From positions 1 to 64,000 of the IMG/VR virus record IMGVR_UViG_3300020047_005985: a DNA stretch of 64,000 bases; one strand, 5' to 3'. This stretch comes from a virus. Lineage: Duplodnaviria; Caudoviricetes. The notes beneath the pieces were generated by a model. The model had not been told where the DNA came from. It saw nothing but the letters and a program-made list of their open reading frames with translations, and searched no databases. This document shows, in pieces, positions 1 through 64,000 of this stretch (positions within the stretch are counted from its first letter, which is position 1; every line of letters starts with the position of its first letter). The position numbers and the translations under genes are program-made.

Positions 1-831
1 TCTAACTATACTCCATCTTTAAAAATGTATGAAGGATTTATTAAACTAAATCATTTATACCAAGGAGATGAAATACTTCCATTTATAGGTGAATCTGAAT
101 ATTACAGATATTTAGTTCCAATGCTATTAAAGATGAATCCTGAAGTTGAAACAATGTTTACTCATCATATTAAGTATTTTGCAAGACAAATAGCAGAACA
201 AAAACAAATTTCTCAATCTGTAATTGAAGAGTTAGATAATATTGTAATTGATGGAAGTGTGAGAGGAAGTTCTTTTGGAAATATAAATACTAATTTTATT
301 AGACCTGATAGTTCAGGTAAAACAGTAGTCCATGAATTAGTTCATCGAACTTTGCAAAAAGAATATGAAAAACAAGGTGAATTTCAAACTAAAATAAATG
401 AATTATATGATTATGCTCAAAAGTTTGATGATTTTAGTTCTTACGGTTTTACTAGTGAGACAGAATTTCTTGCGGAGGCTATGTCCAACCCAGACTTTAT
501 GGAAGTTCTTAACAACATCTCTTATAAAGGACAAACCGTGTGGACATACTTAATGACTTTAATTTCAGACTTTATAAATAACATGTTAAACATAGAGTTA
601 AATTCTGATTCTGTTTTAGCTGAAGTTATACGAGCTTCTGAACAAGTATTAAACAATAATTTATCTGAACTTGGTAAAGAAAAACAAATAACTTTATCTG
701 AATTGGAAAATGAAATAGTAACTAATTGGGATAATTACTTTCCACAGTATTCTTGGATGAATGATGCTCAAAAGCAAATGACAGCTAAATTAGTAGAAGA
801 AGGTAAAATCACATTAAATTGTAGTATATGA
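1..831 (+). CDS. C-terminal part of a large virion cargo protein with a zincin metallopeptidase-like domain (5'-partial)
   Basis: HELVH (HExxH) plus downstream EFLAEAMSNPDF, typical of crAss-like large virion proteins; the frame is open back to position 1. Confidence 0.65.
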   Translation, partial: SNYTPSLKMYEGFIKLNHLYQGDEILPFIGESEYYRYLVPMLLKMNPEVETMFTHHIKYFARQIAEQKQISQSVIEELDNIVIDGSVRGSSFGNINTNFIRPDSSGKTVVHELVHRTLQKEYEKQGEFQTKINELYDYAQKFDDFSSYGFTSETEFLAEAMSNPDFMEVLNNISYKGQTVWTYLMTLISDFINNMLNIELNSDSVLAEVIRASEQVLNNNLSELGKEKQITLSELENEIVTNWDNYFPQYSWMNDAQKQMTAKLVEEGKITLNCSI

Positions 832-3800
832 ACTGTACAACTCAAGAAGATTTTAATAGTGCCATAGAGTTTGGTAGAATTATTAATGAAACTCACAGAG
901 ATCAAACTGCTGACGTTACAGTTAGTTTTTTAGATAATACTACAGGTAATGTAGAAAAGATAGATGGTAGTTACAAAGCTAAAGGTGGTAAAGCTTCTAT
1001 TAAAGAAAGTGTTACTGAAAAAGTTAGTAAGAAAAAACCATATAGGGGAAAACCTAATCCTTTGCTGGAACAGCAAGGATTAATAGGTAATCAGGTTCAT
1101 GAATTGACTGAGTTTGTAGCTCAGTCAATTCTGAATCATACTAATAATGTTTCTAATGATTCTGCTATTAAGTATATTCAGACATTAGTATTTACTGGTC
1201 AAGAAGGTTTAAAAAAAATAAACGAAGGTTATGGAAAAGAACTAGATGACCAATCTATTCAAAATTTAATAGAAGGTGTTAAGGATGTTTTATTAACTGT
1301 TTATAGAACTCAAAGAACTAAGAATACTTTAACTGGTAAACAAGGAAAAGCTACTATTAGATTAGAACAAGTTGTAATAGATCCTAAAAGAGGAATTGGT
1401 GGAACAATTGATTTATTAGCTATATATTCAGATAATACAGCTTCGGTAATTGATTTTAAAACTAAGATTTTAAAAGCTGATAATAAAGATTCTGAAGGTA
1501 ATATTATAGACGGAGGTAAAATTATTACTAATTATGATTTAGAAAAATACAAACTTCAAACAGGTGAATACGGTAGAATATTACGAGAGTCTTATGGTGT
1601 AAAAGAAATACATTCTGTATTTATTTTTCCAATTAAACTTAATATAGGTTTAAATGTAAAAGCTGCTAAATACGCAAATACAATTAGAGGTTTAAAGTTC
1701 CCAGGTCAAGATCCATTGTTAGCTAAAGTATTACCATTCTCTAATAAAACCGGATTTAAAGAGTTGGATTTATTTATTAGAGATGTGGATGATAAAATAA
1801 AACGATTAGAGCAGAGAATTAAAGCTGATCCTAAATCCAGAGATTCTTTACAAGAAAGAACTGATAGATTGGAATTAGTTAAAAAGGAAATTTTTATTAA
1901 TCATAACCTGGACTCTGTAATTGCATATGGTAGATTTTTATCTGACAAAGTAGATAAAGCTGAATTGAATCAGTTGAATATTCCTGAACTTCAAGATTTA
2001 CTTGGTGAACTAGTTTTAATAGAAAATATTACAAACTCTACTAGAGGTTATAGAACCTTTCTTAAGAAAACTTCAAAAGCTGAAGAAATTGATGAGGTAG
2101 AAAAGAAGATAGGTTTAATGGAAACTGAAATTAAGGATAAAATTGGTTTAGTTAAAGATGTTTATTTTAAAGACAAGGTTGCAAAATTAATTGAAGCTGC
2201 TTCAGGATTTAAAGTATTAGATGATTATGGAAACTATATTCCATTTGCTCAAGAAGGATATTTTGGTAAAATCTTTTATCAGTTAAGTCAATACGATACT
2301 CCTGCTTTTAAAACTTTAAAGAAAATATTAAACAGTATCAACTATAAAGTTAGACAAAATGTAGATGAAGTTACTGATGAGATTGTAAGAGTAGAAGGAA
2401 ATGTGGAAAAATGGAGAACACAAACAGGAAGATCTTTTGAAGATCTAATTAAAATTATGATTAATCCAGCAACTGATAATTTTTGGGGAAGATATGATGG
2501 AGAATATATTGAAGAAATGAAGTTGGCCAATGGTTCTACATTATATAAATATTTTGAACCTACAGATAAGTATAATGAAAGATATCAAGATAGATTAGAT
2601 AAAGAAATTAAACGTTTAGAAGAAGCTGGTTATAAAGATAAGTTTTTAGAAGATGCCACTCAAAAATGGGTTAGTAAGAATAGTCTAGAATTAGAGAATG
2701 GAAGACCTAAATATCCAGATGCATGGGAAAGAGGTAAGAGATTTAACTGGTTGCATATGAAAGATAGTCCAGAAAATTATAATCAAAACTATAAGTTCAT
2801 ATTATCTATTCCAGAACTAAAGGCTTATTACGAAATGTTTGAAAAGTATAATAAGAAGTTTAGAGATATGTTAGGAGTAGATTATACAAAACTTCCTAAT
2901 AACTTCCTGCCAAATATTCGTAAAACAATTTCAGAAAGAGTTACTGAACAAGGTACCAATGGATTAATTGCTGGAACACAAGACTTCTTTAAAGATTTTT
3001 CAATTAGAGAAGAAGATAGATCAGAGGATACATCTTATAATAGTAATGAACAAATTCCGATATTCTTTTTAAATAGGTTTAGATCTAAAGATGGAGGATT
3101 ACAAGTAGGTGAAAAATCATATCAGTTTGGCAGGTCTTTAGCTATATTTGCTAAAATGGCCTTTGATTATGAAGCTACTACAGAAAGAGAAGCTGAAATT
3201 ATAGCTTTACAGCAGTTCCTGGAAACAGAAGCTGAACAAATTACTCAATCAAGAGGTAAGAATTTAATAGACCAAATGGGTAATCAGTTAACTGAAAAAC
3301 TTCAAGCTAATGATTTACCTGAAATATTCAGATCTTTTGTAGATATGTATGTTTATAAGATCGGAATTAAATCTGTTATTGGTGATAAATCTGGTACTTC
3401 TGAAAGAATGTTGATGAAAGCTAAAGAATACTTTACTTTAAAAGTTTTAGGTTTTAATGTAATTGCTGGTTTAGGATCATTTGCAACTGCTAAAATTAAT
3501 ACTATTGTTGAATCTAATAAAGGTATAATTTTTAACAGTACAAATTATAAAGAATCTATGCAAGCTTCTTGGGATGAAAGAGAAAAGTTTTTAGCTTTAA
3601 GTGCTTATTTTGATCCAATGTCTCACAGACTAAATAATCCTAGAATAGCTGGAGAACAACAATACGGAGAAAGATTTTACTCTGATCCTACAATGAGAGG
3701 ATGGATTAACAAGTATATTAATTCTCGAATGTTAATGAATGTGTTTTCTGTCGGAGATCAATATATTGAGGAAGTAGTAACTGCTGCTATGGCTAAAAAT

Positions 3801-4829
3801 TATTATGTTGACGATCTTGGTAATTTAAGAAGAATTACTAATGCTACTCCAGAATCTAGTTGGGAAAATAGAACTGTTTGGGATTTATTTAGTTATTCTA
3901 AAGAAGATGGAGTTAAATTAAATCTTAAACCAGAACAAATTGAAAATGTATTTACTAGTTTTAGAGATGCAGTTCAAGCAGGTCAATCTAGAATTAAAGG
4001 TACTATTCCAGAAGATGATAAAGCTGCATGGCAGCATAATATATTTGGTCAATTAATGATGCATTTTAAATCATGGATGCCTGGTATTATCTTTGAAAGA
4101 TTTGGTAAAGTAAAATATGATTCAAGAATAGATTCTCTTTATATGGGTAAATATATAGCTTTAAGTAAAGAGTTTCAAAATCCTGATAAATTAGTATTTA
4201 CCACATTCTTTAAACAAATTCTACTTCCTAGGTTTGGAAAATTATTAGCAGATATTACTACGTTTGGATTACTATCTAAAAATAGATTAAATGATAAGTT
4301 AAATAAAGAACTTTACTTTGAAAAATGGTTAGATGAAAATCCACACTATCGAGGTAAAGTTACATTTGAAGACTTTAATGAAATTCAACAAAAACAACTA
4401 AAGTCTATTATTCAAGAATTACGAGTTCTTTTAGTAATTGCAGGATTGATTTTACTTGTAGGATTTGATTATGATGATGATGGAGAAAAAGATTATAAGA
4501 AGTATTTATTAACTAGAAAGTTGGCTTCTCTTTTATTTAAAGTAGAACAAGAACTTTCTTTTGTTTATAGTCCAGTAGCATTTTCAACTTTAATAAAGAA
4601 CCCTGTTCCAACAATAGGATTAGTTAATGATGGTTATAAACTTTTAAAAAATACCATTGATGAAGGATTAGATCCTTTCTTTGGAGAAGAGAGGTTGATA
4701 GGTGGAGAAACTAAAGATAAAAAACCTATTTTATCAGAAAGTATTAAACTTGTGCCAGGTAGTGCAGGAATAATTAGATTTTTTGATTTCTTATCAAATG
4801 ACGTTCAATATTCAAAAACACAACAATGA
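828..4829 (+). CDS. Large virion cargo/ejection protein with N-terminal PD-(D/E)xK nuclease-like domain and C-terminal hydrophobic helix
   Basis: 1333 aa; GTIDLLAIYSDNTASVIDFKT...Q...Y nuclease motif; LRVLLVIAGLILLVGF putative TM; position at the end of a large-protein operon as in crAss-like phages. Confidence 0.65.
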   Translation: MNCTTQEDFNSAIEFGRIINETHRDQTADVTVSFLDNTTGNVEKIDGSYKAKGGKASIKESVTEKVSKKKPYRGKPNPLLEQQGLIGNQVHELTEFVAQSILNHTNNVSNDSAIKYIQTLVFTGQEGLKKINEGYGKELDDQSIQNLIEGVKDVLLTVYRTQRTKNTLTGKQGKATIRLEQVVIDPKRGIGGTIDLLAIYSDNTASVIDFKTKILKADNKDSEGNIIDGGKIITNYDLEKYKLQTGEYGRILRESYGVKEIHSVFIFPIKLNIGLNVKAAKYANTIRGLKFPGQDPLLAKVLPFSNKTGFKELDLFIRDVDDKIKRLEQRIKADPKSRDSLQERTDRLELVKKEIFINHNLDSVIAYGRFLSDKVDKAELNQLNIPELQDLLGELVLIENITNSTRGYRTFLKKTSKAEEIDEVEKKIGLMETEIKDKIGLVKDVYFKDKVAKLIEAASGFKVLDDYGNYIPFAQEGYFGKIFYQLSQYDTPAFKTLKKILNSINYKVRQNVDEVTDEIVRVEGNVEKWRTQTGRSFEDLIKIMINPATDNFWGRYDGEYIEEMKLANGSTLYKYFEPTDKYNERYQDRLDKEIKRLEEAGYKDKFLEDATQKWVSKNSLELENGRPKYPDAWERGKRFNWLHMKDSPENYNQNYKFILSIPELKAYYEMFEKYNKKFRDMLGVDYTKLPNNFLPNIRKTISERVTEQGTNGLIAGTQDFFKDFSIREEDRSEDTSYNSNEQIPIFFLNRFRSKDGGLQVGEKSYQFGRSLAIFAKMAFDYEATTEREAEIIALQQFLETEAEQITQSRGKNLIDQMGNQLTEKLQANDLPEIFRSFVDMYVYKIGIKSVIGDKSGTSERMLMKAKEYFTLKVLGFNVIAGLGSFATAKINTIVESNKGIIFNSTNYKESMQASWDEREKFLALSAYFDPMSHRLNNPRIAGEQQYGERFYSDPTMRGWINKYINSRMLMNVFSVGDQYIEEVVTAAMAKNYYVDDLGNLRRITNATPESSWENRTVWDLFSYSKEDGVKLNLKPEQIENVFTSFRDAVQAGQSRIKGTIPEDDKAAWQHNIFGQLMMHFKSWMPGIIFERFGKVKYDSRIDSLYMGKYIALSKEFQNPDKLVFTTFFKQILLPRFGKLLADITTFGLLSKNRLNDKLNKELYFEKWLDENPHYRGKVTFEDFNEIQQKQLKSIIQELRVLLVIAGLILLVGFDYDDDGEKDYKKYLLTRKLASLLFKVEQELSFVYSPVAFSTLIKNPVPTIGLVNDGYKLLKNTIDEGLDPFFGEERLIGGETKDKKPILSESIKLVPGSAGIIRFFDFLSNDVQYSKTQQ

Positions 4830-5344
4830 AAAACTTAATTTTAATTTTACTTACTTTTGTTTGTTTCAACCTTCAAGCTCAGTTTGATGGTTCTAAAAAA
4901 GCTATTGTTATTACTGTACACGATGGTGATTCTTATGGTATTAAATTCTTGGACAGACTTGATACTACTGTTTATATTAGATTACATAACATTGATGCTC
5001 CCGAAGTAGTGTTTTACGTAATTAAAGATCAGCCTTATGCCAGACAGTCAGCTAAAGCTATTAGAGATCTTATTAAAGGTGATACAATTGATGTAACTTT
5101 CAGTTACAAAGATACATTCAAACGTTTAGTTTGCGATGTTAAAAAAGATTCAATTGATCTCACTGAATATGCTATAGCTAATGGTTTAGCTTGGTATGAA
5201 TCTGATAAAGCAACTGAACTTGAAAGATTAGAGTATTTAAAAAGTTTGCAAAAAAAAGCTCAAGAAGCTAAAATTGGTTTATGGGGTGAACCAGGTAGAA
5301 AGTTAAGACCTGCTACTTGGAGACGCAGATATTCCAGATTATAA
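4826..5344 (+). CDS. Thermonuclease (SNase-like) with signal peptide
   Basis: VHDGDS, IRLHNIDAPE, KDTFKRLV, GLAW, AQEAKIGLW motifs; N-terminal signal peptide ending LQA. Confidence 0.9.
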   Translation: MKNLILILLTFVCFNLQAQFDGSKKAIVITVHDGDSYGIKFLDRLDTTVYIRLHNIDAPEVVFYVIKDQPYARQSAKAIRDLIKGDTIDVTFSYKDTFKRLVCDVKKDSIDLTEYAIANGLAWYESDKATELERLEYLKSLQKKAQEAKIGLWGEPGRKLRPATWRRRYSRL

Positions 5345-5355
5345 AAAGGTTTAAA

Positions 5356-5392
5356 AAAAGGGAACTCTAGCTTAATTGCTAGGTTCCCTTTT
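5356..5392. terminator. Bidirectional intrinsic terminator at the convergent junction
   Basis: AAAAGGGAAC(T)CTAGC-TTAATT-GCTAGGTTCCCTTTT hairpin with A- and T-tracts on either side. Confidence 0.85.
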
Positions 5393-5579
5393 CTATTAAT
5401 ATTAATTAAATCTTGCTATTTTTTCCAGCATTGTAATTTTTCAGCCTTTAATAAGGGTTTTTGTAATTATCACTAAAATGATATTGTTTGTAGCATTATA
5501 TTTTTTAAAGGAAGAAATCCATTTTCATCAAATGGATTTGCTTCACTTCTACTATTTAATCCTTTAGCTACTTGCTGTA

Positions 5580-5990
5580 TCATAATCTTTCCGTAATAAT
5601 AATTTGATTACTAATTATAAGATTTTCAAAGTCTTCGATATAAGTAGCCCCTTTAGGAATAATGGCTTTAAAAGTAACAGAGTTTTCCATCTCATTTATA
5701 TAAATATTAATTTTGTCTTTTTTGATAGAATGAAATCCTTTACCATAGGCAATTAACTTTCCATCCACTATATCCTCTTCCCAGTCATCGAAATTGCTAT
5801 TTAAATACATATTTTCAGTAATAGTGAATGGAGTGTACTCTGCAAGGCTTTCAGCAATCGTAGTTTCATATAATTCTCCTAATTCATATTGAAAATCATA
5901 GAATATAGCTTTACGGTCAACAGTTAAGAACTTACAAACCTCAATATCTTCTGTTGCAATTTGTGGTTGTTTATTTGTTATTAAACACAT
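5580..5990 (-). CDS. Hypothetical phage protein
   Basis: MCLIT...ATEDIEVCK, GFHS, AIIPKG motifs resemble a recurrent Bacteroidota-phage family. Confidence 0.6.
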   Translation of the reverse strand: MCLITNKQPQIATEDIEVCKFLTVDRKAIFYDFQYELGELYETTIAESLAEYTPFTITENMYLNSNFDDWEEDIVDGKLIAYGKGFHSIKKDKINIYINEMENSVTFKAIIPKGATYIEDFENLIISNQIIITERL

Positions 5991-5991
5991 A

Positions 5992-6417
5992 TTATTTGTT
6001 TTTTAAAAGTACGTCCCAAAATTCTTGAGGAAGGTAAACATTTTCTAATTCTACTGCATCTTTAAATAAAGGTGCAATTTGCTCTGGAGTGTAACCAGCT
6101 AAACCACAACCAATAGCACTTAAATAAAAATAAAGATTTGGATTTTCTTCTACAAAATAAAAGAATTCGGTTACAAAATTTTGAATTCTTCTGAGAGAAA
6201 GTGTAGTAATACTCTCGTCTTTTGTTGGTATTGCATAAGAATTTCCTTGTATCCCCACACCTTTACCATAAACACCTCCACACTTTAAATACGCAAATTG
6301 AGCAGCCCCAGCACCATGTTTTCCTGCTAAGTTACTCCCAAAAACAAAGATGTTCTTTGTATTTTGAAATAATTCTTTTTTATAAAAACCATCTTTATCA
6401 AATAGTGTTTCTGTCAT
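5992..6417 (-). CDS. Macro-domain-like protein (A1S_2505-type phage protein)
   Basis: IFVFGSNLAGKHGAGAA, YAIPTK, IGCGLAGY motifs. Confidence 0.75.
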   Translation of the reverse strand: MTETLFDKDGFYKKELFQNTKNIFVFGSNLAGKHGAGAAQFAYLKCGGVYGKGVGIQGNSYAIPTKDESITTLSLRRIQNFVTEFFYFVEENPNLYFYLSAIGCGLAGYTPEQIAPLFKDAVELENVYLPQEFWDVLLKNK

Positions 6418-7096
6418 TTTTAATAAATGTATAATTTTTAATCAACCGATTTTCTTTTAAATACTTTTTAAATGTGCTATATTTCATATCTAAAAACATC
6501 GAAGCTTCTTTTATAGAAGAGAATTCCTTGTTTAACTCTATACAAAATAATGGTGTCCTATGCTGATTTTGTAATGCTAATTTCTGTCTATTTTCTGGAA
6601 TACTGCACCATGCTTTTCGTCTTAAACACAATATTTCTTTAGTTTTGTCAGAATGTTTTTCAAAAGGACTATTACGAAGCCCTTTACGAATTTTAGATAA
6701 ATGATCTTTTGTATTTTGCGAATGAGTTTTACCAAAGAAAGGATTTAGTTCTCCAAACTTTCCTGAATTAGCAATTCCAATTTTCCTTTTTATTTCTTCT
6801 GTCATAGGAATACCCTCTCCACCATAGGTAAGATTATAACCAACTCCCTTAACATTTGACGATAAGATTTTAATAAATTCAATTTCTTTAGAAACTATCT
6901 CTTCGAGAGAGCTTCCTTGATATAATATATACCAGCTAAAATTATTAAAACCATATTTTAGAAGAGCATTATGAAAATAACAATTGTCTTTTCCCATTTT
7001 ATGCTTATGTGAAATCTTTCTTCTTATTAAAGAGGTTGTTGTATAACCCACATAAATTTTACGGTTAACATTATTTACAGCAAGATAAACAATCAT
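6398..7096 (-). CDS. Free-standing GIY-YIG homing endonuclease with NUMOD3-like repeats
   Basis: IVYLAVNNVNRKIYVGYT...R, GYNLTYGGEG, NPFFGKTHS; likely start ATG 7096; no intron core seen in the flanks. Confidence 0.85.
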   Translation of the reverse strand: MIVYLAVNNVNRKIYVGYTTTSLIRRKISHKHKMGKDNCYFHNALLKYGFNNFSWYILYQGSSLEEIVSKEIEFIKILSSNVKGVGYNLTYGGEGIPMTEEIKRKIGIANSGKFGELNPFFGKTHSQNTKDHLSKIRKGLRNSPFEKHSDKTKEILCLRRKAWCSIPENRQKLALQNQHRTPLFCIELNKEFSSIKEASMFLDMKYSTFKKYLKENRLIKNYTFIKNDRNTI

Positions 7097-7152
7097 AGAA
7101 AGTTTAACGTTAGTGCTTATAATACTATCAGTCACAATCTTTCTTTAATTCT

Positions 7153-7365
7153 TCAGGTGTTATTCTCATTTTTCTTTAATTTTTCTAAATTATGTATAAC
7201 TACTTCTGGATCAGGTAATATTTCGTAATTTGTATAACGACCACAATTACCACAACAGCCCCTAAAAGGGGCGTGATCTCTACAATTTAAAAATATTAAC
7301 TTTTTGGTAGTATTGATACAAAGGTCTATAGTACTATTAAATTCTTTATTGGTCATATTTTCCAT
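7153..7365 (-). CDS. Small Cys-rich hypothetical protein
   Basis: ORF in operon, CRDH..CCGNC. Confidence 0.5.
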   Translation of the reverse strand: MENMTNKEFNSTIDLCINTTKKLIFLNCRDHAPFRGCCGNCGRYTNYEILPDPEVVIHNLEKLKKNENNT

Positions 7366-7369
7366 TATA

Positions 7370-7774
7370 TTAAGTTAAAGTAATCCAAATCTTTTTAGGT
7401 ACTAAAATTTCTTTCTGTTCTACAAAATCATACTCGATTTTTTGAAAACATCCAGTTTTTGAATCATAATTTAGTAAATTAATTCTGATAAATTTATCTT
7501 CGATATTAAAAATTATATAATGATCGTTAGAGTCGTCATCATATTTTTCATCTACAATAAATTCATCAAAATCAAATGTTTTATCCCAAGCTTTCAAATT
7601 ACACATTACCCATTTTACAGAATCATCTCGATTAAGTTTAACAGTATTAATAAATTCTTCCCAGGAATCATGGAGATATAAATTATTTATAATTTTATTC
7701 TTGGCTTCTAACGGTAATTTTTCAAATTTTGGTAAAAGAAATTCAATTAAGAATTTCAACGCTTTATTTTTCAT
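7370..7774 (-). CDS. Hypothetical protein
   Basis: 134-aa ORF, start overlaps the upstream stop. Confidence 0.55.
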   Translation of the reverse strand: MKNKALKFLIEFLLPKFEKLPLEAKNKIINNLYLHDSWEEFINTVKLNRDDSVKWVMCNLKAWDKTFDFDEFIVDEKYDDDSNDHYIIFNIEDKFIRINLLNYDSKTGCFQKIEYDFVEQKEILVPKKIWITLT

Positions 7775-8208
7775 AATTTAATTTGAAATCTATTTCTCAT
7801 TTTTTCAATTGTTTCATCAGGAACATTATGAATATTCTTACTCCCATGTCTGTTTTCTATTATCATTGTTACTACTTGATAATCATATATTTCAGCAAGT
7901 TTAAAATATTCTTCCATTTCCCATTCTTCAGTAAATGTATTAGCTACAAAAATCTTATTATAATCATAGTCAGAAGGAAGGTCTAAAATTTCATTTTGCA
8001 TCATAACGATAACACATTTTCGGCACCATTTATGAGCGTCTTTAACTTCATTAATGTTGAAATTATAATTTCCTTCTAAATCTTCAAAATACATATCGGC
8101 TGAAATAACTGGATATTTACCATGTTCTGAAAGAAGATTACCTACAGTTGTTTTACCAGCTCCAGGTAATCCTCTTAATAAAAATAATGTTTTAGACATG
8201 ATGGTCAA
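7771..8208 (-). CDS. P-loop kinase (polynucleotide-kinase-like, AAA_33)
   Basis: LLRGLPGAGKTT Walker A, ISAD, VANTF, NIHNVP..IEKM..RF. Confidence 0.85.
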   Translation of the reverse strand: MTIMSKTLFLLRGLPGAGKTTVGNLLSEHGKYPVISADMYFEDLEGNYNFNINEVKDAHKWCRKCVIVMMQNEILDLPSDYDYNKIFVANTFTEEWEMEEYFKLAEIYDYQVVTMIIENRHGSKNIHNVPDETIEKMRNRFQIKL

Positions 8209-8794
8209 AATCTGATTGATATTCTCGACCTTTTAAAAGATCTACAACATCTGTTAACTTATAAGGATATAAATCATTTCCATCTACACCTACATCCATT
8301 TTCTTACCATTGCTAAATCTCAAATCTCCTTGTAAATGTTGGTGTCCATGTAAATGAAATTCACCTTTTCTAATATTATTCCAAGATTCAATTGGGAAAT
8401 GGAATAAACAGAAATTTAGATTTCCGATATTAAGTTCCAAATAAGGATAAAGAGCTGTAAATAAATAATCATAATCTCCTTTTTTAATATGCTGATCGTG
8501 GTTTCCATAAATAAAAAAGATATCTTTAACATTCAACATCTTCCTAAATATTTCAATATTATCCTTTCCTGCAAATGACCAATCTCCAAGATGAAACAAA
8601 ATTCCATCTTCAGGAATAACTGAATTAAAATTATCAGCCATTCTTTGAGTCATTTCTTCAGGAGTATCAAAATCTCTGAACTTGAATATTCCATCTTGTT
8701 CCCAACTAGTAGTACCTCTTGTAATATTTTTATGAAAAGCGTGTGTATCTGAAGTAATCCAGATTTTATCCAGCAGACTGTGGTTTAGTTTCAT
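8192..8794 (-). CDS. Calcineurin-like metallophosphoesterase
   Basis: SDTHAFH, HLGD, GNHD, HFP, HGHQH, DVGVD. Confidence 0.9.
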   Translation of the reverse strand: MKLNHSLLDKIWITSDTHAFHKNITRGTTSWEQDGIFKFRDFDTPEEMTQRMADNFNSVIPEDGILFHLGDWSFAGKDNIEIFRKMLNVKDIFFIYGNHDQHIKKGDYDYLFTALYPYLELNIGNLNFCLFHFPIESWNNIRKGEFHLHGHQHLQGDLRFSNGKKMDVGVDGNDLYPYKLTDVVDLLKGREYQSDFDHHV

Positions 8795-9020
8795 TTTCTA
8801 ATATTTTTTTCAATCTCTCGTAATCTTCAAAAGCTTTTTCTATAGCTATTTTAAACGGTTTGCAATAATATCTATGACAGCTTTGTTCACCACTAGATCT
8901 GAGTTTACCATTTGAGGTATAAACTTGTTTAAAAGTTACTTGATCGCCTGAAAATCCTGTGACTCTAAAGAATCCGCTACTATATGCAGTGATTAAATCA
9001 CCAATTTTTATTTCATCCAT
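8766..9020 (-). CDS. Hypothetical protein
   Basis: 84-aa ORF overlapping both neighbours in the operon. Confidence 0.5.
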   Translation of the reverse strand: MDEIKIGDLITAYSSGFFRVTGFSGDQVTFKQVYTSNGKLRSSGEQSCHRYYCKPFKIAIEKAFEDYERLKKILENETKPQSAG

Positions 9021-10153
9021 AATATATATTCTGAATTTGTTTGTTCCATATTAAAAACAATATATTCCGAATTTCTTAAACCATCTCCAGGTTTAACATA
9101 TAGAGAATCCCATCCATTAGGTTTGAGATAATCATATTTCATCTGACTTCTGGATATTCCTTTTCCTTCTCTATACCATCCTTCATAAGTATAAGGATTT
9201 CCCATGTGTACATTCTGAATTAAGAATATTTTATCTTGATCTCCTCCGGTATAACCAAGGGACTTATCAGTATGTGCAGAATGATAAATACCTTCTCCAT
9301 AAGCAGCTCCTGAAATAACAGCGTTAGTAGGTCGAATAATCAATCCTGATTTTAAAATACTAAATATATTAGGATTTCTAGTTCCATGAATCAGATATTC
9401 ACAATTCTTATTATCTTGTTTATCAACCCATTCTTTAAACAGATCTGTTCTTTTTGAATGAGTTATCTTATAAACTTTATAAGGTCTATATCTACTTGAA
9501 TTTGTAGGCATAACCAGTGTATCTATAAATACAGGATTATCAACCAATTCAATTTTAACTCCTAAAAGATCTTCAATATTCTGATCTCCTGAAACAAGAT
9601 TGGTAATAATCTGACTAGATAAAGAATCTAGAATATCTTGTTCTTTAGAAATTCTTTTATCTTTATTTTCTAAATCTTTGAGAATTTCATTTCTAACATC
9701 AGCTATTCTTCTAGGTAAAGCTGTAAATAGTTTTAACAGGTTAGAATTAAATTCATCTACTGTTTGAGCTTGTAACATTAAATTGATAGATCCTTGAGCA
9801 TCATCAACCATAGCTTTAGTTACAGCTCCAGCAGATATAGTATAATTCCTACCTACATTTTCTTTAGTATATCTGGAGAAACAATTATAAAAATGTTCTA
9901 CATCAGTCGAATTAAAAGTAATTTTACCGTCTATAGTTTGAGCTTTAAGGTCAGATACATCTCTATATCCTTTCTTAATTTTCTCTCTATATTTAGAATC
10001 CCAACGAGATATGGGGTAAACTTCTGTTATTGAAGTCACCCCAACTCGTCCATACTCTACTTTAAAATTACCATCATCTGTATCTGACATACGATAAAAT
10101 TTATTAGAATTTTGATCTGACACAAGTATTAATTCAATAGGATTTCTAACCAT
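9008..10153 (-). CDS. WGR-domain poly(ADP-ribose) polymerase-like ADP-ribosyltransferase
   Basis: N-terminal NSNKFY..YGRVG..KIKKGY (WGR); helical region with LFTALPR; catalytic HGT, GAAYGEGIYHS, KSLGY, NSEYIVF (H-Y-E triad). Confidence 0.9.
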   Translation of the reverse strand: MVRNPIELILVSDQNSNKFYRMSDTDDGNFKVEYGRVGVTSITEVYPISRWDSKYREKIKKGYRDVSDLKAQTIDGKITFNSTDVEHFYNCFSRYTKENVGRNYTISAGAVTKAMVDDAQGSINLMLQAQTVDEFNSNLLKLFTALPRRIADVRNEILKDLENKDKRISKEQDILDSLSSQIITNLVSGDQNIEDLLGVKIELVDNPVFIDTLVMPTNSSRYRPYKVYKITHSKRTDLFKEWVDKQDNKNCEYLIHGTRNPNIFSILKSGLIIRPTNAVISGAAYGEGIYHSAHTDKSLGYTGGDQDKIFLIQNVHMGNPYTYEGWYREGKGISRSQMKYDYLKPNGWDSLYVKPGDGLRNSEYIVFNMEQTNSEYILWMK

Positions 10154-10154
10154 A

Positions 10155-11105
10155 TTAAATCTGATTTAACTTCTGACGAATATCAAATGTAAAGAAAGCC
10201 TGAAGGAGCTTATGTTCTTCACAATTTGGGTCATCCAAAATAATGTCAAAATCATGTGGATTATTATTCCAAAGCTTAAGAAAAGCATTTCTCAAATAAG
10301 GTTTAGCCATATCTTTAATATCTACCAATTGACCTTTATTTTTACTCAAGTGTTTACCTGTGGGAACATATTTCCAAATCTTATGATTGTCAGAAGTATA
10401 TTTTCCAGTATGTTGTAAACCTAATTGATCGAACAATTCTTTAAAATTAGACAAAGAAAATCCTTTTGCTTGAAAATAAGATTTCATTTGAGTCTTTGTA
10501 ATTTCTCCGCCTATTACATGGTCAACGTAATCCTGAAGATTTTGCAATGTTAGTGAGTTCTGTACTGAGGACGACGGTAACAGTTGGTTATAATAAACTC
10601 GATGTTCTAAACCGTTACTATTAAAAACTGTATCGTAATATAAATTTTGACTTGCCATAAAATTTGATACCCAATCTTGATTCCAATATACATCAGGATG
10701 TAGAAGCCTTAATCCATTTTTAAGTTCTAACGTTGTTATTGTTGGATTATTATTTGCAAACCAAGAATTGAGTAATTGTTGTGCTAATTGTTCTTTACTA
10801 ACTGTCATATTTAATTTTTCTTTTAGCCATTGAAGACCTTCTTCAATAGTATTAACTAATTTTGTGTGTTCGTCTGGAGAAACATGTTCTAACCATTTTC
10901 CGTATTCCTGATATTTTTTCCAACCTGGTATATAAAACTCATACTTAATTTCATTATTCATAAACAAATCTCCTTTTCCATCTCTTTGCCTCTGATATAC
11001 TTCGGCAATACATACTTCTCCTAACCAAACTCTACCTCCTGTGTTTTCAACATCTGGATAGGAAATATATTCTATAAAAGTATTATTCCATTCTAATTTA
11101 ATCAT
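10155..11105 (-). CDS. Hypothetical protein between ligase and PARP
   Basis: 316-aa ORF tightly coupled to both neighbours. Confidence 0.6.
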   Translation of the reverse strand: MIKLEWNNTFIEYISYPDVENTGGRVWLGEVCIAEVYQRQRDGKGDLFMNNEIKYEFYIPGWKKYQEYGKWLEHVSPDEHTKLVNTIEEGLQWLKEKLNMTVSKEQLAQQLLNSWFANNNPTITTLELKNGLRLLHPDVYWNQDWVSNFMASQNLYYDTVFNSNGLEHRVYYNQLLPSSSVQNSLTLQNLQDYVDHVIGGEITKTQMKSYFQAKGFSLSNFKELFDQLGLQHTGKYTSDNHKIWKYVPTGKHLSKNKGQLVDIKDMAKPYLRNAFLKLWNNNPHDFDIILDDPNCEEHKLLQAFFTFDIRQKLNQI

Positions 11106-12159
11106 AATCTAAAATATGTTTAACTGTTGGAAATCTCAAACTGCCATCTTCAGTATAACCGAAGAATTTTATGGTAGCTTCTTTACCAATAACATTTTGT
11201 TTATCTGACCATATTTTCCTCATAAAATCTTCAGTACCAGTCATTGTAGGTTTACAGATAGCTCCTGATTCTAACTTTATAACTAGCATGTTTGCACAAC
11301 CTGTTCTATTCCCTGTTCCTTCCAAAACATCAATAATTTCCCATTCGGCATCTTGCCAATCTTTATATTTAAGAAGCTGCTTACTACGTTTATTTTCATA
11401 ACCACCTAAATCCATTCTAATAATAGAACCTTCGTAACCATTAGAAATAAATTCCTCGTGATACCTTAACAATTCTTCTTTAGATTTAATTTCGTAAGTA
11501 GGAACAAGCTTAAAAGTGTTTGGAAAATTTTTAAAGTCATGTTTTAACATTGAATATCTTTCGGAAAATACTTTGTCATGATTATAAGGATAATCGTAAA
11601 CCCAATATTGGATTAGCTTTTTAGATTCTTCTAAATCTTTTAATTCAGGTTTGGTTTTACGTGTTAAGCTGATAATCTTATTAAAATCTGCTTTCAAATC
11701 ATGATTATATAATTCGCCATCTAGTCCAAAATAGTTTAATTCTAAATGAGGACAACTTACAATAGATTTCCCTGCTCTAGTCATCAACTTTTTATCATTT
11801 AGATAACATCTTACACCATCCAGTTTAGGTTGAATAAAAGTTTTAACTGTAAATAAGAGTTTAGAATATTTACTAAATTCAAAAGCCAACATTGGTTCAA
11901 AGAATTTCTTTTTTGAAGTTAAAACTTCATTATAACCTTTATCTAATTTCTTTTGAAACTTAGACTGAGCTTCTAGTAAACACTGTTGTTCAGCAGTAGT
12001 TTCATTCTTTTTACCAATATTTTTTCCTACACAAATAGTAGGACTAGACTTGGTTAATATGTTAATTCCTTCTTCTGTCCAATATACTGAACCAGAAGTA
12101 AATATTTGCCAACTTTGTATTTGGCCTTTTGTCGTGTATTTATACAGTTTTGGAAACAT
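11098..12159 (-). CDS. lig: ATP-dependent DNA ligase with N-terminal WGR-like region
   Basis: PMLA, QPKLDGVR, LDGELY, GYEGSIIR, LLKYK, SLRFP. Confidence 0.93.
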   Translation of the reverse strand: MFPKLYKYTTKGQIQSWQIFTSGSVYWTEEGINILTKSSPTICVGKNIGKKNETTAEQQCLLEAQSKFQKKLDKGYNEVLTSKKKFFEPMLAFEFSKYSKLLFTVKTFIQPKLDGVRCYLNDKKLMTRAGKSIVSCPHLELNYFGLDGELYNHDLKADFNKIISLTRKTKPELKDLEESKKLIQYWVYDYPYNHDKVFSERYSMLKHDFKNFPNTFKLVPTYEIKSKEELLRYHEEFISNGYEGSIIRMDLGGYENKRSKQLLKYKDWQDAEWEIIDVLEGTGNRTGCANMLVIKLESGAICKPTMTGTEDFMRKIWSDKQNVIGKEATIKFFGYTEDGSLRFPTVKHILDYD

Positions 12160-12307
12160 AATATAAAAAATATTTAACTTATCTCATTTGACAAGTTAAA
12201 TATTAAATTTAAAAATTAAGCACAAACATGACTTGATCCTGGTGGGCCAAGTTTTAATCCACAATGAGGACATCTGCCATGTGATTTTAAAAGGAATTTA
12301 AACATAG

Positions 12308-12547
12308 TTATTTAAGATTAATTGTAAATGTTGTATCTTGAATATACATATCTTCTATTGTTCTATACATATCTTTATAATATCTTACACTATCACACAA
12401 TTTAAGATTATCACTATATAAAGTATCGGCCCAAACAGAAGTGTCAGTGTATCGTTTTTTCCAATATGTCCTAGAATTACATTGTGCTATATTTAAACAC
12501 AAAATAATAAACACTAAAAATATATTAATACCATTGCTCATATTCAT
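12308..12547 (-). CDS. Small membrane-anchored hypothetical protein
   Basis: N-terminal hydrophobic helix. Confidence 0.45.
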   Translation of the reverse strand: MNMSNGINIFLVFIILCLNIAQCNSRTYWKKRYTDTSVWADTLYSDNLKLCDSVRYYKDMYRTIEDMYIQDTTFTINLK

Positions 12548-13697
12548 GTTTTTCTAAACGTTTAATAAAATTATCCGTATCTTTTTTTAAGAGTTGAATT
12601 TGAGCATGTGGTTTTTTACTCAAATAACTACTTATTGCCTTTAATACTGCCAATTCATCACAAATTTTTCCAGTATAATATTCATATAAACCAGCCAAAT
12701 GTTCTTCTGAATATGGAGTATGTGCAAAAGAATCTGGATCACTAATTAACCAGCTATCAACAAAATCTTTTACTTCTTTATTATTTACTTTGGTTGTTAG
12801 TACTAATTCAGAATCCCATCCATCTAAACTGAATTTACTACTTGTAGCTTTATAAGTATCAGGTTTATGAATAAATTGTTTTGTATAACCAAGCTTTTGA
12901 ATAATTTCATATCCAGCATTAACAGCATTTAGAAGATGTGGAATAGAACAAACTTCATAATTTTTATGTTCATTAAAACTTCCATTAGAAAAATTAAATG
13001 CACAAATATTAATTTCATTCCAAACTAATTCTCCAACATCAGTGCAAGTACCATGATTAAATTCATAACCATAGTCAGACATAATTGGCTTTACAGCAGT
13101 TTTAAATTCTTCTGAAATTACATTTATTCCATTTGTATATTCAATTAGATCTGTTGTAAAACTTCTTCTATCTAACTGAATAACAAAAGAACAATTTTTA
13201 AAGAAAGTTATATCACTTGCTTTTGAACCTAAACAGCCAACTTCTTCATTTTTAAACAAAACTACTTTTACAACATCCAAATGTTTTAACATTTGAAGAG
13301 CAAAGTAAACACCATTTTTAGGATCAGCACCTATTCCATGTTGAGTTCCTTCTGATATATCCAGACCAAATACTAAATCATTGGTGTTTAGTATTTGAAG
13401 ATGTGGATTATAATCATGAACTGTATCTACATGTGATACCACACATGGATATAAGCTAGCTTTACCTTTAGTAATATAAAGATTACCATAGGTATCATAC
13501 GAATGTTTAACAGAAATGTTATTTTCTTTACACCAGTTAAGAATAAAATTAAAGAATATTTTTTGACTAGCGTCAATTAAACTCGGTGTTTGTAAAGAAA
13601 ATAAATGTTTTAACAAATCAATATCTATGGATTTAAAAAATTTAGTATTCGGAACTATTGCTGGTATTGTACTATACTGTTTGTAATTCTTTTTCAT
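12525..13697 (-). CDS. M20/M28-like Zn metallopeptidase
   Basis: SHVDTVH, GIGADPKNG, EEVGCLGS, QLDRR, TDV, NEH. Confidence 0.85.
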   Translation of the reverse strand: MKKNYKQYSTIPAIVPNTKFFKSIDIDLLKHLFSLQTPSLIDASQKIFFNFILNWCKENNISVKHSYDTYGNLYITKGKASLYPCVVSHVDTVHDYNPHLQILNTNDLVFGLDISEGTQHGIGADPKNGVYFALQMLKHLDVVKVVLFKNEEVGCLGSKASDITFFKNCSFVIQLDRRSFTTDLIEYTNGINVISEEFKTAVKPIMSDYGYEFNHGTCTDVGELVWNEINICAFNFSNGSFNEHKNYEVCSIPHLLNAVNAGYEIIQKLGYTKQFIHKPDTYKATSSKFSLDGWDSELVLTTKVNNKEVKDFVDSWLISDPDSFAHTPYSEEHLAGLYEYYTGKICDELAVLKAISSYLSKKPHAQIQLLKKDTDNFIKRLEKHEYEQWY

Positions 13698-14880
13698 CTA
13701 TTAAATTTTTGTATTCTTCTGAGCTAATAAGATAATAATTTCCATCAAAACATGTAATATAGTCACTATCAATACGATACCATTCTTCTGAACCAATAGG
13801 AATTACAAAATCATCGTCACCTTTTATAAAATAATCTCCATCATAACAAGATATTAAATTTGGAGCCTCATTAGAACATAGTGATCCTTCGTAAAGTTGT
13901 ACAGTGTCCTCTCTTAAAATATAATCATCTGTTACAGTACACAACTCAGCTTCTCTATTGGATATGTATCCATCATATCTATTTGAGAAACATCTGCACG
14001 CACAGCAATAACGATATCCGCGATAAACACCAGCAATTATTTCTACAATATCATCCGATTCATCTCCACACTCATCGCAATTTTCCATACTATATCTAGA
14101 ACCATCTGTATCATTCAAACAATCTCCATCCTCATAATTATTTAGACAATTATCGTTTATATAGCATAAAGTATCAATATACGGATAATACTCAAAATTT
14201 AAATAGTCAAGATGAATCTCTAATTCACTAACATCTTCATTAGGCTTAATATCATTTTTATCTGATATTTGAGTAAACCCTTTTTTAATAAGTTCTATAA
14301 TCATGGCACATTCAGTACTAAAATCAATAGCATAAACGCGATCAAACCATTTAATACTTTTATCTTTAATTGTTTTTGGATACCAAATTAAAGATCGAGC
14401 AATAATTTTTCCACTACTATTGTAAACAACAGCTAATTGCACATGATTAGTATTTTTACAATAAATATCCAAATAAGGCTGACACTGTATATATCTCATA
14501 CAAGAGGCACCGAGATTACCACAAGCTGCACAATTATCTTCAAGATAAGCGGTTCGTATATCTTCTCCAGATAAAAAGACAATTTTTACTTTTTGCAAAT
14601 TACCTTTTAATTCATTATTAAATCTTTCATATTGATTAGAAAAAGCTTCTGGAAATAATGTTTTGTAAAGTTTACCTGGACTTACCAATTGTCTTTTATC
14701 TGGATTCCATCTTTTTGAAGCTGAATATCTTACTAATCTTGATTTTGGAATATAAGTAATGTATTCGTCATCCGCTCCCAAATAATCTATATCTAGATCA
14801 GTTGATTCTAATTTTCTTAGAACTTCATCACCATCTGTCGTAAAAGATATTGCTTTTCTTAGTTTATTTGTTATTCTCAT
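13672..14880 (-). CDS. Hypothetical protein with Cys/acidic C-terminus, partner of the peptidase
   Basis: LGASCMR, IARSLIW, DRVY, YPYIDT motifs; CxxC-rich tail. Confidence 0.6.
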   Translation of the reverse strand: MRITNKLRKAISFTTDGDEVLRKLESTDLDIDYLGADDEYITYIPKSRLVRYSASKRWNPDKRQLVSPGKLYKTLFPEAFSNQYERFNNELKGNLQKVKIVFLSGEDIRTAYLEDNCAACGNLGASCMRYIQCQPYLDIYCKNTNHVQLAVVYNSSGKIIARSLIWYPKTIKDKSIKWFDRVYAIDFSTECAMIIELIKKGFTQISDKNDIKPNEDVSELEIHLDYLNFEYYPYIDTLCYINDNCLNNYEDGDCLNDTDGSRYSMENCDECGDESDDIVEIIAGVYRGYRYCCACRCFSNRYDGYISNREAELCTVTDDYILREDTVQLYEGSLCSNEAPNLISCYDGDYFIKGDDDFVIPIGSEEWYRIDSDYITCFDGNYYLISSEEYKNLIDEKELQTV

Positions 14881-15148
14881 TTTGTATTTTTAATTCTAAT
14901 ATAGCTAATGCGTTCCAAGCTACAGCTCCCCAATGACCAATTTCATCTTCTTCACCATCTTGCATTATATGTCTTATAATAGCATCTTCATATTCATCAA
15001 CTGGTAATTTAGAAAAGCCTTTGTAATCATGATCTAATTCAGGATACTTCTCATGCCCAATCTTACATCTTCTAGCAACTTCCTTTAAAGCATTAGGAAA
15101 TTGTAAAACTATCATTTTATATAATTTAGGTTTCGTCTGATCTTTCAT
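14864..15148 (-). CDS. dATP/dGTP diphosphohydrolase-domain protein
   Basis: ALKEVAR..GHEKY, YEDAIIRH, HWGAVAWNALAILE. Confidence 0.75.
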   Translation of the reverse strand: MKDQTKPKLYKMIVLQFPNALKEVARRCKIGHEKYPELDHDYKGFSKLPVDEYEDAIIRHIMQDGEEDEIGHWGAVAWNALAILELKIQNENNK

Positions 15149-15527
15149 ATCTATACTTTAATTCTGCTAATAAAATTAACCTTGTAGCAATCCATTGTTT
15201 ACTATTTAAATCATTTGCCACTAAACTTTTTTCAGTTATATAAATTAAAATTGATAATATGTGGTCAGTATCTAAATCTTTTAAAAGTTTACTTTCTGAT
15301 TTATCTCTAAGTTTTTCATTCTTATCTAATACAGAAGTCCAAAGAAATTGCTTTCTTATATCTTCTATTAAATCTGAAATCTTTCCAGAACCAATCTTTA
15401 CATCTCCTCCTATTCTTGTATAATCCCAACCACCATCAATAAATTCTCCTTCTGCAAATTGTTGAAAATCATGTCTATGAAATGAAAACAGTTTAACACC
15501 ATCTTTTTCTATATAATTAATCTTCAC
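15126..15527 (-). CDS. Hypothetical phage protein
   Basis: HRHDF, IDGGWDYTR, LKDLDTDHI motifs. Confidence 0.55.
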   Translation of the reverse strand: MKINYIEKDGVKLFSFHRHDFQQFAEGEFIDGGWDYTRIGGDVKIGSGKISDLIEDIRKQFLWTSVLDKNEKLRDKSESKLLKDLDTDHILSILIYITEKSLVANDLNSKQWIATRLILLAELKYRYERSDET

Positions 15528-15708
15528 CTTTTTTAATTTTAATTGGTTTAGGAGTTACAACTACCTCTTTTCCTTTCGAGGTAATTGTAACTTCTACTTG
15601 TGGATCTAAACTAGTTCCTTGAAATTTAACTTTTCCCATGTCCCTGGCAATTAAAAATAGATTTGAAGCAGATAGGACAAACTTTTCCATAAAATAATGT
15701 AAATCTTC

Positions 15709-16149
15709 TCATGGTTCTACAAAATTTATTGACTTTAAAACTTTATTATCAGATAGTCTTTTAACTATCCAATTATTTCCAGATTGTACGATGTAACATT
15801 CTATTTTAATTCCAGGTTTAGATGGGTGTATGCCTCTAATGTAAGCATCCATTGTTTTAATAGCTTCGTCTTCAGAAGTACAAAACTTAGTCCAATTTGA
15901 AAAACTTACTTTGTCAGCATGTTCTTCTGAATTAAGACTATTATAATAATCCCAATTTAAAGTAACCCACATTAAATCTACAATAGCATCTCGCTGACCT
16001 TGTTTATCATTTGCTTTATAAGCTTCTTCCAACTCTTCCAGCTCTTCTAAAATTAAAGATTTTATAAGTTGAAAATTAGCTTCATTTCCAACTTGTTCTT
16101 GTCCTGCTACCTTTAGCCAATTATTTATATCTTGAAATATATTATACAT
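15709..16149 (-). CDS. MazG-like nucleoside triphosphate pyrophosphohydrolase
   Basis: LILEELEEL, DAIVDLMWV, SNWTKFC, KVLKS..FVEP. Confidence 0.75.
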   Translation of the reverse strand: MYNIFQDINNWLKVAGQEQVGNEANFQLIKSLILEELEELEEAYKANDKQGQRDAIVDLMWVTLNWDYYNSLNSEEHADKVSFSNWTKFCTSEDEAIKTMDAYIRGIHPSKPGIKIECYIVQSGNNWIVKRLSDNKVLKSINFVEP

Positions 16150-16741
16150 ATTCTGAAATTTTACCTCTAATTTTTAATTCTTTTTCGTAATTTAAAATCT
16201 CTTGATTCATACATGGGGGTATATCATATTCTTGTATTTCATGAATACCATCAGGTCTTTTTTCCAAAGATTCAATTGTATGATTTACACCAAACCAGGT
16301 ATTAAGTTGATCTACAAACTCTTGTTTATAAAGTTTGTTCTTAGACAACACCTGTTTAGTTTTACTATCTGGTGAAAATACTTTAGATAAATATTCTCTT
16401 TTGTAAATTTTAGAATAACTTCCTTCCTCAAAAGCAGAGTAATTAAGATCTGGTTTTAAACGAATAGCATATGTATTTTCATTAGGCATCCAACTATCCA
16501 AATATTCTTTATTTTCTTTTAAAACATCTATTAGTTTTTTTATACCAACTGTGTTACCTCGATCATAATAAACTATAATACTTTCATTTTCATAACTGGT
16601 ACATAAAAAATTCTCTCTCAAGCTTCCAATATACGGCCTATAACTTTTCATTAAAACTATTGCCGGATATAAATAAATTCTTGTTCTATTCAAGAAGCCT
16701 CTCTCTATCTTAAACTGTGTCTGATTATCATACTTCAGCAT
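16142..16741 (-). CDS. Hypothetical protein
   Basis: 199-aa ORF coupled to the resolvase gene. Confidence 0.55.
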   Translation of the reverse strand: MLKYDNQTQFKIERGFLNRTRIYLYPAIVLMKSYRPYIGSLRENFLCTSYENESIIVYYDRGNTVGIKKLIDVLKENKEYLDSWMPNENTYAIRLKPDLNYSAFEEGSYSKIYKREYLSKVFSPDSKTKQVLSKNKLYKQEFVDQLNTWFGVNHTIESLEKRPDGIHEIQEYDIPPCMNQEILNYEKELKIRGKISEYV

Positions 16742-17129
16742 TCTTACTCTCGTATCCTTCGATTAATTCCAAAAAAAACTCATAAGTAATTGTTACTTGA
16801 GTCATTTCTGGTTGTTTTAGTTTACCACCAACTATTCTATTTAACTTATTAATTAGGACATATGGTAGTTTATGAATTACATGATTCGAATTAAAGTTTT
16901 CAGCAATAAGTTTTTTATTCTCAAGATACAATTCATCGAACTTTAATCTCGGTTTATTATAACCTGCCTTACACTGGATTAACATTGGAACTCCTGTAAT
17001 ATCAATTTTACAATTATCCATTAATCTGCTTGTAAGTCTTGCTGTTTTAGCAAAGGGATACTTTGCTTTCAGATCATTTACAACCTGTCTTTCAAAAGTA
17101 TCCCCTTTGCGTTTATTAGGATGAGGCAC
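16728..17129 (-). CDS. Holliday junction resolvase-like PD-(D/E)xK nuclease
   Basis: NKRKGDTFER, KIDI..IQCK. Confidence 0.75.
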   Translation of the reverse strand: MPHPNKRKGDTFERQVVNDLKAKYPFAKTARLTSRLMDNCKIDITGVPMLIQCKAGYNKPRLKFDELYLENKKLIAENFNSNHVIHKLPYVLINKLNRIVGGKLKQPEMTQVTITYEFFLELIEGYESKNAEV

Positions 17130-17517
17130 GTACCATTCTAATTTTTACTTCACCATCAGAATACTCTCCACGATCACTTTCTTTAAATCCATTCTTTTCT
17201 AAGAAAGAAATCATTATAGAATTAGATTCTCTAACCGAACTTAAGAAAGTATAATTTGGATACTTTTCTTCAAGGCTTGTAGCTAAGTTAGTAAGAATAT
17301 CTTTTTCACGATAATCTTTCAATACAGCTCCAAAATGAACCCGAATAACATTTTCATCATTTTCGGTATAAGTAATAAGTCCAACCAATGTTTCGCCTTG
17401 ACGATAACAAAGTATTTCAGAGGAACTTTCTAAAAAATTATCAAGTTCTTGCGTAAAAGTAAAATGATTACGAATAAAATCGTAATGTTCTTCTGTTTTT
17501 GTTTCTAAATTAATCAT
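17116..17517 (-). CDS. GNAT family acetyltransferase
   Basis: GAVLKDYREKDI, VRESN..MISFLEKNGF. Confidence 0.8.
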   Translation of the reverse strand: MINLETKTEEHYDFIRNHFTFTQELDNFLESSSEILCYRQGETLVGLITYTENDENVIRVHFGAVLKDYREKDILTNLATSLEEKYPNYTFLSSVRESNSIMISFLEKNGFKESDRGEYSDGEVKIRMVRASS

Positions 17518-17789
17518 ATTATTTTATTAAATGTTGTATTTTCAGGATAGGATGTTTTCAATATATGAAAAAGATGTTCCTGAATGTCATCTTTTCCAAC
17601 ATTATTCACAATACTTACACTTTCTAAGTTTTCAATATACTGTATAATACCTAAAAGTTCATTTGTAACATTATCTCTAAATGTTATAACCATCGAAGAA
17701 TCTAAAAGGAAAGCTAATTCTAAAGAAGAAGCTGTTTCAATACCTAGGAATTCAGAATGTTCCCTTGTTTTTAATTCATGTTTTATCAT
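17514..17789 (-). CDS. Truncated GNAT-like paralog
   Basis: Aligns by eye with the N-terminal two thirds of 17116..17517. Confidence 0.5.
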   Translation of the reverse strand: MIKHELKTREHSEFLGIETASSLELAFLLDSSMVITFRDNVTNELLGIIQYIENLESVSIVNNVGKDDIQEHLFHILKTSYPENTTFNKII

Positions 17790-18024
17790 TACTCCAAATT
17801 AAGTTATGGTTGGCAAATAATTCAATAGTAGGTAATCCGTTGTTTTCTGAAGGTAAAATTAATTCTTCTGTTTCATAAATAATTTCATCTTCAACAAATC
17901 CTTCGTGTTCTAAATCTATACCAAATTGTTTTACCGATTTTAAAAATTCTGGTAGGTCTGAATCAGGTATATCATAAAAAGCCTTTCTCCAAACAGTTAT
18001 TTTATAATCAAGTTCTATTTTCAT
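17776..18024 (-). CDS. Hypothetical protein
   Basis: 82-aa ORF in operon. Confidence 0.5.
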   Translation of the reverse strand: MKIELDYKITVWRKAFYDIPDSDLPEFLKSVKQFGIDLEHEGFVEDEIIYETEELILPSENNGLPTIELFANHNLIWSNDKT

Positions 18025-18730
18025 ACCATTGGATTATTTCTTGGTTAGATTCTTCTAAACATTTATTAACCTCTTTAAAGAATCCTTCAAACTTTTTATC
18101 ACCATGATCTTCTGCTACTGGATGGTATCTTAGTATTTTATAATGAAGTTTTTCATTTATTTCATTTTGAAATAGTTGAGCCTGTCTTCCTAAAAAAACA
18201 AAAACTGATGAAGTTCCTTCTGACCTTGTAATTTTAAAATCATTTAATATTCTCAGCAAACCAGTAGTAAAATCATTCCAATAATGAAAATGACTTCCAG
18301 GTTTAAACTGTTCACAACTTAAACTAGAGTTTAATAACAATACTCCTTGTTTTTCCCATTTGGTTAGAGTTCCATCAAAAGTTTCATGTATTGTAGGATC
18401 ATTATATTCTTGCTCTAATTCTCTAACAAGCATTGTTAAACTTGGTAAGAATTTATCTTCACAAGCTAAAGCTAGACCTGTTGCTATACCTGGAGTAGGA
18501 TAAGGTTCATTGTTTACAATAACAACTTTAATTAGATCAGGATCTAACCTTAAACATCTTAATATCTTATCAGGATTGTCAGGACAATTTTTGCCTTTTA
18601 ACTCTACAATTTTTATAATAGCTTCGTCTAAAAGATCTATTAATAATTTATCTTCTGATATAGGAGTATTAAGAAGAACTTTCCATTTAGGATGAATATT
18701 CTGAATTGTTAGTTCTGTTATTCTATTCAA
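18008..18730 (-). CDS. ung: Uracil-DNA glycosylase family 1-like, with atypical active-site motifs
   Basis: KVVIVNNEPYP..ATGLA, PSL, WEKQGVLLLNSSL, PGSH, VFLG..AQ, YHP. Confidence 0.8.
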   Translation of the reverse strand: MNRITELTIQNIHPKWKVLLNTPISEDKLLIDLLDEAIIKIVELKGKNCPDNPDKILRCLRLDPDLIKVVIVNNEPYPTPGIATGLALACEDKFLPSLTMLVRELEQEYNDPTIHETFDGTLTKWEKQGVLLLNSSLSCEQFKPGSHFHYWNDFTTGLLRILNDFKITRSEGTSSVFVFLGRQAQLFQNEINEKLHYKILRYHPVAEDHGDKKFEGFFKEVNKCLEESNQEIIQWYENRT

Positions 18731-19668
18731 AATATTAATTTTTTTGTATTATCAATTCCAAATTCGCCAATCATTTCAAATGAATCTTTTGGTAAACAAT
18801 CAATAATCTTGTATTTATATCCATATTTTTCACTTAACTTTTGACTATGAATTATTCCAGGAATATCATTATCATAAAAGAATGTAATATCCTTGAACAT
18901 AACATCTAGTTCTAGAACTTTATCTTCTGGAATATAACAACCTTCATTTTGTAAAGCTATAGCTGGTATTCCTAAATGATAGTCTAGCATAAGTCTATCT
19001 TTTCCAGATTTAGTAATAGAAAGTTTATCAGAATTACGGTGATATTCTTTTATCTTATGCCAACCAAATATATCTTCAACAGAACAGTTGGAATACCAAC
19101 GATATTCTTTTTGCTCTGGAAAATAAAGTTTTACATGATCTGTTTCTGGAAAATAATACGCTATAACTAAAGTTGTTTGAGGATTGTGAATATAATTTCT
19201 AAACCAACCTTTCTTTGTTTTTATCCAATAGTTTTTAACTTTATAAACTAATTCTTTTTCTAAAATAGAACCTGGAAGCATAAATAAATTAGGTTCGTGC
19301 CAATCTTGCTTTTCAAATCTTATTTCAGGTACAAAAGTTGATGTAACTATTTTAGCAATCTTACTGGAAACATAAATCTTCTGGTGTAATATATTTAAAG
19401 CTTGTTGATAACTACATTTTTTAAAATACATTACTATATCAATACATGACCAATACAGTTTGTTATTAAACATTGTATTTTCAACAAAATAAAGGATTCC
19501 TGAGTGCCATGTAAAACGACACCCAGGATCTTTATCTTCTCTAAATGGAGATCTAAACCTTTTATTAAGATCAGGATAAACCCCAAGATATTCACTAAAG
19601 ACTTGTTCTTGAGATATGCTATTAAGCACATCATCCCTTTTATAATAGTTTGGTTTAGTTGTGTACAT
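18727..19668 (-). CDS. DNA primase (crAss-like, TOPRIM)
   Basis: SPFREDKDPGC, ITKSGKD, ALQNE, YDNDIPG, PKD. Confidence 0.85.
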   Translation of the reverse strand: MYTTKPNYYKRDDVLNSISQEQVFSEYLGVYPDLNKRFRSPFREDKDPGCRFTWHSGILYFVENTMFNNKLYWSCIDIVMYFKKCSYQQALNILHQKIYVSSKIAKIVTSTFVPEIRFEKQDWHEPNLFMLPGSILEKELVYKVKNYWIKTKKGWFRNYIHNPQTTLVIAYYFPETDHVKLYFPEQKEYRWYSNCSVEDIFGWHKIKEYHRNSDKLSITKSGKDRLMLDYHLGIPAIALQNEGCYIPEDKVLELDVMFKDITFFYDNDIPGIIHSQKLSEKYGYKYKIIDCLPKDSFEMIGEFGIDNTKKLIF

Positions 19669-20516
19669 TACCAGCTTGGATTAGAAGTTGGATTAGAAGG
19701 AATTGCATTTACGCAATCTTCTTTTTTATACTCTTGATATTTGTATGTAAAGAATCCTTTTACAATAGGATAAGCTTGAGTTTGACCAAGTTGAACTTCT
19801 AAAGACTTTTCATACAAAGTCTTAAGTTTATTTACCACATAATCATTTACCTCACCAGAAAACCAGGTTTCAGGACGAGTACATACTTCTTGGTATGTTT
19901 TAATCACTTCATTTCCACTACCATCAACTCCAGTATTTTCGTTAATAGTCATAAGCATAATAATATGTTTATCATTATCAGCAGCCCATTTACCAGTATT
20001 ATTCATACCAGTATAACTAGCATTATATAATGATTGAACATCAGCTTTATTAGCAACCATTTGCTCATACAGATTATCACCTGACTTATAATCAAAATTA
20101 ATCAAACGAGCAACAAAAGAAATCAATTCCTCTTCACCAATTACTAATGGTTTGTGGTTTGCAAACTCTGGTTTAGTTTCTGTAGAACCTGAAGCTTTAG
20201 CCCAAGTAATACTTCCGTTAGAAGTACATACTTGATAGTTACCATTCTTAGTAACTTTTGGATCTTTACCCACCTCTAAACGGTATCTTACTACATCTCC
20301 ATGTGTATTCTTTAACCAGAAATTCAATGGACGAACCATGAAATCAGTATCATAATACTTGCGAAGATCATAATTTGGTTCTTGAACTTCTTCTCGTCCA
20401 GTCCATTCTTTAATTTGATCTGCTGTTGGATTTACTCCCAACAGTTGAAAAGATGCTAAACCTGTGTGGTAAAATGAGCCACCTGCGGCGTTTCCTGTTT
20501 TTGTTCCTGAGTACAT
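19668..20516 (-). CDS. Replication-module protein, putative ssDNA-binding protein
   Basis: HTGLASFQLLGVNPT N-terminus; position between AAA ATPase and primase; tail ending in W. Confidence 0.5.
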   Translation of the reverse strand: MYSGTKTGNAAGGSFYHTGLASFQLLGVNPTADQIKEWTGREEVQEPNYDLRKYYDTDFMVRPLNFWLKNTHGDVVRYRLEVGKDPKVTKNGNYQVCTSNGSITWAKASGSTETKPEFANHKPLVIGEEELISFVARLINFDYKSGDNLYEQMVANKADVQSLYNASYTGMNNTGKWAADNDKHIIMLMTINENTGVDGSGNEVIKTYQEVCTRPETWFSGEVNDYVVNKLKTLYEKSLEVQLGQTQAYPIVKGFFTYKYQEYKKEDCVNAIPSNPTSNPSW

Positions 20517-20806
20517 TAATCTTTAAAGTTTAAGGTTGTTGATGTTGTGTAAGATGGATTTAACATTGGAGTACCTGTATCTATGCCTGAAGCATATGTA
20601 GGCCCCCAAGGATTCCAGTATGGATTTTTTTGTATTTCTTTTTCTACAATAATTTCTTTATATTGAATTGTGGGAACAAATGGAATAAAACTCCAATTCT
20701 CCCAATCTTCTGCGAACCAAGACATTAAATAATTGAATATTGTAGCTACTTTAGCTTGACCTTCAATTGCAATTGTTTTATCGTCAATATTAATGTGTAG
20801 TTTCAA
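20516..20806 (-). CDS. Hypothetical protein
   Basis: ORF in operon. Confidence 0.5.
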   Translation of the reverse strand: MKLHINIDDKTIAIEGQAKVATIFNYLMSWFAEDWENWSFIPFVPTIQYKEIIVEKEIQKNPYWNPWGPTYASGIDTGTPMLNPSYTTSTTLNFKD

Positions 20807-21185
20807 GATATTTTTCTTTTAATGATTTAATTAATTGATCCATATCCGCAGCTTCTATTGTTCCTATGATAAGATCTTCTTTTACTTTATCTAAAGAAAG
20901 AATTGGAACCAATTTATCTTTAATACGTCCTTTTACAATTTGTTCAACGCCATAACTATTACCATTAGTATCAAAAGTGTAATGCCCATATGTAATTTTA
21001 CCAGTTGCTATAAAAGGTAACTTTTTAAGCGTATCTTCTAATGTTGTTAATTGTGATTTGATAGTGCTTACAACAATAAGTTCTTCCGCAGCATATACCA
21101 CACGATTAATCTTGTTAATCTCATCATTAACTTCTCTCGTAATCTTATTAGCAATAGCTGTCAATTGTTGACTTGTTAATTTCAT
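20790..21185 (-). CDS. Hypothetical protein
   Basis: ORF in operon. Confidence 0.5.
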   Translation of the reverse strand: MKLTSQQLTAIANKITREVNDEINKINRVVYAAEELIVVSTIKSQLTTLEDTLKKLPFIATGKITYGHYTFDTNGNSYGVEQIVKGRIKDKLVPILSLDKVKEDLIIGTIEAADMDQLIKSLKEKYLETTH

Positions 21186-22806
21186 CCTAAATTGTATTTA
21201 TCAATTGTTTCAGACACAAGTCCTAAATCATTGGAAACATACAAATCTTTAAACATTCCAAATGGAGATTTTGCTGGAAACTCACCATCATTATTTGTAA
21301 CAAAATTATATTTAACTTTATTATCTGCGCCTCTTTCTACTTTAGTATAAAGAACTACTGTAAACAATCCTTCCAATGTTAAATGGTCATCGCATGACCC
21401 TAATGATATATTTTCTTGCAGAATAATTACTTCTGTATATCATCCTTAATATTTCTATCAAGATTCGACTATATCTTTACCAAAATATATCTTTTCTTAA
21501 CAATAGAATCTTTATTAAGATTTCTTCTCACTGTCATTTCACCCATTTTAAACATTGCTTTTACCTCTTTTACTGTATTACAGACAGTTTCTTCTTTAGA
21601 AATAATATCTTTTACTAGAATCTTGAATTTAGTATAGATTTTACCAGTATTTTTAACCGATATTTTATCTCTATGATCTTGAGTAACAATCCTGCCTTTT
21701 AAAGCAATACTTCTTTTTAACAATGTTTCCTTACTAGGTTTAATTCCAATCTTTTTCAATCTTACTCTTTCTATTGTTTCGATACTATGTTTAAAACCAA
21801 ATGTTCCTTCTCCTCCTAAAGTAGCATTTATTAATCTTGGATAAAGTGAAATATAATATCTTTCCTTTTCTTGCCAATTTTCTAATGTTACTTCGTCTAT
21901 AGATTCAATTATAGGTTTCATATTTAATTTCAAAATACTTAATATCCAGCTACATAAATGTTTGTTATGTCCTGTATATTTAGCGTTATCAATATGTCCT
22001 TGTAATCTACGTTTTAAGGTACGAGAAGTCATTCCAACATATCTTACTTCAAGAGTTATTGGATGTTTCAAACAGTATATTTGTATTTTGGTATCTACCG
22101 TTTCCATTTAAGGTAATTAATTTTAAATGTACTCCCTCACAACAAGGGATAGTCTGTGAACTTTATTCTTTGTATAGCAAAAATCATGCTAACTTTAGAA
22201 TCTTAGCTGCTGATTGCCCAATATTAGTTATTTTTATAACATTCACGTTTGTCTTTTCAAACTACGTTGTAGTTAACTAATCTCTAAGGGTGTTCCAGCA
22301 ATTAGATAGATAATGGCCGATTAACCAACCATCTTACCTACAGTTTTCATCTTCATCTTTCCAGTATTATCTTTTTCTGGATGCCAGAGAAAATATACTT
22401 TTAGATCTGAACGAGCTATTCTACTTGCTTCTACTACTTTTGCAATATTAACTCCAATGTCTGCAAATTTACCATAACCTGTTTCCTTTGCTCGTCTCAT
22501 AAACTCAAATCCCATAATAAATTGAGCATCGTCTATTACGATGTTTTTAATTTCTTTACGAGATTCTGAAATATATCCAATTGCCTTTGCAATTTTATCT
22601 GCTTCAGAAGCAGCAAAATAATTTCCATCTTCAGGATTAGTTCCCTTATATAATGTTTTCCATCCTCTAAATGGTAAATCTTTACCACCTACATTAATAA
22701 CAAATGTTTCTTTAGGATCTAATCCTTTAATACCTAACTCTGGAATCTGACCATAACTGGTAGATTTTCCTTCTCCTGAATTTCCTACTACTGCTATACT
22801 TGGCAT
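21182..22806 (-). CDS. AAA ATPase (Sak4/AAA_24-like), split by a group I intron; exons 22806-22328 and 21392-21182, 229 aa spliced
   Basis: GNSGEGKST, VIDDAQF; the splice ATG GT|C GAT GAC CAT restores KTVGKMVDDHLTLEGLFTVVL. Confidence 0.88.
21393..22327 (-). mobile_element. Group I intron (935 nt) with the HEG in the P8 loop
   Basis: P1 ATGGT/GCCAT with U-G; AATTGCTGGAA, AATCAGCAGC, CAGACTA, AAGATATAGTC cores; GAAA-capped P9; terminal G. Confidence 0.92.
21469..22107 (-). CDS. Intron-encoded GIY-YIG homing endonuclease (NUMOD3)
   Basis: IYCLKHP..VRYVGMT..RRL..H, NATLGGEG, KHSIET. Confidence 0.88.
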   Translation of the reverse strand: METVDTKIQIYCLKHPITLEVRYVGMTSRTLKRRLQGHIDNAKYTGHNKHLCSWILSILKLNMKPIIESIDEVTLENWQEKERYYISLYPRLINATLGGEGTFGFKHSIETIERVRLKKIGIKPSKETLLKRSIALKGRIVTQDHRDKISVKNTGKIYTKFKILVKDIISKEETVCNTVKEVKAMFKMGEMTVRRNLNKDSIVKKRYILVKI

Positions 22807-22844
22807 TATACTATTTCTTCTGTTTCTACTGGTAACTCGGTGTT

Positions 22845-23057
22845 TTAATCTACAATAGTAAACCAAGATTTTTTAATTGTATTTGGTTTACGTGGACGAT
22901 TTCTCAAATTGTGTCCATTAGCTTTGAATAACTCTTGTAACATTGCTGGTGTTACTTCTACTTCTCTAGTAGAAAGTTCTGTTGATAAGTCTTCATAAGA
23001 TTTCCATGTAGGAATTCCAAAAAACATATCACTAATTTGTTGTTTTGTAAAATTCAT
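22845..23057 (-). CDS. Hypothetical protein
   Basis: 70-aa ORF between helicase and ATPase. Confidence 0.5.
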   Translation of the reverse strand: MNFTKQQISDMFFGIPTWKSYEDLSTELSTREVEVTPAMLQELFKANGHNLRNRPRKPNTIKKSWFTIVD

Positions 23058-23062
23058 TATAT

Positions 23063-24094
23063 TTAATTTAATTGTTTACTTTTTAAGAAATCTGCAATTT
23101 CTTGTTTTTTATCTGGACTTGGCAACTCTTCAAACTTATTTCCAATACCTTCAAACCACATTGCTTTCTGTATTTCTGGTTCACCATTCCTATGTTTAAT
23201 TAAAGATAAAGATCTAAAATTCTTTCCAAAATCTCTAATATTATAACCAGAATAACTACCTAATCCATACTTAGCTGGATTAAATAATCCTAATGTTACC
23301 ATATAATCTCTCCCGATAATTTTATTATCACCTAATTTAGCTTCACTAGGTTCCAATCTATTTAATTTGAAATTATCATTATTCTCACCAGCCATCTCCT
23401 GCTGATGTACATTGACAACTATACAATTATATCGTTTACATACTAGTTTCACTACATATTCTGACCATTTTGAAATAGCTAAATGTAAAGTATTTACTAA
23501 TGCAAACTTATTAGCTTCTGGTGATAATAAACCCAAGTGATCTCCAATGACAACTGCATGAAAATCAGGATTATGATACTTAAATGTTTTATGGACAATC
23601 ACATTTCCCTGTTCATCTGTAATAGGTTCGCTTTTTACAAGTTCACCAAATGGTTTTAATTCCTCTTCAATAGTTCTTAATAAACCAGTTGGATTACTAA
23701 CATCATCATATACCTTTATATACTTTTGCATATCGTAAATCTCTGGCATTATCTTCTCAACTTCAGCATAATCTTCAGCTTCCATTCCTTCATGAAAACC
23801 TTTATATTGGTAATAAGTAAATTTCTTACCTGTTCTTTCGTTTAACTTTCCTAAGATGATAGTTGACCAAAAGAAATCTACAGATTCTTCTAATGCAAAA
23901 TAAATTACAATAAAAGGAATATTATTAGCTTTACAATACTTATATGTCCATTCCGCAAAACAGTATCGTGCAAATTTAGATTTTCCTGTTGCTGTTGCTC
24001 CAGTAATACAATAATATGTACCTCTAATCCACCCTGGAATAATTTGATATAAATCAGGAAACAAACCTTCTATGCTTATAAACTTAGGTGTCAT
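23063..24094 (-). CDS. Replicative DnaB-like (SF4) helicase
   Basis: GATATGKS, YFALEE, VIGDHLGLL, VHQQ, IKHRNG. Confidence 0.85.
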   Translation of the reverse strand: MTPKFISIEGLFPDLYQIIPGWIRGTYYCITGATATGKSKFARYCFAEWTYKYCKANNIPFIVIYFALEESVDFFWSTIILGKLNERTGKKFTYYQYKGFHEGMEAEDYAEVEKIMPEIYDMQKYIKVYDDVSNPTGLLRTIEEELKPFGELVKSEPITDEQGNVIVHKTFKYHNPDFHAVVIGDHLGLLSPEANKFALVNTLHLAISKWSEYVVKLVCKRYNCIVVNVHQQEMAGENNDNFKLNRLEPSEAKLGDNKIIGRDYMVTLGLFNPAKYGLGSYSGYNIRDFGKNFRSLSLIKHRNGEPEIQKAMWFEGIGNKFEELPSPDKKQEIADFLKSKQLN

Positions 24095-24648
24095 ATCACT
24101 TTATAAGTTTGTTTATTAGAATGACTATCCATCTCTAATTCTTCAATTGCTAATTTTAATAAGCTTACCTCTTGACCAGCTCTATCTATTTTAGAAATAA
24201 AATTATCTGCATTAGATACAATTTGAAAGTCAGTATTATTAATATATGCTTTAGTAGCTTCTAAAACAGTATCAAATGATACTTGATTCTGTAAACAAAA
24301 TTGAACTAATAACTCAATAACTTTTTGCTTTACTCCAATACTACCTGTTCTTACACCTTTAAATAAAGACCGATATTCATCAATCCTGTCTCTAACTTCC
24401 TGTTCAATACTTAAATCAATATCAGGTAGTTCTACAATATCTCCTTCATAAATACCAACAATAGGAATGATTTTATTTGTTAGAAGATTAAGCTGAATTA
24501 ACTTATTTTTTTCCATAAATTGAAAAGCTTCTTCAGAACATCTAACTTCTAAATCATGTCTTCTTGCTATCAAATAAAGTAAGACTTCATTCCAAGAAGA
24601 AGTCTTACTTTGTACAAAATTCACTAATTTACTATTTAACTCCATCAC
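24091..24648 (-). CDS. Hypothetical replication-associated protein
   Basis: 185-aa ORF coupled to the helicase. Confidence 0.55.
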   Translation of the reverse strand: MMELNSKLVNFVQSKTSSWNEVLLYLIARRHDLEVRCSEEAFQFMEKNKLIQLNLLTNKIIPIVGIYEGDIVELPDIDLSIEQEVRDRIDEYRSLFKGVRTGSIGVKQKVIELLVQFCLQNQVSFDTVLEATKAYINNTDFQIVSNADNFISKIDRAGQEVSLLKLAIEELEMDSHSNKQTYKVI

Positions 24649-24943
24649 TTTTCTCTGTAAAGAATTTTAAAGTTTCGTCTTTAATATTCTCTGATTTTAT
24701 ACTATCCTTAAGTTTAGTCTCTGTTTCCTCTTTTGTAGGATAATCTGATAAATTTGACATACCTGCTAATTTCCTATCAACAAAGTCTTTAAAATATTTT
24801 TGTTTTTGTTCGTCATTCATAATCCGATTTTAAAATGTTTACCCAATAGTCTGCATCTAATTCTTCTAACTGTTCACGAGTTAATAAATTTTCCCAATAG
24901 CAACAAGCTGTGATTTCTTCAAATAATATTTCTTGTTCCATAG

Positions 24944-25330
24944 CTACCAAGATGACGTATAAATTAAAGATTCTTTATCCCAATTAATATAGTTAAGTAA
25001 ATAATTCAGTTCTGTAATTGAATCCTTAACTTTTTCCCAATAGGATTCATCATAATCTGTATTACCAAAGAAAAACCCTGGTCTCGTTGGAAGAAGTTCG
25101 TGACAATTTTCAGGAGTTAAGCTTTTTAATAATTTACAAAGAGTATTAAATTGATCTTCCGAAACAAAATACGTTCCACAATCATCTACTCCATTTTGTA
25201 CATTATTAACAAACCAGTTGTGAAGAGCATTAAACTTTCTCCAATAAGCAGCTTCAAATAAATCTTCATAATCTACTTCTGATACATCCTGCACTTTTTT
25301 AGTGCGATAAAGATTCATATCTAATCCCAT
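24944..25330 (-). CDS. Conserved phage protein
   Basis: MGLDMNL, YWRKFNALHNWF..NVQNGVDDC, LLPT..GFFFG..YD, Y.SSW. Confidence 0.65.
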   Translation of the reverse strand: MGLDMNLYRTKKVQDVSEVDYEDLFEAAYWRKFNALHNWFVNNVQNGVDDCGTYFVSEDQFNTLCKLLKSLTPENCHELLPTRPGFFFGNTDYDESYWEKVKDSITELNYLLNYINWDKESLIYTSSW

Positions 25331-25459
25331 TTTTCTATTAACCAAGTTTTTGTATAAGTTAGACTTTCTGGATCTCCCCAATCCACGAAGAGAATATCAT
25401 TATTGTAATGAGTATTTACTCCATAAATGCTTAACTCATCTTCTATTTGTAATGAAAAT

Positions 25460-25924
25460 TCATAAGCTTGGAGTAAAGGTATTAATTCTAGTGTTTCCAT
25501 TATAATATTCTATAAATTTAATGCAACAGTGCCACACAGCTTCAATTTTAGATTTTCCTTGCTGCTTAGTTATAATTATAGGTATGTCCCAATCCAATAA
25601 AAGATAAACATAACAATTGTTATTACTTGTTTCAACGGAGTATCGCACAAAATTTGCTATTGGTTCATTAATCCCTTCAATCTTTTCCACAACAGGCATT
25701 AACCAATCCCAAGATTCATGATAACTACTATCGAAATGAATATGATGTTCAATAAAATCTTTATTGTTTGCTGAAGCATGATTACTTAACCCTCTATATG
25801 GCGACCAATGATTACCATGCCAACGACCTTCTTTTAATTCAATAGTAGCACCCATAAAACTAGCTATTAACTTATTACCTTCTTCAATTGTCATATATAA
25901 ATGTTTTTGCAGATTCATCATCAA
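25460..25924 (-). CDS. Hypothetical phage protein
   Basis: NKLIASFMG, YHESWDWLMPVVEKIE family motif. Confidence 0.6.
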   Translation of the reverse strand: MMMNLQKHLYMTIEEGNKLIASFMGATIELKEGRWHGNHWSPYRGLSNHASANNKDFIEHHIHFDSSYHESWDWLMPVVEKIEGINEPIANFVRYSVETSNNNCYVYLLLDWDIPIIITKQQGKSKIEAVWHCCIKFIEYYNGNTRINTFTPSL

Positions 25925-26204
25925 AATAAGGATGTGCTGTCCTAAATAACTCTATGGCTTCTTTCATAGAGCCTCTGTATCCGAGTACAGTTTTATCATC
26001 TAAATCCATAACCCTAAACCTATTAACAGGAGCAGCCTCTTTTATCTTTTCAAAATGTTCATCTGAGCGTGTTGAAGTAAACGCTATTTCATGTAGTCTG
26101 GTTAAATCCGTAACTGAAAAAGTAAAACGTCTTGTAATCAGATTATCAAAGTAATCAAGAACTTCTGGATCAAGTTGCTTTAAAGTAATCCTTGAAATTG
26201 CCAT
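25884..26204 (-). CDS. Hypothetical protein
   Basis: ORF in operon. Confidence 0.5.
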   Translation of the reverse strand: MAISRITLKQLDPEVLDYFDNLITRRFTFSVTDLTRLHEIAFTSTRSDEHFEKIKEAAPVNRFRVMDLDDKTVLGYRGSMKEAIELFRTAHPYFDDESAKTFIYDN

Positions 26205-26237
26205 TATATTTTACACTTAGTTTTTTTTTAAAATTGA

Positions 26238-27530
26238 TTATTCTATAATCTCTTCTCCGGTATCTAATTGCTTACTTTCCCATTCTAAAAACCTTTTAGA
26301 TTTAAGTTTATAGGCAATTTTACTAGTAGATTCATTTCTAATGCAAATACCTTCAGCAGGAACGCTATGAGTGCAGTATCGACAATCTTTTTCTAAGTAC
26401 ATGTCTTTCAGAATTTGCAATAATTCCACTGAATCAAATTCTCCTTTAGAAGATTGATTTATAAAATCTCCAATTTTACCATAATACAATTCTGGCACGT
26501 GATTTAAATTATATTCTTCGCAAAACAATTTAATATCGTTCCAAGACCATTCAAGTAATCCGTATGGTTCTTGTGAAGTAATTCTATAAATCAAAAACTT
26601 ATATTGTCCAGGTAAACAACCATAACCATATCCTTTTTGAATCATTTTCTCTCCAGTATAACCTACTATCTCACCATAGATCGTATAACCTTCAAACAAA
26701 CAGGGCTTTACATCCTCGAATACTTTACCCCAAATATCAGAATTATAAAATCCTTGTTCTTTAGTATGATATCTATCTTCAACATGTTTAATTACTGTTC
26801 TAGAAGAATACATTTTTTTATACTCTTCTGTAGAAACATTGGATCCAAAAAACATTTTAATCTTTTCCCAAATAGATAATTTTCTTTTAGTTAAAAGATT
26901 GGAAAATACTGCTGAAGTACCATGCCATTTATCCGTAATTACAATAGTGTTTTCTGGATTATTAAATCTCCAGACATTATCTTGTAATTTAGAAGTAGAA
27001 TAATGAAAGTTAAATTGACCAGGAATTAAAATATCTGAAATTTTTGGGCCTTTAGGTTTACCTTGTCCTTGACCAGATCTTACTTCTTTAATTTCAGGAA
27101 CATATTTATTACAAATAACTATTCCGTCTAAAGTATCGAATTTTTCGTCTATACAATATGCACATCGTTCTTCAGGAACATCTAAAGCAATACAAACATC
27201 TTTTAAAGGTAATAAAATACCATCTGAAATCATACCTCTTAACTTAACAGCTTTCACACGTCTTGATTTAGAGATATAACCTACTTTAGTTTGATCTTCA
27301 TTTAACTCTCTGTCTTGATACATATTCATCTTAGATAAGATTTTATGATGTATCTGACACTCTACTGGAAAAAATATTTTAATATCTCCTTCTTTAGAAG
27401 ACATATCTGTAATAACATCATACCCGTTTACATTCCAAATCTGAAGTCTATCAGCATTTGGATGTTGTTTAGATTTTTCAAGTTTGACAATTTGAGCTAG
27501 GTAATTACTTTCTGTGGTTACGCTGAACAT
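26238..27530 (-). CDS. RNA ligase (Rnl2/DRB0094-like) with N-terminal OB-fold
   Basis: HPNADRL, VKLRG.ISDG, TDKWHGTS (motif I), YGEIVG, EGICIR, YKLKS. Confidence 0.88.
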   Translation of the reverse strand: MFSVTTESNYLAQIVKLEKSKQHPNADRLQIWNVNGYDVITDMSSKEGDIKIFFPVECQIHHKILSKMNMYQDRELNEDQTKVGYISKSRRVKAVKLRGMISDGILLPLKDVCIALDVPEERCAYCIDEKFDTLDGIVICNKYVPEIKEVRSGQGQGKPKGPKISDILIPGQFNFHYSTSKLQDNVWRFNNPENTIVITDKWHGTSAVFSNLLTKRKLSIWEKIKMFFGSNVSTEEYKKMYSSRTVIKHVEDRYHTKEQGFYNSDIWGKVFEDVKPCLFEGYTIYGEIVGYTGEKMIQKGYGYGCLPGQYKFLIYRITSQEPYGLLEWSWNDIKLFCEEYNLNHVPELYYGKIGDFINQSSKGEFDSVELLQILKDMYLEKDCRYCTHSVPAEGICIRNESTSKIAYKLKSKRFLEWESKQLDTGEEIIE

Positions 27531-27606
27531 CCTTTAAAAATTAAAAATCCTAATGCTAATAAAAATATCACTATTCCAGCAATATTCTGTAATCTATCTT
27601 TTGTTT

Positions 27607-28815
27607 TCATTGTATTGACTTATAATAATTATAAACTTCTTGCCATTCTGATATCAATGTATCTTTTTTACACCCTACATCAATTTTAGTTATTTTAGTA
27701 GTATATCGGCCTTTATTATGTAATAAATAATAGTCGAAATCATCAATAAGATCAACAAATCCATTCTTTAAATCAAGATAAACATCATCTTTTCGATAAT
27801 AAATTCCTGATTTACTAACTTCTAATTCAAAATCTCCTGAAGAAGAAGTCATTTTAAATATTTTAGCTTTGTTTTGAAAAAACTCTACTTCTTCTGGTGT
27901 AGCACGTCTTATAGTATTAAAGCTACCATTTCCTTCACAAATACCAAAATTACTCCCAATTATTTTCCAACTAGACATTTTATTTGGAGCAGAATAAACT
28001 CCTACATAGTTAAGAACTCCTATAGTTCCATGAACTATATCTCCAACTTTAAATTCATTTAAATCTTTCCAGATCTTCATATTAAATTTCATTAAATCCA
28101 AAGCCTCTTCCCAATCTTGAGGAAGATTGAAAGTTATTGAATTTTCAAAATTATAGTTAACTTGTTTTGCTTTATTTACTGCAACAATTATTTCAAAGTT
28201 ATCAGGTTCAGATAAAATTCTTTTATAATCATTACCATTTAACTTAATTCTATCAGAGTTTTCTGTAACAAGACATAGATCCGATGTTCTATAACCAAAT
28301 TCTTTACAGTCTTCAACAAAAGCTTTCAAATGATGAGGTCTTCCATTTATAATAGGACACTTTATTTCTTGTTTCATATTTTGTTTTTTTAAAACTAATT
28401 TCTTAAAATCATCAAGTGTAATTTCAGTATAATCGTTTACTATGTTCAAGCATGTTGTATAACTACCCTTATAACATGGAAAATGATAATAAATACCAGA
28501 TATAGTAGTATAATACATGGGTCTTTCTCCATATCTATTTGCATATTCAACTAGCTCAATATTTTCTTCAGGATTATTAGATGCTTTAACACACCATTTA
28601 TTTGGTAATAATCCTAACACATGGTATTTAAATTGATCTGTTGTTATTTCTGGATATGTATAGCTATGTGTTTCATTTAATCCATAGCCATCTTGTACAA
28701 CATAATCATGCCTAATTTCTTTTTTTATAAAATCTGATTTAAGAGTATTCCTCCAATTATTTATAAGCTTTCTATTTTCTGAAGTTACTTTTAACTTCCA
28801 TTTTGTTGGTATCAT
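27607..28815 (-). CDS. Hypothetical protein with internal repeat
   Basis: PTKW...EITTDQFKYHVL repeated as PNKW...EITLDDFKKLVL. Confidence 0.6.
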   Translation of the reverse strand: MIPTKWKLKVTSENRKLINNWRNTLKSDFIKKEIRHDYVVQDGYGLNETHSYTYPEITTDQFKYHVLGLLPNKWCVKASNNPEENIELVEYANRYGERPMYYTTISGIYYHFPCYKGSYTTCLNIVNDYTEITLDDFKKLVLKKQNMKQEIKCPIINGRPHHLKAFVEDCKEFGYRTSDLCLVTENSDRIKLNGNDYKRILSEPDNFEIIVAVNKAKQVNYNFENSITFNLPQDWEEALDLMKFNMKIWKDLNEFKVGDIVHGTIGVLNYVGVYSAPNKMSSWKIIGSNFGICEGNGSFNTIRRATPEEVEFFQNKAKIFKMTSSSGDFELEVSKSGIYYRKDDVYLDLKNGFVDLIDDFDYYLLHNKGRYTTKITKIDVGCKKDTLISEWQEVYNYYKSIQ

Positions 28816-29192
28816 TGTAATTTATTTAAAAGTTCTGGATTTTCATGGATATTTCCTAAAATTTCAATACTATCATACTGATCAAACGAATAATGAATTT
28901 CGTTTTTAGTTACCAAGTTAAAACTTCCAAATCCAAATTTAATTATTCCTGTTATATCTATTTCAGTATAACCTTGGTATTGTTCTCCACCTCTTATTCT
29001 ACAAGCATCCCATTCATAAATCTCTTTACCGTTTTTATCTAATATTCCAGTAAATTGATGTGAAGAACATCTTCTATAATCAGAATGAGGAGTTATAAAT
29101 TCATTCTGTTCTCCAATAAACCCCCAATAAAACCATTCTTTAAAAGATCCATCTTTATTTAGAATAGGTTGTTTAAATTTTATCTTTCTCAT
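28812..29192 (-). CDS. YopX family protein
   Basis: MRKIKFK, QFTGILDKNGKEIYEWD, EILGNIHENPELL. Confidence 0.9.
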   Translation of the reverse strand: MRKIKFKQPILNKDGSFKEWFYWGFIGEQNEFITPHSDYRRCSSHQFTGILDKNGKEIYEWDACRIRGGEQYQGYTEIDITGIIKFGFGSFNLVTKNEIHYSFDQYDSIEILGNIHENPELLNKLQ

Positions 29193-31105
29193 TAGAACAA
29201 AGTTGTTTTATTACTTTCTAATTCAAATATAAGCTTATTGATTTGAGATAAGTAAAATCTCATATCTAAATTATATTCTTTTAAAGGTTTTTTTGTATGA
29301 TTGTTATAAATTTCTACTCCCCAACCTTTTAACATATTATCAGGTTTAGATTTGGTATTTTTGAGTTTATACAGGTAAGGTGCATTTCTAGCTACAAAAA
29401 ATCTATTTAATCTTTGCTGCTTAATTCCATTATGAAGAACAGTATAATCTCTACTAACTTTAAAGCTGGCACAAAAATCATAAATATGTAAACCAAACTG
29501 TTCAGGGTTCTTTAATACTTCTTCAGGTCTAAATCCATGTACAAAATACTGCTCTAAAAGTTTAGGAAAAACTAAGAAATTAACTGAACTACCTAATTCT
29601 GGATTAGTTACAAATTCTCCTTTCTTTTTAAGACCTCCTGATTTAGTAACAGCCAAATAACTATTTACATTTTGGTATATAATTTTTTGATACTCTTCTT
29701 GTTCAAACTGAACATTAAACTGTTGCTCAACTTCTCTAACTAAACTTAGGTAAAGATTATACTGATCTCTCCTCATTTTAGTTTCTAAGCCATCTGTATT
29801 TAAACTTATCACATGAATATTGTTTAAAATACACTTTTCAGCTAAAGTTAAAAGTATAAGTTGACCACCACATCTAACTTTCATTATACCTGTAGGATTA
29901 TAGAGCCAAGAATATTCCATATCTAATAATCCACTTACTCCATTTAAAATCAATTTAGCAAATTGATCTTCTTGTTGAAAATTAATCCATTCTGGAGAAC
30001 CTTTCTCAGTAGATTTTAAACCAGGTTTGGTTTTTGTAGTTCTAAGTGTTTTAAATCCTACATAACTATCCAGCACTTCAGGAAATCTAAAAGCTTTCCA
30101 ATTCTCAATATTAGTTGGATACATTGATGCAATATCGTCAGTTACTATCATCCATTCATCATCAGATTCAAATATTTGATTCTCTTGAATAGTATGAATA
30201 CCTCCAACACCTATTGATATTTTAATAGGATGTTCTTGAGTACCAGATATAAATTGAGTATTAAATGTATCTATAGCATTACACCAATCGAAATATGCTT
30301 TTTGAAATTCTGGTAATGTAAATTGAATATTTAGGTCTTCAAACAATTCTCTAAATCTAATTATAGGTTTTGAGAATCTTAAATCTCTGGTTTCCTTAAG
30401 ATTAGATCCGGTTTCTTTAGAATAAAACTTTAATAGAATTTCAGATGCTATTTTAGGAGTATCTAAAGACCATGCTGGAAGATTATAATCTTTTGTAATT
30501 TGACCTCTTAATTGAATAGTGCCTAAATTACCAATACTTATTTTAGACTTTCCTTCAAAAGCTTCCGTTAAAAGATTTAAAATACCTAAATCATGTTGTA
30601 GATTATAATGTTCTAAAACTTCAATTTCATCTGGTAATAGATAATGATCTGGTGGAAAAGGTAACTCTTGAACTACTGGGTATCCTAACTGAATACCTAA
30701 ACCTTTTAAGCTAATCTTTTTAGATTGTCTTAAACCTTGACTCCAATATAAAAATAAATCAATATTAGTAAATTTCCATTTCCAATATTTTTCTATTTTA
30801 AATCTCGAATAATCTTCAGAGTTAATAACTACATCTGAAAAAGATTTCAAATAAGCACAAACAGACTTAAAGCTTTCATTTATCCACCAATTGTTTCTTT
30901 GACCATAAGCCAATACTGGATTATCGTAATGAATACCGTTAAATGAAATCCAAAAGCCATCATACTCTTTTAAAAACTTTTGTAATTCTTTACGATCATC
31001 TCTAAACTCTGAAATTACGAAACTAAATCTTTCTTTGGTTTCGTAATTCCAGCAACCAAGCATAAAGAAATTAGGATAAACTTCTATGTCTATTAATATC
31101 TTCAT
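29192..31105 (-). CDS. Family B DNA polymerase (crAss-like)
   Basis: DIEVY and FNGIHYD exonuclease motifs; DDIASMYP, KLILNGVSG, NTDG polymerase motifs. Confidence 0.92.
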   Translation of the reverse strand: MKILIDIEVYPNFFMLGCWNYETKERFSFVISEFRDDRKELQKFLKEYDGFWISFNGIHYDNPVLAYGQRNNWWINESFKSVCAYLKSFSDVVINSEDYSRFKIEKYWKWKFTNIDLFLYWSQGLRQSKKISLKGLGIQLGYPVVQELPFPPDHYLLPDEIEVLEHYNLQHDLGILNLLTEAFEGKSKISIGNLGTIQLRGQITKDYNLPAWSLDTPKIASEILLKFYSKETGSNLKETRDLRFSKPIIRFRELFEDLNIQFTLPEFQKAYFDWCNAIDTFNTQFISGTQEHPIKISIGVGGIHTIQENQIFESDDEWMIVTDDIASMYPTNIENWKAFRFPEVLDSYVGFKTLRTTKTKPGLKSTEKGSPEWINFQQEDQFAKLILNGVSGLLDMEYSWLYNPTGIMKVRCGGQLILLTLAEKCILNNIHVISLNTDGLETKMRRDQYNLYLSLVREVEQQFNVQFEQEEYQKIIYQNVNSYLAVTKSGGLKKKGEFVTNPELGSSVNFLVFPKLLEQYFVHGFRPEEVLKNPEQFGLHIYDFCASFKVSRDYTVLHNGIKQQRLNRFFVARNAPYLYKLKNTKSKPDNMLKGWGVEIYNNHTKKPLKEYNLDMRFYLSQINKLIFELESNKTTLF

Positions 31106-32722
31106 GAAATCCTCTATTCAATTCTAGTAATTCTTCTATTGTAATTTCTGTTTCGTCAATAAATTTTACTTCTATTTCACCGAATCTTTCTTGATATTCT
31201 TTTACTCTTTCAGGTACATTAAAATATAAATCTCCTGGAGCAAAACCACCATGAGAACACCAGTGTTGAGCTAATCCTTCACCTGTATCCAAATTTAGAA
31301 GACTATAAATTGTATCACCTGAATCACTTTTTGGAATAATTATTAAAGTGGTTTTATTTTCCATCTTGAAATTTTTGTTTAAAATTATATCTGGTTACTT
31401 TCCATAAAACAGATAAAACTTTTTCAGGTTGTGACATAATACGTTGTGTAAGTATGTTTAAAGCATAATAATCTCTTTCGTAGAAAGTGTCTTCTTTTAA
31501 AAAATTTCTTACTTCTAATTCTAAAGATTTATACTCATATTTTTTTTCAGCTTTTTCAGCTTCTTCCAAAGAATCCCAAAATTTTCCTTTTGAATCTTTG
31601 AAACCACAGGCTTCTTGTATCATTTTCTAAATTTTTAATTAAATTATTTAAAAACTTTATTCTTTCTTCACGACCATACTCATTTAATGGCCACCAATAA
31701 GCGGAATGAGTATTTTTTGGTCTTTGCTCAACAAACCAGTCTTTAAATATTATAATATCATCAATTGATAAACTTCTTGCATAGACAATATAATAACACA
31801 ATCCCTCATTATATATTCCTTCGGAATATTCTTCTAAAAGTGTTTTTAATATTTCAATTTTTCTCTCCGTTGTCATAATAAATAATATACATTGCTTGTT
31901 GACGAATACCAAATTGTCTAGTTAAAACATTTGGAATATAATTTCTAAAATTTAAACATCTTTCTGCCATTTTAGCAGCATCAAAAGATCTTTCTCTTCC
32001 TCGAATTTCTCCGTTTTCATCAGCTAATTCTAAAATAACTTGAGATAATTCTTCCAGTGTTTCACACTGATTTACTCTATCATAAATTTGCAATCTCTTC
32101 ATGTTCAGGTAGTTTAATGTTTAAAATAGAACCGGAATCAACGTAATTATAACCACCAACATCGTAAAAAATATTAGCATTTTCAGCAGCTATTTCTAAA
32201 CATTTTTTAGCATACAACTCTGCATACTCTTTCATTATTAGAATTAACTCATCCTTACGAATAATTGTTTTATTTGTATATTCATCAAACTCTAGCTCAT
32301 TTTTCTGAATAATTTCTTCAATTGTTTTCATACATTTCTAACATTTCTGCGATTTTATGAACAAAGTATGATGCCCATCTGTATCCATGCTCTTCTTCAT
32401 CATATCCCAATGCTTTCAAATTAAGGATAAACTTATATCCATCATAAGGATCAAATTTAATCTGATTTACAAGTTCAACTGCATCCCAATGTTTTTCATC
32501 TGATGTAAATTCAAGAATTTTTTCAATCTCATCATCAGATAAATCAAAATATGAATCTTTTGACCATTCTTTAATCTCATTAAAAACAACAAACGGATCG
32601 TTTAAAAACACTAATCCTATTGCACCTTCTTTCCATTCAGGATGATCCTGTGTACTTATTTGTATGGAAATGTCGCCGATATTTCCAATTACTATTGATT
32701 TTGTTTCACATTGTAAACACAT
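31071..32722 (-). other. Run of six small hypothetical CDSs (31071-31364, 31354-31623, 31556-31912, 31854-32102, 32080-32331, 32318-32722)
   Basis: Tightly overlapping co-oriented ORFs, no recognisable motifs. Confidence 0.55.
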
Positions 32723-32725
32723 AAA

Positions 32726-35050
32726 TTATATATTTTTAATTATTTCTGCAACTGAAGAACAGTAAACAAAGTTTACATTCATTTCTTCAGTCATTGATTG
32801 AAACCACTTTTCTTCTTGAGTTCCTAACGTTACAAATACAATTACTGTTCCTACGGCTTTATCTGTCCTGAGCCTCTTTTTATAATACGATGTTTTAAAT
32901 CAGATGTCAACCTGAATCGTATTCTTACTTTTCAGTAAGGATTGGACTATATCTTTATTTGATTCATATGCCCAGTGATATCCGAATGAAATTCTTGGAT
33001 ATTTAGGTCTTTGTTTATGTTTTGAAACAGGATCTTTACAAATCTTAATAATTCCCCTTCTATAGAAACCCAATTCATTTTCTATAAGTTGTGCGTGATC
33101 CCAAATCTTGATAATTTCTCCATCAGTGGCAATTTGATAAATTTTCTTTTGGATAGATTTAGTATATGAATTAGAATATTTAATATTATACGTATCAAAA
33201 CCATCTATTTCGTATCTCCATACAGATCCCCCGACTGTCTTTCTACCTCTTCGTCCTCTGCAACAACTAGAAATGTGAGAATTAGATAAACCTAGCTCCT
33301 GTTCAATATTTGCAACACAGTCCCATAATTTAATAAATGTCCCGTCTTTAGCAAACTGTTTAATTTTAGAACCTAGTTGACCATCTCCGCCATTTGTAGA
33401 ATTTTTTAAATTTAATCCTTCGGATTTATATTTAGCAATATAATAAATCTCTTTTCTTTTTACTTCTTCAATTGTTTCAGCATGGTCAATAGGAGCAATT
33501 AATACTTGATCTTTGTTTATAATAACTTTATTAATCCAATTAATAACAGGCCAATTGAGTTTACCATATTGACTTTTTGCTTTATTGATATGTCTTTTCA
33601 ATCGAAGATTTAGAGAAGTTCCTGTGTAACCAATATACACTGGTGTTTGTGTTAAATCACTTTTACTGTAAAGTTTGTAGATTATATACATATTATTGTA
33701 TTTTGTGAAACACAAAGATACAATATATTGTATTCAATCTTTTTTAGTTTTTAATTTTTAAGAAAAATATGTTACCACCTTTTCCTTTTTGGTAAAATAA
33801 TATAAAATCAAATATCTACTGTTTCGGGAAATTTGACAGATTTCCCTACTCCCCTACAAAGGGGATAGTCTCTACACACGCCTGGATATTAATCCTGCTT
33901 GGCTCGGTATTCCCATATCATAATTATGACTTAGGGTTCACCGAATTAAATAGATATAGGCAAGCTTTTCACCTATCATTTGACTCCAATCCTTAACTTT
34001 AGAATAATATGCAAATAATACAATATTATCTAAATGAGGAATATTTTCACCTTGCTTAAGGATCTTATTACTACAAGTAAGTTTAGTCAAACCTTTTTTA
34101 AAATTATCCAAATCTTTAATGTAATTCTTATTTTGAGATACAATAGAAGTCTTGCATAATTCTAATAAAGTTTTACTATCTTGACCAAATACTAATGTCT
34201 TTCCTGGAAGTTCTAATAAAAGTCTTTTGGCAAATTTAATCTTACTTGGAAGTGAATATAGAAATCTAGCTCTACGAGTAGCAGTTTGTATTATTCTAAA
34301 CTCTTTAGCTTTTTTAGCTTGAGGAGTTTTAGTAGGTAAAAACATTACTTCTCTAAAATCTTTTTCAAGTTTAGCGTAACTTGCTAACTCAGTAGTATGA
34401 AAATCATATTCTTTAGTTTTAATGTGAATATTCTTTTCTAAAGCTTCTAGTTTATGCTGATACACAATAAACTTAATATCTCTGGTTGTTTTATTCTCAA
34501 TGCTTTCTTGTAAAGAATAAGTATAAACAACTGGACAGAATGTTTGCAAAAGATCAAACTTAGTTATCTCCTGTTCTTGTATCTCATAAATAGTTTTCCT
34601 ATCTATCGTAGCCGATAATCCCATTCTAGGAATTAGATTTTCATCTAATTTAGAGTTTTGAATAAATTTGAAATATTCAGTAGATAGACAATCATGGATC
34701 TCATCAAAAATAATAATGGTATTTTCTTGAGTAGTATTTGAAAAGTAATCCCAAATAGAATATTTATAAGCTGCTTGATAACAAGCAAACTTAAAGTGAT
34801 AATTTTCTAATGGGTTAATTCCATAAAACTCTTTATATTTCCTAGCGTCTTCTAATACAGTAGCTTCTCTAACCGTAGTTTCAGCTAGGAATAAAACATT
34901 ACTGCCTTTAGGCATAGTTAATATTGCTTTAAAAGCAGTAAATGTTTTACCCATACCTGTAGCAAGTTCTATTGTACCCATCTTCTCATTATCTAGCCAA
35001 ACTTGCATGGCTTCATTCTGCACCTGCTCTTTCTTTAAATTCTTCTCCAC
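32726..35050 (-). CDS. SF2 (DExH) helicase split by a group I intron; exons 35050-33971 and 32875-32726, about 409 aa spliced
   Basis: ATGMGKT, DEIH, LSAT; the splice GGT|AGG restores motif VI QMIGRLR, followed by VFVTLGTQEEKWF. Confidence 0.9.
32900..33691 (-). CDS. Intron-encoded GIY-YIG homing endonuclease with NUMOD1-like repeats
   Basis: IIYKLY..VYIGYT..RLKRH, NSTNGGDG, two IKQF/IYQI..DG..IK.W repeats; likely start ATG 33691. Confidence 0.88.
   Translation of the reverse strand: MYIIYKLYSKSDLTQTPVYIGYTGTSLNLRLKRHINKAKSQYGKLNWPVINWINKVIINKDQVLIAPIDHAETIEEVKRKEIYYIAKYKSEGLNLKNSTNGGDGQLGSKIKQFAKDGTFIKLWDCVANIEQELGLSNSHISSCCRGRRGRKTVGGSVWRYEIDGFDTYNIKYSNSYTKSIQKKIYQIATDGEIIKIWDHAQLIENELGFYRRGIIKICKDPVSKHKQRPKYPRISFGYHWAYESNKDIVQSLLKSKNTIQVDI
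33713..33720 (-). promoter_or_regulatory. Bacteroidota-type -7 promoter box for the intron HEG
   Basis: TATCTTTG (TAnnTTTG) about 20 nt upstream of the HEG ATG, with TTG further upstream. Confidence 0.55.
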
Positions 35051-35271
35051 TGTATTAAATGTTGGAACTGTACTAAAATATCCATTAGGTCAATATGTCC
35101 TAAATTATCAGAACATAAACCTAATAAATGTAATATAAAATCTACCATATCATCTCAATAAAAGTTTTAATAATCATTATCATAATTAGCCATGCTATAA
35201 AATTAAATATGAATACTGGAAACCAAATAAAACCTATTGTTGCTAATATGCTTACTGTAATAATTATTTTT

Positions 35272-37011
35272 TTACGCATGGATTTTAATTTTTTGATGAA
35301 AATATATCATACTCGTAATAGGAGTACTTGTTAAATAACAAAAACAAGGCATTTTATTTAATGCTGCAAACTCTAAAATATCCGCAGATGTTCTACCAGC
35401 TACCCAAAATAAATCATTAAAAGAAGAAGTTATATTCGAATCTTTAAACTTTAATTTAGGTTTATACTTTTTCTTCGACATATGTAGGTATAAATCCAAA
35501 AATAACAGCATTATTTTCAGGTGTATCTAATACAATGGGCTTGCTGTCTAAATCTTGTTCAAATCTTATATCTGTAGATTGTAAATCTCTTAAATATAAT
35601 TGAACAGATCTATCACTAACTATTCCATATTCAGATATCAGCACTGGTGTATCTCCTTTTGCTTCTAAACTGTCTTCTAAAACTTGAAGATTAGTTATCA
35701 ATTCTCTTAAATTCATCTTCTGTTAAAGGTTCTAATTCATGATATTCATAAATTTCTTTTACAATTTCCTTTCCCTTATCAGAAATTCCATTTTCATTCC
35801 AATTTTCAGAATCATCGTGTAAAAGTTGAACTTTTCTAAGAAAAGAAATATTCATCTCTTTCATCCAATCTGGAAATTGTTCAAAAAGATCTGGTGTATT
35901 TAATTTTACAAATGATACAGCTAACCCTTTTGTATCTTTTTCATCAAGTTCTAAAGCTAAATCTTTATTTAAAAATCTACCAATTGCGCAACCTGGACTA
36001 TTTTCAGTTGGTGCATATAAGCACTCATTTGTTCCCGAATGTACACTCCGGTTTTCAGAAGTATAAAATTGTACTGTTGATACTAAAAATTCTCTTTGTG
36101 TCATAACCAATTTTTAAAATTATTTTCTGTAAAAGTTAAGGGAGTTTCGATAACTTCCCATTTAGTTCTAATAACATCTTCTTTATCAATCCTATACAAT
36201 GGATCATTAACCCAATAAGAAGGTTCTAATATACCATTTTTATAAGTATTTTTAACAATAAAACTACCTCTCTTTTTACTCCAATGCAAGTCATTCCAAT
36301 TATATCCTTTTTGAAAGCACAATTCTTACTCATAAGTTAGAAATTGTAATTATAATTAACAATGCAATAGCTCCATAAAAACCATAATAACCTAGTTTTT
36401 CTAAATCATTCATTTTATAGCCATTTGAGGTTTAATAGGACGTGTATGATAATACTGAATAAATTCAATGTTAGAACAATACGGATACTCAGTAATAATC
36501 TTTCTAGGAATAAACTGAAAGAATGAGTTTTCTGTCCAAATCATCACTAAAGATTGTTTTTTAATCTTAGCAATTATAGGGATTTCAAACATAACAGAGT
36601 CAATTTCAAATACAATAATATTACTGGTAAGACCGATACCCATAATATAATTATGATTTACAAGTTCTAAAGTATCTGAACTTTTAGATACAATAGTATT
36701 TCCTGCAAAAATCATATCTTGTGCTTGAACAGTAAACGAAATAATTGTAAATAAAATAATAAATAAATTTTTCATATTTCTTGAATTTGTACAGGTACTA
36801 CCTGTGGTTTTGTAGCTAACAAACTATCAGCTATTAATTGAGCATGTCCAGCCGTTTTATATAAACGAGCTTCGTTAATATTAGTAGTGTAATTACCAGA
36901 ACCAGACCAATAATTAGCTAATCCATCAAAATATTTAATTACAAATAACTCGCTAAATGTAACTTTTACTTCAGGTAAATTAACTTGTTCTTTTTTTGTT
37001 TGTGTTGTCAT
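35272..37011 (-). other. Run of small hypothetical CDSs (35272-35511, 35462-35716, 35691-36110, 36101-36322, 36410-36775 with signal peptide, 36772-37011)
   Basis: Co-oriented overlapping ORFs. Confidence 0.5.
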
Positions 37012-37150
37012 AATAATTTGTAAATTAAATAAAATAATCCTATTGGAGACAATCCAATTATAAATTCAAATATTGTGTTAAATATTAGTGGTTTTGTCCA
37101 AACAATAATACAAAATAACACAACCCAAATAGAATAGAATATCCAAAACA

Positions 37151-37660
37151 TTATCGAAACCAATGTTTAGTTTGTGAATAAATTTTATGTTTTCCTACCC
37201 ATTTACCATGACGAGTATTTCTATCTGAAATACCAGCCCAATAGTAAATTCTTTGATCTGCCATTCTAACACCAGCTATAATCAAATTAGCCATTTTTAG
37301 ATTTTCAGTACAAAGTGTGTCCATAGTATCAAACTTCCACTGTTGTGGAGAATACTTCCATAAACCTGTAAACTGTTTAGGAGCTAAAAGTTGCTCTTTT
37401 ACAGTTTCTCCATTGTTATTAAAATTATCCAATAGTCTGTTATGAAAAGCTTCCATAACTAACCATCGTTCATTCCTGCTTAAATTAAAACATTCATGAT
37501 ATGCAATAGCCGCCATTACTTCATTTAATGGATAATATTCTATAGAATCCTTGTTTAAAGTATAACTATAATCTTGTTTTATTATTTCTTTTTCTTTATT
37601 TATAATAGAATTGGTTGGAATCAGAAGACTCCAAATTATCATTACTCTTATATACATCAT
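37151..37660 (-). CDS. Cell wall hydrolase (SleB/Hydrolase_2-like) with N-terminal signal
   Basis: AAIAYHEC..LVMEAFHNR..QLLAPKQFTG..YYW..HWF. Confidence 0.7.
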   Translation of the reverse strand: MMYIRVMIIWSLLIPTNSIINKEKEIIKQDYSYTLNKDSIEYYPLNEVMAAIAYHECFNLSRNERWLVMEAFHNRLLDNFNNNGETVKEQLLAPKQFTGLWKYSPQQWKFDTMDTLCTENLKMANLIIAGVRMADQRIYYWAGISDRNTRHGKWVGKHKIYSQTKHWFR

Positions 37661-38231
37661 TTTGTAATTTAATGAACAATTCTGGAAATTGTTTTTTCCA
37701 GGTAGAAAACTCTCTTAATGCTAACAGATTAGGCGTTGTTTTCATTATCAATTTATATCTAATGCCAATTTTATAGTTATTGGATAAACTGGTGTCTGAA
37801 TCCAACATTCTTAACTTAGCAACTTCATTTATATGCTTTTGTTGTGCTAATTCTAAATGGAAATTCTTTCTATCTCTAATAGATTCTCCTGTTTGAATAT
37901 AGTACTCCCAACAAGAATAATGATCTAGTAAAGAAGTTACTTCGTTATTATCATCAATGGTGTTAGGGCGATCTTTTTCTAAAGTAGAATCTTCTTCTTC
38001 CCCATAAAGATAAACTGGTATTTTAGCAAGTTCTCTTAATCCGGTATTCAAATTCAATGTTTCCCACATTTCATACTGAACTAAGTTTCTACCATCTTCT
38101 AATGGTTTTTTTAGTTTGAATATTCTAGTTCTATCATTAGCAACAAAATATCCAACAAAAGCCATTAGATAATATTTAATAGGTTTTTTTCTAGGAATTA
38201 CTGTTACTGTTTCTCCTTTTCTATATATCAT
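37596..38231 (-). CDS. Hypothetical protein
   Basis: 211-aa ORF. Confidence 0.55.
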   Translation of the reverse strand: MIYRKGETVTVIPRKKPIKYYLMAFVGYFVANDRTRIFKLKKPLEDGRNLVQYEMWETLNLNTGLRELAKIPVYLYGEEEDSTLEKDRPNTIDDNNEVTSLLDHYSCWEYYIQTGESIRDRKNFHLELAQQKHINEVAKLRMLDSDTSLSNNYKIGIRYKLIMKTTPNLLALREFSTWKKQFPELFIKLQNDVYKSNDNLESSDSNQFYYK

Positions 38232-38245
38232 AAGAAGGTTTAGAA

Positions 38246-38303
38246 AAAGGTGAACAATTTATCTAAAAGAACATTTTCATTCTTAGAGACAAATTGCTCA
38301 CCT
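38246..38303 (-). terminator. Long hairpin / putative terminator
   Basis: AAGGTGA.CAATTT..TCT...AGA.ACAAATTG.TCACCTT inverted repeat followed by a T-run on the minus strand. Confidence 0.5.
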
Positions 38304-38309
38304 TAAGGT

Positions 38310-38834
38310 TTATTTTTTAGTTGCTTTCTTTGGTTTAACAGCTTCACTTGTTTCTCCAAAGAATGTATTTTGTTTTTGTTGCCGTTCCCAAAGACTATCA
38401 GGAGTAGCTTCTGTAAGAACAGTGTGAAAAGCATGAATCTTTTCCTGCCACCATGCTACTACTTCTGGTTTTTCTGGATCACCTCTACGGCCAATTTCTC
38501 CAAAGATTGCGTAAGTCAATCCTACCAAAGCAGTATCTGATAAACTTTCAACAATCACGCTAAATTTTGGATTTGGCGGAATAGCAGATTTAATCTGACG
38601 AATTAAATCTGTAACTTCAGGATTTGATTTCCTAAAGTAATTTATTCCTGCTTGAGTTGGAATATAGTTTCCAGTTGAATCAGTAGTTACCAATTCTTTT
38701 GAGAGAAGTTCTTCTGCAATCCCTTTCATATCTCTACTCTCATCTGCTACCCAACTTGAAAAATCTTTGTTTGGGTGAGTATTGGACAATATATGGTATA
38801 AAGTCCACTGCGCTTTTAAACTAATTTTGCTCAT
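38310..38834 (-). CDS. Hypothetical protein, possible winged HTH
   Basis: ELLSKELV...YIPTQAGINY. Confidence 0.55.
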   Translation of the reverse strand: MSKISLKAQWTLYHILSNTHPNKDFSSWVADESRDMKGIAEELLSKELVTTDSTGNYIPTQAGINYFRKSNPEVTDLIRQIKSAIPPNPKFSVIVESLSDTALVGLTYAIFGEIGRRGDPEKPEVVAWWQEKIHAFHTVLTEATPDSLWERQQKQNTFFGETSEAVKPKKATKK

Positions 38835-38997
38835 ATATATTAATTATTTTTACAACTTAAATTGCAGTCTGCAACTGTTTTACAATTTCTTTTACACCCC
38901 CAACTAGAAGAATAAAAAATTGATATTGCAAGATGATGTTCTTGCTTAAAAAATGATAATCCTATAGGTTTTTTCATTATTGCAAATTTAAAAATTA

Positions 38998-39068
38998 GGT
39001 GACTAACAAGAATCGAACTTGCACTGTTGGAACCACAAACCAACGTTCTACCGTTAAACTATAGTCAC
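38998..39068 (-). tRNA. tRNA-His(GTG)
   Basis: GTGACTA/TAGTCAC acceptor, C discriminator, loop TT-GTG-GT, TTCGATT T-loop. Confidence 0.85.
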
Positions 39069-39070
39069 AG

Positions 39071-39144
39071 TGGAAGAAGTTAGATTCGAACTAACAACCA
39101 CAGAATGATGGAATCTGCTGCTCTACCAATTGGCATACACTCCC
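39071..39144 (-). pseudogene. Degenerate tRNA-like element (9-nt anticodon loop TTCCATCAT)
   Basis: TTGGTAGAGC D-region, GCAGA/TCTGT stem, GTTAG-TTCGAAT-CTAAC T-arm, weak acceptor stem. Confidence 0.55.
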
Positions 39145-39202
39145 AGTAGTTTCCTGCTACATATACCCTAGTAAACAGGAAACTTTTGTAATTACTCGCA
39201 TT

Positions 39203-39317
39203 CATCTGTTTTTATACTTAAATTCAATGCTCTACCACTGAGCTATACGTCCGTAGTTAAATAAGTAATAGAGGACGTAAGAAGAATTGAACTTCTGACC
39301 TTGAGTTAGAACAGATG
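39203..39317 (-). ncRNA. Circularly permuted tRNA-like RNA (T-arm, loop-closed acceptor stem, D-arm; ends paired in place of the anticodon arm)
   Basis: CATCTGTT..CTCAA-GGTC-AGAAG TTCAATT CTTCT-TACGTCC-[20 nt]-GGACGTA-TA-GCTC AGTGGTA GAGC-A-TTGAA..AACAGATG. Confidence 0.8.
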
Positions 39318-39424
39318 GCTTTCAAAGATGACTAAAACTAAAGCTTGACTCACAAAACTATCTACTAAAAGTAAATACCATCATTTTGTAAGACTAATGC
39401 TAAAGTTATAAAGAGTCAATATTC

Positions 39425-40180
39425 TTAAAATAGAAATTCAAGTACCTTGTTTCCAAGATCAGATTCTTGACTTTCTATTGTATTTGCATTTTCTAAAGCT
39501 GCAATAACAGCTTTATATAAATTATCATATTTGGCTAAAATAATAGCTCGTTGACGAGTTGTGTACTCCCCTGAGTATTCTTGAGCTGTATAGGAACCAA
39601 TATTTACTTGCGTAGATTTTTCACCTACAATTGGCTGACGACTTTTATCTGGATGCGGATCAACTAAAATATAACTTTCCTTAATTGTGGTTTTTGAAAA
39701 ACCTTCATCAATTGGACTTTCATAAATCTCACGTCCCTCATGTTCTCCATTTGTTGATTCTTTCCAGATTACAGATTCTTTTCTGATTGGAAGTTCATGA
39801 ATCAAACTTTTAATTTTACCGTCCAAAATAGACTTGAGTCTTAAAAGTTCCAGGGTAGTGTAAGTTCCCCAATTTTTTCCATCTACAACTAAATCAGAAG
39901 TTACTCCTGTTGCATTTGTTTTTTCAATACTGAATACAATATTGAAATAATCTTGAACATGAGTTTTAAACCAACTTAATTGTTCTCCAACAGTTGAAGC
40001 AACTGCTTCATATCCACGCTTACTAGGTTCATCTGCATACCCATCAATAGGAGTATATGTTTTTTGATAACCTTTAAATAATCCTTGTTTGTTTTTGAAT
40101 TTACTGAACATATCATCCAGCATTAAACTAAATCCTTTTTCCACCTTATCTCTAAGGCCAAGTTGTACGGCTAATTTCAT
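39425..40180 (-). CDS. Uncharacterised helical/coiled-coil protein embedded in the tRNA array
   Basis: 251 aa; FKGYQKTYTP, KTNA, TLELLRL, YSGE, AVIAALENAN motifs recall a widespread uncharacterised phage/bacterial family. Confidence 0.75.
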   Translation of the reverse strand: MKLAVQLGLRDKVEKGFSLMLDDMFSKFKNKQGLFKGYQKTYTPIDGYADEPSKRGYEAVASTVGEQLSWFKTHVQDYFNIVFSIEKTNATGVTSDLVVDGKNWGTYTTLELLRLKSILDGKIKSLIHELPIRKESVIWKESTNGEHEGREIYESPIDEGFSKTTIKESYILVDPHPDKSRQPIVGEKSTQVNIGSYTAQEYSGEYTTRQRAIILAKYDNLYKAVIAALENANTIESQESDLGNKVLEFLF

Positions 40181-40205
40181 TACTAAAGTTTAAATATTAT
40201 TGTAG

Positions 40206-40288
40206 TAGGGAGAGAGGGACTCGAACCCTCAAAGTCTAATGACCAAAGGGGCTTAAGCCCTTCGTGTTTACCATTTCACCACCTCCCC
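40206..40288 (-). tRNA. tRNA-Leu(TAA)
   Basis: GGGGAGG/TCTCCCT, AAGGG-CT TAA GC-CCCTT, long variable arm, TTCGAGT. Confidence 0.9.
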
Positions 40289-40606
40289 ATTATCTGTCTT
40301 TCCAGACTGTCACCATACGAAGTACTCTACCAAATTGATGTCTTTCCAACCTGTAAGACTCTTGCTATATTGACTCTAGCTATACTATATGGGTTTCTGG
40401 AATCGAACCAGTTTTATCTGGATGCGCTATTTTATCATTCTCTTTTAGGTTTCGCCATCTTGCACTTGTACTCAAGTTCCTAAAATCATTTGGGAATGAC
40501 CCAACCACTTCTTAGAACAATGGGATGTTTTCTACCATCTTTCCTTCAGACCTCTCTCAACTGAAGATTGTATAGTTTAGCTATACTCTATATGGATTAT
40601 TTGGTT

Positions 40607-40981
40607 TTAGGCTACTTCTTCAACACCAACACCTTGTAAAGCAAGGGCCTCGGCGAAATTGAAATCAAAATCACTTGCTGTTGCACGAACTGCGGATGTC
40701 AAAGGACTAATTGAAATAATTGGTTCTGTTGGGCGTGCCTCCGTAATTGTCACATTGCAAAGATATTCATTTCCTACTGAAATTCCTTTTTCAAGGTTTT
40801 TCATGTAGCAAATAGCAGAACGTTCAACTATTTCACCTTTATTATTGGTGAATTTCACAGCACCAACAACATACTCCTTACCGTTAACGTTTGTTTGTAC
40901 AGCTTCTCCAAGAGAAGTTACTGTAGCTTTGAATTGACCTTCAAATTGATTGAGTTCTGAATTGAATGTTAGATTGAACAT
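40607..40981 (-). CDS. Hypothetical protein, possible OB-fold ssDNA-binding protein
   Basis: Beta-rich 124 aa with an acidic tail. Confidence 0.5.
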   Translation of the reverse strand: MFNLTFNSELNQFEGQFKATVTSLGEAVQTNVNGKEYVVGAVKFTNNKGEIVERSAICYMKNLEKGISVGNEYLCNVTITEARPTEPIISISPLTSAVRATASDFDFNFAEALALQGVGVEEVA

Positions 40982-41012
40982 TTTAATTGAATTTATTAGT
41001 GAATTTATTAAT

Positions 41013-41351
41013 TTATAGTGTTTTTATGAACTGAGAATATTCTTCCAATTCTTTTATTTTTGTTTCTCGAATCTTTGGTTCATTAAAAGTTTTTAAGTGT
41101 CCTAATGCACATTTCATATCTTGATTTTGAAGCATACAAATTCTACTTACTAACCATCTTTGATTTCTAACTTTTCTTAATTCTTCTACAAACTTACGAC
41201 TACTTTTAGGTAGTTTTTCATTTTGTAAAAGATGAACCAACATTTGAAACTTTTCTTCCTCAAGTCTATGTTGATTTTCCCAATACTCTTTATGAGTATA
41301 AAATTCTTTTAATCCTTCAAAGATTTTAATAATTTCTTCTGTTGTTTGCAT
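41013..41351 (-). CDS. Hypothetical protein
   Basis: ORF. Confidence 0.5.
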   Translation of the reverse strand: MQTTEEIIKIFEGLKEFYTHKEYWENQHRLEEEKFQMLVHLLQNEKLPKSSRKFVEELRKVRNQRWLVSRICMLQNQDMKCALGHLKTFNEPKIRETKIKELEEYSQFIKTL

Positions 41352-42046
41352 TTTTTTTTCTTTCTTCCGTGATAATTTTCTCCTTTAAAACTATTTTCAT
41401 CAAATCCAGCTTGATCTCTTTTTAAGATATCTAATGCTTTTTGTTCTAATAGTTTTTCTTTTTGTTTTAATAACGCATTATTAAAAATATCCAGAGATTT
41501 TTGTTTCTGTAGTTTTTTATTAATACGATTATTTTGTTTAGATTCAGCTTGCTGTTTCCAAACAAGTTTTTTGTATAAAGGATCTTTTCTAGATTTAAAT
41601 TCTAAAACAGATCCATCATAAGATCTTTCATATTCATTTTCATTCCAAGGACGAATGTATGTAACCCATTTAAATTGTTTATGAATCCACTTTACCTTAT
41701 AATCTTTAGAATAAACTTTATACGACGATTTTATATTATATTGTCTTTTAGGTTTACAAATATTACCTTGACTATCAATAGAATAACTAAAGACGTAAAA
41801 ACTTGAATTATTATCAAATTCGTCTAAAAATAAATATTGCTGATATTTTGGAACTTGTTTACAATAATAACGAAAGGCCATATCAAATGATTTTCCAATA
41901 TTATTATATATAATACGTCGAATTCTTTTCCAAGTATTTATTCCTCCTACAGGATGACAATCACCGTAACTGTATGCATACCAAACGTCAGATCTACGCA
42001 TGGGTTCCTTAAAAGGAAGCTGTTCCAAATAATTAAAATTTATCAT
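41309..42046 (-). CDS. Basic hypothetical protein
   Basis: 245-aa Lys-rich ORF. Confidence 0.55.
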   Translation of the reverse strand: MINFNYLEQLPFKEPMRRSDVWYAYSYGDCHPVGGINTWKRIRRIIYNNIGKSFDMAFRYYCKQVPKYQQYLFLDEFDNNSSFYVFSYSIDSQGNICKPKRQYNIKSSYKVYSKDYKVKWIHKQFKWVTYIRPWNENEYERSYDGSVLEFKSRKDPLYKKLVWKQQAESKQNNRINKKLQKQKSLDIFNNALLKQKEKLLEQKALDILKRDQAGFDENSFKGENYHGRKKKKCKQQKKLLKSLKD

Positions 42047-42063
42047 AATAATTTAAATTTGAG

Positions 42064-42150
42064 CGGAGAACTAGAGAATCGAACTCTAACCGTGATTAAG
42101 CTGACTAACTTAGTAGATCAAAGTAACAAATCAATATTTACCTGCTCTCC
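42064..42150 (-). tRNA. Atypical tRNA-Ser-like element (possible ACT anticodon)
   Basis: GGAGAGC/GTTCTCC plus G discriminator; TAGAG-TTCGATT-CTCTA; elongated D-arm; weak anticodon stem around CT-ACT-AA. Confidence 0.5.
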
Positions 42151-42446
42151 AAAACTAGACTCTACCAACCTCCAAATTAATTTTGATAATATAAATCATG
42201 TTAGTTTAAGTTTTTAATATATCGTTATCATACATTGAAACGATAGTCTGTATCACCGTATCTAATGAATCTTTAATTATAACTGAATCAATTAAAGAAA
42301 ACCGAATAGCATACTTACCAGAACAAGTCACTATAAACCCAACAGGAACATTTCTTTCTAGACATGTTTCGGAAAAATGTTGTAACGCAATGGAAAGTTT
42401 ACCAATTGTATTCATTATTTCTTAATTAAAAAAATCTTATAAAATT

Positions 42447-42535
42447 TGGCGGAAGGCAAGGGAGTCCAACCCTTACAACGTTTTACCGTCCTAGCACTTT
42501 TCAAGAGTGTGTACCTCAGTCAACTGGGGCCTTCC
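42447..42535 (-). tRNA. tRNA-Ser(TGA) with encoded CCA
   Basis: GGAAGGC/GCCTTCC-G-CCA, CACT-CT TGA AA-AGTG, long variable arm; atypical D-arm and TTGGACT T-loop. Confidence 0.75.
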
Positions 42536-42760
42536 TATATTTAAAAATTAATCCTGTCCAGTTTCAGTCTGGAATAGAATTAATATAGTTTGATCTTACT
42601 TCAATAGCTTCTTGTTCAGTATTATATCTACCTAAAGATTTGCGCTGCATGATTTATATATTCGTTTCATTCCCTCGCAATAAAATATAAGTTGTTTCTC
42701 TAATTAGAAAGTACAACTTATAAAACTTTACTTATCCCTCGATATCACTGTCAGGATAAA

Positions 42761-43051
42761 TTATACTTCTACTGGAAATAGCTGTCTAAAATACATAGAC
42801 GCTACTTCTAGGCCAGATTCAAATCCTGCCAATTTATTTTTGGCATCTATAATACCTTGTAAATCAGCATTACGAATAGCCTGAGCCAATTCTTGTTGCG
42901 CTTTAGCAATACTTGCTTTTGTAGTAGCAATGCTAATTTCCCACTCTGATTTCTTGGTTTGAACTTTTAATAGCCGCTCCTCGAACAGGAGATCCTCTAT
43001 CGAGGCTGATAGTGAATCCAAATATGATTGGACTGCTTGTGCTTTCGCCAT
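42761..43051 (-). CDS. Small coiled-coil protein
   Basis: Ala-rich heptads; overlaps the upstream gene by 119 nt. Confidence 0.6.
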   Translation of the reverse strand: MAKAQAVQSYLDSLSASIEDLLFEERLLKVQTKKSEWEISIATTKASIAKAQQELAQAIRNADLQGIIDAKNKLAGFESGLEVASMYFRQLFPVEV

Positions 43052-43778
43052 TATTTATTATATTTAAATTGTTAGAATTTGTTTCTTCAGGAGATACTTT
43101 TTTAAGCATATTTCTAGTCCAGTTTACACAATATTCATTATTATTGAAATGTACCATCTTCGATCCATGATTAAACTCATTTTTTGAACAAGACCTTACA
43201 TTAGTAATTTTAAATTTTAATCCTATGTAAGCTATTCCATCAAAGAATCCAGCATCATCATTTTTGGCTATTACCTCAACAGTATCTCCTATCCAAATAT
43301 CATCTGAATCATTTTTTGATATAGATTGTTCTTTTAAATGACTTATATTTTTAACTCCAGCAAAAAAGTGTCCAAAAGAGTAATCTTTTCTTTTACCATG
43401 TGTGAGATCGTTTGTACTTGCTCCGTGTCCTTCAGTAAATAATTCTGAAAAAATTAAAACAGAATTATCATGAATATTAAACCCAATAATTTCAAAAATT
43501 AAATGAGGGAACCTAACATGATTTACTTTATCTCCAATTTTAAATCCACATATTTCTTCTTGAGGATACTTTTCAAAGAATATATCAAATTGTTTTTTAG
43601 TAAGAACTTTTTCCCAAAAAAGATCTCCCTCTATTGTTTGCCACCAATTAAAGCCATCTTTATATTTATCTGAATATATATCATAATCGAAAACATTAGG
43701 AGAATATTTTCTTCCTTGCTCTTCAACTCTTTCTTTTACTTTATTTTGTATTTCTATTGGGAAGTCTGAAAATTTCAT
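42933..43778 (-). CDS. Hypothetical protein
   Basis: 281 aa, GFNW..T.EG..FW motif. Confidence 0.6.
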   Translation of the reverse strand: MKFSDFPIEIQNKVKERVEEQGRKYSPNVFDYDIYSDKYKDGFNWWQTIEGDLFWEKVLTKKQFDIFFEKYPQEEICGFKIGDKVNHVRFPHLIFEIIGFNIHDNSVLIFSELFTEGHGASTNDLTHGKRKDYSFGHFFAGVKNISHLKEQSISKNDSDDIWIGDTVEVIAKNDDAGFFDGIAYIGLKFKITNVRSCSKNEFNHGSKMVHFNNNEYCVNWTRNMLKKVSPEETNSNNLNIINNGESTSSPIIFGFTISLDRGSPVRGAAIKSSNQEIRVGN

Positions 43779-43876
43779 AATATTTTATTTTTAAATCTGA
43801 TAAACAATAGGGACACGGATAACCGTTAATCCATCCTGTATTATTACATGGTTTACACATATTACTTTGATTTTTG

Positions 43877-43948
43877 TGACCCCAAGAGGGATCGAACCTC
43901 TATCTAGGGATTAGAAATCCCTTGCTCTATCCATTGAGCTATAAGGCC
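43877..43948 (-). tRNA. tRNA-Arg(TCT)
   Basis: GGCCTTA/TGGGGTC, AGGGA-TT TCT AA-TCCCT, TTCGATC. Confidence 0.92.
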
Positions 43949-43956
43949 TTGTATTG

Positions 43957-44028
43957 TAGCGAGTGAGAGAATCGAACTCTCATGAATAGGTCGAAAACCT
44001 ACTATCCTAACCATTAGATGAACCCGCC
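43957..44028 (-). tRNA. tRNA-Glu(TTC)
   Basis: GGCGGGT/ACTCGCT, GTAGG-TT TTC GA-CCTAT, TTCGATT. Confidence 0.9.
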
Positions 44029-44107
44029 AAAAATAGCTATCTAAAACTCAATTACTTGAGAAACTTCGCTATTTTAGTTTTTTACTACGCGTTTATGTAG
44101 TTTTAAT

Positions 44108-44231
44108 TTAGTTAGACAGGATTCGATACCTGCACACAACTACTTCACTTCTGATACCATAACAGGACTTATCGTTGGGCATTTTCATTGCTATCATCCT
44201 CTGGTTAGCGTCTATCTTCCGCCACTAACTA
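44108..44231 (-). ncRNA. tRNA-like RNA with expanded anticodon region
   Basis: TAGTTAG/CTAACTA acceptor, TGGCGGAAGATAGACGC D-arm, GCAGG-TATCGAAT-CCTGT T-arm, about 70-nt non-canonical middle. Confidence 0.65.
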
Positions 44232-44239
44232 ATTTAAAG

Positions 44240-44614
44240 TTACTTCAACATTGCTTTTAACTCATCTGCTGACATTGCTTCCAATTCAGCATCTTGTTTT
44301 CGAGCAATTAAATCCATAATTTTTTGATTGTGGATTTTATTTGCAGCAGCAGCTTGAGTTTCTTCTTGTTCTTTGATACGAGTATCAAGAATAGATGTTA
44401 CAATGGCAAGCCGCAATTCGTTTGCTTCTTGTTCTTTGGTCTTACGACCAGCCTTACGACGAGTAGATTTACCATAACCTTCTATGGTTTCAGTTAATTG
44501 CTCTTCATGAGTAACTAACATATCGAGATTAATATCCCACAATTGTTCGCAGGAAATAACCCCTCCTAAATGAAAACGGAGTTTAAGCCGTGAGGCTAAT
44601 TCAAATATATTCAT
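44240..44614 (-). CDS. Conserved phage coiled-coil protein, partner of the 721-aa gene
   Basis: MNIFELASRLKLRF..G.ISCEQLWD..QKIMDLIARKQD..L..MS.DEL. Confidence 0.7.
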   Translation of the reverse strand: MNIFELASRLKLRFHLGGVISCEQLWDINLDMLVTHEEQLTETIEGYGKSTRRKAGRKTKEQEANELRLAIVTSILDTRIKEQEETQAAAANKIHNQKIMDLIARKQDAELEAMSADELKAMLK

Positions 44615-44615
44615 T

Positions 44616-46781
44616 TTAAAATTTTATTTTAATTGTTCGTTTATGACTACCTGATAACTTCAATATTAACTCCTCGGAAATAGTCGAATTAAAACCCAAT
44701 CCACACAACTGTTTAGTTGCTGGTTCAAGTTTTGTAGTTTCACCTAATACTTCCATTACTTTACGATGTTCTAATAAATCAGAATTTAAGAACTCCGTAT
44801 GAAATGAACGTAAAGCAATATCAGATTTACAATTATCAAGCATAAACATGTAATGTTTGTTGCCTGTATTATTATCACCCCAAAAGTTAGGAGATAAGCA
44901 AACCAAGTTGACTTTATGGAATTGATTGGTATCAAGATTCCAAATCTTCGTAGAAGCAGATTGTGATTCTAAAATCTGACAATTATTTAAATCAGGAATA
45001 AATTCTACTTGTCCATTTTTACACAACAGTTTTCCCAATTCAACTGTTCCTTTATGACTAGCCTTAACAAATAAAGATGTGATTTCCCCAAGTATTTCAA
45101 CTTCAGCCGTAAAATCTGTTCGAACAGTCGGTCCACTATAATTATGAACAAACAATCTGTATTCACCATTTGGCATAACAGAAAGATTTGAATATGTCAA
45201 ATTTTCTACACGTTTTTCAGGTGGAAAATGACCATCACATCCTTGAGCATCCAAATCCAACATTCCTGATGATGGTTGCATACTACGTCTATTACTATAG
45301 TAAATTTCATTACCATTAGGCTCTTTACAATGTAAGTCGTAATCAGATGTTGTTTTTGGAAAGTGAATACTTACTCGAATAGGAGCTTCAATTTTACCAC
45401 CTCGATCTTTAACAGCATCTTTAATCATACTTTTACCTGCAAGATTACCATTATAAGTCCAACCAAAATTGTTAGACCATTTAAATGCTTTCTTACTGTC
45501 AGGATTATTTGCCGTATGCAATGCTACTAAGTTACCACTAAATCTATTTTCAAGAAAAGCTTCAATTGAAGCGCATGTTGGAAGAATATCCTTCATAAAC
45601 TTTTCAATAGAAACTTCTTCAATACCATCAAATTGACTACGTTTATGTTGAGTAGATGTAGATGGTGCAACTTTATCAAATACAGATGCTTGTTTAATAG
45701 TATCTGTGCCTACATTTTGGTGAAGAATTTCTGAGATGTTAATATCATCTAATGTAGAGAACCTACGATCAAATGATTCTTCGTATCCATTTTCTTCAAC
45801 AAACTTTTTAGCTTCCGCAATTTGTTTTTGACTAATAGGAGCAGTAGCTTTCATGTAATTAGCAGGATCAACTCGCTTATTCCATGTAAGTACAGCCTTA
45901 TTCAAATCTTCCCCCTGTGTTAATTCTACACAAAGAGTTCCAATTAATTCATTTCTAAATTTAGCAAATGGTAGATTGTTGGATTTAATCCAACACCAAT
46001 TATCCTTCTCTTTAGTTGGTACATCTTTGTATTCAGTTGCAAACTCAATAAACTTTTTAAGCTTATCTAAGTATGAATCACCATTCAACAAACTACCTTG
46101 TTGAATCAAATCACGCACTAACACTAATGTATCCAATGAAATTTCATCAAGACCTCTTTTGAATACATTTTTAGCATCACGATGATTACCTTGAATAGAT
46201 TCAACTGAGTTACTAGAAAAATCTACAAACTTTTTAGGAAGTATAGCATTAAAATGATAAAATGTATATACTTGACCTGGAGTAACTACACCAAATTTGT
46301 CAGCTTCTTCCTGAGTATAAATTTTGTTGCTTTTTTCAAAGCCTAATTTATATTCAGCTTGAGTTTTATTTGTAGATTCATAATTTAATAGTCTATTGAG
46401 AGTATCGTATGATTCTACAAATACATTTTCAATTGGATTATTCTTTAAAAGAAATGCTACATTGTTTGCAGGGCGAGAGTAAATATTATCAGACAGATCT
46501 ACTGTATCAAACATTGTTACAATCTCACCATTGACTAAAGCTACAATGTTACCATAACGATGAATAAAATTCTTGTCATGATTACATGTATGTTCAGTAG
46601 AATTTGGATCTCTGAATACAGGATCAGCTTCTTTAGTGAAACTTGAGATATACTTATCCCAAACTTCATGTCCAGAAATTTTAGATCTGAATAAAACAGG
46701 TTGTTCACACATAAATGCAAACTGCTGTTTAATTGCTTTGTTAAACTCTTGAAATTTCATATTTCGTTGACAGTACTGCAC
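44616..46781 (-). CDS. Large conserved phage protein with C-terminal YfaP/DUF2135-like domain
   Basis: VDPANYMK, FKWSNNFGWTYNGN, DYDLHC.EP.G.EIYY, LDLDA, VENL, GEYRLFVHNY, GLGF. Confidence 0.7.
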   Translation of the reverse strand: MQYCQRNMKFQEFNKAIKQQFAFMCEQPVLFRSKISGHEVWDKYISSFTKEADPVFRDPNSTEHTCNHDKNFIHRYGNIVALVNGEIVTMFDTVDLSDNIYSRPANNVAFLLKNNPIENVFVESYDTLNRLLNYESTNKTQAEYKLGFEKSNKIYTQEEADKFGVVTPGQVYTFYHFNAILPKKFVDFSSNSVESIQGNHRDAKNVFKRGLDEISLDTLVLVRDLIQQGSLLNGDSYLDKLKKFIEFATEYKDVPTKEKDNWCWIKSNNLPFAKFRNELIGTLCVELTQGEDLNKAVLTWNKRVDPANYMKATAPISQKQIAEAKKFVEENGYEESFDRRFSTLDDINISEILHQNVGTDTIKQASVFDKVAPSTSTQHKRSQFDGIEEVSIEKFMKDILPTCASIEAFLENRFSGNLVALHTANNPDSKKAFKWSNNFGWTYNGNLAGKSMIKDAVKDRGGKIEAPIRVSIHFPKTTSDYDLHCKEPNGNEIYYSNRRSMQPSSGMLDLDAQGCDGHFPPEKRVENLTYSNLSVMPNGEYRLFVHNYSGPTVRTDFTAEVEILGEITSLFVKASHKGTVELGKLLCKNGQVEFIPDLNNCQILESQSASTKIWNLDTNQFHKVNLVCLSPNFWGDNNTGNKHYMFMLDNCKSDIALRSFHTEFLNSDLLEHRKVMEVLGETTKLEPATKQLCGLGFNSTISEELILKLSGSHKRTIKIKF

Positions 46782-46852
46782 ACCTTACTGGTTTAGGTTT
46801 AATAATTCTCTATGTGCAACTTGAGAATTTTACTATTGGTATTTTAAAATAG

Positions 46853-46925
46853 TCAGGATGGATTGACTCGAACAACCGACCTCTTGCGTCCAATGCAAGC
46901 TATCTACCAACTGATATACATCCTG
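46853..46925 (-). tRNA. tRNA-Pro(TGG)
   Basis: CAGGATG/CATCCTG, CTTGC-AT TGG AC-GCAAG, TTCGAGT. Confidence 0.9.
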
Positions 46926-47056
46926 GAATTATGGGTATTCCAACCCACGCATTTAACTTGTTTTACATCAAAGATCTTTTGCCTGTAAAGCCTTTAGGAG
47001 CTTTCTGGTGCTAAATGTAAAACCTCGTTGCTTATTTTTTAAAATCTTAAAATTAG

Positions 47057-47207
47057 TAAGGGCAACTGGACTTGAACCAATAACCTCTGTCTAGTTCGGC
47101 AACTCCGGCAGGACTCTAACCTGCAACCTTCAGACCTGAGCCTGACGCTCTAACAATTGAGCTACGGAGTCAATGACAGCGCTCTATCCAAATTGAGCTA
47201 TACCCTT
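47057..47207 (-). tRNA. Outer tRNA whose anticodon loop is interrupted by a second tRNA
   Basis: AAGGGTA/TGCCCTT acceptor, GCTC/GAGC D-stem, CTGTC/GACAG anticodon stem, ATTGG-TTCAAGT-CCAGT T-arm. Confidence 0.8.
47100..47171 (-). tRNA. Inner nested tRNA-like element (6-nt anticodon loop CTCAGG)
   Basis: GACTCCG/CGGAGTT, GCTC/GAGC, TCAGG/TCTGA, GCAGG-TTAGAGT-CCTGC. Confidence 0.75.
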
Positions 47208-47298
47208 GTTTTCTTAATTAACTCCAGAGGATTTCTCCTATCTTGCACCACACATAAAAGTGTACTCGTTACTACTGGATATCTTTAATTAAGATTTG

Positions 47299-47370
47299 TT
47301 GACCCACTAGGATTCGAACCTAGAACCTTCGGCTTAAAAGGCCGATGCTCTACCATTGAGCTATAGGTCA
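47299..47370 (-). tRNA. tRNA-Lys(TTT)
   Basis: TGACCTA/TGGGTCA, TCGGC-CT TTT AA-GCCGA, TTCGAAT. Confidence 0.93.
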
Positions 47371-47608
47371 TTTTAGAATACCACTTAGGAAATCACCCTT
47401 TAGAAAAGACTTAGTGGCACGCCTTTAATTCCTTTACGTAGAATCAACGATTGTTTATTGGAAAAACAATAAAAATCCTCCAGCTTCACATGGCTGGCAC
47501 ACGCGATATTTATTTAACCGTTAAATATCTAAATCCGTTTATCTAGAATAAACTTAAGGAGTTAATCCGTTTAACTATACGACTATTTAACTCATAGTTG
47601 AGGATTTG

Positions 47609-47681
47609 TGGTGAGAGTTGGACTTGAACCAACGACTTTCGGCTTTTCAAACCGATACTCTACCAACTGAGTTACCTCACC
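47609..47681 (-). tRNA. tRNA-Phe(GAA)
   Basis: GGTGAGG/TCTCACC, TCGGT-TT GAA AA-GCCGA, TTCAAGT. Confidence 0.92.
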
Positions 47682-47964
47682 AAAAAATTTGAGAATTATG
47701 CGATCTTCGTATTGACTAAGACTATACACTAGATTTCCATTCTCTTTTCAATGTAAATTTGACTGGGATTACATATTCTCAAGGATTGCCTTTGCTTGAC
47801 CCATTACTCGCGAGATTATAAATCTCCAGTAACATCTTAATAGTGATATTGCATCAGATATTAAGCTAACTTAATTTTATTTACACAAATTACCTGTCAC
47901 TGTAAAATAAAACAGGATTATTGCAATAGCGGTAAAAGAAATCACCAATAACCAAGCAATAACT

Positions 47965-50900
47965 TTAGAAATTATTTCTTGTGTTTTTTCTGAAAATCGG
48001 TATTACTACTTTTGGTAATTTTGGTAATTTTAAATATTTATTAATGATTATATGTATAATCATTATAACACAACTTACACCAGTCGCAGCAAGTAAAACT
48101 TTACAATTGGATACTATTGATTCTAACAATTTATCAATCGTAAACACCTCGCAACTTGAACTTCCAAGCAAATGATTAATGTATGTTGTGATAATTACAA
48201 TCAAAGATACCATTAAGCAATATATTGCTGCGATAATTAAACTTACTTTTAAAATTATTTTTATATCTTCTTTCATAATTATTTAATCTGAAATATCGGA
48301 CTTACTGAAAGCGTCTTTTTCAACAAAATCAATTTTAGTATTCTTTCCTACGTTAAACGTAGAAGAGTTTTGGGTTTTACTTGCTGATTCAGGTGCTTTA
48401 CCTGTAATTTTTTTTACAATTTGTGACTGTTCAGGAATTTTGTTTTTTGTAGTTTGACCCACTATCTCCGTTTCTTCTCCTTCTTTTGTTTGAAAAATGG
48501 TATAAATCTTTGTCATGTTTTTTATAATTTGATTTTAGCACCCTTTCATAGTCACTCTCTGATACAATCAAAGCACTTTGAATTAGGGTCACGATATTTA
48601 AGCCTCTTTGTTTACATAAACTGATTTAAGCCGATTAGCATCCGGCTGCTTAATATCTTGCTGAGAACTCCCCATAGTATATAGTAACATATCTCATACA
48701 GTTACATCTATGTTGTATATTACTATACAATTTCTATCAGGGTTTAGATTTGTTTCCAATTGGTTTTATTTAATGACACTGTTGTGTACCTGCATAATGG
48801 TGGCGATGACCGCTTGGAGCAGTAAAAGTACCATTATGGTTTATGGTTACAGTGCCTGTTTGGGACTTAAAATTGTTATACATTGAGGTACGACGTAAAG
48901 CACGTCGTTGGCGACGAGACAATGTCATGGAATATCCATACTTATCTCGTTTTGATGCTCGTTCTTTCTTTCTAAGTTGACGTTTTGAAATTTCCAGGTT
49001 TGAACAATTCTGCTGCATGGGCCTCAAACCCTTTTTGTAAATCTTCTTTTTGAATTTCGATTGTCAGCATTTCAGAATTTTTTAAACATTTTTTCTCCAT
49101 TCTGGAGAGAAATCAAACAAGTTACTCCTCGCAGAGTACCAAATGAGCTATACGCCCAATCGGCAATACTGCACCAGATCTCTTCTTCCACTGTAAGAAC
49201 AGGTGGAATAAATCGCTTTTGTCCTTTGATGATTTTGTACTCACCTTTCTTACCAGTTATTTCTGTAACTGAAGAATTTGAGTGTGAACCAAACATCGAA
49301 GGATTGATCTTTTTCAACAAAGTTGACCTGTTGATAATAGTTTGATTGTTGGATTGATTCCGAGCAGCTTTATCATACTGCTTTTCAGAAACTTTGATTC
49401 CCATTCGTAGATCAAATCCATTAGCAAGTGCTGAAAATGGAGTTTGATTAGCATTTTCACCTACACTTAGTAGGCTATCCCCTCCTGTTCTAGTAATGGT
49501 TGCAATCCCATTAAGGTCAGAGATTTGTAGTTTAGTAAACATATATTTATAGAAGAATTTCTTCTGGTTTTACGTATGTAATACCTTTAGTGAAGCCCAC
49601 AAACATTGTGACTGTGGAACCTTCATTAATAGGTGCGTAAATTGGTCTTTTTGACTCGAATACCAATTTTGAATATTGTTTTTGGGTTTTTCGTATTTTA
49701 CGATTTACTCTGCTCATAATAAGTTGTTTAAAATTTAACAATATTTCAGGATTTAACTCCTGACTGCACAATTACTAATAAAGTTAATTACTCTTTATTA
49801 GTATAGGATTATATATCTGTTGCTGACCTTAGTCTCATTTAAACCCTACTAATGGGTACAACTTTACAATATATAAAACGCGAGTACGCAATCTCGCTGC
49901 CATCATTTGAGTGTAATGGTTATAACTCAAACTTATCCTGTTTACCTTTTACTTGAATTAACTCAAGTTTCAGATATAAGGCTTATACGGTCTATTTCTA
50001 GCCAATATTTTAAAGTTCTTTTTACAGTAGAACTTCGGAACTATTATCTTATAATAACTGTTACCATATTTTAGAAGTCTATGGTCTAACTTAATCTTTT
50101 ATACGAAGCTGTTCAACAGAACAACCTTTCAATTTCGCAATCTCTTCAAGTGTTACCTCAATTACTTGAAATTCTTGAATTTCACGGGCTTGTTGCCAAG
50201 TGGTAGTTTGAGTTTCCTTTTCAGCCTCTTCAAATGTTTCAGCATGTATCCAGGCAATATAATAACCTTGTTTGAATGCAATTACAACTCTTTTGACCCA
50301 TTCACTATTAGAATCACGAACTTCCATTACTCTTGGAAATTGAGATTCTACTTTTGACAATGATGGAGTTGGGTCAACTGGTAAATATCGGCCATCTTCC
50401 GTATATAAACATGTATCATACGTGGAAAAAATTACGTTAATCGGATAGATTGGATGATTGTTTATGCTAGATACTACACCATGTAGATGATGATAGTTAC
50501 AATAGACTTTATCGCCTATGTTAAAATTTTCCATACTGTAATCTTATGTGTGTGAATGACCGCAAGATGTACATTTGCGTACATCTTTTATTATAGGTGA
50601 ACCAACTTGTGATTGGGTTGATCCACGTTGACCAGCATCATTGTCAAAATCATTAGTTGTTACCAATGTATTTTGTAATGCTTGTGAATTCATCATTAAT
50701 CCACCACATTCAAAACAAGTGTTACGAATAATTTCTTGAATTATTTGTGATGAGACAAAAGATGGAAATTTCCAGACACTTCCATGTTCTCCTGATTCCT
50801 CAGGTATATAAATTCCACCAAGTCTTTCAAACGATAATTCAAAAGATTCGGTCGGTTTTAATTTAAAGATATTACCTTTAAACGTAACATATACAAAGTT

Positions 50901-52984
50901 TTGTGAAACTTTATAGTTATAATTTATCAATTGCATATCCGTTACAATTTAAAAAATGAAGTGAAAATATCAGATAAAACCAATAGAACCTGTACTAGTA
51001 GGCATTGATCTATTGGACAAACTCCTGATATACAATAAGAGAAATAATTCAGCTCCGTTGCTATAATTATTCTGTTACCGCAGTTTGTTACGGACTTATT
51101 TTTTTGCGTCTTCTTCTGCTTTTCTTTCTGCTCTTTTGCCTAAAATAGGTATAAGAGAAAAAAATGAGAAGAGGAATGCTACAATAAACACCTCTGTGGT
51201 TTCCATTGCTTGTGTAAGACTTCCATTAAAGTCTGTATAATAGCAATATAAAGCTCCACATAATGTGTATATTGATAGCATATAACATGCGACTTTAATC
51301 CAGAACCACATTAGTTAGGATTAATTTCGGTGTTCATAGGCACTCCTGTCCGCTTAGGAGTTTGGTTGCATTTGTCGTAAATAAGTACAACTACCACAAT
51401 CAATAAGATTGCAATAATTGTATTTACAACTATTTTAGTGAATTTGCTCATACATTTTGAAAAAAATAAACATCTGTTTTATCCAGTGATAAATCGACTG
51501 TGTATTAGTATGGAACTACAATGTAGAACTCACAACTATTTACAAGAACAGAAAAGAGATTTAAATAATAGTGTCATTGCAAGTTGTTCTATGAACTCAT
51601 ATACTTACATATATTTACATATTGCACTATTAAACCAATCAATGCTCAATGGTAGTAGAGTGATTGATAATCTATTGTTTATTTTTAATCTTACTGAGTG
51701 CGATTTACCTTTCAGTAAACTACGTTTCTTCCCATTGTTCCGCCTATCACGCGGTGGTTTTTGTGTCTCTAATCAGTAAGATTATTTTTTATTTTTGTTG
51801 TTTTCTAAAATATCCATTAGGGTTTACACCCATCTGAATAAGTCGTTCTTCAATAGTTCCTGTTACTGGAACTTGTTGAAGTATTTCTTCAATGGTACAT
51901 TCTGTTCCAATTTGGTCAAGGATAATATCCTCGTGAGGATATTCGTTATCTATTCTTTCAGGAATAGAAAACATCTTATCTGCACCTATAACGATAGATC
52001 CAGACGGCTCTTCAATTCCGCTAAGTGTTTCCAGCTTAAGGAATTTTGCTCTTCCTCTTGCTGGGATACGCAAGAAATACAATGTGACTGCATCTTCCGA
52101 TGAACATACCAACTGCCAATAAACAGGTAAATCAAAGACTGGTTTGTTTTCTTGAAATTCTATTTGTGGTAGAATTTCGGTCAATCTTAACATTTCTTCA
52201 TGGCTTACAAGCCGAAGAAAATTACCATTTGGGTTTGCAAACCAATATTGCTGTAATGTAGTTACAAGTAAATTTCCTCCTGCTGTTAGATAGAACTTAG
52301 CTTTGTCCAATAGATATGCAAGATGCATTCTATTGAATGCTTCCCAGGTTTCACATTCTCTGGATGGATTTTTTTGAATAGTTCCATCAGTATTTACAGC
52401 GTAACATGTATATGTTACATGAGTGTCGGTTGTTTCTTGAACGTAAGCATGGAGAATTTCATCTCCGAATTTTAGCTTGTACATAATACTTTTTATTTTT
52501 TGAATAATTGCCTACTCTTTTGAAGGATTTTTGGCATACTCCTTATAAACCCTCTGCACTCTGTTATAATCATCAATGATTTCATTCCTATCAATTAAGA
52601 TGGTGTATTAATTTCAACTATAGATTATAACAGCTTACCAGGGACTAGTGGGAATTAGAGTTAATAGGCAAAACACCCAATAAGAGTGACAAATCCTATT
52701 TACCTGCACTTCCGCAAGTGGAGATATTTGTTGCGGTATTTTTAAACATCAGATCAACGAGTATTATTGTCTCTATTGATCTTAAACTGGTGTTATATCC
52801 TTATACAAACCCAACCACAACTTGAGATGTAATCAATATTGTGTTGAATACAGAAAGCTCTACCTTCATACCATTTAAGGCAGATTTCGACAATACGACC
52901 TGATTCAGATCTTATTACTTTGTCAATAATCTCTGCTGGAATAGTAATCCCATTGAGATCATAGTCTTTATTATAGTCTTCCAT
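47965..52984 (-). other. Region of small early-type hypothetical CDSs (47965-48276 2xTM, 48283-48516, 48770-49027, 49072-49542, 49547-49771, 50091-50534, 50544-50936 Zn ribbon, 51096-51311 2xTM, 51789-52484, 52793-52984) separated by long hairpin-rich spacers
   Basis: Co-oriented ORFs with AT-rich leaders. Confidence 0.5.
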
Positions 52985-54324
52985 GACGATGTGTTTTTTT
53001 GCTCTAATGTAATAAAATACATCAGAGCGAGTTTGTAGAAATTTTATATTGAGGTAAATAGTGTGAGATGGTATTTCACTAACCTACGACAACTGTCGTA
53101 GTACTATAAATCCTTGATTATCAACTAATTATCAAATAAACACAAGGATTGAGATCTTGATATCATCCAAGTTTTATACTCAATCCAAGTGTTTATAGGG
53201 TAACATTCGTCTCCCCTCCAACTGCATTACTGCAATATCTTTTAAATTCAGCTATATTACTACTGCTGATTTAGGATAAGTTATTTACCTTACTAAGTCA
53301 AGGAAAGTGGACTTATGGATGTAAGGGTTTAAGAAGAATAACCAAGTTTAACTTACTCAAACGCTGACGCTATTGAAACTTGGTAATATATTTTTAATCA
53401 ACAGTAGAGATCAATGAGTATCTCTCCCTGCCCGATTTAACCATGAAGTGCTCTACCTACAATATAGGTGTAAAACATGGAACTCACACCTTGGGCCAAG
53501 CAGGTGTAATATCTACTGTTGATAATATCTTGACACCATATTATATAGGAGACTTTCAACAGAATTTACTGTTCTTACTCCAATGTCTGTATCGCAGATA
53601 TATAATAGGTGTATTAATCAAATGAAGGAACAGAAGGATTGAAGGCTATGAAATCTCAGTGCTTTTCAATCCAACTGTTCCCGTAGTTTTTTACTATTAT
53701 ATGCCTGACTCGGAGAAAACGAATGCTCCATGTAAATACCAGACTGTACCCCTTTAGACCGTAGGGTAGATATAACAGTTATCCACTTGTCCTCTCATTC
53801 TTAGTAAGAGTTAAGCCTAAATCAATAGGCTGTGGATACCTCTTTTTTGATGAACACCTCATTCTATTCATCCCTTGATATAATTATATGAATCAACAAG
53901 AATAGTTGTTGTTTGTACATCATATAACCCCAAGTGCACATGGCCTTGAGTATTCTTTAAAACGAGTTTTATATGTGGGAAACTCGGTGTAACCAATTCT
54001 TAAACACCAGTCCAATGTCTAATATCTAAGACTATTGGATTTAAACTGGTGTTATTTGTAGATTAAGTCTGATTGCCATCAATTAGGCCCTCTTCATATC
54101 TTTCTTTAGGAATGAAGTAGGCAGAATCAAGATGCTCCTGCTCTTCAGAAGCTTGACAAAGATAGGCTTCTGACCGAAACCATTCTTTATCCATATACGC
54201 CTGCGATTCAGGCCATAATACCAGTACGTAGTTCATAATAAGTTATAGAGTGAGTGAGAACAATAGCTCCCATCAATACTTGAGCCATAAAGCCGGAAGT
54301 AATGACAGGAGCAGCATCATGAGT

Positions 54325-54597
54325 TTACAGGGTGGCAATCACATCAGCACCTGGCTTTGGGTTGATAAGGCAAGCCTTAGTCATATCACCATCAGGGATG
54401 AGGATAGACATAGGCAACTTAACATCCAAATCCTGTTGGCAGTTATAGTTGGTGCCATTGTCAGCAGCAACAAATAACTTATTGGTGTTAGGATTACGAA
54501 GAACATCCAATTTAGTAGCCCCAACATTCTGCTTGAACAGATTGATGGACATGAAACCAAATGTGGTTGTTGGTACTTGAGCAGCTTGATTAGCCAT
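54325..54597 (-). CDS. Small conserved crAss-like protein, first gene of the leftward block
   Basis: MSINLFKQNVGA..LDVLRNPNTNKLF; strongly biased codon usage. Confidence 0.6.
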   Translation of the reverse strand: MANQAAQVPTTTFGFMSINLFKQNVGATKLDVLRNPNTNKLFVAADNGTNYNCQQDLDVKLPMSILIPDGDMTKACLINPKPGADVIATL

Positions 54598-55021
54598 GAT
54601 TTACGATAATTTATTGAGTGAAATAAAATGTATGGTTAGGTCGGCATTATAAGCAATGCCGCAAACTGTTCGTAGTATTTCTCTACGACCTAACCACCAG
54701 GGGAGTCTTCCTTCCCTAAAACTAAGAGGGGGTGGGGTTTGGGTTACTCTATCAAGTGTTATTCTTTCCAAAAAAACTAAAAAACAAAAAAATAAATTTA
54801 CATTATCAAATACAACTCTTTCTAAAAAATTCCAAAAAAAAAATTAAAAAAAAAATAAAATCACCTAATTTTTTACAAAACAATGTACTTACAAAAAACA
54901 CCTAAAATTATTTTCATTTACCCATATTGTATCTGGAGCTTCCTATTGCACTTTTTTAGTTAAGGAAAAGTTAAAGTTTTAAAAACACCTTAATTTCAAT
55001 CCTGCACTATTTTTTATACCT

Positions 55022-55029
55022 TATCTTTG
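55022..55029 (+). promoter_or_regulatory. Bacteroidota-type -7 promoter box at the start of the rightward block
   Basis: TATCTTTG (TAnnTTTG) just after the strand-switch region. Confidence 0.55.
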
Positions 55030-55799
55030 TACCAAGTTTATAACCTAAACCTAGCATCCTTAGATCAGCCTGTGGACTACATTTAACCAAATGTTAGAAC
55101 AGGTTCAGAAGTCGGTTTATAAGAAGTAATCCCGTAGAGTATTATACTTTAGGTGGTGATGAAAATGAAATTTCACCGATAGATGCGAATATGGTGTAGA
55201 TATAAAAGGTGTTATTTAAACAACTGGGAGAGAAGAAGTAAATATTCAAGATTAATTCTTGTTAGAACTTCTTATGCCGGACTTGGTAATCTTTATATAA
55301 AGAGTATAAAAGTTAGTTGTTTATGGTTAAAGTTGAATCCTAAAGATTTGATGTACGCACTGGCACCCAGAAGTTCTACATTAATTATAGAGCTAAAAGC
55401 TCTCAACCAAATTGAAGTGACATTCAATGGGGGAGGGAGAGGTATATCAAAAAATGAACTTTTAAATTATGAGTAAAACAACTAAACTTATAAAACACGG
55501 TACAATAAAACAAATGGTTAGAAGGAAAACACAAGTAAAATATAAACCTTCACCCAATGAATCTAAAGATTATACTAAACTTATTGTTATTTTTACAATT
55601 ACTTTTGTAGTAATCACCATAATAAAAATGTTATGCTTTTAATATTATATGCTGTTATCGCAGGAGTTTACACTAAAGCTTACTTTGAAGAAAATATACT
55701 TTATGTAAATGTTATGCGTGATGTAATTGAGACAATTATAAATGGAGTATTTTGGCCATTAAGTTTATTATATTTTATTTTTAAAAAAGAACTTAAACA

Positions 55800-56150
55800 A
55801 TGATAATTAATCCACTAAAAGATATAATGGATAAAAATCCACAAGAGAGTATTGTGGTAACTAAGAAACAGTTTTTTGAATATTTTTACAAACTTTTAAA
55901 TCTTAGAGGTTTAGGTCTTACAGAAAATGAGATTAAAGTTTTATCAACTCTTAGTGCTAATATGACACTAGAGGATACAGGAATTAGTAAAAATAATCTT
56001 CCACCTGTATTGAAGAAGTTGGAAGAAAAAGGATTAATTCTTAATAAAGAACTGACAGAAGTTTCTAAATCATTTGCTACTAAATTAGTAGATGATGTGA
56101 CAATGATTATTAAATTTGAAATAGAAAATGATACTGGACAAAATAATTGA
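55800..56150 (+). CDS. Winged-HTH DNA-binding protein
   Basis: GLTENEIKVL..TGISKNNL..VLKKLEEKGLI. Confidence 0.65.
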   Translation: MIINPLKDIMDKNPQESIVVTKKQFFEYFYKLLNLRGLGLTENEIKVLSTLSANMTLEDTGISKNNLPPVLKKLEEKGLILNKELTEVSKSFATKLVDDVTMIIKFEIENDTGQNN

Positions 56151-56848
56151 ACTCCAGATCGAATTATTGAAGAAATCAAGAGTACCTACAACGGTATTAA
56201 TGAGTATAGGAAACTTTAATATATTGGTGAAAGAGTTAGAGTCTGATAGATACTTAAGTTCTATCCACAATATGAATATTGAAATAATTAATAGTAAACA
56301 ATTGGTTGTATTATGATAATGGTTGATGAAATTGCTATTATAAGCAGGGCGGAACAAATTAAACCTCAGCCTAAAAAAATTGAGGGATTTGAATATCAAG
56401 AAGAACTTACGGAGTTTCATTCTAAAAACAAAACAGGAGTATGGAAAATACCTTTTGGTTCTAAGTTAAAAGAAAAAGGATTTATTGCTGTTGATGTTTA
56501 TAATCCTGATGAAATTGATTTATCTAAATTTATAAGTGGAGCAATCTATCAAAAATTTCAGACTAAAGATGGTCTGACAGTTATAGCTACACTTATTATT
56601 CAAGAAATTGGTAAATATGATAATTTAAATTATACTTTTGTATGCACTCTAAAATAGGAGTTTATAAAGAAGATAATTTTATAGTTTATTATTTTAAAGA
56701 TGGAACCGTAGTGTCAATGGTCTCTAATCCACTTTTTGATGATATAGAGAACTTTGATAAAATTCCAAACGGAACTAAATTAGATGCAAAAAGCATTAGC
56801 ATTAGAAGTAGCAAGAGAGTTAAAAATGTCACCAGAAAAGGTGTATGA
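56128..56848 (+). other. Three small hypothetical CDSs (56128-56316, 56313-56657, 56642-56848)
   Basis: Overlapping co-oriented ORFs. Confidence 0.5.
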
Positions 56849-57083
56849 GATTTGCAAGAGTTTTCATGATGGTATTGGAATTGTTCTATCTGATCCTGGT
56901 GATTGTAAAAGTGGTTTATTAATACATAATTTTTTATGTTTTAATTTAAAAGAATCTAAGTTAGATAAGGTGTTACACTTAGAGGATGAGAATACAGAAT
57001 TAAGACACCGAATGAAAGAAAATCTAATTAAATTTAGAAGAAAAAACAAAAACAATGTTAAGAAAAAACAAGCCGAAGGCTAA
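56784..57083 (+). CDS. HU/IHF-like DNA-binding protein
   Basis: LALEVARELKMSPEKVYEICKSF...LLIHNFLCF pattern; IHF-like genes precede TerL in crAss-like phages. Confidence 0.6.
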   Translation: MQKALALEVARELKMSPEKVYEICKSFHDGIGIVLSDPGDCKSGLLIHNFLCFNLKESKLDKVLHLEDENTELRHRMKENLIKFRRKNKNNVKKKQAEG

Positions 57084-57645
57084 ACAAACAATGAATGATT
57101 TTATTAAAGCAAATCAATCTGATAATCCAATGGATAAGCAGGTTAAGATTGCACAAACAAATATCCATGCTTTTAAGTACACTGATACTTATATGGAGCA
57201 AGTTGTAAAATACAACGAAAATATTCAGACTATTGATCCTCTCTATGAGTCTGTAAAACCATTACATGAAATTTTAGTAAGATTTTATTTACATGAACCT
57301 ACAAAAGTGGGAGAACTTGTTATGCCTTATAAGCAGATGATTCCAATTGAAACTAAATCTGGAATTGCAGGTTATAATGAAGTAGAATCTGATTTTCCTT
57401 TCACCATGAAAGCTGTGGTGATTTCGGCTCCAGAATCTAATCCACTTAAAACAGGAGATGTAGTTTTCTTATCTAGAAAAGCTATCATGATTCATGCTAT
57501 TGGAAATGGTGCTAACGCTAAGATTGTAGTTGCTCAAAGTTTTTGTCACCCTGATAGTAATTTAGCAGATCCCCCAACTGATATTACCAATCAGCATTAC
57601 GGGTATGCGATGATTCAATATCATGAAATTAAAGCTAAACTTTAA
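57055..57645 (+). CDS. GroES-like co-chaperonin
   Basis: VKPLHEILVR..., TKSGI, KAVVISAP..LKTGDVVF resemble the GroES fold; GroEL lies downstream. Confidence 0.55.
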   Translation: MLRKNKPKAKQTMNDFIKANQSDNPMDKQVKIAQTNIHAFKYTDTYMEQVVKYNENIQTIDPLYESVKPLHEILVRFYLHEPTKVGELVMPYKQMIPIETKSGIAGYNEVESDFPFTMKAVVISAPESNPLKTGDVVFLSRKAIMIHAIGNGANAKIVVAQSFCHPDSNLADPPTDITNQHYGYAMIQYHEIKAKL

Positions 57646-57654
57646 TCTTGATTA

Positions 57655-57879
57655 ATGGAAAGAAAATTCAATGTTAAGTTAGTAAGGACATATAAGTATT
57701 GTCTTAAATGTACTGGTATGATGGTTCAATGTACTTGGGGAAGTATGTCAATAACTGATACTACAGGAACTTTTGCGCTCACCCAATTTAATCATAAATG
57801 TGATAAATGTGGACATGGAGAAAGCTATGATAGAAATTATCCAATATTAGAATATATTGACGATGGAGAATTGGAATAA
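57655..57879 (+). CDS. Zinc-ribbon protein
   Basis: CLKC...HKCDKCGH..YP. Confidence 0.6.
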   Translation: MERKFNVKLVRTYKYCLKCTGMMVQCTWGSMSITDTTGTFALTQFNHKCDKCGHGESYDRNYPILEYIDDGELE

Positions 57880-58135
57880 ACAACTTCACAACTTTGGTAA
57901 TCTTACTAAAGGAAATACATACAAAACACACTTTGAATATTTAGGCTCTAAATCCATAAAGGAAATAGAGCCTTTGTGTTCTTGTGTGAAATATAAGTTT
58001 AATGAGAATAAACTAACTGTTAATTGGACAATTAAAAATGGTATAGCATCAAATTATGTATCTAATAAGATTATTATGATTACATATCAAGATGATACTG
58101 TTGATGATTTAACAGTTACAGGTTTTGTAATATGA
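57857..58135 (+). CDS. DUF1573-like Ig-fold protein
   Basis: HNFG..F.Y.G..IKEIEPLCSC. Confidence 0.55.
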   Translation: MTMENWNKQLHNFGNLTKGNTYKTHFEYLGSKSIKEIEPLCSCVKYKFNENKLTVNWTIKNGIASNYVSNKIIMITYQDDTVDDLTVTGFVI

Positions 58136-58187
58136 ATATTGAAATAAAAGTAATATTAGAAATTTTTAACCGAACAAAAAGAACTAT

Positions 58188-58484
58188 ATGATAAAAGAAC
58201 TCATTAAAAGATATAAACAAGAAATACACCCGTGTATGCTTTGGCTGTTAATACATGTATATTATGATTTAAATACTAAAGCTTGGTATAATGGAGACCA
58301 CATACTAGTGGAAGGAGATGAATTTGAAAATTCTCCTGTTGAGGAGAGTGATGGTTATTCATTTGAGGTTGCACCCAAAGGTTATCTTAATATTCAAGAT
58401 TACACTTTTCAGGAATTAAAAGATTCGTTTGTTTATCTTAGTGAACAAGAGTTGAATTTACTTAAAACGTATATGAAAAGATGA
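58188..58484 (+). CDS. Hypothetical protein
   Basis: ORF in operon. Confidence 0.5.
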   Translation: MIKELIKRYKQEIHPCMLWLLIHVYYDLNTKAWYNGDHILVEGDEFENSPVEESDGYSFEVAPKGYLNIQDYTFQELKDSFVYLSEQELNLLKTYMKR

Positions 58485-59035
58485 GTACCTTTGCAAGTAT
58501 TGATAAGCATCAAGATGGGAACTTTTGGGAACTTAATCCACATATTAAATATGTAGAACCTTTTGCAACTCTTTATTCTAATGATACTTCTAAGAGTAAA
58601 GAACAGTCTTCTAAAGATATGTGGTGTGTGCTTTGGTTAACTGATCCTGATGAAGAAGTTAATAAATATTATAGGATTGTGGATAAACAAGAAAAATTAG
58701 ATATATGTTTAAAATTTAATTCTAATTTTGATCCAAATAATCCTGTTGTTTCTGAATGTTTAGAAAAATATCCATACTTATGTTTGAATGCTGATGAATT
58801 AGCATATAAGCTTCAGAAAGATCAGTTAATTGAAATTAGTCAGTTTTTATCTAATCTTCCAATAACAATGGATACGGTTAAAGAGATTATTGATCTTAAG
58901 GCTAAGTTACCAAAGATATATCAAGATTTTGAAAAAATAGAAAAAATGTTTCAAAAGAATAAATCCGAACAAAGAGTTTGGGGTAATAGAAAACTAACTG
59001 CTCGCGAGAGAGGTTTAATAACACCTGATGAATAA
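58481..59035 (+). CDS. Conserved protein upstream of TerL (candidate terminase small subunit)
   Basis: Helical 184 aa; position-based inference only. Confidence 0.4.
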   Translation: MSTFASIDKHQDGNFWELNPHIKYVEPFATLYSNDTSKSKEQSSKDMWCVLWLTDPDEEVNKYYRIVDKQEKLDICLKFNSNFDPNNPVVSECLEKYPYLCLNADELAYKLQKDQLIEISQFLSNLPITMDTVKEIIDLKAKLPKIYQDFEKIEKMFQKNKSEQRVWGNRKLTARERGLITPDE

Positions 59036-59169
59036 AGAATTGTTTGACATTTTAGTTTCCAGTAAGAGTATGGCTTTATTTTTAAAAGAATATTCTTCTG
59101 GAAATATTGAGAATAATTGTGAAAAGCTGATAAAGCAAATAAATAGTTACTTAGAAAACGAAATACTTT

Positions 59170-59514
59170 ATGGAGATAAAGATAATACCATTGCATCCTT
59201 TTCCGAAAAATCTTCATGTAATATTCAGTAAGCCTGATGAAGCTTTTGATTATATTAAACAGCATTCACAAGGTTTAGATCATTTGACTGTTGAAGATCT
59301 TCATTATAGTTTTGGTTATACTGTACGAGATGGAAACTGCACAATTTTTCTTTATATTCATAAACCACTAAAGAAAGATATTGGTTTGTTGGTACATGAG
59401 TCTTTACATGCTGTTCAGTTTTTAATGGAGTTTATGGATACTCCTTTTACAAATGATACTTCAGAAGTATATGCGTATATGCAACAATATATTATAAATA
59501 AAATATTAAAGTGA
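59170..59514 (+). CDS. Small zincin-like metalloprotease
   Basis: LLVHESLHAV...EVYAY (HExxH...E). Confidence 0.7.
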   Translation: MEIKIIPLHPFPKNLHVIFSKPDEAFDYIKQHSQGLDHLTVEDLHYSFGYTVRDGNCTIFLYIHKPLKKDIGLLVHESLHAVQFLMEFMDTPFTNDTSEVYAYMQQYIINKILK

Positions 59515-62500
59515 TTACTGATATTCAAAGATTAAAAAAAGATCTTATTTATATTGAAGATAGAACTAGATTCTTGGTTAATGTGCCATCTTTACATCCA
59601 GATCATCCTGATTTTCCAGGATTATGGAAAAAGTATTTTCAGTATTGTATTGAAGGTTTATGGGCATATGATAATGGGGGTTGGAGATTTATGCCACCAA
59701 CTTTATTTTATTACGCAAACTTTTTTAAGATTCAACATACAGAAAGTGGTTCTAAAGTCAGAAGATATGTTAAACCTACTATAAGAGATTTAGACTGGTT
59801 AATACATTATTCTTATTTAGAAGCACAAGGTTTTTCTGGTTACAAAAATGATAATTTATATAGTTGTGATATTGCACTTATAAAAGAAAATCTTTATAAG
59901 GAATTAGAGAAATCTAGTAAACCTGAACTTAGACTAAGGTTTAATCACATACATTCTAAAGATGGTAAAAGAAAACAATATATTCCTGCAAGAGAGTATA
60001 TAAAAAGATTACATGAAGAAAATTTAGGTAAACCTTTATATGAAAATCCTGCAAGAAATATTATTATTTTTGGTTCTCGCGGTTGATCACTCTTCTGCCG
60101 CAGTAATTAGTAATAATTATTAAGAAATATGTAAATTGCTGGAAAGCGACATAACTTATTTCACCACAACATAGTTTGAAAAAACAGGTGTGAGGGTTTG
60201 AAAAGAAATAGGTGTTGTAATCAGCAGCCAAGCTCCTTAAACGGAGAAGGTTCAACGACTAGTATTACTTTAAAAAATTAGACTTTAACTTAGTTAAGGC
60301 ATGACAAAAAGCGATAAAAATTTTATAATAGCTTGTGTTCTTGGAGACGGATGTATAAATCAACGAATTGTAAATAATACAGTTCAAGCAAGGTTTATGC
60401 TTCGACACTCGAATAAACAGTTTGACTATTTTCTATGGAAAGTAGAAAAGTTAAAAACTATACTTAGTAGTTCACAAGCTAAAACATTTCAGAAGAAATC
60501 AGATTATTACTATGAGGATGAATCTGGGAGAAGTAAAATTCTTTCAGTAAAGTTTGAAAGAAATCATCCTTATTTTAAAATATTGTACAGATTTATTTAC
60601 CAAAATAAACGAAAAACATTTTCAAGAAAAGTTTTAGATAGACTTGATCCATTAGGTTTAGCAATATGGTATATGGATGATGGTTCTATTTATAATGCAA
60701 AATATAAAAGAAAAGACGGTGTGGAGAATTATAGATCTTGTACAATACGCTTAAATACATATTTAAGTGAAAAAGAAAACGAAGTGATAATTAAGTATTT
60801 TAAAGATGTGTGGAATATTAACTGGTATCAGGAAAAAGAAAAAAAATTCTATAGATTAAGATGCGGTAAAGCAGACGAGATAAATAAATTTTTTACTATC
60901 ATTAAACCGTTTATAATTCCATCAATGTTATATAAAATCAATATTAAAATTGGCCAACAAGTAATACATAAAACATATCCCCTACCAAGTAACGTTGAGG
61001 GTGAAGATATAGTCTAAATTAGGGAGGAAAGAGTTTTTCTGTTGCTGGAATAGCAACACACATATTAAGTTTTGATGGCGCTAAAGAATATACAAAAGAA
61101 TGGGTAGAAAATCCAACAATTGCGTCTATTAGTATAGGTGCAGGTATTACAGATAAATCTTCTGAACTTGTTTCTAAAATTGTAACAGGTTTAAATAGAT
61201 TAGCAGTTGATAAAGATCTGGGAGTATATGGTACTCCTGAGTCTATTGTATATGAGCCTAATCCATTTTATAGATCTTGGGTAGGTGATTACAAACCAGG
61301 AAATAAAAAGAATCCTTACAGATATGAATATCAAATAGAAACTACAAGAGGTTGGGCACCCAAAGGAACTGGCACAGCTTTATATCATGTAAACTATTCT
61401 GATAAAAAACAAGATGGATCACAAGCTGGTGCTGGAGCAAGGGTTTTATTAGATGCATATGAGGAAATTGGTTTAATGCCTAATTTTAGAGATGCTTTGC
61501 TTTCTAACCAAGCTACTGTTTCTGTAGATGGAGAGCAATTTGGAGTTCAAATAGCTATTGGTACATCAGGTAATATTGAATTAGTTCAACAGTCTAAGTT
61601 GGTTTTTGAAAATCCATCTGAATATAATTTCTTAGAGTTTGATAATTTATGGGAACAATCAGATAAAAAAATTGGATTGTTTATTCCTGCTTATCTTACT
61701 GAACTGAGATTTAAAGATGAAAATGGAAATACTGACATTGAAGCAGCTTTACAACATTATGCCGAAAGAAGAATAGAAGCTGCTTCCAAATCAGATCCTG
61801 CTTCTATTTATAATGAGAAGATGAACTATCCGTTAGTTCCATCTGACATGTGGATTTCAAATAAAGGTTCTTATTTTCCTACTATTGAGTTAATGGAAAG
61901 AGAAAAAGAATTAGTTAGAGATCAATTGTTTAAACAATTAGGTCAGCCAACTAGATTAATTTGGGACTCTAAACAGCCTAATGGAGTTAGAGCTGAATAT
62001 GATCCTGAAATAGAACTAATACAAACGTTTCCTTTTGATAGGACAGTAAATAAAATAGATGGTGGTATTTGTATTTACGAGAAGCCTCAATATCTTAGAG
62101 GATCTATTCCTGATGATATGTATATTGCAACGTTTGACCCTTATGTTTCTGAGAATATAGATGAAGGTGCTTCTTTAGGTGTGACTAAAGTTTTTCTAAA
62201 CCCAAAGTATATTTCTGAAGGATTTAATGGAAATTATTTAGTTGCTACATATATAGGTAAACATCCAAATGGTAAAGATGCTTATTATGAAAATCAGGAA
62301 AAACTTCTAGCTTATTATGGTAATCCTTTAAGAGGATTATGGTATGAAGCAAACAGAGGAGATTCTTGTAGAGGTTATTATATGAAGAAAAATAAAATGC
62401 ATTTATTAGCATTAAGACCATCTAAAGAAAAAGGGTCTTCTGCTGTTCAAAGAAAGGTATTGGAATATGGTATAATGGTTGGAAACCAAGTTGATAAAAT

Positions 62501-62825
62501 TCAAATGTGTGATGATACACATGAATGGTTGTTAAAACATACTGTATTTAATGGAAAGCAGTCCAGAGTAGTAGAAATATATCCTTGTTTATTTACTGTA
62601 CAACAACTTATTCAATTTGAATTAAAAGGAAACTATGACGCTGTGTCAGCTTTAATTTTATTTCCTTTAGCTTTAAAGGAAATGGAACATGATATTATAA
62701 AAGAAAGAAGTAAACCTAATAAAAATATACTAGCAGAAATATCTATGAATCCGTTTTTATTTAAGACGGAAGATACTATGCATAGAATAAGAAAATTCAA
62801 TGAGAGAATTGCAAACGAGACTTGA
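59511..62825 (+). CDS. terL: Terminase large subunit split by a group I intron; exons 59511-60083 and 61023-62825, 791 aa spliced
   Basis: The splice GGT|GGA restores Walker A GSRGGGKS; Walker B LLDAYEEIG; coupling motif GTSG; nuclease TFDPY, YEANRG, NYDAVSA. Confidence 0.92.
60084..61022 (+). mobile_element. Group I intron (939 nt) with LAGLIDADG HEG in the P7.1 loop; no evident P9
   Basis: P1 GCGGT/GCCGC; P10 TCTTCT/GGAGGA; P2 TAATTA-GTAA-TAATTA; AATTGCTGGAAA, AATCAGCAGCC, CGACTA, AAGATATAGTC; terminal G. Confidence 0.92.
60301..61017 (+). CDS. Intron-encoded LAGLIDADG homing endonuclease
   Basis: IIACVLGDGCI and LAIWYMDDGS motifs, MLYKI. Confidence 0.92.
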   Translation: MTKSDKNFIIACVLGDGCINQRIVNNTVQARFMLRHSNKQFDYFLWKVEKLKTILSSSQAKTFQKKSDYYYEDESGRSKILSVKFERNHPYFKILYRFIYQNKRKTFSRKVLDRLDPLGLAIWYMDDGSIYNAKYKRKDGVENYRSCTIRLNTYLSEKENEVIIKYFKDVWNINWYQEKEKKFYRLRCGKADEINKFFTIIKPFIIPSMLYKINIKIGQQVIHKTYPLPSNVEGEDIV

Positions 62826-64000
62826 AAATAATAATGACTCTGTGACTAGAGTATTAAGTGGTATTGAAAAAGCTGCTAAGATTATAACTTCTACAATGGG
62901 AGGTTCTGGTAAAAATGTATTAATGTTTGAAAAAAAGAAACTACAGTTTACAAAAGATGGCGTGTCTGTAGCTAAAAAAATACAACTACAAAATTCTGAG
63001 GAAGATGCAGGGGCGCAAATGTTAATTACTGCTGCAAATAAAACTGTAAAGGAATGTGGAGATGGTACAACATTGACTTCTTTATTTGTACAGGAGTTTG
63101 TATCAAGATTATTTGAAGAGTGTACTAAAGCCCCAATCAATGATGTTTTAGATGATTGGGAAAGACAGGTTAATATTGTTGTATCTGAACTTCAAAAAAG
63201 AAGTTCTAAAATAGAAAAACTGGATGATATTTATAATATTGCTTTTACATCATGTAAGAATGATAAACTTGCGAATCTGATATACGAAATATATAGAAAA
63301 GTTGGATTAAAAGCTTCTATTTCAGTTCAAATGTCAAATGATAGTCCTCATACTATGTATGAAGTTACTAAAGGATTAAATTTTGACGGTGGACTGATTC
63401 ATCCTGGATTTGCTAATCAGTTAAATGGAACTTATCAAGCTGAGAAACCAACTATTCTTATATCTGAAGATATTATGAATGATTTTCAGGGTTATGTGGA
63501 AATGATAAATGATTTTCATGAAGCCAAAACTCCATTAGTAATTATTGCTAGAGATTTCTCTGATTCTTTTATCAGGTATTCTCTTACTAATAAAGAATCA
63601 AAAAACCTGGATATTTGTTTGTTAAAACTTCCAGGATGGGGAGCAGCAGTAAAAGAAAACATAAGAGATATGAAATCTTTTATAAAAAAGGATTCTGTAA
63701 ATAAAATTACAGTTACTCCGATTGATTTTACTCTTTATAATAATCCTGAACAAACTAAAATTAAAAAGAGAATTGGACAATTAGAATCTCAACTGGAAGC
63801 AGTAACTGAAGAATATGATGCTATTGACTATCAACGTAGAATTGATAATTTAAATCAGACTTCTGCAATTATATATGTTGGTGGTAGAACTTTAGCTAAT
63901 GCTCAAGAAGAATTTGATAGAATTGAAGATGCTGTTGGTGCTTGTAAAACTGCTTGTAATTCTGGTTACGTAAAAGGTGCAGGTTCTGAATTAGTAGATA
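62800..64000 (+). CDS. groEL: GroEL-like chaperonin (3'-partial; missing from the ORF track)
   Basis: ATG 62800 MRELQTRLE...STMGGSGKNV, FTKDGVSVAK, ECGDGTTLTS, GLNFDGG, IYVGG, DRIEDAVGA, GAGS. Confidence 0.9.
   Translation, partial: MRELQTRLENNNDSVTRVLSGIEKAAKIITSTMGGSGKNVLMFEKKKLQFTKDGVSVAKKIQLQNSEEDAGAQMLITAANKTVKECGDGTTLTSLFVQEFVSRLFEECTKAPINDVLDDWERQVNIVVSELQKRSSKIEKLDDIYNIAFTSCKNDKLANLIYEIYRKVGLKASISVQMSNDSPHTMYEVTKGLNFDGGLIHPGFANQLNGTYQAEKPTILISEDIMNDFQGYVEMINDFHEAKTPLVIIARDFSDSFIRYSLTNKESKNLDICLLKLPGWGAAVKENIRDMKSFIKKDSVNKITVTPIDFTLYNNPEQTKIKKRIGQLESQLEAVTEEYDAIDYQRRIDNLNQTSAIIYVGGRTLANAQEEFDRIEDAVGACKTACNSGYVKGAGSELVD

Follow-up and report, generated by a model that had tools for sequence, protein, structure and literature searches.

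The window (the whole 64,000-nucleotide stretch of phage DNA analysed here) encodes a genuine, intact-looking PARP-type ADP-ribosyltransferase, confirmed by a match far beyond chance, and its gene lies beside that of an unannotated winged-helix protein in a pairing that recurs across diverse phages and Bacteroidota chromosomes. Enzymes of this kind have already been catalogued in phages, and it is the linkage of the partner to PARP that constitutes the new lead. We consider it probable, by a narrow measure, that this catalytically competent, minimal WGR-HD-ART PARP of the phi4:1 gp031 family is an ADP-ribosyltransferase that DNA breaks activate and that acts together with a DNA-binding partner, next to a ligase. 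The genes concerned are listed in Table 1.

Table 1. Features of the window discussed in the text.
Feature	Coordinates	Strand	Remarks
PARP-family ADP-ribosyltransferase, 381 aa	9008..10153	(-)	WGR ~5-70, helical regulatory-like domain ~83-197, ART catalytic domain ~200-381; H256, Y290, E363
Winged-helix partner, 316 aa, unannotated	10155..11105	(-)	Stop codon 1 nt before PARP start
ATP-dependent DNA ligase, 353 aa	11098..12159	(-)	Overlaps partner start by 8 nt; Pfam DNA_ligase_A_M 9.6e-15, PHROG 114 1.4e-71
84-aa ORF, function unassigned	8766..9020	(-)	Overlaps PARP stop by 13 nt; absent from all related loci
Calcineurin-type metallophosphoesterase	8192..8794	(-)	Same operon as PARP; close to PARP in 4 related loci only
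P-loop kinase (AAA_33; weak polynucleotide-kinase PHROG match)	7771..8208	(-)	Same operon; near PARP in no other locus
141-aa ORF	5992..6417		

The PARP reading frame begins with ATG, and computation shows its fold and domain order, an NAD+ pocket and triad that are intact, and strong conservation throughout the family. The Pfam PARP catalytic domain (PF00644) matches residues 223-380 with an E-value of 3.8e-18 and 66.2 bits, against a curated cut-off of 26.7 bits, and PHROG 23333 matches the frame at 4.7e-110. The Pfam WGR model (PF05406) matches residues 13-67 at an E-value of 5.8e-4 and 20.4 bits, slightly below its 22-bit cut-off, which several close family members pass in precomputed assignments. 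The motif reads YGR rather than WGR in the phage protein, and in an alignment of 43 sequences (47-93% identity to the window's PARP) the hallmark motifs N-K-x-Y, Y/W-G-R and K-x-x-K-G-Y show no variation, with Y34-G35-R36 invariant. The same alignment leaves H256, Y290 and E363 unchanged in 43/43 members, as it does the nicotinamide-pocket residues G257, T258, K297, S298 and Y301; the intact H-Y-E triad claimed from the sequence-only reading is thereby upheld, and the motifs that it named are all located in the frame, HGT at 256, YGEGIY at 285, KSLGY at 297 and SEY at 362. Asn361, nearly invariant in the family, aligns with PARP1 Tyr986, a position at which, we presume from PARP1 mutagenesis, the substitution could alter elongation or branching. 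The Glu is retained and related bacterial PARPs form polymer in vitro, but PARP3, which also carries H-Y-E and is described as mono-specific, shows that the triad does not by itself guarantee chains.

The region between the WGR and ART domains gave no match to the Pfam PARP_reg model at E ≤ 0.01, and in the AF2 model (pLDDT 83, pTM 0.74) it forms helices at residues 83-103, 113-127, 132-145 and 161-185. In phmmer and profile searches of the PDB, residues 108-324 align with PARP1 CAT 37-271, covering both HD and ART (E 6e-20), with residues 108-200 set in the profile alignment against the helical domain of PARP1 catalytic fragments; the phage 'LLnSEYIVYn' pairs with PARP1 'LLYNEYIVYD', and the pocket segments align with PARP1 'HGS', 'GKGIYF', 'SKSANY' and 'YNEY'. 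The best Foldseek matches are WGR-HD-ART chains of PARP1 in complex with a DNA double-strand break (4dqy_C, 4opx_C, 7s6m and 8g0h; E 1e-18 to 9e-20, TM 0.64-0.71), and the probability is 1.00 against many PARP1/2/3 catalytic domains. The Pfam scores for PARP and WGR, the modelled helices, Foldseek and the PDB profile alignments agree with the earlier claim of a phage-encoded enzyme of WGR - helical - catalytic order, and its ART fold is confirmed by structure comparison, the AF2 model superposing on PARP1 WGR-HD-ART chains at a TM of about 0.7. Similarity to human PARP1 (4dqy, 7s6m, 1a26), PARP2 (6x0l) and PARP3 (3c49, 4l7p) thus extends to fold and domain order, at a TM of about 0.7 over WGR-HD-ART, and to every NAD+ pocket residue (H, G, Y, K, S, Y and E). 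However, the phage protein is only 16-20% identical to these enzymes, differs in its YGR motif and in the Asn at the PARP1 Tyr986 position, and has neither the PARP1 zinc fingers and BRCT nor the N-terminal region found in PARP2. The label 'PARP3-like' given in the sequence-only reading had to be abandoned, as the family profile ranks PARP1 (6e-20) above PARP2 (2.4e-14), PARP3 (6.5e-10) and PARP4 (1.4e-8) in the PDB, and Foldseek likewise places PARP1 and PARP2 WGR-CAT chains above PARP3. Nothing ties the phage enzyme to PARP3 in particular, because bacterial PARPs have the same three-domain layout (PMC8120803).

Among named relatives the closest is gp031 of Cellulophaga phage phi4:1 (AGO49444.1), annotated as 'poly (ADP-ribose) polymerase', which is 49% identical over its full length, has the same length and domain order, and in the tree branches as sister of the window's clade. 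The phi4:1 protein was among the viral H-Y-E PARPs listed by Perina et al. (2014; PMC4245714), and the novelty implied by the earlier reading was accordingly overstated. Its neighbours are also alike, in that a winged-helix 'hypothetical protein' (gp030) and a DNA ligase (gp029) adjoin the PARP gene; however, the order is PARP - partner - ligase in phi4:1 and ligase - partner - PARP in the window, the phi4:1 partner has about 154 aa, half the length of the window's, and the phages themselves are unrelated, phi4:1 being a 146-kb Lightbulbvirus and the window's phage one with a crAss-like terminase. The T4 enzymes Alt, ModA and ModB are, like the window's PARP, phage-encoded NAD+-dependent ADP-ribosyltransferases, but belong to the R-S-E rather than the H-Y-E clade (PMC9503650) and have no WGR or helical domain, and Alt is a packaged virion protein, the window's PARP gene by contrast sitting in a replication/repair operon. 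The contrast with T4 drawn previously was therefore correct, but it covers only part of the phage ADP-ribosyltransferases. PART/PARP are among the most frequent viral ADP-ribosyltransferase families in a 2022 survey (PMC9503650). A phage PARP has been proposed as a DNA-damage sensor (PMC11662467). In the literature consulted we found neither a biochemically characterised phage PARP nor a described pair of PARP and winged-helix protein, which does not prove their absence. The closest bacterial relatives of the window's PARP are from Bacteroidota (27-34% identity). The only non-eukaryotic relatives with demonstrated activity are those of Herpetosiphon aurantiacus (HaPARP) and Clostridioides difficile CD160 (CdPARP), which by their described layout share the three domains without zinc fingers or BRCT and the conserved H-Y-E (PMC8120803, PMC5966428). 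That activity is DNA-dependent, PAR-forming and PARG-reversed (PMC8120803, PMC5966428), HaPARP requiring DNA and making long PAR chains and CdPARP being active in vitro (PMC4245714, PMC8120803). In those species PARP is paired with PARG, whereas the window's phage has none.

The PARP gene of the window lies in a replication/repair block, after the DNA ligase that heads an overlapping operon of the order ligase - partner - PARP. Unbiased clustering of neighbours across 44 non-redundant phage loci returned only two recurrent families, the partner and the ligase. The partner is near PARP in 27 of these loci by profile (26/44 by BLAST), abutting it within 50 nt in 16, on either side and always on the same strand, and the ligase is near PARP in 15/44. 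Gene order varies, the partner being upstream of PARP in the window's clade and downstream elsewhere, and it lies directly downstream in 13 of 18 bacterial loci. Among 301 Cytophagales-order genomes both genes occur in 39, the partner only in 4, PARP only in 4 and neither in 254, a statistic that ignores shared ancestry; the two genes are adjacent in 25 of the 39 genomes and unlinked in 14. A DNA-break-related role, as first suggested for this gene, is plausible from domain architecture and the recurrent ligase neighbour. The ligase linkage is limited to a third of loci, and linkage to the kinase and the phosphoesterase occurs only in this lineage, which counts against a repair reading. A conserved, eukaryote-like trio of PARP, PNKP and ligase was considered and rejected, since the kinase is near PARP in none of the other loci and the phosphoesterase in 4, with only the ligase recurrent; the metallophosphoesterase is best regarded as a lineage-specific passenger for the same reason.

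The partner, modelled by AF2 at pLDDT 79, has a conserved winged-helix core (residues 102-179), after which come another winged-helix-like unit and a tail of helices; residues 1-96 form an N-terminal extension that is specific to this phage and poorly modelled. It has no Pfam, PHROG or PADLOC match, and an ESM Atlas search returned low-scoring winged-helix look-alikes only. Two more specific assignments were discarded: a WYL-type sensor, as a faint WYL_2 match (E 0.008) occurs in only 2 of 27 members and not in the window's copy, and a linker-histone-like protein, as a Lys/Ser/Thr/Pro/Ala-rich linker is confined to one subclade other than the window's and neither Pfam nor structure searches matched histone H1. 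Winged-helix proteins usually regulate transcription, the best structural neighbours of the partner are PadR/Fur/MarR-type regulators (for residues 102-176, a VIA-align Z of 8.4 against winged helices of the PadR/Fur type), and a weak sequence match to the arginine-repressor DNA-binding domain exists. The partner could therefore be a mere transcription factor for the PARP gene, or be co-inherited by chance, with PARP acting alone and the partner neither substrate nor subunit, and the co-occurrence could in part reflect common descent. However, we regard this as rather unlikely, as PARP and partner stay together despite altered gene order and passage between phages and bacteria, and still co-occur in 14 genomes where they are unlinked, and as their pairing is much tighter than that of PARP with PARG (39/43 versus 21/43 PARP-positive Cytophagales-order genomes), while the 1-nt spacing between the two genes in the window suggests coupled translation.

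The preferred reading, that of a break-activated enzyme acting with its partner, proposes that the WGR domain would bind a DNA nick or end, as in PARP1-3 and the Herpetosiphon PARP, and that this binding would lift the block that the helical domain places on NAD+ binding. The enzyme may then modify itself and the winged-helix protein, the latter serving as substrate or as DNA-targeting subunit, and possibly also DNA termini, and this ADP-ribosylation could mark or shield breaks and ends of phage DNA in replication until the ligase seals them. A broader proposal, which we advance tentatively and hold to be somewhat short of an even chance, is that PARP and the winged-helix protein form an undescribed two-component ADP-ribosylation module of Bacteroidota and many of their phages, in which the winged-helix protein would be a dedicated substrate or DNA-targeting subunit, the counterpart of the zinc fingers or histone-type acceptors of eukaryotic PARP1, and would accompany bacterial PARP more faithfully than PARG does. 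One more intact phage PARP changes little alone. The function of bacterial and phage PARPs is described as unknown, and PAR metabolism in bacteria as uncertain (PMC4245714, PMC8120803); the linkage to partner and ligase provides a concrete handle on that function, and a two-protein, DNA-dependent module, if true, would make a minimal and tractable non-eukaryotic model of break-activated ADP-ribosylation.

Eraser models (Macro, PARG_cat_C, PARG_cat_microb and ADP_ribosyl_GH for ARH) matched nothing in the whole 108-kb genome of the phage, nor did Nudix, and a macro-like reading of the 141-aa ORF was rejected, with no Pfam match at E ≤ 0.1. The phage likewise yielded no match to the NAPRTase/NadV model of NAD+ salvage. 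With no recognisable eraser in the phage, reversible PARylation of a signalling type would need a host enzyme. The same finding would fit one-way modification, and it is possible that the protein is instead a conflict enzyme, which DNA ends activate in infection and which modifies host proteins or nucleic acids in a takeover comparable to that by T4 Alt and Mod, or drains NAD+ against NAD-dependent defences or competing phages, with the winged-helix protein as a regulator or antitoxin-like restraint. Most viral ADP-ribosyltransferases, PARTs included, have been assigned host-modification roles (PMC9503650, PMC7824862). The pair is patchily distributed (14% of genomes of one bacterial order for PARP and for its partner), has been exchanged between phages and Bacteroidota and is found in unrelated phage lineages, a pattern equally typical of conflict systems. 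However, a known defence system was rejected, as neither the phage nor the bacterial PARP or partner matched PADLOC-DB v2 at E ≤ 0.01, and on a complete Bernardetia chromosome the pair lies among housekeeping genes, outside any defence island or prophage. In addition, the unlinking of the two genes in 14 genomes would be unusual for a toxin-antitoxin pair, and the window's gene resides in its replication/repair block rather than by the head and packaging genes, where injected ADP-ribosyltransferases usually are (PMC9503650). A conflict role is consequently judged unlikely.

Further, the acceptor may be DNA itself. PARP2 and PARP3 ADP-ribosylate terminal phosphates of DNA in vitro, and the WGR-HD-ART layout is, in these enzymes, a sensor of 5'-phosphorylated breaks. 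The phage genome has direct terminal repeats and therefore presents free DNA ends on entry, and it is conceivable that PARP caps the terminal phosphates of this terminally redundant linear genome, or of replication nicks, and so blocks host exonucleases until ligation or recombination. The shared layout, together with the ligase and the winged-helix DNA-binding neighbour, would fit such capping, and another part of the phage genome holds a NADAR-like stretch below threshold, which indicates no more than a possible capacity of the phage to handle ADP-ribosylated DNA. However, capping is a purely inferential proposal that we consider improbable, as the sequence does not separate DNA from protein acceptors and the bacterial chromosomal copies have no linear genome ends to protect.

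The terminase large subunit has its closest named relatives in Cellulophaga phage phi14:2 (28.6% identity) and in gut crAss-like phages (27-28%), a single marker at low identity by which membership of the Crassvirales would be only loosely supported. No near-identical DNA was found among deposited phages. Between the 109 deposited records with the same terminase type and the 15 PARP-carrying records the overlap is 0, and among phages with a crAss-like terminase the window's seems to be the first to carry a PARP.

The window's PARP-type ADP-ribosyltransferase (PARP) contains all of the motifs named in the sequence-only reading (HGT at 256, YGEGIY at 285, KSLGY at 297 and SEY at 362). Residues 223-380 match the Pfam PARP catalytic domain (E 3.8e-18), scoring 66 bits where the cut-off is 26.7; residues 13-67 match Pfam WGR slightly below its 22-bit cut-off (E 5.8e-4; 20.4 bits), and PHROG 23333 covers the protein end to end (4.7e-110). 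The top phmmer matches among PDB sequences are PARP1 catalytic fragments, aligned from residue 109, within the helical (regulatory) domain (HD), through the His and Tyr motifs. With a profile of 43 relatives the PARP1 match improves to E 6e-20, and a second segment pairs the family 'LLnSEYIVYn' with PARP1 'LLYNEYIVYD', the strand of the catalytic Glu. AlphaFold2 modelled the protein with confidence (mean pLDDT 83, pTM 0.74): the N-terminal domain is rich in beta structure, the middle is helical and the C-terminal domain is alpha/beta. The best Foldseek matches of the model are PARP1 chains spanning WGR, HD and the catalytic domain (ART) on a DNA double-strand break (4dqy_C, 4opx_C, 7s6m, 8g0h; E 1e-18 to 9e-20, TM 0.64-0.71), followed by PARP2 on DNA and then by PARP3 and PARP4 catalytic fragments. 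H256, G257, T258, Y290, K297, S298, Y301 and E363 are invariant in a family alignment whose members share 47-93% identity with the window's PARP, as are the WGR hallmarks N17-K18-x-Y20, Y34-G35-R36 and K58-x-x-K61-G62-Y63; selection thus seems to act on an active site that looks intact. The earlier description of motifs, WGR-type N-terminus, helical segment and intact H-Y-E triad was right in every particular, and the comparison with PARP1 and PARP3 that it proposed gave a fold match, with PARP1 WGR-HD-ART on DNA ranked above PARP3. However, the label "PARP3-like" did not hold, and a PARP3-specific identity was rejected, as PARP1 and PARP2 (2.4e-14) both outscore PARP3 (6.5e-10) in the family profile, PARP4 following at 1.4e-8. 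Bacterial PARPs, too, have the order WGR, helical, catalytic as their standard layout (PMC8120803).

Phage PARP genes are an already known kind, and that of the window is not a new one. A tblastn search of 50,697 deposited phage records found a relative in 15, the best being gp031 of Cellulophaga phage phi4:1 (49% identity, full length, annotated 'poly (ADP-ribose) polymerase'), a phage that Perina et al. (2014; PMC4245714, section 3.7) list with three other dsDNA viruses as PARP carriers, noting that the H-Y-E triad is conserved. The contrast drawn earlier with T4 Alt, ModA and ModB of the R-S-E clade is correct but incomplete. Within the H-Y-[EDQ] clade, PART (PARP) is named as one of the ART families that occur most often in viruses (Iyer et al., 2022; PMC9503650). 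A phage PARP has already been suggested as a DNA-damage sensor in a 2024 paper (PMC11662467), and a literature search without subscription-only papers found no published report of the activity of any phage PARP. The source genome is a 108,241-bp IMG/VR phage with direct terminal repeats and ~29% G+C, whose terminase large subunit has crAss-like nearest named relatives (Cellulophaga phi14:2, 28.6%; gut crAss-like phages, ~27%). None of the 15 PARP-carrying records is among 109 deposited records with this terminase type, and phage contigs with PARP relatives range from ~100 to 380 kb and bear terminases unrelated or weakly related to the window's, from which the window's phage appears to be one crAss-like lineage carrying a module found also in quite different phages. 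The nearest metagenomic PARP relatives (65-93% identity) lie on contigs of ~106-113 kb, two of which have upstream genes collinear with the window.

In the window the genes from the DNA ligase through the homing endonuclease are all on the minus strand and overlap or almost do so. Of 78 viral loci around PARP relatives, 53 have a full-length PARP, and these form 44 clusters at 90% identity. When every ORF within 4 kb of PARP was clustered without prior labels, two families only recurred, namely relatives of the 316-residue product encoded just upstream of PARP (the partner), which plain BLAST places in 26 loci, and DNA ligase, in 15 loci; all remaining clusters are confined to at most 5 loci each. 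By iterated profile, the partner family is present in 27 of the 44 non-redundant phage loci, on the PARP strand every time, and it abuts PARP (≤50 nt) in 16, lies at 51-1000 nt in 7 and lies beyond that in 4. The profile is specific, matching 35 of 5,369 ORFs in the viral loci, one in each locus. In the window's clade the partner gene precedes PARP; in most other loci it lies downstream, including phi4:1, where it is gp030, a 'hypothetical protein'. The kinase adjoins PARP in no other locus examined and the metallophosphoesterase is near it in 4 loci only; both are thus lineage-specific passengers.

Coordinates of the features discussed (window positions unless a fetched locus, L, or the phage's whole genome contig, G000:C1, is named)
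Feature	Position	Strand	Remark
ATP-dependent DNA ligase	11098-12159	minus	8-nt overlap with partner gene
Partner, 316-aa unknown	10155-11105	minus	stop 1 nt before PARP ATG
PARP	9008-10153	minus	381 aa, ATG start; 13-nt overlap with 84-aa ORF
84-aa unknown	8766-9020	minus	overlaps metallophosphoesterase gene
Metallophosphoesterase, calcineurin-type	8192-8794	minus	overlaps kinase gene
P-loop AAA_33 kinase	7771-8208	minus	weak polynucleotide-kinase PHROG match; small unknowns next
GIY-YIG + NUMOD3 homing endonuclease	6398-7135	minus	inserted at operon's downstream end; last of set examined
1,333-aa protein	828-4829	plus	weak exonuclease PHROG match only
Staphylococcal-nuclease homologue	4826-5344	plus	follows 1,333-aa protein gene
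RNA ligase	26238-27530	minus	PHROG 968; 17 kb from PARP operon
NADAR-like stretch, sub-threshold	G000:C1:106948-107274	plus	outside window; inside 2,773-aa ORF near genome end
Partner relative, L007	8181-8642
Partner relative, L093 (Bernardetia)	6472-7344
Long bacterial PARP, L090	3846-6182
tRNA nucleotidyltransferase, L001 (phi4:1 gp032)	6277-7011		immediately before PARP

The pairing extends to bacteria. A scan of one genome for each prokaryotic species gave 19 loci with PARP relatives (27-43% identity), Bacteroidota nearly throughout (Cytophagales, Microscillaceae, Bernardetia/Flexibacter, Rhodothermales), and the partner profile matches the ORF directly 3' of PARP in 13 of 18 bacterial loci. 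Unrelated housekeeping genes (phosphodiesterase, DUF58/VWA, methyltransferase, amino-acid kinase) flank the pair on the complete Bernardetia chromosome, which places it in neither a prophage nor an obvious defence island. Among 301 genomes of one Bacteroidota order (Cytophagales) searched with PARP and partner queries, each is present in 43, both in 39, the partner alone in 4, PARP alone in 4 and neither in 254 (Fisher p 8e-40, a value that ignores shared ancestry within this order); where both occur, they are adjacent in 25 genomes and far apart or on different contigs in 14. Microbial PARG is present in 38 of the 301 genomes and in 21 of the 43 with PARP, adjoining PARP in none of the matches listed, and the 41 PARPs over the Pfam cut-off include 39 with the partner and 21 with PARG. 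An unannotated winged-helix family without a Pfam model is the most faithful genomic companion of the window's PARP lineage. In a quick maximum-likelihood tree (SH-aLRT supports; midpoint root for drawing only) the window's PARP falls within a clade that is well supported and wholly viral, with the phi4:1 group as its sister, and partner-linked PARPs occur in several deep clades, viral and bacterial, so that the pairing looks old in this lineage, retained through transfers and rearrangements. The interest of the PARP would be moderate and would derive mainly from this partner lead, which is computational and statistically strong. A Cytophagaceae/Microscillaceae subclade (L088, L089, L090 and L092) has PARPs of ~775-780 aa, with ~380 extra residues before WGR and no adjacent partner; the genome of L090 has a second PARP and a single partner copy, which is unlinked.

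The partner is labelled hypothetical in every database source, with no match in Pfam, PHROG or PADLOC, and its profile's best PDB sequence, an arginine-repressor DNA-binding domain, is not significant (E 0.44). Only residues 97-315 are common to relatives, the N-terminal 96 being an addition of low model confidence, and the invariant core spans ~70 residues ('VTTLEIKxELR ... WxQxxVSxxM ... DNGTYRTY'). The AlphaFold2 model (pLDDT 79; >90 over most of residues 104-316) has two winged-helix-like units followed by a helical tail, and its weak Foldseek matches are multi-winged-helix proteins without exception. VIA-align of residues 102-176 with PadR/Fur-type and cullin winged helices gave Z 8.4 (rmsd 2.0-2.3 Å over 64-71 residues), middling by the tool's own scale, and a winged-helix fold is accordingly claimed, with no specific family. 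The partner may be a transcription factor for the locus only, an alternative that would concern its own role and not that of PARP. The C-terminal regions vary by subclade: in one phage subclade, whose partner genes lie downstream of PARP (L012-L018, L023, L025), a linker rich in Lys/Ser/Thr/Pro/Ala (56-69% of residues, versus 24-36% in the winged-helix core) precedes a small domain of pattern 'GxFFTVxFxKKDG' that matches WYL_2 faintly, and the window's clade has neither linker nor WYL_2-like domain. The linker-bearing proteins loosely recall winged-helix-plus-basic-tail proteins.

As computed, an intact PARP-type active site stands behind HD and WGR, the partner gene is tightly coupled and an ATP-dependent DNA ligase is recurrently near. 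In PARP1-3, where this is established, and in the Herpetosiphon PARP as summarised in PMC4245714 and PMC8120803, WGR reads DNA breaks, HD keeps NAD+ out until a break is bound and the Glu is required for chain elongation. We somewhat favour a model by which nicks or ends in incoming or replicating phage DNA would activate the phage PARP, which would then attach ADP-ribose to itself and to its winged-helix partner, and perhaps also to DNA termini, acting in one pathway with the ligase; DNA-end capping would be a narrower, less likely variant. The earlier observation is confirmed, and its interpretation, break-activated modification of proteins or DNA ends for repair or counter-defence, is supported in part. 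The main rival, which we consider rather unlikely, gives PARP a role in conflict, whether by taking over the host, draining NAD+ or excluding competitors. A distribution that is patchy and shaped by horizontal exchange suits that role as well as it suits break-activated modification, and so does the lack of a phage-encoded ADP-ribose-removing enzyme. Macro, both PARG models, ARH, Nudix and NAPRTase gave 0 matches in the whole phage genome, and the ORF at 5992-6417, a candidate macro-like protein, matches no Pfam model. The lone ADP-ribose-related trace is a NADAR-like stretch (E 7.6e-6; 22.6 bits, below the 35.1-bit cut-off), which may be an ADP-ribose-removing domain in a giant, perhaps virion-delivered, protein. 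By its sequence, the phage PARP could make either poly- or mono-ADP-ribose. The catalytic Glu is present and PARG is retained in half of the PARP-bearing bacterial genomes, a hint of polymer; on the other side, Asn stands where PARP1 has Tyr986 in the alignment, and in PARP3 the H-Y-E triad alone is no guarantee of chains.

The genes for the 1,333-residue protein and the staphylococcal-nuclease homologue run convergent toward the end of the PARP operon. The operon's kinase and metallophosphoesterase (7771-8794), together with the RNA ligase, resemble a Pnkp-type RNA repair set for end healing and sealing. These genes are not kept beside PARP in other phages. A tRNA nucleotidyltransferase gene stands before PARP in phi4:1, so that differing nucleic-acid end-processing enzymes adjoin PARP in different phages.

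Follow-up and report, generated by a model that had tools for sequence, protein, structure and literature searches.

A gene of the DUF7873 family and a composite non-coding RNA of about 350 nt that follows it on the same strand form a conserved pair that is present in large phages as well as in bacterial chromosomes. One domain of this RNA, a circularly permuted tRNA-like element that had been flagged in an initial annotation of the phage DNA, is confirmed here to be real and conserved. The RNA is an L-shaped tRNA mimic, with a helix formed by distant parts of the molecule in place of the anticodon arm, and, judging from sequence comparison, it looks like a divergent bacterial Y RNA of the YrlA kind, with YrlA being the closest known family. 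Among the explanations considered, we lean toward a Y-RNA-like particle with DUF7873 as the dedicated protein partner, possibly cooperating with Ro60, albeit with only slightly better than even confidence. A literature search found no published description of the DUF7873-RNA pair.

Structure of the permuted tRNA-like domain

The window, that is, the entire stretch of DNA that was analyzed, consists of the first 64 kb of a complete virus record of 108,241 bp with direct terminal repeats. The permuted domain (hereinafter module 1) occupies positions 39203-39323 on the minus strand, as delineated from the sequence, the alignment with the Rfam YrlA model, a covariance model of its own and covariation. 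The initial annotation described a tRNA 3' half that precedes its matching 5' half, and every element that it listed was found in its place. The helical core, at 39317-39203, runs from the outer stem through the 'anticodon' stem, the T arm and the acceptor to the D arm. Read from 5' to 3', module 1 starts with GAAAGC, followed by the outer stem, the 3' strand of the 'anticodon' stem, the T arm, the 3' strand of the acceptor and the capping loop; past this loop come the 5' strand of the acceptor, the D arm, the 5' strand of the 'anticodon' stem, a UUUAAG internal loop and the second strand of the outer stem.

The outer ends indeed pair over 8 bp (CATCTGTT, 39317-39310, with AACAGATG, 39210-39203), and this stem begins 107 nt after the last base of the upstream open reading frame (39425), close to the distance of about 110 nt reported originally. 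The acceptor is a perfect 7-bp helix (TACGTCC, 39279-39273, with GGACGTA, 39252-39246) that is closed, as described, by 20 nt, namely, the capping loop at 39272-39253, which begins with UCUA. Both the T arm (AGAAG-TTCAATT-CTTCT, 39296-39280) and the D arm (GCTC-AGTGGTA-GAGC, 39243-39229) are canonical, and the 'anticodon' stem (CTCAA, 39305-39301, with TTGAA, 39227-39223) consists of 4 bp and an A-C mismatch. The claimed absence of an anticodon loop holds as well: the two ends do not reconstitute a conserved anticodon loop of 7 nt. A reading of the UUUAAG loop as an anticodon, either for leucine or of an ochre suppressor, was considered and rejected because the conservation expected of a 7-nt anticodon loop is lacking in it. 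The third acceptor pair is A3-U70, such that G3-U70 is missing, as noted previously, and the features of tmRNA are likewise absent from the flagged element.

Module 1 is not called by ARAGORN or by Rfam at the gathering threshold, and the energy of its single-sequence fold is unexceptional (z = -1.0). The case for its reality therefore rests on conservation.

Module 1 is one of four domains of a composite RNA

The tRNA-like fold was correctly recognized and placed, but the element is not a stand-alone RNA: module 1 is one of four conserved domains of an RNA that spans approximately from 39424 to 39071 on the minus strand and consists of a leader, module 1, a linker with a hairpin, and a second tRNA-like module. 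Only a few nucleotides separate its start from the stop codon of the DUF7873 gene, and its 3' end adjoins a tRNA-His gene.

The leader (39324..39419, minus strand) is conserved across 34 aligned loci. Its helix P1 is formed by TTGACTC (39419-39413) and GAGTCAA (39351-39345), the strands of which co-vary between lineages, and encloses a tract of hexamers (tract A, 39405-39388) as well as a motif of the UUAGUGUUG type (39359-39353) and a hairpin that is variable; a second hexamer tract (tract B, 39344-39324) lies 3' of P1. The 6-nt periodicity of the leader tracts is pronounced, with a lag-6 identity of 0.51 compared to 0.27 in shuffled sequences (z = 20), and the sequence of the hexamer varies by lineage, from NYUUAG in that of the window to GACUGA, UUAUCG, GCNUCA or UCAAAU elsewhere. 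Helix P1 was examined with an anchored script, and the argument for it is its consistent position together with compensatory changes, per-sequence shuffles being non-significant. RNAalifold predicted no pairs on the MAFFT alignment of the leaders, in which the 5' strand of P1 is out of register.

Downstream of module 1, a conserved linker of the AAUGnGAGUAAnnACAAAA type (39184..39202, minus strand) is shared by the window and its closer relatives (for example, L101, L008, L002, L003, L007 and L001). It is followed by a conserved hairpin (39149..39183, minus strand) with the stem GTTTCCTG / CAGGAAAC, which extends to 11 bp. This hairpin was found in 32 of the 35 loci; all 32 stems, 8 to 14 bp long, differ in sequence and yet each is fully paired, whereas the positions of the loop motif, A-G-G-A-n-A-U, are invariant or nearly so, the loop in the window being an AGGnUAU variant. 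The last domain, module 2 (39071..39144, minus strand), is a tRNA-like structure in the normal order that reaches 34.7 bits with the Rfam tRNA model and is not called by ARAGORN; a 9-nt loop takes the place of the anticodon loop, and the domain ends in an A-C-U tail, 2 nt before tRNA-His. A comparable normal-order element is located 50-70 nt past module 1 in most relatives, often with an insert of 20-60 nt in the anticodon arm, the tail of the family being A-C-N. No promoter or terminator consensus was found between the DUF7873 gene and the RNA, and the two are probably co-transcribed.

Covariation and linkage to the DUF7873 gene

Comparison of 23 homologous module 1 elements showed that 95.5% of the alignment cells pair and that 27 of the 29 base pairs include double changes. 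The covariation score is 0.82 compared to about 0.1 for slid controls, a comparison that is somewhat favorable to the structure to which the alignment was fitted. All five helices of module 1 covary across these elements; in the aligned loci, P1 and the hairpin downstream covary as well. When 223 kb of related loci were searched with a covariance model for which the window element was the sole source, all matches with E<0.01 were located 3' of a DUF7873 gene and on the same strand; a descriptor scan and direct inspection picked up the loci in which the capping loop is long or the D arm weak. The check that had been suggested, namely, whether the T-acceptor-D order recurs downstream of homologous genes, thus came out positive, the permuted structure being found after such genes.

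The claimed coupling of the element to the adjacent gene for a 251-aa protein is conserved in phage and bacterial loci alike. Anchoring the search on the protein, we collected 28 IMG/VR loci, several metagenome contigs, 20 loci from bacterial genomes and three GenBank phages. In all 28 evaluable IMG/VR phage loci, the RNA shares the strand of the DUF7873 gene and lies 3' of it, as it does in 15 of the 16 evaluable bacterial loci, and it likewise follows DUF7873 in the Klebsiella jumbo phage FBKp24 and the Vibrio phage D497; a blastn search of GenBank phages with the locus itself gave no match. In the reverse test, a pattern that captures only the RNA was scanned over IMG/VR and yielded 22 strong matches; DUF7873 is encoded directly upstream in 18 of the 20 that could be evaluated, including members of a distant, GC-richer subfamily that score 215-243 bits with the Pfam model. 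The association is not absolute: two strong modules (L040 and L090) are orphans, residing in phage tRNA arrays without DUF7873 nearby, and conversely, a Lak megaphage and one Cytophagales locus carry the gene without an adjoining RNA. The pair is not phage-specific either. In Bacteroidota chromosomes, it stands alone between unrelated housekeeping genes, with no tRNA array, and its spread is patchy, with DUF7873 represented in 36 of the 201 Cytophagales genomes.

Signs of tRNA-type processing

The capping loop of module 1 begins with N-C-N-A in all 39 elements, mostly as UCCA, UCUA or UCAA, the Klebsiella and Vibrio phages having ACCA and GCCA, respectively. Genuine tRNA genes of these arrays share this type of tail, with C74 in 58 of 59 cases, mostly followed by A or U and then A. 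The remainder of the loop is unconstrained and varies in length from 17 to about 330 nt, repeat-rich inserts included. In many elements, the N-C-C-A is able to pair with the distal end of the loop, which could instead point to a closed, extended hairpin. A precedent for processing exists in the YrlA of Mycobacterium smegmatis, the only YrlA to have a 7-bp acceptor, which in vivo undergoes RNase P cleavage and acquires CCA (PMC4201824). From the 7-bp acceptor, the N-C-N-A tail, the variable loop and this precedent, we infer that RNase P cleavage and CCA-end maturation likely convert module 1 into a two-piece product. Neither RtcB nor a CCA-adding enzyme was found in the phage genome.

The DUF7873 protein

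The open reading frame of 251 codons at 39425..40180 (minus strand) was correctly identified in the initial annotation, but its characterization as a coiled-coil gene falls short, given that the product belongs to the Pfam family DUF7873 (PF25283), which it matches over residues 3-251 with 116.5 bits, far above the curated cut-off of 27 bits. At least 210 close homologs were collected; the cluster representatives of the family number 1688, with a length of about 250 aa throughout. We found no longer, fused forms, which is weak evidence. Conservation is strong, with a mean column identity of 64%.

The AlphaFold model (pLDDT 87) is a helical bundle with long beta hairpins. Foldseek searches of PDB and BFVD with this model yielded nothing at E<=0.001, a wide search with VIA-align reached at best a Z-score of 6.9, on helical bundles, and the best VIA-align Z-score in a re-ranked Foldseek list was 5.1. 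A kinship with Cas7-type proteins, suggested by weak Foldseek rows, was not supported by VIA-align and was rejected. The sequence profile search of PDB was empty, the ESM Atlas search returned only the family itself, and there was no match to the PHROG, PADLOC or NCBIfam models. Thus, these searches of structures and families detected no recognizable RNA-binding fold, structural neighbor or family relative of DUF7873, and the literature search found no mention of the family.

Relationship to YrlA and Ro60

Particles of Ro60 and Y RNA act in the surveillance of damaged RNA. YrlA is a tRNA-mimicking Y RNA that is bound by Ro60/Rsr proteins of bacterial and mycobacteriophage origin (Chen et al. 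2014, PMC4201824). The YrlA-type topology that was proposed for the element, with a T arm, an acceptor-like hairpin and a D arm closed by a distal helix, is borne out. In the comparison with RNA family models that had been suggested, the Rfam YrlA model (RF02553) aligns with the window element over its full length at 33.7 bits, below the gathering score of 69, and no tmRNA family was detected in a local scan with all Rfam models at E up to 10. The YrlA model also aligns over its full length in seven relatives, the scores for the window and the relatives ranging from 28 to 43 bits. Bona fide YrlA RNAs adjoining Ro60 genes in Cytophagales score only 47-50 bits, so the 69-bit threshold is strict for this phylum. 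The positions of the Ro-binding helix in the Rfam model are unmatched in the window. The Ro60-binding motif on the 5' strand of this helix is GNCGAAN(0-1)G (PMC4201824); a motif resembling G-N-Y-G-A-A-A-G is present just 5' of the outer stem of module 1, with an exact match to the Ro60 motif only in L003, L111 and L023.

The absence of a Ro60/TROVE gene from the window, noted previously, extends to the whole 108-kb phage, in which none was detected with Pfam, with a phage Ro60 query or with tblastn. A neighboring gene for a 721-aa protein (44616-46781) was considered as a divergent Ro60 and rejected. In a broader genomic comparison, DUF7873 and Ro60 show a strong statistical association. Among the 201 Cytophagales genomes, 36 encode DUF7873 and 51 encode TROVE, and the latter is present in 24 of the 36 genomes with DUF7873 compared to 27 of the 165 without it (odds ratio 10.2, p = 5.5e-9, with shared ancestry ignored). 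Ro60 is also clearly encoded in 4 of the 16 phage records with the module (G205, G206, G208 and G212), or 3 of the 11 complete ones; in the sister phages G206 and G208, with genomes of about 100 kb, it is located 5-7 kb upstream of DUF7873, without a YrlA of its own alongside. Conversely, Ro60 is lacking in 8 of the 11 complete phage records with the module and in 12 of the 36 bacterial genomes with DUF7873. Wherever the position was checked, Ro60 is not adjacent to DUF7873 but more than 5 kb away, and in bacteria that have both, the Ro60 gene lies away from DUF7873 and is directly followed, on its 3' side, by its own canonical YrlA with a 6-bp acceptor and a tetraloop. The gene-RNA module is, accordingly, separable from Ro60, even if its independence of Ro60 is not established.

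Proposed mechanism and alternative explanations

In the proposed particle, DUF7873 would bind the parts of the RNA that do not mimic tRNA, the likeliest sites being the leader's hexamer tracts and, in module 1, the UUAAG tract that resembles them, with one protomer per hexamer. The strong periodicity (z = 20), the lineage dependence of the repeats and the lack of a promoter or terminator consensus ahead of the RNA are consistent with such binding; the repeats could, however, bind a host factor instead. Both tRNA-like heads would be handled by tRNA enzymes: RNase P would cut on the 5' side of the acceptor strand, the N-C-N-A tail would be trimmed and completed to CCA, and the dispensable capping loop would be lost through cleavage and trimming, leaving a base-paired particle in two pieces. 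This particle might dock to the tRNA-binding machinery or to that of RNA decay and repair, as Ro60-YrlA does, and may act jointly with Ro60 where the latter is available. By placing the cassette in tRNA arrays, phages would have it made and processed alongside their own tRNAs during infection. The most complete version of this scenario, in which DUF7873 assembles in a six-nucleotide register on a two-headed tRNA-mimic RNA that is matured by RNase P and CCA addition, and the resulting undescribed ribonucleoprotein presents its heads to the tRNA or translation machinery, being employed by many large phages and by bacteria from several phyla to counter tRNA-directed attack through repair, protection or decoy in the course of infection and stress, whether or not Ro60 takes part, is offered tentatively, as less likely than not.

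An unlikely but serious competitor is that the RNA is a Y RNA that works via Ro60, which in the case of the window would be that of the host, with DUF7873 being an accessory protein or an unrelated neighbor. The YrlA topology with the full-length, if weak, alignment, the motif 5' of the outer stem, the co-occurrence of the two genes in Cytophagales, and the phages with Ro60, two of which encode it near DUF7873 without a separate YrlA, all fit this possibility. It accounts poorly for the many phages, including that of the window, and bacteria that lack Ro60, for the canonical YrlA that accompanies bacterial Ro60 at a distance from DUF7873, and for the unmatched Ro-binding helix. We consider it rather improbable that the RNA is a cis-acting 3' untranslated region, in which tRNA-like folds are signals for RNase P and RNase Z processing or stability that end the DUF7873 mRNA and split off the tRNAs, and the leader repeats serve autoregulation. 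Such a role would agree with the start of the RNA within a few nucleotides of the stop codon, the missing promoter and terminator consensus, and the location within tRNA arrays, on which the same processing enzymes act. Four conserved domains with sequence-invariant loops, totaling about 350 nt, nevertheless exceed the needs of end processing, for which the permuted order is not required at all; moreover, orphan modules exist without the gene, and the pair is maintained in bacterial chromosomes where there is no tRNA array to process.

The autonomous two-part organization, the patchy distribution (36 of 201 Cytophagales genomes), the presence in phages as well as in chromosomes between unrelated genes, and the short periodic RNA repeats are all reminiscent of a type III-like toxin-antitoxin or other defense or counter-defense pair, in which a structured repeat RNA neutralizes the adjacent protein. 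Known type III antitoxins consist of repeat units of about 36 nt, compared to the 6-nt repeats here. Given, in addition, that the RNA is encoded 3' rather than 5' of the protein gene, that there is no PADLOC or NCBIfam match, and that the protein is strongly conserved, unlike fast-evolving conflict genes, we regard this interpretation as highly improbable. A minimal two-piece tmRNA-like RNA, or one that is otherwise aminoacylated and enters the ribosome, could be suggested by the permuted order, the CCA-like tail and, speculatively, the conserved AAGGA-containing hairpin loop, which could pair with the 3' end of 16S rRNA. Even lower credence is due to this idea because ARAGORN, which detects permuted tmRNA, found none, no tmRNA family matched the window element, the third acceptor pair is A3-U70, and neither a tag reading frame nor pseudoknots were seen. 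The canonical D and T loops and the 7-bp acceptor might also belong to a genuine circularly permuted tRNA gene that is expressed via a circular intermediate, or to a normal tRNA scrambled by rearrangement or misassembly. The probability of this appears to be almost negligible: the residues past the 'anticodon' stem vary in length and sequence, which precludes reconstitution of a conserved anticodon loop, the ends form an 8-bp helix rather than a bulge-helix-bulge, and the recurrence of the permuted order in dozens of independent assemblies, with compensatory changes, excludes an artifact.

Implications

To our knowledge, no Y RNA is known other than as a partner of Ro60. If the Y-RNA-like particle with DUF7873 proves real, this class would be extended to a large, conserved tRNA-mimic RNA that is associated with another protein, one without a recognized fold, and a second handle would be gained on the question of why cells and viruses build tRNA look-alikes. 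The family concerned is large, with about 1700 sequence clusters, and is represented in Bacteroidota chromosomes and in phages as small as 78 kb and as large as megaphages. The pair would also explain the 'odd tRNAs' that recur among the arrayed tRNA genes of phages, one of which, in a cultured Klebsiella phage, is wrongly annotated as a suppressor tRNA. Tractable systems are at hand in Xanthocytophaga flavus NT2B1, the Klebsiella phage FBKp24 and the Vibrio D4xx phages, and the periodic hexamer tracts are a concrete, testable candidate for a binding code.

Comparison with known systems

The RNA described here shares with YrlA the order of the T arm, the acceptor-like hairpin and the D arm, the canonical residues of the D-loop and the T-loop, the replacement of the anticodon arm by a helix that closes the domain, alignment with the full-length model, and co-occurrence with Ro60. 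The differences are substantial. Instead of the 6-bp acceptor with a tetraloop that is typical of YrlA, module 1 has a 7-bp acceptor, an N-C-N-A tail and a loop of 17-330 nt, the two forms coexisting in one genome where the canonical YrlA L130 is accompanied by the DUF7873-linked element L118. Furthermore, the score of module 1 is less than half the gathering score (33.7 vs 69 bits), and its Ro-binding helix is unrecognizable; it forms part of a larger RNA that also has a leader with hexamer repeats, a hairpin with an invariant loop and a second tRNA-like head; and it is linked to DUF7873 rather than adjoining Ro60, in a phage that lacks the latter, whereas our literature search found YrlA described only beside Ro60. 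The two-piece YrlA of M. smegmatis comes closer in having the same 7-bp acceptor, and the tRNA-type tail of module 1 suggests the same fate; the mycobacterial RNA, however, is encoded beside Rsr and bound by it, whereas the processing of module 1 is a prediction.

The layout of two-piece tmRNA genes is similar as well, with a 3' tRNA half, a dispensable intervening segment of variable length and a 5' tRNA half, but the RNA considered here differs in the lack of a tag reading frame, of G3-U70, of pseudoknots and of detection by ARAGORN or Rfam, and in a partner gene other than smpB. In the permuted tRNA genes of Cyanidioschyzon merolae and some archaea, a real anticodon loop is produced by way of a bulge-helix-bulge and a circular intermediate. 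There too, the two halves are encoded in reverse order, 3' before 5', and the intervening sequence closes the acceptor; module 1, in contrast, has no anticodon loop, and its hosts are bacteria. Finally, the leader alone invites comparison with the targets of TRAP and HutP, oligomeric proteins that recognize UAG or GAG triplets spaced at regular intervals: in both cases, short repeats recur with a fixed period of 5-7 nt, the repeat in the lineage of the window being N-Y-U-U-A-G. DUF7873 differs from TRAP and HutP in that it has no similarity to these proteins, the sequence of its repeats varies between lineages, and its binding to the leader is putative.

Variation of the permuted tRNA-like RNA among relatives

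In the composite RNA downstream of the DUF7873 gene, the capping loop that closes the acceptor stem of module 1, the circularly permuted tRNA-like domain (39203-39323, minus strand), carries an insert of ~330 nt in one relative (locus L108, local positions 6930-7270) and of ~290 nt in another (L012:3490-3790). The L108 insert contains tandem GGAATTAG repeats together with inverted copies of these repeats, and appears to resemble a small mobile or repeat element. In the distant, GC-richer DUF7873 subfamily, three leaders (L050, L074 and L075) possess a further permuted tRNA-like module, located between the DUF7873 gene and the one that the model detects, so that these RNAs carry two permuted heads in tandem.

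In Klebsiella phage vB_KpM_FBKp24, the permuted module (L098:3502-3638) overlaps a gene annotated in GenBank as 'tRNA-Sup-TTA' (L098:3468-3552, corresponding to NC_061421.1 46041-46120), for which ARAGORN reports a tRNA-Stop. The T arm of this call and the 3' strand of its acceptor stem are taken from the permuted module and, for this reason, 'tRNA-Sup-TTA' is probably a mis-annotation.

Ordinary tRNA genes of the phage arrays

Across the tRNA genes of the window (38998-47681) and the arrays in six relatives (L002, L003, L007, L008, L103 and L117), C74 is encoded after the discriminator in 58 of the 59 ordinary tRNA genes; the residues that follow are mostly A/U and then A (CAA or CUA), not CCA. 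This pattern is a 3'-trailer signature common to the tRNA genes of these phage arrays. For one of the window tRNAs (47098-47171, minus strand; Rfam tRNA, 57.6 bits), ARAGORN left the anticodon undetermined (2-nt 'ca').

Genomic neighbors and phage Ro60

Between the tRNA clusters of the window, the minus strand encodes a 721-aa protein (44616-46781) that belongs to PHROG 1735 (672 bits, unknown function) and has no Pfam match; this protein is not a homolog of Ro60, the TROVE protein that binds YrlA. An Rfam DUF805b RNA motif is located at 52509-52544 on the same strand (42.4 bits, compared to the gathering score of 35.6). In one Bacteroidota chromosome, one or two DUF4365 genes (L105/L106:2069-2536 and L106:1102-1566) adjoin the DUF7873 cassette.

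Two sister phages of ~100 kb (L136 and L137) each encode a divergent Ro60 homolog of 563-565 aa, with TROVE and vWA_Ro60 domains (L136:1540-3231 and L137:1685-3382). One of these phages also has a Band_7/SPFH gene nearby (L137:4315-5076), and the other a sub-threshold tmRNA-like match (29 bits, L136:4463-4803). In both genomes, Ro60, the known partner of YrlA, is encoded upstream of the DUF7873 cassette, at a distance of 5-7 kb.

Follow-up and report, generated by a model that had tools for sequence, protein, structure and literature searches.

The stretch of DNA analyzed here, referred to as the window, comprises the first 64 kb of a virus record that is complete at 108,241 bp and has direct terminal repeats. 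The G+C content of the window is about 29%, and the nearest named relatives of the virus are Cellulophaga phages, with only about 51% protein identity in one large gene. All tRNA genes of the window are located on the minus strand between positions 38998 and 47681, and they include a 151-nt nested element (47207-47057), in which an outer cloverleaf is split in its anticodon loop by a second tRNA. The 5′ part of the outer tRNA, a tRNA-Val, occupies positions 47175-47207 (minus strand, as all parts of the element) and consists of the acceptor strand AAGGGTA, the D arm GCTC/GAGC, and the anticodon-stem strand CTGTC. The 3′ part at 47057-47091 consists of GACAG, the variable loop AGGTT, the T arm ATTGG-TTCAAGT-CCAGT, the acceptor strand TGCCCTT, and the discriminator A73 (47057). 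Both parts were defined using the sequence, ARAGORN predictions, and the pairing in a comparison of five loci. As read from the sequence, the 5′ piece of the outer anticodon loop, ATT (47172-47174), abuts base 1 of the inner tRNA-shaped element, which is 72 nt long including G73 (47100-47171), and which was identified by its match to Rfam RF00005, by ARAGORN, and by the formation of 21 out of 21 pairs. The inner element is followed by CCG at 47097-47099, where a structural parse of the five loci places the encoded CCA tail of the inner tRNA in four relatives, and then by the 3′ piece of the outer loop, AACTA (47092-47096), whose first three bases are, according to the five-locus comparison, the valine anticodon AAC. 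The outer anticodon loop as encoded is thus split by 75 nt. In the window each of the two cloverleaves forms its full set of 21 base pairs, 42 in total. This anatomy is that given by the sequence-only reading of the locus, which had described an outer tRNA with intact acceptor, D-arm, anticodon stem (CTGTC/GACAG), and T-arm, a loop composed of ATT, the 72-nt tRNA (47171-47100) and CCGAACTA, and an inner tRNA with its own 7-bp acceptor, D, anticodon, and T stems, a 6-nt anticodon loop, and a TTAGAGT T-loop. All these features were recovered in the sequence on the minus strand, and we also agree with that reading that the element is not a simple tandem duplication.

Apart from the split loop, the outer element has the features of a valine tRNA. 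It is a four-stem cloverleaf with canonical D and T loops, which are marked by GG and TTCAAGT, respectively. When introns were allowed, ARAGORN gave it a score of 107.5 versus 113-122 for three neighboring tRNAs, while the standard run without introns reported only an untyped tRNA and missed the tRNA-Val. The main identity bases for valyl-tRNA synthetase (ValRS) are A35 and C36, and A73 also serves as an identity base; all three are present in the outer tRNA of the window. No tRNA-Val besides the nested outer one was found elsewhere in the phage genome. The typing of the inner and outer tRNAs by their similarity to 909 phage tRNAs gave no decisive result.

The inner element was recognized as a tRNA with a score of 57.6 bits against the Rfam tRNA model RF00005 (gathering score 29, E-value 8e-10). 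Its stems have the expected lengths, with 7 bp in the acceptor, 4 bp in the D arm, 5 bp in the anticodon arm, and 5 bp in the T arm. Its anticodon loop is the 6-nt CTCAGG (47140-47135), whereas seven nucleotides, including U33 and a purine-37, would be expected, and owing to this ARAGORN left the type of the tRNA unassigned and gave it an anticodon of 2 bases. The triplet that follows the inner tRNA is encoded, as CCG in the window and as CCA in the relatives, while the other tRNA genes of the window do not have an encoded CCA.

To examine how well the unusual layout is supported by independent assemblies, Logan contigs from four public runs of three studies on wastewater and activated sludge were compared with the window. 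One of these runs is possibly the source sample of the window itself, and the runs labeled RNA-Seq, which were used as contigs only, probably represent DNA. Contigs from these four runs reached over one or the other junction or over the entire insert, and no differences were seen inside the element. One contig (X2 record 12, 47088-47237, no differences) contained the whole insert with both junctions and extended 12 letters past the 3′ one. Two others (X7 record 25, 47106-47261, no differences; X4 record 21, 47109-47364) crossed the 5′ junction, and a fourth (X1 record 2, 46714-47179) crossed the 3′ junction, with five differences, all at or below position 46823. In flanking stretches the strain represented by X1 is about 5% divergent, with 33 differences to the window in 47844-48458, while between 46824 and 47179 there are none. 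This identity may reflect mosaicism rather than constraint, and the interval also takes in a spacer. The listing for these contigs gave no joint corresponding to a spliced outer tRNA; its single joint, from 47086 to 47332 (side 24), looks like a chimera between the T arms of other organisms. The mapping of reads across both junctions had been suggested as a check of the nested structure, and both are spanned by assembled contigs of public runs. Since contigs of several runs show no differences inside the element, the 6-nt loop of the inner tRNA is genuinely present in the population, and a sequencing error does not account for it. The probability that the element is an assembly artefact or a chimera is vanishingly small, given that contigs of separate studies retain it unchanged across its junctions or over the entire insert, and that the same layout is present in four independent assemblies of related phages.

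These related phages were reached via the protein encoded next to the tRNA array, a 721-aa DUF8224 protein (44616-46781), for which homologues with 53-84% identity were found and the contigs encoding them were examined. Four related uncultured phages, from different samples and assemblers, contained a homologous nested tRNA, which has the same orientation as the DUF8224 gene and precedes it by 60-1400 nt. The nested loci are found at positions 3037-3184 in L309, 4513-4661 in L318, 1365-1515 in L322, and 3790-3938 in L006, and the neighboring proteins of these phages are 84%, 70%, 71%, and 53% identical to that of the window, respectively. On the other hand, the nested tRNA was absent in six relatives (L310, L311, L312, L316, L324, and L325). 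A comparison of relatives with and without the insert had been recommended in the sequence-only reading, and both kinds are thus represented. The locus is not unique, as four relatives share it with intact stems.

The sequences of the five loci (window, L309, L318, L322, and L006) were cut into structural parts by length and compared. All 210 stem cells, which are 42 pairs in five loci, form Watson-Crick or G-U pairs, and there are no mispairs among the 105 outer cells. Double compensatory changes were seen at 14 of the 21 outer pairs and at 12 of the 21 inner pairs. The canonical G18 G19 and T54 T55 C56 are kept by all five outer tRNAs, and A73 is present in four of the five. Hence, the signs by which tRNA pseudogenes are recognized, stem mispairs and the loss of conserved loop bases, were not seen, with no mispair in the 42 pairs of the window or in the overall set of cells. 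The identity of the outer tRNA to that of the window was 81%, 74%, 66%, and 56% in L309, L318, L322, and L006, respectively, and it follows the identity of the neighboring protein. The corresponding values for the inner tRNA were 58%, 67%, 81%, and 73%, which does not follow the phage tree. The simplest reading of these alignments is that the outer tRNA was inherited along with the phage genome in the nested state, with selection acting to preserve its fold, because its identity tracks that of the neighboring protein, and that the inner tRNA was exchanged, or changed faster, in at least one lineage. As judged from these comparisons, the nested layout is a maintained two-in-one tRNA gene, because four relatives keep it with every helix of both tRNAs.

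The incongruence of the inner tRNA with the outer tRNA and the neighboring protein, which is most apparent in L309, where the inner tRNA is so much more diverged than the outer one, could also be expected if the nesting were the result of a selfish or accidental insertion. In such a scenario, a cassette of a tRNA with CCA entered the anticodon loop of a tRNA-Val gene and killed it, and the outer tRNAs are intact only because the insertion is recent, and will decay. Consistent with this explanation, the distribution of the nested tRNA is patchy, with six relatives that are devoid of it, and decayed outer tRNAs do occur. In L319 a complete tRNA-Gln with CCA is followed by a good 3′ half of tRNA-Val, and the matching 5′ half is without a D arm, while in L327 and L328 only the outer 3′ half is left, after a tRNA-Val(UAC) with CCA. 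Also, the inner tRNA is preceded in L309 and L006 by ACC or CC, a copy of the (A)CC in its tail, which resembles a target duplication. Equal pairing statistics would indeed be expected if intact cassettes had recently and independently entered intact tRNA-Val genes. However, the outer stems are free of mispairs although the neighboring proteins are only 53-84% identical, and the divergence of the outer tRNA in step with these proteins implies that it has been nested for a long time, over which changes were compensated. The same insertion point in five syntenic loci would require a very specific mechanism if the entries were independent, and no nuclease or integrase linked to the element was found. 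That the insertion point and the genomic slot are shared, and that the outer tRNA tracks the neighboring gene, argues against independent recent entries, and we consider an insertion of this kind quite improbable. The decay of the outer tRNAs in L319, L327, and L328 means that intact outer tRNAs are not automatic, which makes the five perfect ones more telling. Among the other relatives, L329 and L333 contain a further nested locus, a tRNA-Ile(GAU) inside a tRNA-Val(CAC), with a 5′ loop piece GTTA. A gene resembling tRNA-Val stands alone in L320 and has a loop of 9 nt, ACCAUACAA; this single sequence may be an empty or emptied site, or a splicing scar.

The comparison of the five maintained loci also defined the boundaries of the insert. 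The inner tRNA always ends with N73 followed by CCA, or by CCG in the window, and the bases directly after this tail are AACTA in the window, and GACAA, TACTA, TACAT, and AACAA in the relatives. The first three of these bases are always NAC, a valine anticodon, in which A35 and C36 are invariant in the five loci and the wobble base varies. Hence, the insert is positioned exactly 5′ of the wobble base in all five loci. At this same bond (33/34), the anticodon nuclease PrrC cuts tRNA, and T4 RNA ligase 1 (Rnl1) seals it again. In contrast to this fixed 3′ boundary, the loop piece on the 5′ side is not fixed. It is 2-4 nt long, and it is ATT in the window, ACC, ATC, CC, and ATC in the four relatives, and GTTA in L329 and L333. 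The presence of CCA at the end of the inner tRNA, when the other tRNA genes of the window do not encode it, suggests that the encoded CCA would set the 3′ cut.

The inner tRNAs of the relatives have 7-nt anticodon loops with different anticodons, which are CTTACAG with UAC (Val) in L309, CTTCAGG with UCA (nonsense) in L318, TTTTAGG with UUA (nonsense) in L322, and CTAATAA with AAU in L006, while the 6-nt loop CTCAGG of the window has none. The loop of the window corresponds to that of L318 with one T removed, and the closest homologue of the entire inner tRNA of the window is the one in L322. In the inner tRNA of the window, the A73 and CCA of the relatives are also replaced by G73 and CCG, so that three positions important for decoding or charging are changed, and all 21 pairs are still kept. 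Additionally, the elbow pair G19:C56 is missing from it, as its D loop AATTGTTA has a T after G18, and the T loop TTAGAGT has an A at position 56. This T and A could serve as a Watson-Crick substitute for G19:C56. The same combination of T and A is found in L309, while L006 has an A after G18 and a T at position 56, and L318 has two adenosines, which is a mismatch. The exact D arm and T loop of the inner tRNA of the window were also found in an otherwise canonical phage tRNA-Asn (L068).

We saw no sign of stop-codon reassignment in the phage, because the longest reading frames did not become longer when TGA or TAG was read through, and TGA is the terminator of 21 out of 60 ORFs. A phage that uses the standard code would have no use for a suppressor resembling the closest inner homologues, with their UUA and UCA anticodons. 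Since the three positions related to decoding and charging are changed while every pair is kept, the inner element of the window looks like a former tRNA which would be kept only for its shape, that is, a tRNA-shaped intron.

The ends of the inner tRNA point to a way in which it could be removed. It is a property of RNase P that it leaves a 3′-OH on the leader, and of RNase Z-type enzymes that they leave a 5′-phosphate on the trailer, and such ends are joined by ATP-dependent RNA ligases. It follows from this chemistry that the excision of the inner tRNA by these enzymes would leave exactly ligatable ends on the outer halves. We predict, with confidence that is evenly balanced, that the inner tRNA is excised by tRNA-end enzymes and that the outer tRNA-Val is resealed by the phage RNA ligase. 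In the proposed sequence of events the array would be transcribed on the minus strand, host RNase P would cut 5′ of base 1 of the outer tRNA and 5′ of base 1 of the inner tRNA, and a 3′ tRNA-processing endonuclease would cut at the inner tail, which would release the inner molecule. The outer halves would stay paired via the acceptor and anticodon stems (12 base pairs) with a 3′-OH and a 5′-phosphate at 33/34, and the phage RNA ligase would seal this nick to form tRNA-Val(AAC). The commonest valine codon of the phage is GTT, with a frequency of 23.4 per 1000 codons, and the product tRNA-Val(AAC) would match it; the other tRNAs of the phage also read preferred codons ending with A or T. The sequence-only reading had already considered that the inner tRNA could act as an intron, and this idea gains partial support, as it fits the conserved layout, the CCA or CCG before the valine anticodon, and the presence of the ligase gene. 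For the other idea of that reading, a double-elbow tRNA mimic, the observations gave evidence in neither direction.

The candidate sealing enzyme is a 430-aa phage RNA ligase encoded at 26238-27530 on the minus strand, which we connect with the nested tRNA by inference. It matched the Pfam families PF09414 (RNA_ligase, 39.6 bits, with a cut-off of 27) and PF21189 (PHA02142 OB domain, 35.4 bits), and it is the only ORF with a PF09414 match in the 108-kb genome. The PF09414 score above the cut-off supports the earlier assignment of an RNA ligase to this ORF. A narrow pattern K-x-D/N-G was not matched by the ligase; this pattern omits the K-x-H-G form present in T4 Rnl2. A PDB sequence search with the ligase matched no solved structure, and a search for Rnl1 (PF09511), done with no positive control, gave no match. 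The complete L006 record encodes the PF09414 ligase, while the L333 record, which is 96% complete and contains a nested tRNA, is without it, and it is also present in one of five control relatives with no known nested tRNA. With so few complete records there is no clear pattern in the co-occurrence of the ligase and the nested tRNA.

Some features of the predicted product are not those of a typical tRNA. After the removal of the inner tRNA and CCG, the loop in the window would be AUUAACUA, 8 nt long and with U37, and among the five loci a 7-nt loop would be formed only in L006. Position 33 after the excision would be C in four of the five loci, which is odd for a decoding tRNA, and together with the variable 5′ piece and the 8-nt loop it counts against the splicing model. 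We considered a shift of the RNase P site, caused by a pair between positions -1 and 73, which could restore a 7-nt loop. This solution was rejected, as it applies only to the window, where U-1 could pair with G73, and fails in the relatives.

The non-canonical loop after excision with its variable 5′ piece, as well as the lack of strict co-occurrence with the ligase, would be easier to understand if the outer tRNA were a carrier whose halves are not religated. The outer tRNA would then be a structured leader and trailer, which stabilizes the inner tRNA or times or guides its release in a manner akin to engineered tRNA scaffolds, and the halves would be discarded. Because the decoding loop of the inner tRNA is lost in the window, the element as a whole would here be a tRNA mimic that does not decode, such as a decoy for host factors that bind or cut tRNAs. 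It is in line with such a role that the inner tRNAs of L322 and L318 have nonsense anticodons, so that their release might need control, and that further tRNA-like elements whose anticodon arms are altered occur in this array, at 39071-39144 and, as a YrlA-like match, at 39199-39318. However, a carrier would not need the invariant A35-C36 with a varying wobble base right after CCA, or A73, or the canonical D and T arms found in all five outer tRNAs, and no target of a decoy is known. We regard the carrier role as unlikely, though worth keeping in mind next to the religation of the outer halves into tRNA-Val.

A comparison with known systems showed that the nested tRNA is similar to several of them only in part. 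Lak megaphages have a tRNA-Thr(TGT) intron which possibly encodes a tRNA, and such introns were called enigmatic (Devoto et al. 2019, PMC6784885). As in Lak phages, a phage tRNA is interrupted in the anticodon loop by a tRNA-like insert, which is conserved among related phages. In contrast, the Lak outer tRNA is tRNA-Thr(TGT), and it belongs to 540-kb Prevotella phages with an alternative code, while here it is tRNA-Val in a 108-kb standard-code phage of another lineage. The report on Lak phages contains a remark on these introns with no covariation analysis, boundary rule, or mechanism (Devoto et al. 2019), and in the element described here, unlike in Lak, the insert precedes the wobble base, and the decoding loop of the inner copy is lost. 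A full-text search found no other papers on tRNA genes nested in tRNA genes besides that of Devoto et al. (2019). What is new here is the lineage-wide test of conservation, the boundary rule, and the inner tRNA reduced to an intron, while the kind of element itself has barely been described before.

The proposed resealing is similar to T4 tRNA repair, in which, in the outline given by one account, the cut by PrrC is followed by healing by Pnkp and sealing by Rnl1 (PMC2610378). In both cases a phage RNA ligase would act on the anticodon-loop bond 5′ of the wobble base, which is the 3′ exon boundary here. The difference is that the T4 system acts on breaks that a host defense nuclease introduces and that need end healing, while here the break is proposed to arise from the excision of the insert, with ends that would already be ligatable. 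Moreover, the T4 enzyme is Rnl1 (PF09511), while the ligase found here is a PF09414 protein with an N-terminal OB domain. Group I introns are also found as inserts in the anticodon loops of bacterial-type tRNAs and require removal at the RNA level, but they are self-splicing, longer than about 200 nt, and have a P1-P9 core, whereas the insert in the nested loci is 75-83 nt long and is a cloverleaf. No group I intron match was detected in the tRNA region 38800-48000 at E-values of up to 1. Archaeal and eukaryal introns with the bulge-helix-bulge motif, as well as split and permuted tRNA genes, share with the proposed route the splicing by protein enzymes, an endonuclease and a ligase. However, the motif has two 3-nt bulges and a 4-bp helix, while inspection of the nested element showed a 7-bp helix with 3 and 8 unpaired nucleotides, and the archaeal and eukaryal introns are at position 37/38, while the insert here is at 33/34. 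We know of no splicing endonuclease in bacteria. Finally, in the engineered tRNA scaffolds of Ponchon and Dardel, a foreign structured RNA replaces the anticodon loop, and the acceptor and T arms still direct processing and stability. The nested tRNA differs from them in that it is natural and conserved, and its cargo is a tRNA with its own processing signals.

Wider searches did not extend the set of close relatives. Among named phages only generic tRNA-Lys matches were obtained, and the element was found in no named relative. The search of IMG/VR with exact patterns of the inner T arm and acceptor and the outer T arm returned nothing, or unrelated tRNAs with the same T arm, and the scan for intron-free orthologues of the outer tRNA in IMG/VR gave tRNA-Ile, tRNA-Gly, and tRNA-Thr only, with no intron-free tRNA-Val of this type. 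A pattern scan of metagenomes, in which the first half of the pattern also fits ordinary tRNA D loops, gave no match like the nested element, and the scan of a genome collection for the 5′ junction gave one chance match in a Planctomycetota contig without a tRNA. A generic scan for two T loops separated by 22-40 nt mostly detected a tRNA with a fragment after it, or sites without a tRNA call, and only a few real intron-bearing tRNAs of another type. Several individual loci were of interest in themselves. In L123 the removal of tRNA-Phe with CCC leaves a canonical tRNA-Arg(UCU) loop, CUUCUAA, in L087 a tRNA-Ile(GAU) is nested in another tRNA, and in L168, L080, L147, and L111 the inserts are minihelices of an acceptor and T arm followed by CCA.

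To our knowledge, self-splicing group I introns are the only introns known in bacterial-type tRNA genes, and tRNA splicing by proteins alone is regarded as a trait of archaea and eukaryotes. The features of the nested loci suggest that tRNA splicing by the excision of an inner tRNA and resealing probably takes place here, which is a route that nobody has demonstrated yet. More generally, we put forward tentatively, with somewhat less than even confidence, that this phage lineage uses a third, purely enzymatic route of tRNA splicing. In this route a tRNA, or a former tRNA, would serve as the intron, it would be excised before the wobble base by end-processing enzymes, and a repair-type phage ligase would reseal the exons, so that one gene could give rise to two tRNAs or to one ligase-dependent tRNA. 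The comparison of the five loci provides a concrete testable substrate for such studies, 151 nt long and with known junctions. If the proposed route is true, it would mean that splicing can be carried out jointly by RNase P, a 3′ endonuclease, and a ligase of the repair type. Phage RNA ligases would then have a housekeeping function in addition to countering the anticodon nucleases of the host, and the failure of tRNA finders to detect such genes, or to label them correctly, would be explained.

Enlarged anticodon loops were also found in stand-alone tRNA genes of related phages. Four such genes have 8-nt loops: L311:4818-4892 (CTATTTAA), L310:4859-4935 (TTCCATTT), L309:2660-2734 (TTCCACTT) and L312:4132-4208 (TAATGAAT). 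The gene in L310 is homologous to the outer tRNA of the window and occupies the identical genomic slot. The loop of the L311 gene is that of a tRNA-Lys(UUU) with one additional base at the 33/34 junction. The position of this base equals the site of the nested insert (33/34). A tRNA-Val-like stand-alone gene in a further phage sequence (L320:6941-7016) has a 9-nt loop, ACCATACAA, and may represent an insertion site that never held, or has lost, its insert. At three other loci (L319:913-1040, L327 and L328), a complete tRNA with CCA is followed by an orphan 3′ half of tRNA-Val, whose 5′ counterpart is truncated or missing; these loci are apparently decayed outer tRNAs.

The inner tRNAs of two relatives carrying the homologous nested gene have nonsense anticodons, UUA in L322 (1400-1475) and UCA in L318 (4547-4621), each with G at position 37. 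The unusual D arm (AATTGTTA loop) and the T loop TTAGAGT of the inner element of the window are shared with a canonical phage tRNA-Asn(GTT), L068:538-613. This tRNA-Asn would have U at 19 and A at 56, replacing G19:C56.

Nested tRNAs were also present in unrelated IMG/VR phages. In L123:4972-5124, a tRNA-Arg(UCU) holds a tRNA-Phe(GAA) followed by CCC, and taking out both restores the canonical loop CTTCTAA, while in L087:4995-5145 a tRNA-Ile(GAU) with CCA lies within another tRNA, whose loop is oversized. In four other phage tRNA genes (L168:3753-3905, L080:6371-6536, L147 and L111) the anticodon loop is interrupted by inserts of 80-140 nt, which consist of a hairpin and an acceptor/T-arm minihelix, then CCA. 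The L168 gene corresponds to a tRNA-Thr(UGU) in which the insert lies 3′ of position 37. These minihelix inserts are of a different type than the full-cloverleaf insert of the window.

The tRNA array of the window contains another altered, tRNA-like gene, at 39071-39144 (minus strand; Rfam, 34.7 bits). Its anticodon loop, TTCCATCAT, is 9 nt long, and ARAGORN detects the gene only when a 2-nt "intron" is permitted. The segment 39199-39318 (minus strand) matched YrlA, a Y RNA-like family, at 33.7 bits (E 2e-4), below the gathering score of 69, and adjoins an ORF (39425-40180, minus strand) encoding a 251-aa DUF7873 protein (116 bits). At the site of this match, the sequence-only reading had pointed to a tRNA-like RNA in circularly permuted form. 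Mimicry of tRNA is a property of bacterial Y RNAs. An Rfam match to the DUF805b RNA motif at 52509-52544 (minus strand) scored 42.4 bits, above the gathering score of 35.6.

The ORF at 32900-33715 (minus strand) contains a GIY-YIG nuclease domain (29.7 bits), and its product is likely a free-standing homing endonuclease. Genes of the HNH or GIY-YIG type are also located close to the tRNA arrays of the relatives L309, L312 and L325.

The wastewater strain represented by the public run X1 shows no differences from the window in the region 46824-47179, which comprises tRNA-Pro, a spacer of 131 nt and the greater part of the nested tRNA, while the adjoining stretches differ by ~5%. This identity could reflect mosaic recombination, or alternatively a constraint that reaches the spacer too.

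What the first reader, a model, noticed from the sequence alone, without database searches (positions are those of the whole stretch)
60959..61058. TerL group I intron appears to lack the P9 domain
Seen: only 8 nt (TAAATTAG) separate the P7 3' strand (TAGTC, 61010-61014) from the 3' splice site, versus about 65-70 nt with GAAA-capped P9 hairpins in the other two introns here. The splice site is fixed independently by P10 pairing (TCTTCT/GGAGGA) and by restoration of Walker A GSRGGGKS. A hairpin TGTTGCT-GGAAT-AGCAACA (61040-61058) lies just inside exon 2. Known: the L9-P5 contact is a near-universal stabiliser of group I cores, and TerL is essential, so the intron presumably splices. Inference: a minimal P9-less ribozyme, possibly helped by the exon hairpin or by maturase activity of the LAGLIDADG protein.
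Basis: partly seen in the sequence, partly recalled or inferred. Interest (0 to 1): 0.7.

Follow-up and report, generated by a model that had tools for sequence, protein, structure and literature searches.

The report
Phage terminase intron without P9
The terminase gene of this crAss-like phage is split by a self-splicing-type group I intron that lacks the P9 hairpin nearly all such introns have, and five related introns in sister phages lack it too, so it looks like a working minimal design and not an assembly error.

Summary
terL (PHROG 6681) is split inside its Walker A codons by a 939-nt IA-type group I intron (60084-61022) carrying a LAGLIDADG gene.

**Structure.** P7 is a canonical 6-bp helix with a bulge, and its 3' strand is 61010-61015. 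Only AAAUUA plus the terminal G (61022) follow it, which leaves no room for P9 or P9.0.

**Splice junction.** Sixteen intron-less orthologous contigs (11 distinct junction sequences shown) fix the junction exactly at G[SAC]RG|GGKS.

**Relatives.**
- Five further distinct orthologous terL introns from other metagenomes have equally short tails (5-6 nt, one of 14).
- On the six-sequence alignment my model pairs 98.9% of cells, against 30-45% for slid controls. 23 of 67 pairs show compensatory change, including P10 and the sixth P7 pair.
- Relatives of the core and about 80 distant LAGLIDADG introns almost all carry a hairpin (mostly GNRA-capped) directly after P7'. The loss is therefore derived, old (HEG dS above 1) and horizontally mobile.

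The exon-2 hairpin is real in this phage but is not conserved, so it is not supported as a helper. Maturase help remains untested. No RNA reads spanned the junction.

**Verdict.** A new structural variant of a known kind, of moderate interest.

The parts
59511..60083 (+). terL exon 1 (191 aa, ends ...IFGSRG)
   Evidence: Matches PHROG 6681 terminase large subunit, profile positions 80-175. Colinear with intron-less orthologues.
60084..61022 (+). Group I intron, 939 nt, subgroup IA-like, with no P9 or P9.0
   Evidence: Rfam RF00028 gives partial hits at 60133-60278 (32.8 bits) and 60940-61023 (14.8 bits). The comparative model is supported.
60079..60101 (+). [quoted passage not shown]
   Evidence: 5 pairs, 100% paired in 5 sequences, one pair with compensatory change (helix 1).
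60091..60096 (+). P10 intron strand UCUUCU, pairing with exon 2 GGAGGA (61023-61028)
   Evidence: 6 bp, 96.7% of cells paired. The pairs change together: ACCGUU/GGCGGU, ACCAUU/GGUGGU and, read by eye at the shifted L027 site, UUUUCU/GGAAAA.
60102..60121 (+). P2 hairpin with a GNRA loop L2 (GUAA, 60110-60113)
   Evidence: 8 bp, 2 pairs compensatory. L2 is GUAA or GAAA in all orthologues.
60127..60132 (+). P3 5' strand AUAUGU, pairing with ACAUAU (60973-60978)
   Evidence: 6 bp, 3 pairs with compensatory change, 100% paired (helix 4).
60137..60226 (+). P4 (60137-42 with 60221-26) enclosing an extended P5-P5a-P5b arm; L5b is GAAA at 60178-60181, followed by an A-rich strand
   Evidence: RNAalifold on 7 sequences: 29 pairs, 15 with compensatory change. 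L5b GAAA is invariant.
60227..60251 (+). P6/P6a
   Evidence: 100% paired; 2 P6a pairs compensatory (helices 7 and 8).
60255..60261 (+). P7 5' strand A(C)GACUA with bulged C60256; the G60257-C61014 pair sits at the position of the guanosine-binding pair
   Evidence: 6 pairs, 100% paired. A60255-U61015 here corresponds to G-C in 5 orthologues (helix 9). The guanosine-site assignment is by analogy with the Tetrahymena P7, from memory.
60262..60268 (+). P7.1-like long-range helix: GUAUUAC pairs with GUAAUAC (60961-60967), closing the loop that holds the LAGLIDADG gene
   Evidence: 7 pairs, 6 with compensatory change (helix 10).
60301..61017 (+). LAGLIDADG homing endonuclease gene (238 aa); its last ~19 codons are also P7.1', P3', P8, J8/7 and P7'
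   Evidence: Pfam LAGLIDADG_2, 1.8e-30; PHROG 11023. Intact in 6 lineages with dN/dS 0.07-0.29.
60980..61001 (+). P8 hairpin (CCCU..CAA / UUG AGGG, loop GUAACG)
   Evidence: 7 pairs, 4 with compensatory change, 100% paired (helix 12).
61002..61015 (+). J8/7 (UGAAGAUA) and the P7 3' strand UAGUCU
   Evidence: AAGAUAUAGUC is invariant in all orthologues and in the other two introns.
61016..61022 (+).
   Evidence: Sequence. Orthologue tails are AAACAG, AAAUUG, AAUAAG, GUUAG and AACGUUGAUGAACG.
61023..62825 (+). terL exon 2 (600 aa, starts GGKS)
   Evidence: PHROG 6681, profile positions 254-744, 2e-50. 32 related loci found.
61040..61058 (+). Exon-2 hairpin UGUUGCU-GGAAU-AGCAACA (codons V-A-G-I-A-T); probably incidental
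   Evidence: -8.1 kcal/mol, z -3.25, but not conserved among intron-bearing orthologues.

Best explanation
This is a mobile subgroup-IA-type group I intron that lost its whole 3' terminal domain (P9, P9.0 and any P9.1) in an ancestor and still works.

Shown here:
- The core is complete: P1, P2, P3, P4-P6 with an extended P5 arm, P7 with a bulge and a G-C pair at the guanosine site, a P7.1 helix holding the LAGLIDADG gene, P8, and J8/7.
- The terminal G lies 5-6 unpaired nucleotides after P7'.
- A 6-bp P10 is kept by compensatory changes.

Inferred:
- The very short tether holds omegaG next to its pocket in P7, so P9.0 is not needed.
- P10 alone sets the register of exon ligation.
- The fold that L9-P5 normally clamps is held instead by the other peripheral elements. 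These are L2 (GNRA) on P2, the invariant L5b GAAA on the long P5 arm, and P7.1.
- Protein help may add to this.
For: **Junction.** 16 intron-less orthologous contigs place exon-1 residue 191 directly against exon-2 residue 1. The 11 distinct junctions printed, and all spliced products, read G[SAC]RGGGKS.

**Structure.** On the six-orthologue alignment, 98.9% of 378 cells are paired, against 30-45% for slid controls. 23 of 67 pairs have changes on both sides, and 0 of 500 shuffles reach any measure. The compensatory pairs include P10, P3, P8, P7.1 and the sixth P7 pair, which fixes the end of P7' at 61015.

**Short tail is shared.** It occurs in six distinct lineages, recovered from contigs of more than ten IMG/VR metagenome ids.

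**The loss is derived.** Relatives of the same core and about 80 distant LAGLIDADG introns almost all show a hairpin starting a few nt after P7'. Of 84 distinct sites, 75 pass a strict test and 48 are GNRA-capped. The 84 sites include two of the P9-less terL lineage itself (L065 and L102), which pass the lenient test only through G-U-rich pairs with exon 2.

**The lineage is old and mobile.** HEG dS is above 1 with dN/dS 0.07-0.29. HEG identities are incongruent with TerL identities: WIN-L005 is 78% for TerL and 57% for HEG, while L027-L102 is 52% and 72%.

**The constraint is on the RNA.** In L005 the ORF stops 50 nt before the splice site, yet P3', P8 and P7' are conserved.

**Precedent from engineering.** Tetrahymena constructs holding P1-P8, P9.0 and omegaG carry out both steps. 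That paper also states that P9.0 or P10 can each be removed singly (PMC11417360).
Against: No splicing has been observed. There are no cDNA or RNA reads across the junction.

In PMC11417360, replacing P9.0 by an unstructured linker strongly reduced the second step. In that construct omegaG was far away in sequence, unlike here.

The proposed compensating contacts (L2-P8, L5b) are inferred from other introns and are not tested here. The long P5 arm is also present in the P9-bearing intron 2, so it is not a specific compensation.

Rfam RF00028 does not reach its gathering score (32.8 and 14.8 bits against 50).
Confidence: 0.78

Rival explanations
1. The RNA alone is not sufficient. The intron-encoded LAGLIDADG protein, or a host or phage factor, acts as a maturase or chaperone that replaces the missing L9-P5 clamp. 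This is a variant of the best explanation and does not exclude it.
For: The ORF is intact and under purifying selection in all six lineages, and no ORF-less copy was seen. Bifunctional LAGLIDADG maturases are known in fungal mitochondria, and one bacterial case (Thermotoga) is cited in PMC3984707. Some phage introns splice in vivo but not in vitro (PMC11878797).
Against: Both catalytic motifs (LGDG and MDDG) are conserved. The HEG tree is incongruent with the TerL tree, so ongoing homing already explains the selection. Distant relatives with the same ORF layout keep P9. There are only six lineages.
Confidence: 0.3
2. The exon-2 hairpin (61040-61058) substitutes for P9 and docks onto the core.
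For: The hairpin is real in this phage: -8.1 kcal/mol, z -3.25. L027 also folds well there, at -10.7.
Against: It is not conserved. L005, L008 and L019 fold weakly (-3.1 to -5.1) with different shapes. Intron-less L009 has a comparable hairpin at -7.0. The loop GGAAU is not a GNRA loop. The stem follows from the V-A-G-I-A-T codons.
Confidence: 0.04
3. Artefact or dead gene: P9 was lost through mis-assembly or a recent deletion and terL is non-functional, or the true 3' splice site lies downstream.
For: None beyond the oddity itself.
Against: Six divergent lineages from independent assemblies show the same architecture. A DNA contig of run X1 (823 nt, no differences) spans 60901-61723, though it may come from the source sample. 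The genome is complete with terminal repeats. Exon 2 is colinear from its first codon with intron-less alleles.
Confidence: 0.02

Closest known systems
Phage subgroup IA2 introns (T4 td, nrdB; Staphylococcus phage Twort orf142-I2)
   Same: [quoted passage not shown]
   Different: Those introns have P9.0, P9 and usually P9.1/P9.2, with an L9 GNRA-P5 contact (from memory: Jaeger, Michel and Westhof 1994; Golden 2005). Here nothing follows P7' except 5-6 nt and omegaG.
The two other introns of this genome (about 22323-21393 and 33942-32874, minus strand)
   Same: Same J8/7-P7' motif. Intron 2 shares the long P5 arm with L5b GAAA.
   Different: They lack P2, carry GIY-YIG genes in L8, and have GAAA-capped P9 plus a further hairpin. 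The terL intron has P2, carries its ORF in P7.1, and has no P9.
Engineered minimal ribozymes: Tetrahymena P1-P8 + P9.0 + omegaG (PMC11417360); sunY mini-ribozymes (Doudna and Szostak 1989, from memory)
   Same: They show that catalysis of both steps does not strictly need P9, P9.1 or P9.2.
   Different: These are man-made, need high Mg2+, and keep P9.0. The terL intron is natural, mobile, conserved, and lacks P9.0 as well.
Prasinoderma mitochondrial trans-spliced rnl intron modelled without P9 (PMC3873408)
   Same: A natural group I intron whose model lacks P9. [quoted passage not shown]
   Different: That intron is split in pieces and a missing third piece could supply P9. There is a single sequence and no comparative support.
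Introns and inteins of crAss-like phages (Yutin et al. 2021, PMC7886860)
   Same: Same phage order: the best cultured TerL match is Cellulophaga phage phi14:2 at 30%. Core genes carry LAGLIDADG introns and TerL carries inteins.
   Different: Those were detected through protein domains only, and no RNA structures were described.

Membership tests
Group I intron (Rfam RF00028) | [quoted passage not shown] | tested here: met
   U60083-G60097. P1 is 100% paired with a compensatory pair in the orthologues.
Group I intron (Rfam RF00028) | Conserved core: the P3-P7 pseudoknot, P4-P6, P8, J8/7, and a bulged P7 with a G-C guanosine-site pair | tested here: met
   All helices are 95-100% paired with compensatory changes.
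Group I intron (Rfam RF00028) | Terminal omegaG and P10 with the 3' exon | tested here: met
   G61022. P10 is 6 bp and covaries.
Group I intron (Rfam RF00028) | Score at or above the family's gathering threshold (50 bits) | tested here: not met
   32.8 bits for the 5' half and 14.8 bits for the 3' half. The 700-nt ORF insertion splits the match.
Group I intron (canonical architecture) | P9 hairpin (and P9.0) between P7' and the 3' splice site | tested here: not met
   Only 6 nt plus omegaG follow P7'. The same holds in five orthologues.
Subgroup IA | Extra helices P7.1/P7.2 between P7 and P3' | tested here: met
   The long-range P7.1 helix has 6 of 7 pairs compensatory. A second invariant hairpin (60285-60297) lies inside it. 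Its assignment as P7.2 is not shown.
Self-splicing ribozyme (function) | Excision and exon ligation observed in RNA | not testable with these tools
   No RNA holder of this locus was listed. Contigs of the two cDNA-labelled runs matched only generic core motifs.
LAGLIDADG homing endonuclease (Pfam PF03161) | Profile match above the cut-off and two LAGLIDADG motifs with acidic residues | tested here: met
   106.5 bits against a cut-off of 25. LGDG and MDDG are conserved in all six.
Terminase large subunit | Profile match of both exons, colinear, with an intact Walker A after splicing | tested here: met
   PHROG 6681 at 2e-50 and 3e-10. The spliced product reads GSRGGGKS. Pfam gave no hit.

The most novel reading that the evidence does not exclude
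A natural, horizontally mobile and long-lived lineage of group I introns does without the entire P9/P9.0 domain. OmegaG is tethered 5-6 nt from P7, 3' splice-site choice rests on P10 alone, and the missing L9-P5 clamp is made good by the intron's own LAGLIDADG protein. That would be the first phage-encoded group I maturase.
Probability: 0.25. Interest if true: 0.75.

Novelty: new variant of a known kind. Interest (0 to 1): 0.55.

Why it matters
P9 and its L9-P5 contact are treated as part of the catalytic P3-P9 domain. The one natural model without P9 that my searches of the held paper library found was called 'very unusual' by its authors.

A conserved, mobile family living in an essential phage gene without P9 or P9.0 gives three things:
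- A natural lower bound for the 3' domain of group I ribozymes.
- A clean system for asking how omegaG docking and exon ligation work with P10 only.
- A compact scaffold of possible use for engineered splicing or circular-RNA ribozymes.

It also documents that in crAss-like phages the same TerL P-loop codons are targeted by an intron endonuclease in some genomes and by an intein in others.

Tried and rejected
- **RNA evidence.** No RNA holder was listed for the locus. Laying two DNA and two cDNA-labelled wastewater runs gave no contig across the splice junction. The single 'joint', 60261 to 60996 in X11, has a 20-nt side and comes from generic core motifs of other introns.
- **Close DNA matches.** Megablast against cultured phages found nothing.
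- **Rfam.** At gathering threshold it finds no intron in the window. A whole-window E-value scan also misses them.
- **MFE after P7'.** The folding energy of the 36 nt after P7' does not separate P9-bearing from P9-less introns, because the stems are AU-rich. The shape of the fold does separate them.
- **G-U-rich hairpin across the 3' splice site** (UAGGGAGG/UUUUUCUG). It is weak, competes with P10, follows from the Gly-Gly and Phe-Ser codons, and is absent in L019. Rejected as a P9 surrogate.
- **Tail pairing.** Pairing of the tail with the intron's first nucleotides (UGAU/AUUA) is not conserved and is topologically awkward. Rejected.
- **Scan for more P9-less introns.** A scan of viral contigs with UGAAGAUAUAGUCCAA mostly hit coding sequence. 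Two candidates (L233 and L268) have weak or tiny P9-like hairpins and unverified splice sites. Left open.
- **Literature.** Searches for P9-less group I introns returned only the Prasinoderma case. The library lacks most older subscription papers, so prior descriptions cannot be excluded.

Full report
**Context**

The window is the first 64 kb of a complete 108,241-bp virus record with direct terminal repeats.

The interrupted gene is a terminase large subunit. Exon 1 (59511-60083) and exon 2 (61023-62825) match PHROG 6681 colinearly, at 3e-10 and 2e-50. Pfam finds nothing for either exon.

The best TerL match among cultured phages is the crAss-like Cellulophaga phage phi14:2 at 30% identity, followed by Bacteroides crAss-like phages. 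This is therefore an environmental crAss-like phage. Near-identical DNA sits in wastewater metagenomes.

Yutin et al. 2021 (PMC7886860) reported many group I introns and TerL inteins in this phage order. They detected them by protein domains only.

**Checking the observation**

The sequence is as described.

The junction does not depend on any RNA model. A scan of viral contigs with exon 2 returned 32 related loci. In 16 of these contigs, exon-1 residue 191 directly abuts exon-2 residue 1. The 11 distinct intron-less junctions printed, and all spliced products, read G[SAC]RGGGKS.

**Structure of the intron**

Rfam RF00028 recognises the 5' half (60133-60278, P3 to P7, 32.8 bits). It recognises the 3' end weakly (60940-61023, P8' through J8/7 and P7' to the terminal G, 14.8 bits).

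I built the full model by comparison:
- P1: GCGGU with GCCGC.
- P10: as above.
- P2: UAAUUA-GUAA-UAAUUA.
- P3: 60127-32 with 60973-78.
- P4: 60137-42 with 60221-26.
- A long P5-P5a-P5b arm capped by GAAA.
- P6/P6a.
- P7: A(C)GACUA with UAGUCU.
- A long-range P7.1 helix, GUAUUAC (60262-68) with GUAAUAC (60961-67), which encloses the LAGLIDADG gene.
- P8: 60980-61001.
- J8/7: UGAAGAUA.

The ORF (60301-61017; Pfam LAGLIDADG_2, 1.8e-30) therefore sits in the P7.1 loop. It reads through P3', P8, J8/7 and P7'.

**Orthologous introns and covariation**

Five further distinct introns occupy the same P-loop in sister phages: L005 (identical to L006), L008, L019, L027 (identical to L028-L030) and L102. 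They come from many different metagenomes.

On the six-sequence alignment A2, my structure pairs 98.9% of 378 cells. The figure is 30-45% when the 3' partners are slid by 1-3 columns. 23 of 67 pairs show changes on both sides, and none of 500 column shuffles reaches any of the five measures.

Compensatory pairs occur in P1, P10, P2, P3, P5b, P6a, P7, P7.1 (6 of 7 pairs) and P8.

Two results matter most for the finding:
- The sixth P7 pair is A-U here and G-C in the other five. P7' therefore ends at 61015, and only AAAUUA plus omegaG61022 remain.
- P10 is kept at 6 bp through coordinated changes: UCUUCU/GGAGGA, ACCGUU/GGCGGU, ACCAUU/GGUGGU and UUUUCU/GGAAAA. This marks each 3' splice site independently.

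Orthologue tails after P7' are AAACAG, AAAUUG, AAUAAG, GUUAG and, in L027, AACGUUGAUGAACG. None can hold a P9 hairpin or a P9.0 pairing, and they share no complementarity to any other part of the intron.

**The loss is derived**

Other viral introns sharing the GUAAAUUGCUGGAA core motif show an obvious hairpin, mostly GNRA-capped, starting about 4 nt after P7'. This includes those with the same long P5 arm and a P2. The same is true of about 80 distant LAGLIDADG-intron loci from metagenomes.

Of 84 distinct sites, 75 pass a strict hairpin test and 48 have a GNRA tetraloop. The remaining nine have hairpins with longer loops by eye. The set includes two sites of the P9-less terL lineage itself (L065 and L102). 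They pass the lenient test only through G-U-rich pairs with exon 2.

Many of those relatives have the same ORF layout, with EDIV followed by a stop at P7'. ORF overlap with the core is therefore not what removed P9.

Within this genome there are only three J8/7-P7' motifs. The other two introns lack P2 but have GAAA-capped P9 plus a second hairpin. The terL intron has P2 with a GNRA loop but no P9.

**Not an artefact, and functional**

The short tail recurs in independent assemblies. A DNA contig of run X1 spans 60901-61723 without a difference, though this run may be the source sample.

The LAGLIDADG gene is intact in all six lineages. Both motifs are conserved, dN/dS is 0.07-0.29 and dS is above 1, so the lineage is old.

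In L005 the ORF stops 50 nt before the splice site, yet P3', P8 and P7' stay conserved. The constraint on that stretch is therefore on the RNA.

HEG identities are incongruent with TerL identities:

| Pair | TerL identity | HEG identity |
|---|---|---|
| WIN-L005 | 78% | 57% |
| WIN-L019 | 69% | 75% |
| L027-L102 | 52% | 72% |

This pattern is the signature of horizontal homing. An intron that keeps invading the Walker A codons of an essential packaging ATPase must be removed efficiently from the mRNA.

**How it probably works**

Shown: a complete catalytic core, omegaG 5-6 nt from P7', and a selected 6-bp P10.

Inferred:
- The short covalent tether replaces P9.0 in presenting omegaG to the G60257-C61014 site.
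- P10 sets the register.
- The global fold is held by the remaining peripheral contacts: L2 GNRA, the invariant L5b GAAA on the long P5 arm and P7.1.

Engineering work supports the feasibility. Tetrahymena constructs with P1-P8, P9.0 and omegaG perform both steps, and that paper states that P9.0 or P10 can each be removed singly but not together (PMC11417360). In the same work, an unstructured distant linker in place of P9.0 hurt the second step. The extreme shortness of the tether here may therefore be the point.

**Rivals**

- *Maturase help.* This is possible but untested. Purifying selection on the ORF is equally explained by homing.
- *Exon hairpin.* It is real here (z -3.25). The orthologous 36 nt fold to -3.1, -4.2, -5.1 and -10.7 kcal/mol with different shapes. 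Intron-less L009 reaches -7.0. It follows from the V-A-G-I-A-T codons, so I reject it as a P9 surrogate.
- *Assembly error, recent deletion or a downstream splice site.* All are excluded by the orthologues.

**Novelty**

Searches of the available library found one natural P9-less model, the trans-spliced Prasinoderma rnl intron. [quoted passage not shown]

I found no description of a conserved P9/P9.0-less lineage. The library lacks much of the older literature, so I rate this a new variant of a known kind and not more.

No RNA evidence could be obtained. Splicing is therefore inferred from conservation, mobility and gene essentiality.

Noticed in passing
L012:2957-3991, L031:2957-3991 (also L016, L017, L018): In sister phages the same TerL Walker A loop carries a 345-aa intein (Hint plus LAGLIDADG_3/Hom_end). 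It sits two codons upstream of the intron site (LG^[C...HN]^SRGGGKS). Two different mobile elements therefore target the same P-loop.
   Followed up: partly
L027:3050-4000 (identical in L028-L030, and L325): This orthologous intron sits one codon (3 nt) further downstream (GSRGG|GKS instead of GSRG|GGKS). P1 (GGCGGU/GCCGUC) and P10 (UUUUCU/GGAAAA) are adjusted to match, and the tail is longer at 14 nt. This is an apparent intron-position shift within the GGN repeat.
   Followed up: partly
L008 and L102 3' splice sites; window 61015-61017: The endonuclease stop codon sits at or across the 3' splice site. It is UAA immediately after P7' here. In L102 it is UAG whose G is omegaG. In L008 it lies 8 nt inside exon 2. 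Translation of the ORF must unwind P3', P8 and P7'.
   Followed up: partly
window 21393-22323 (-) and 32874-33942 (-): Two further group I introns carry GIY-YIG genes in L8. They have no P2 and have GAAA-capped P9. One lies in an ATPase-like gene, with its 3' splice site not verified. The other splits SF2 helicase motif VI (QMIG|RLR).
   Followed up: partly
window 60285-60297: The hairpin UUAAC-N3-5-GUUAA just upstream of the LAGLIDADG start codon is nearly invariant in six orthologues, with no covariation. It may be P7.2 or a control element for the ORF.
   Followed up: no
L233 (about 7080-7960 on the minus strand) and L268 (about 3130-3485 on the minus strand): Two unrelated viral contigs hold group I introns whose P7' is followed by at most a tiny or weak hairpin before a long open frame. 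These are possible further cases of a reduced P9. Their splice sites were not determined.
   Followed up: partly
window 52509-52544 (-): Rfam DUF805b RNA motif above its gathering score (42.4 bits), in a phage genome.
   Followed up: no
window 38998-47681 (-): A cluster of at least eight tRNA genes. A weak YrlA (Y RNA-like) match lies at 39199-39318 (33.7 bits, below threshold).
   Followed up: no
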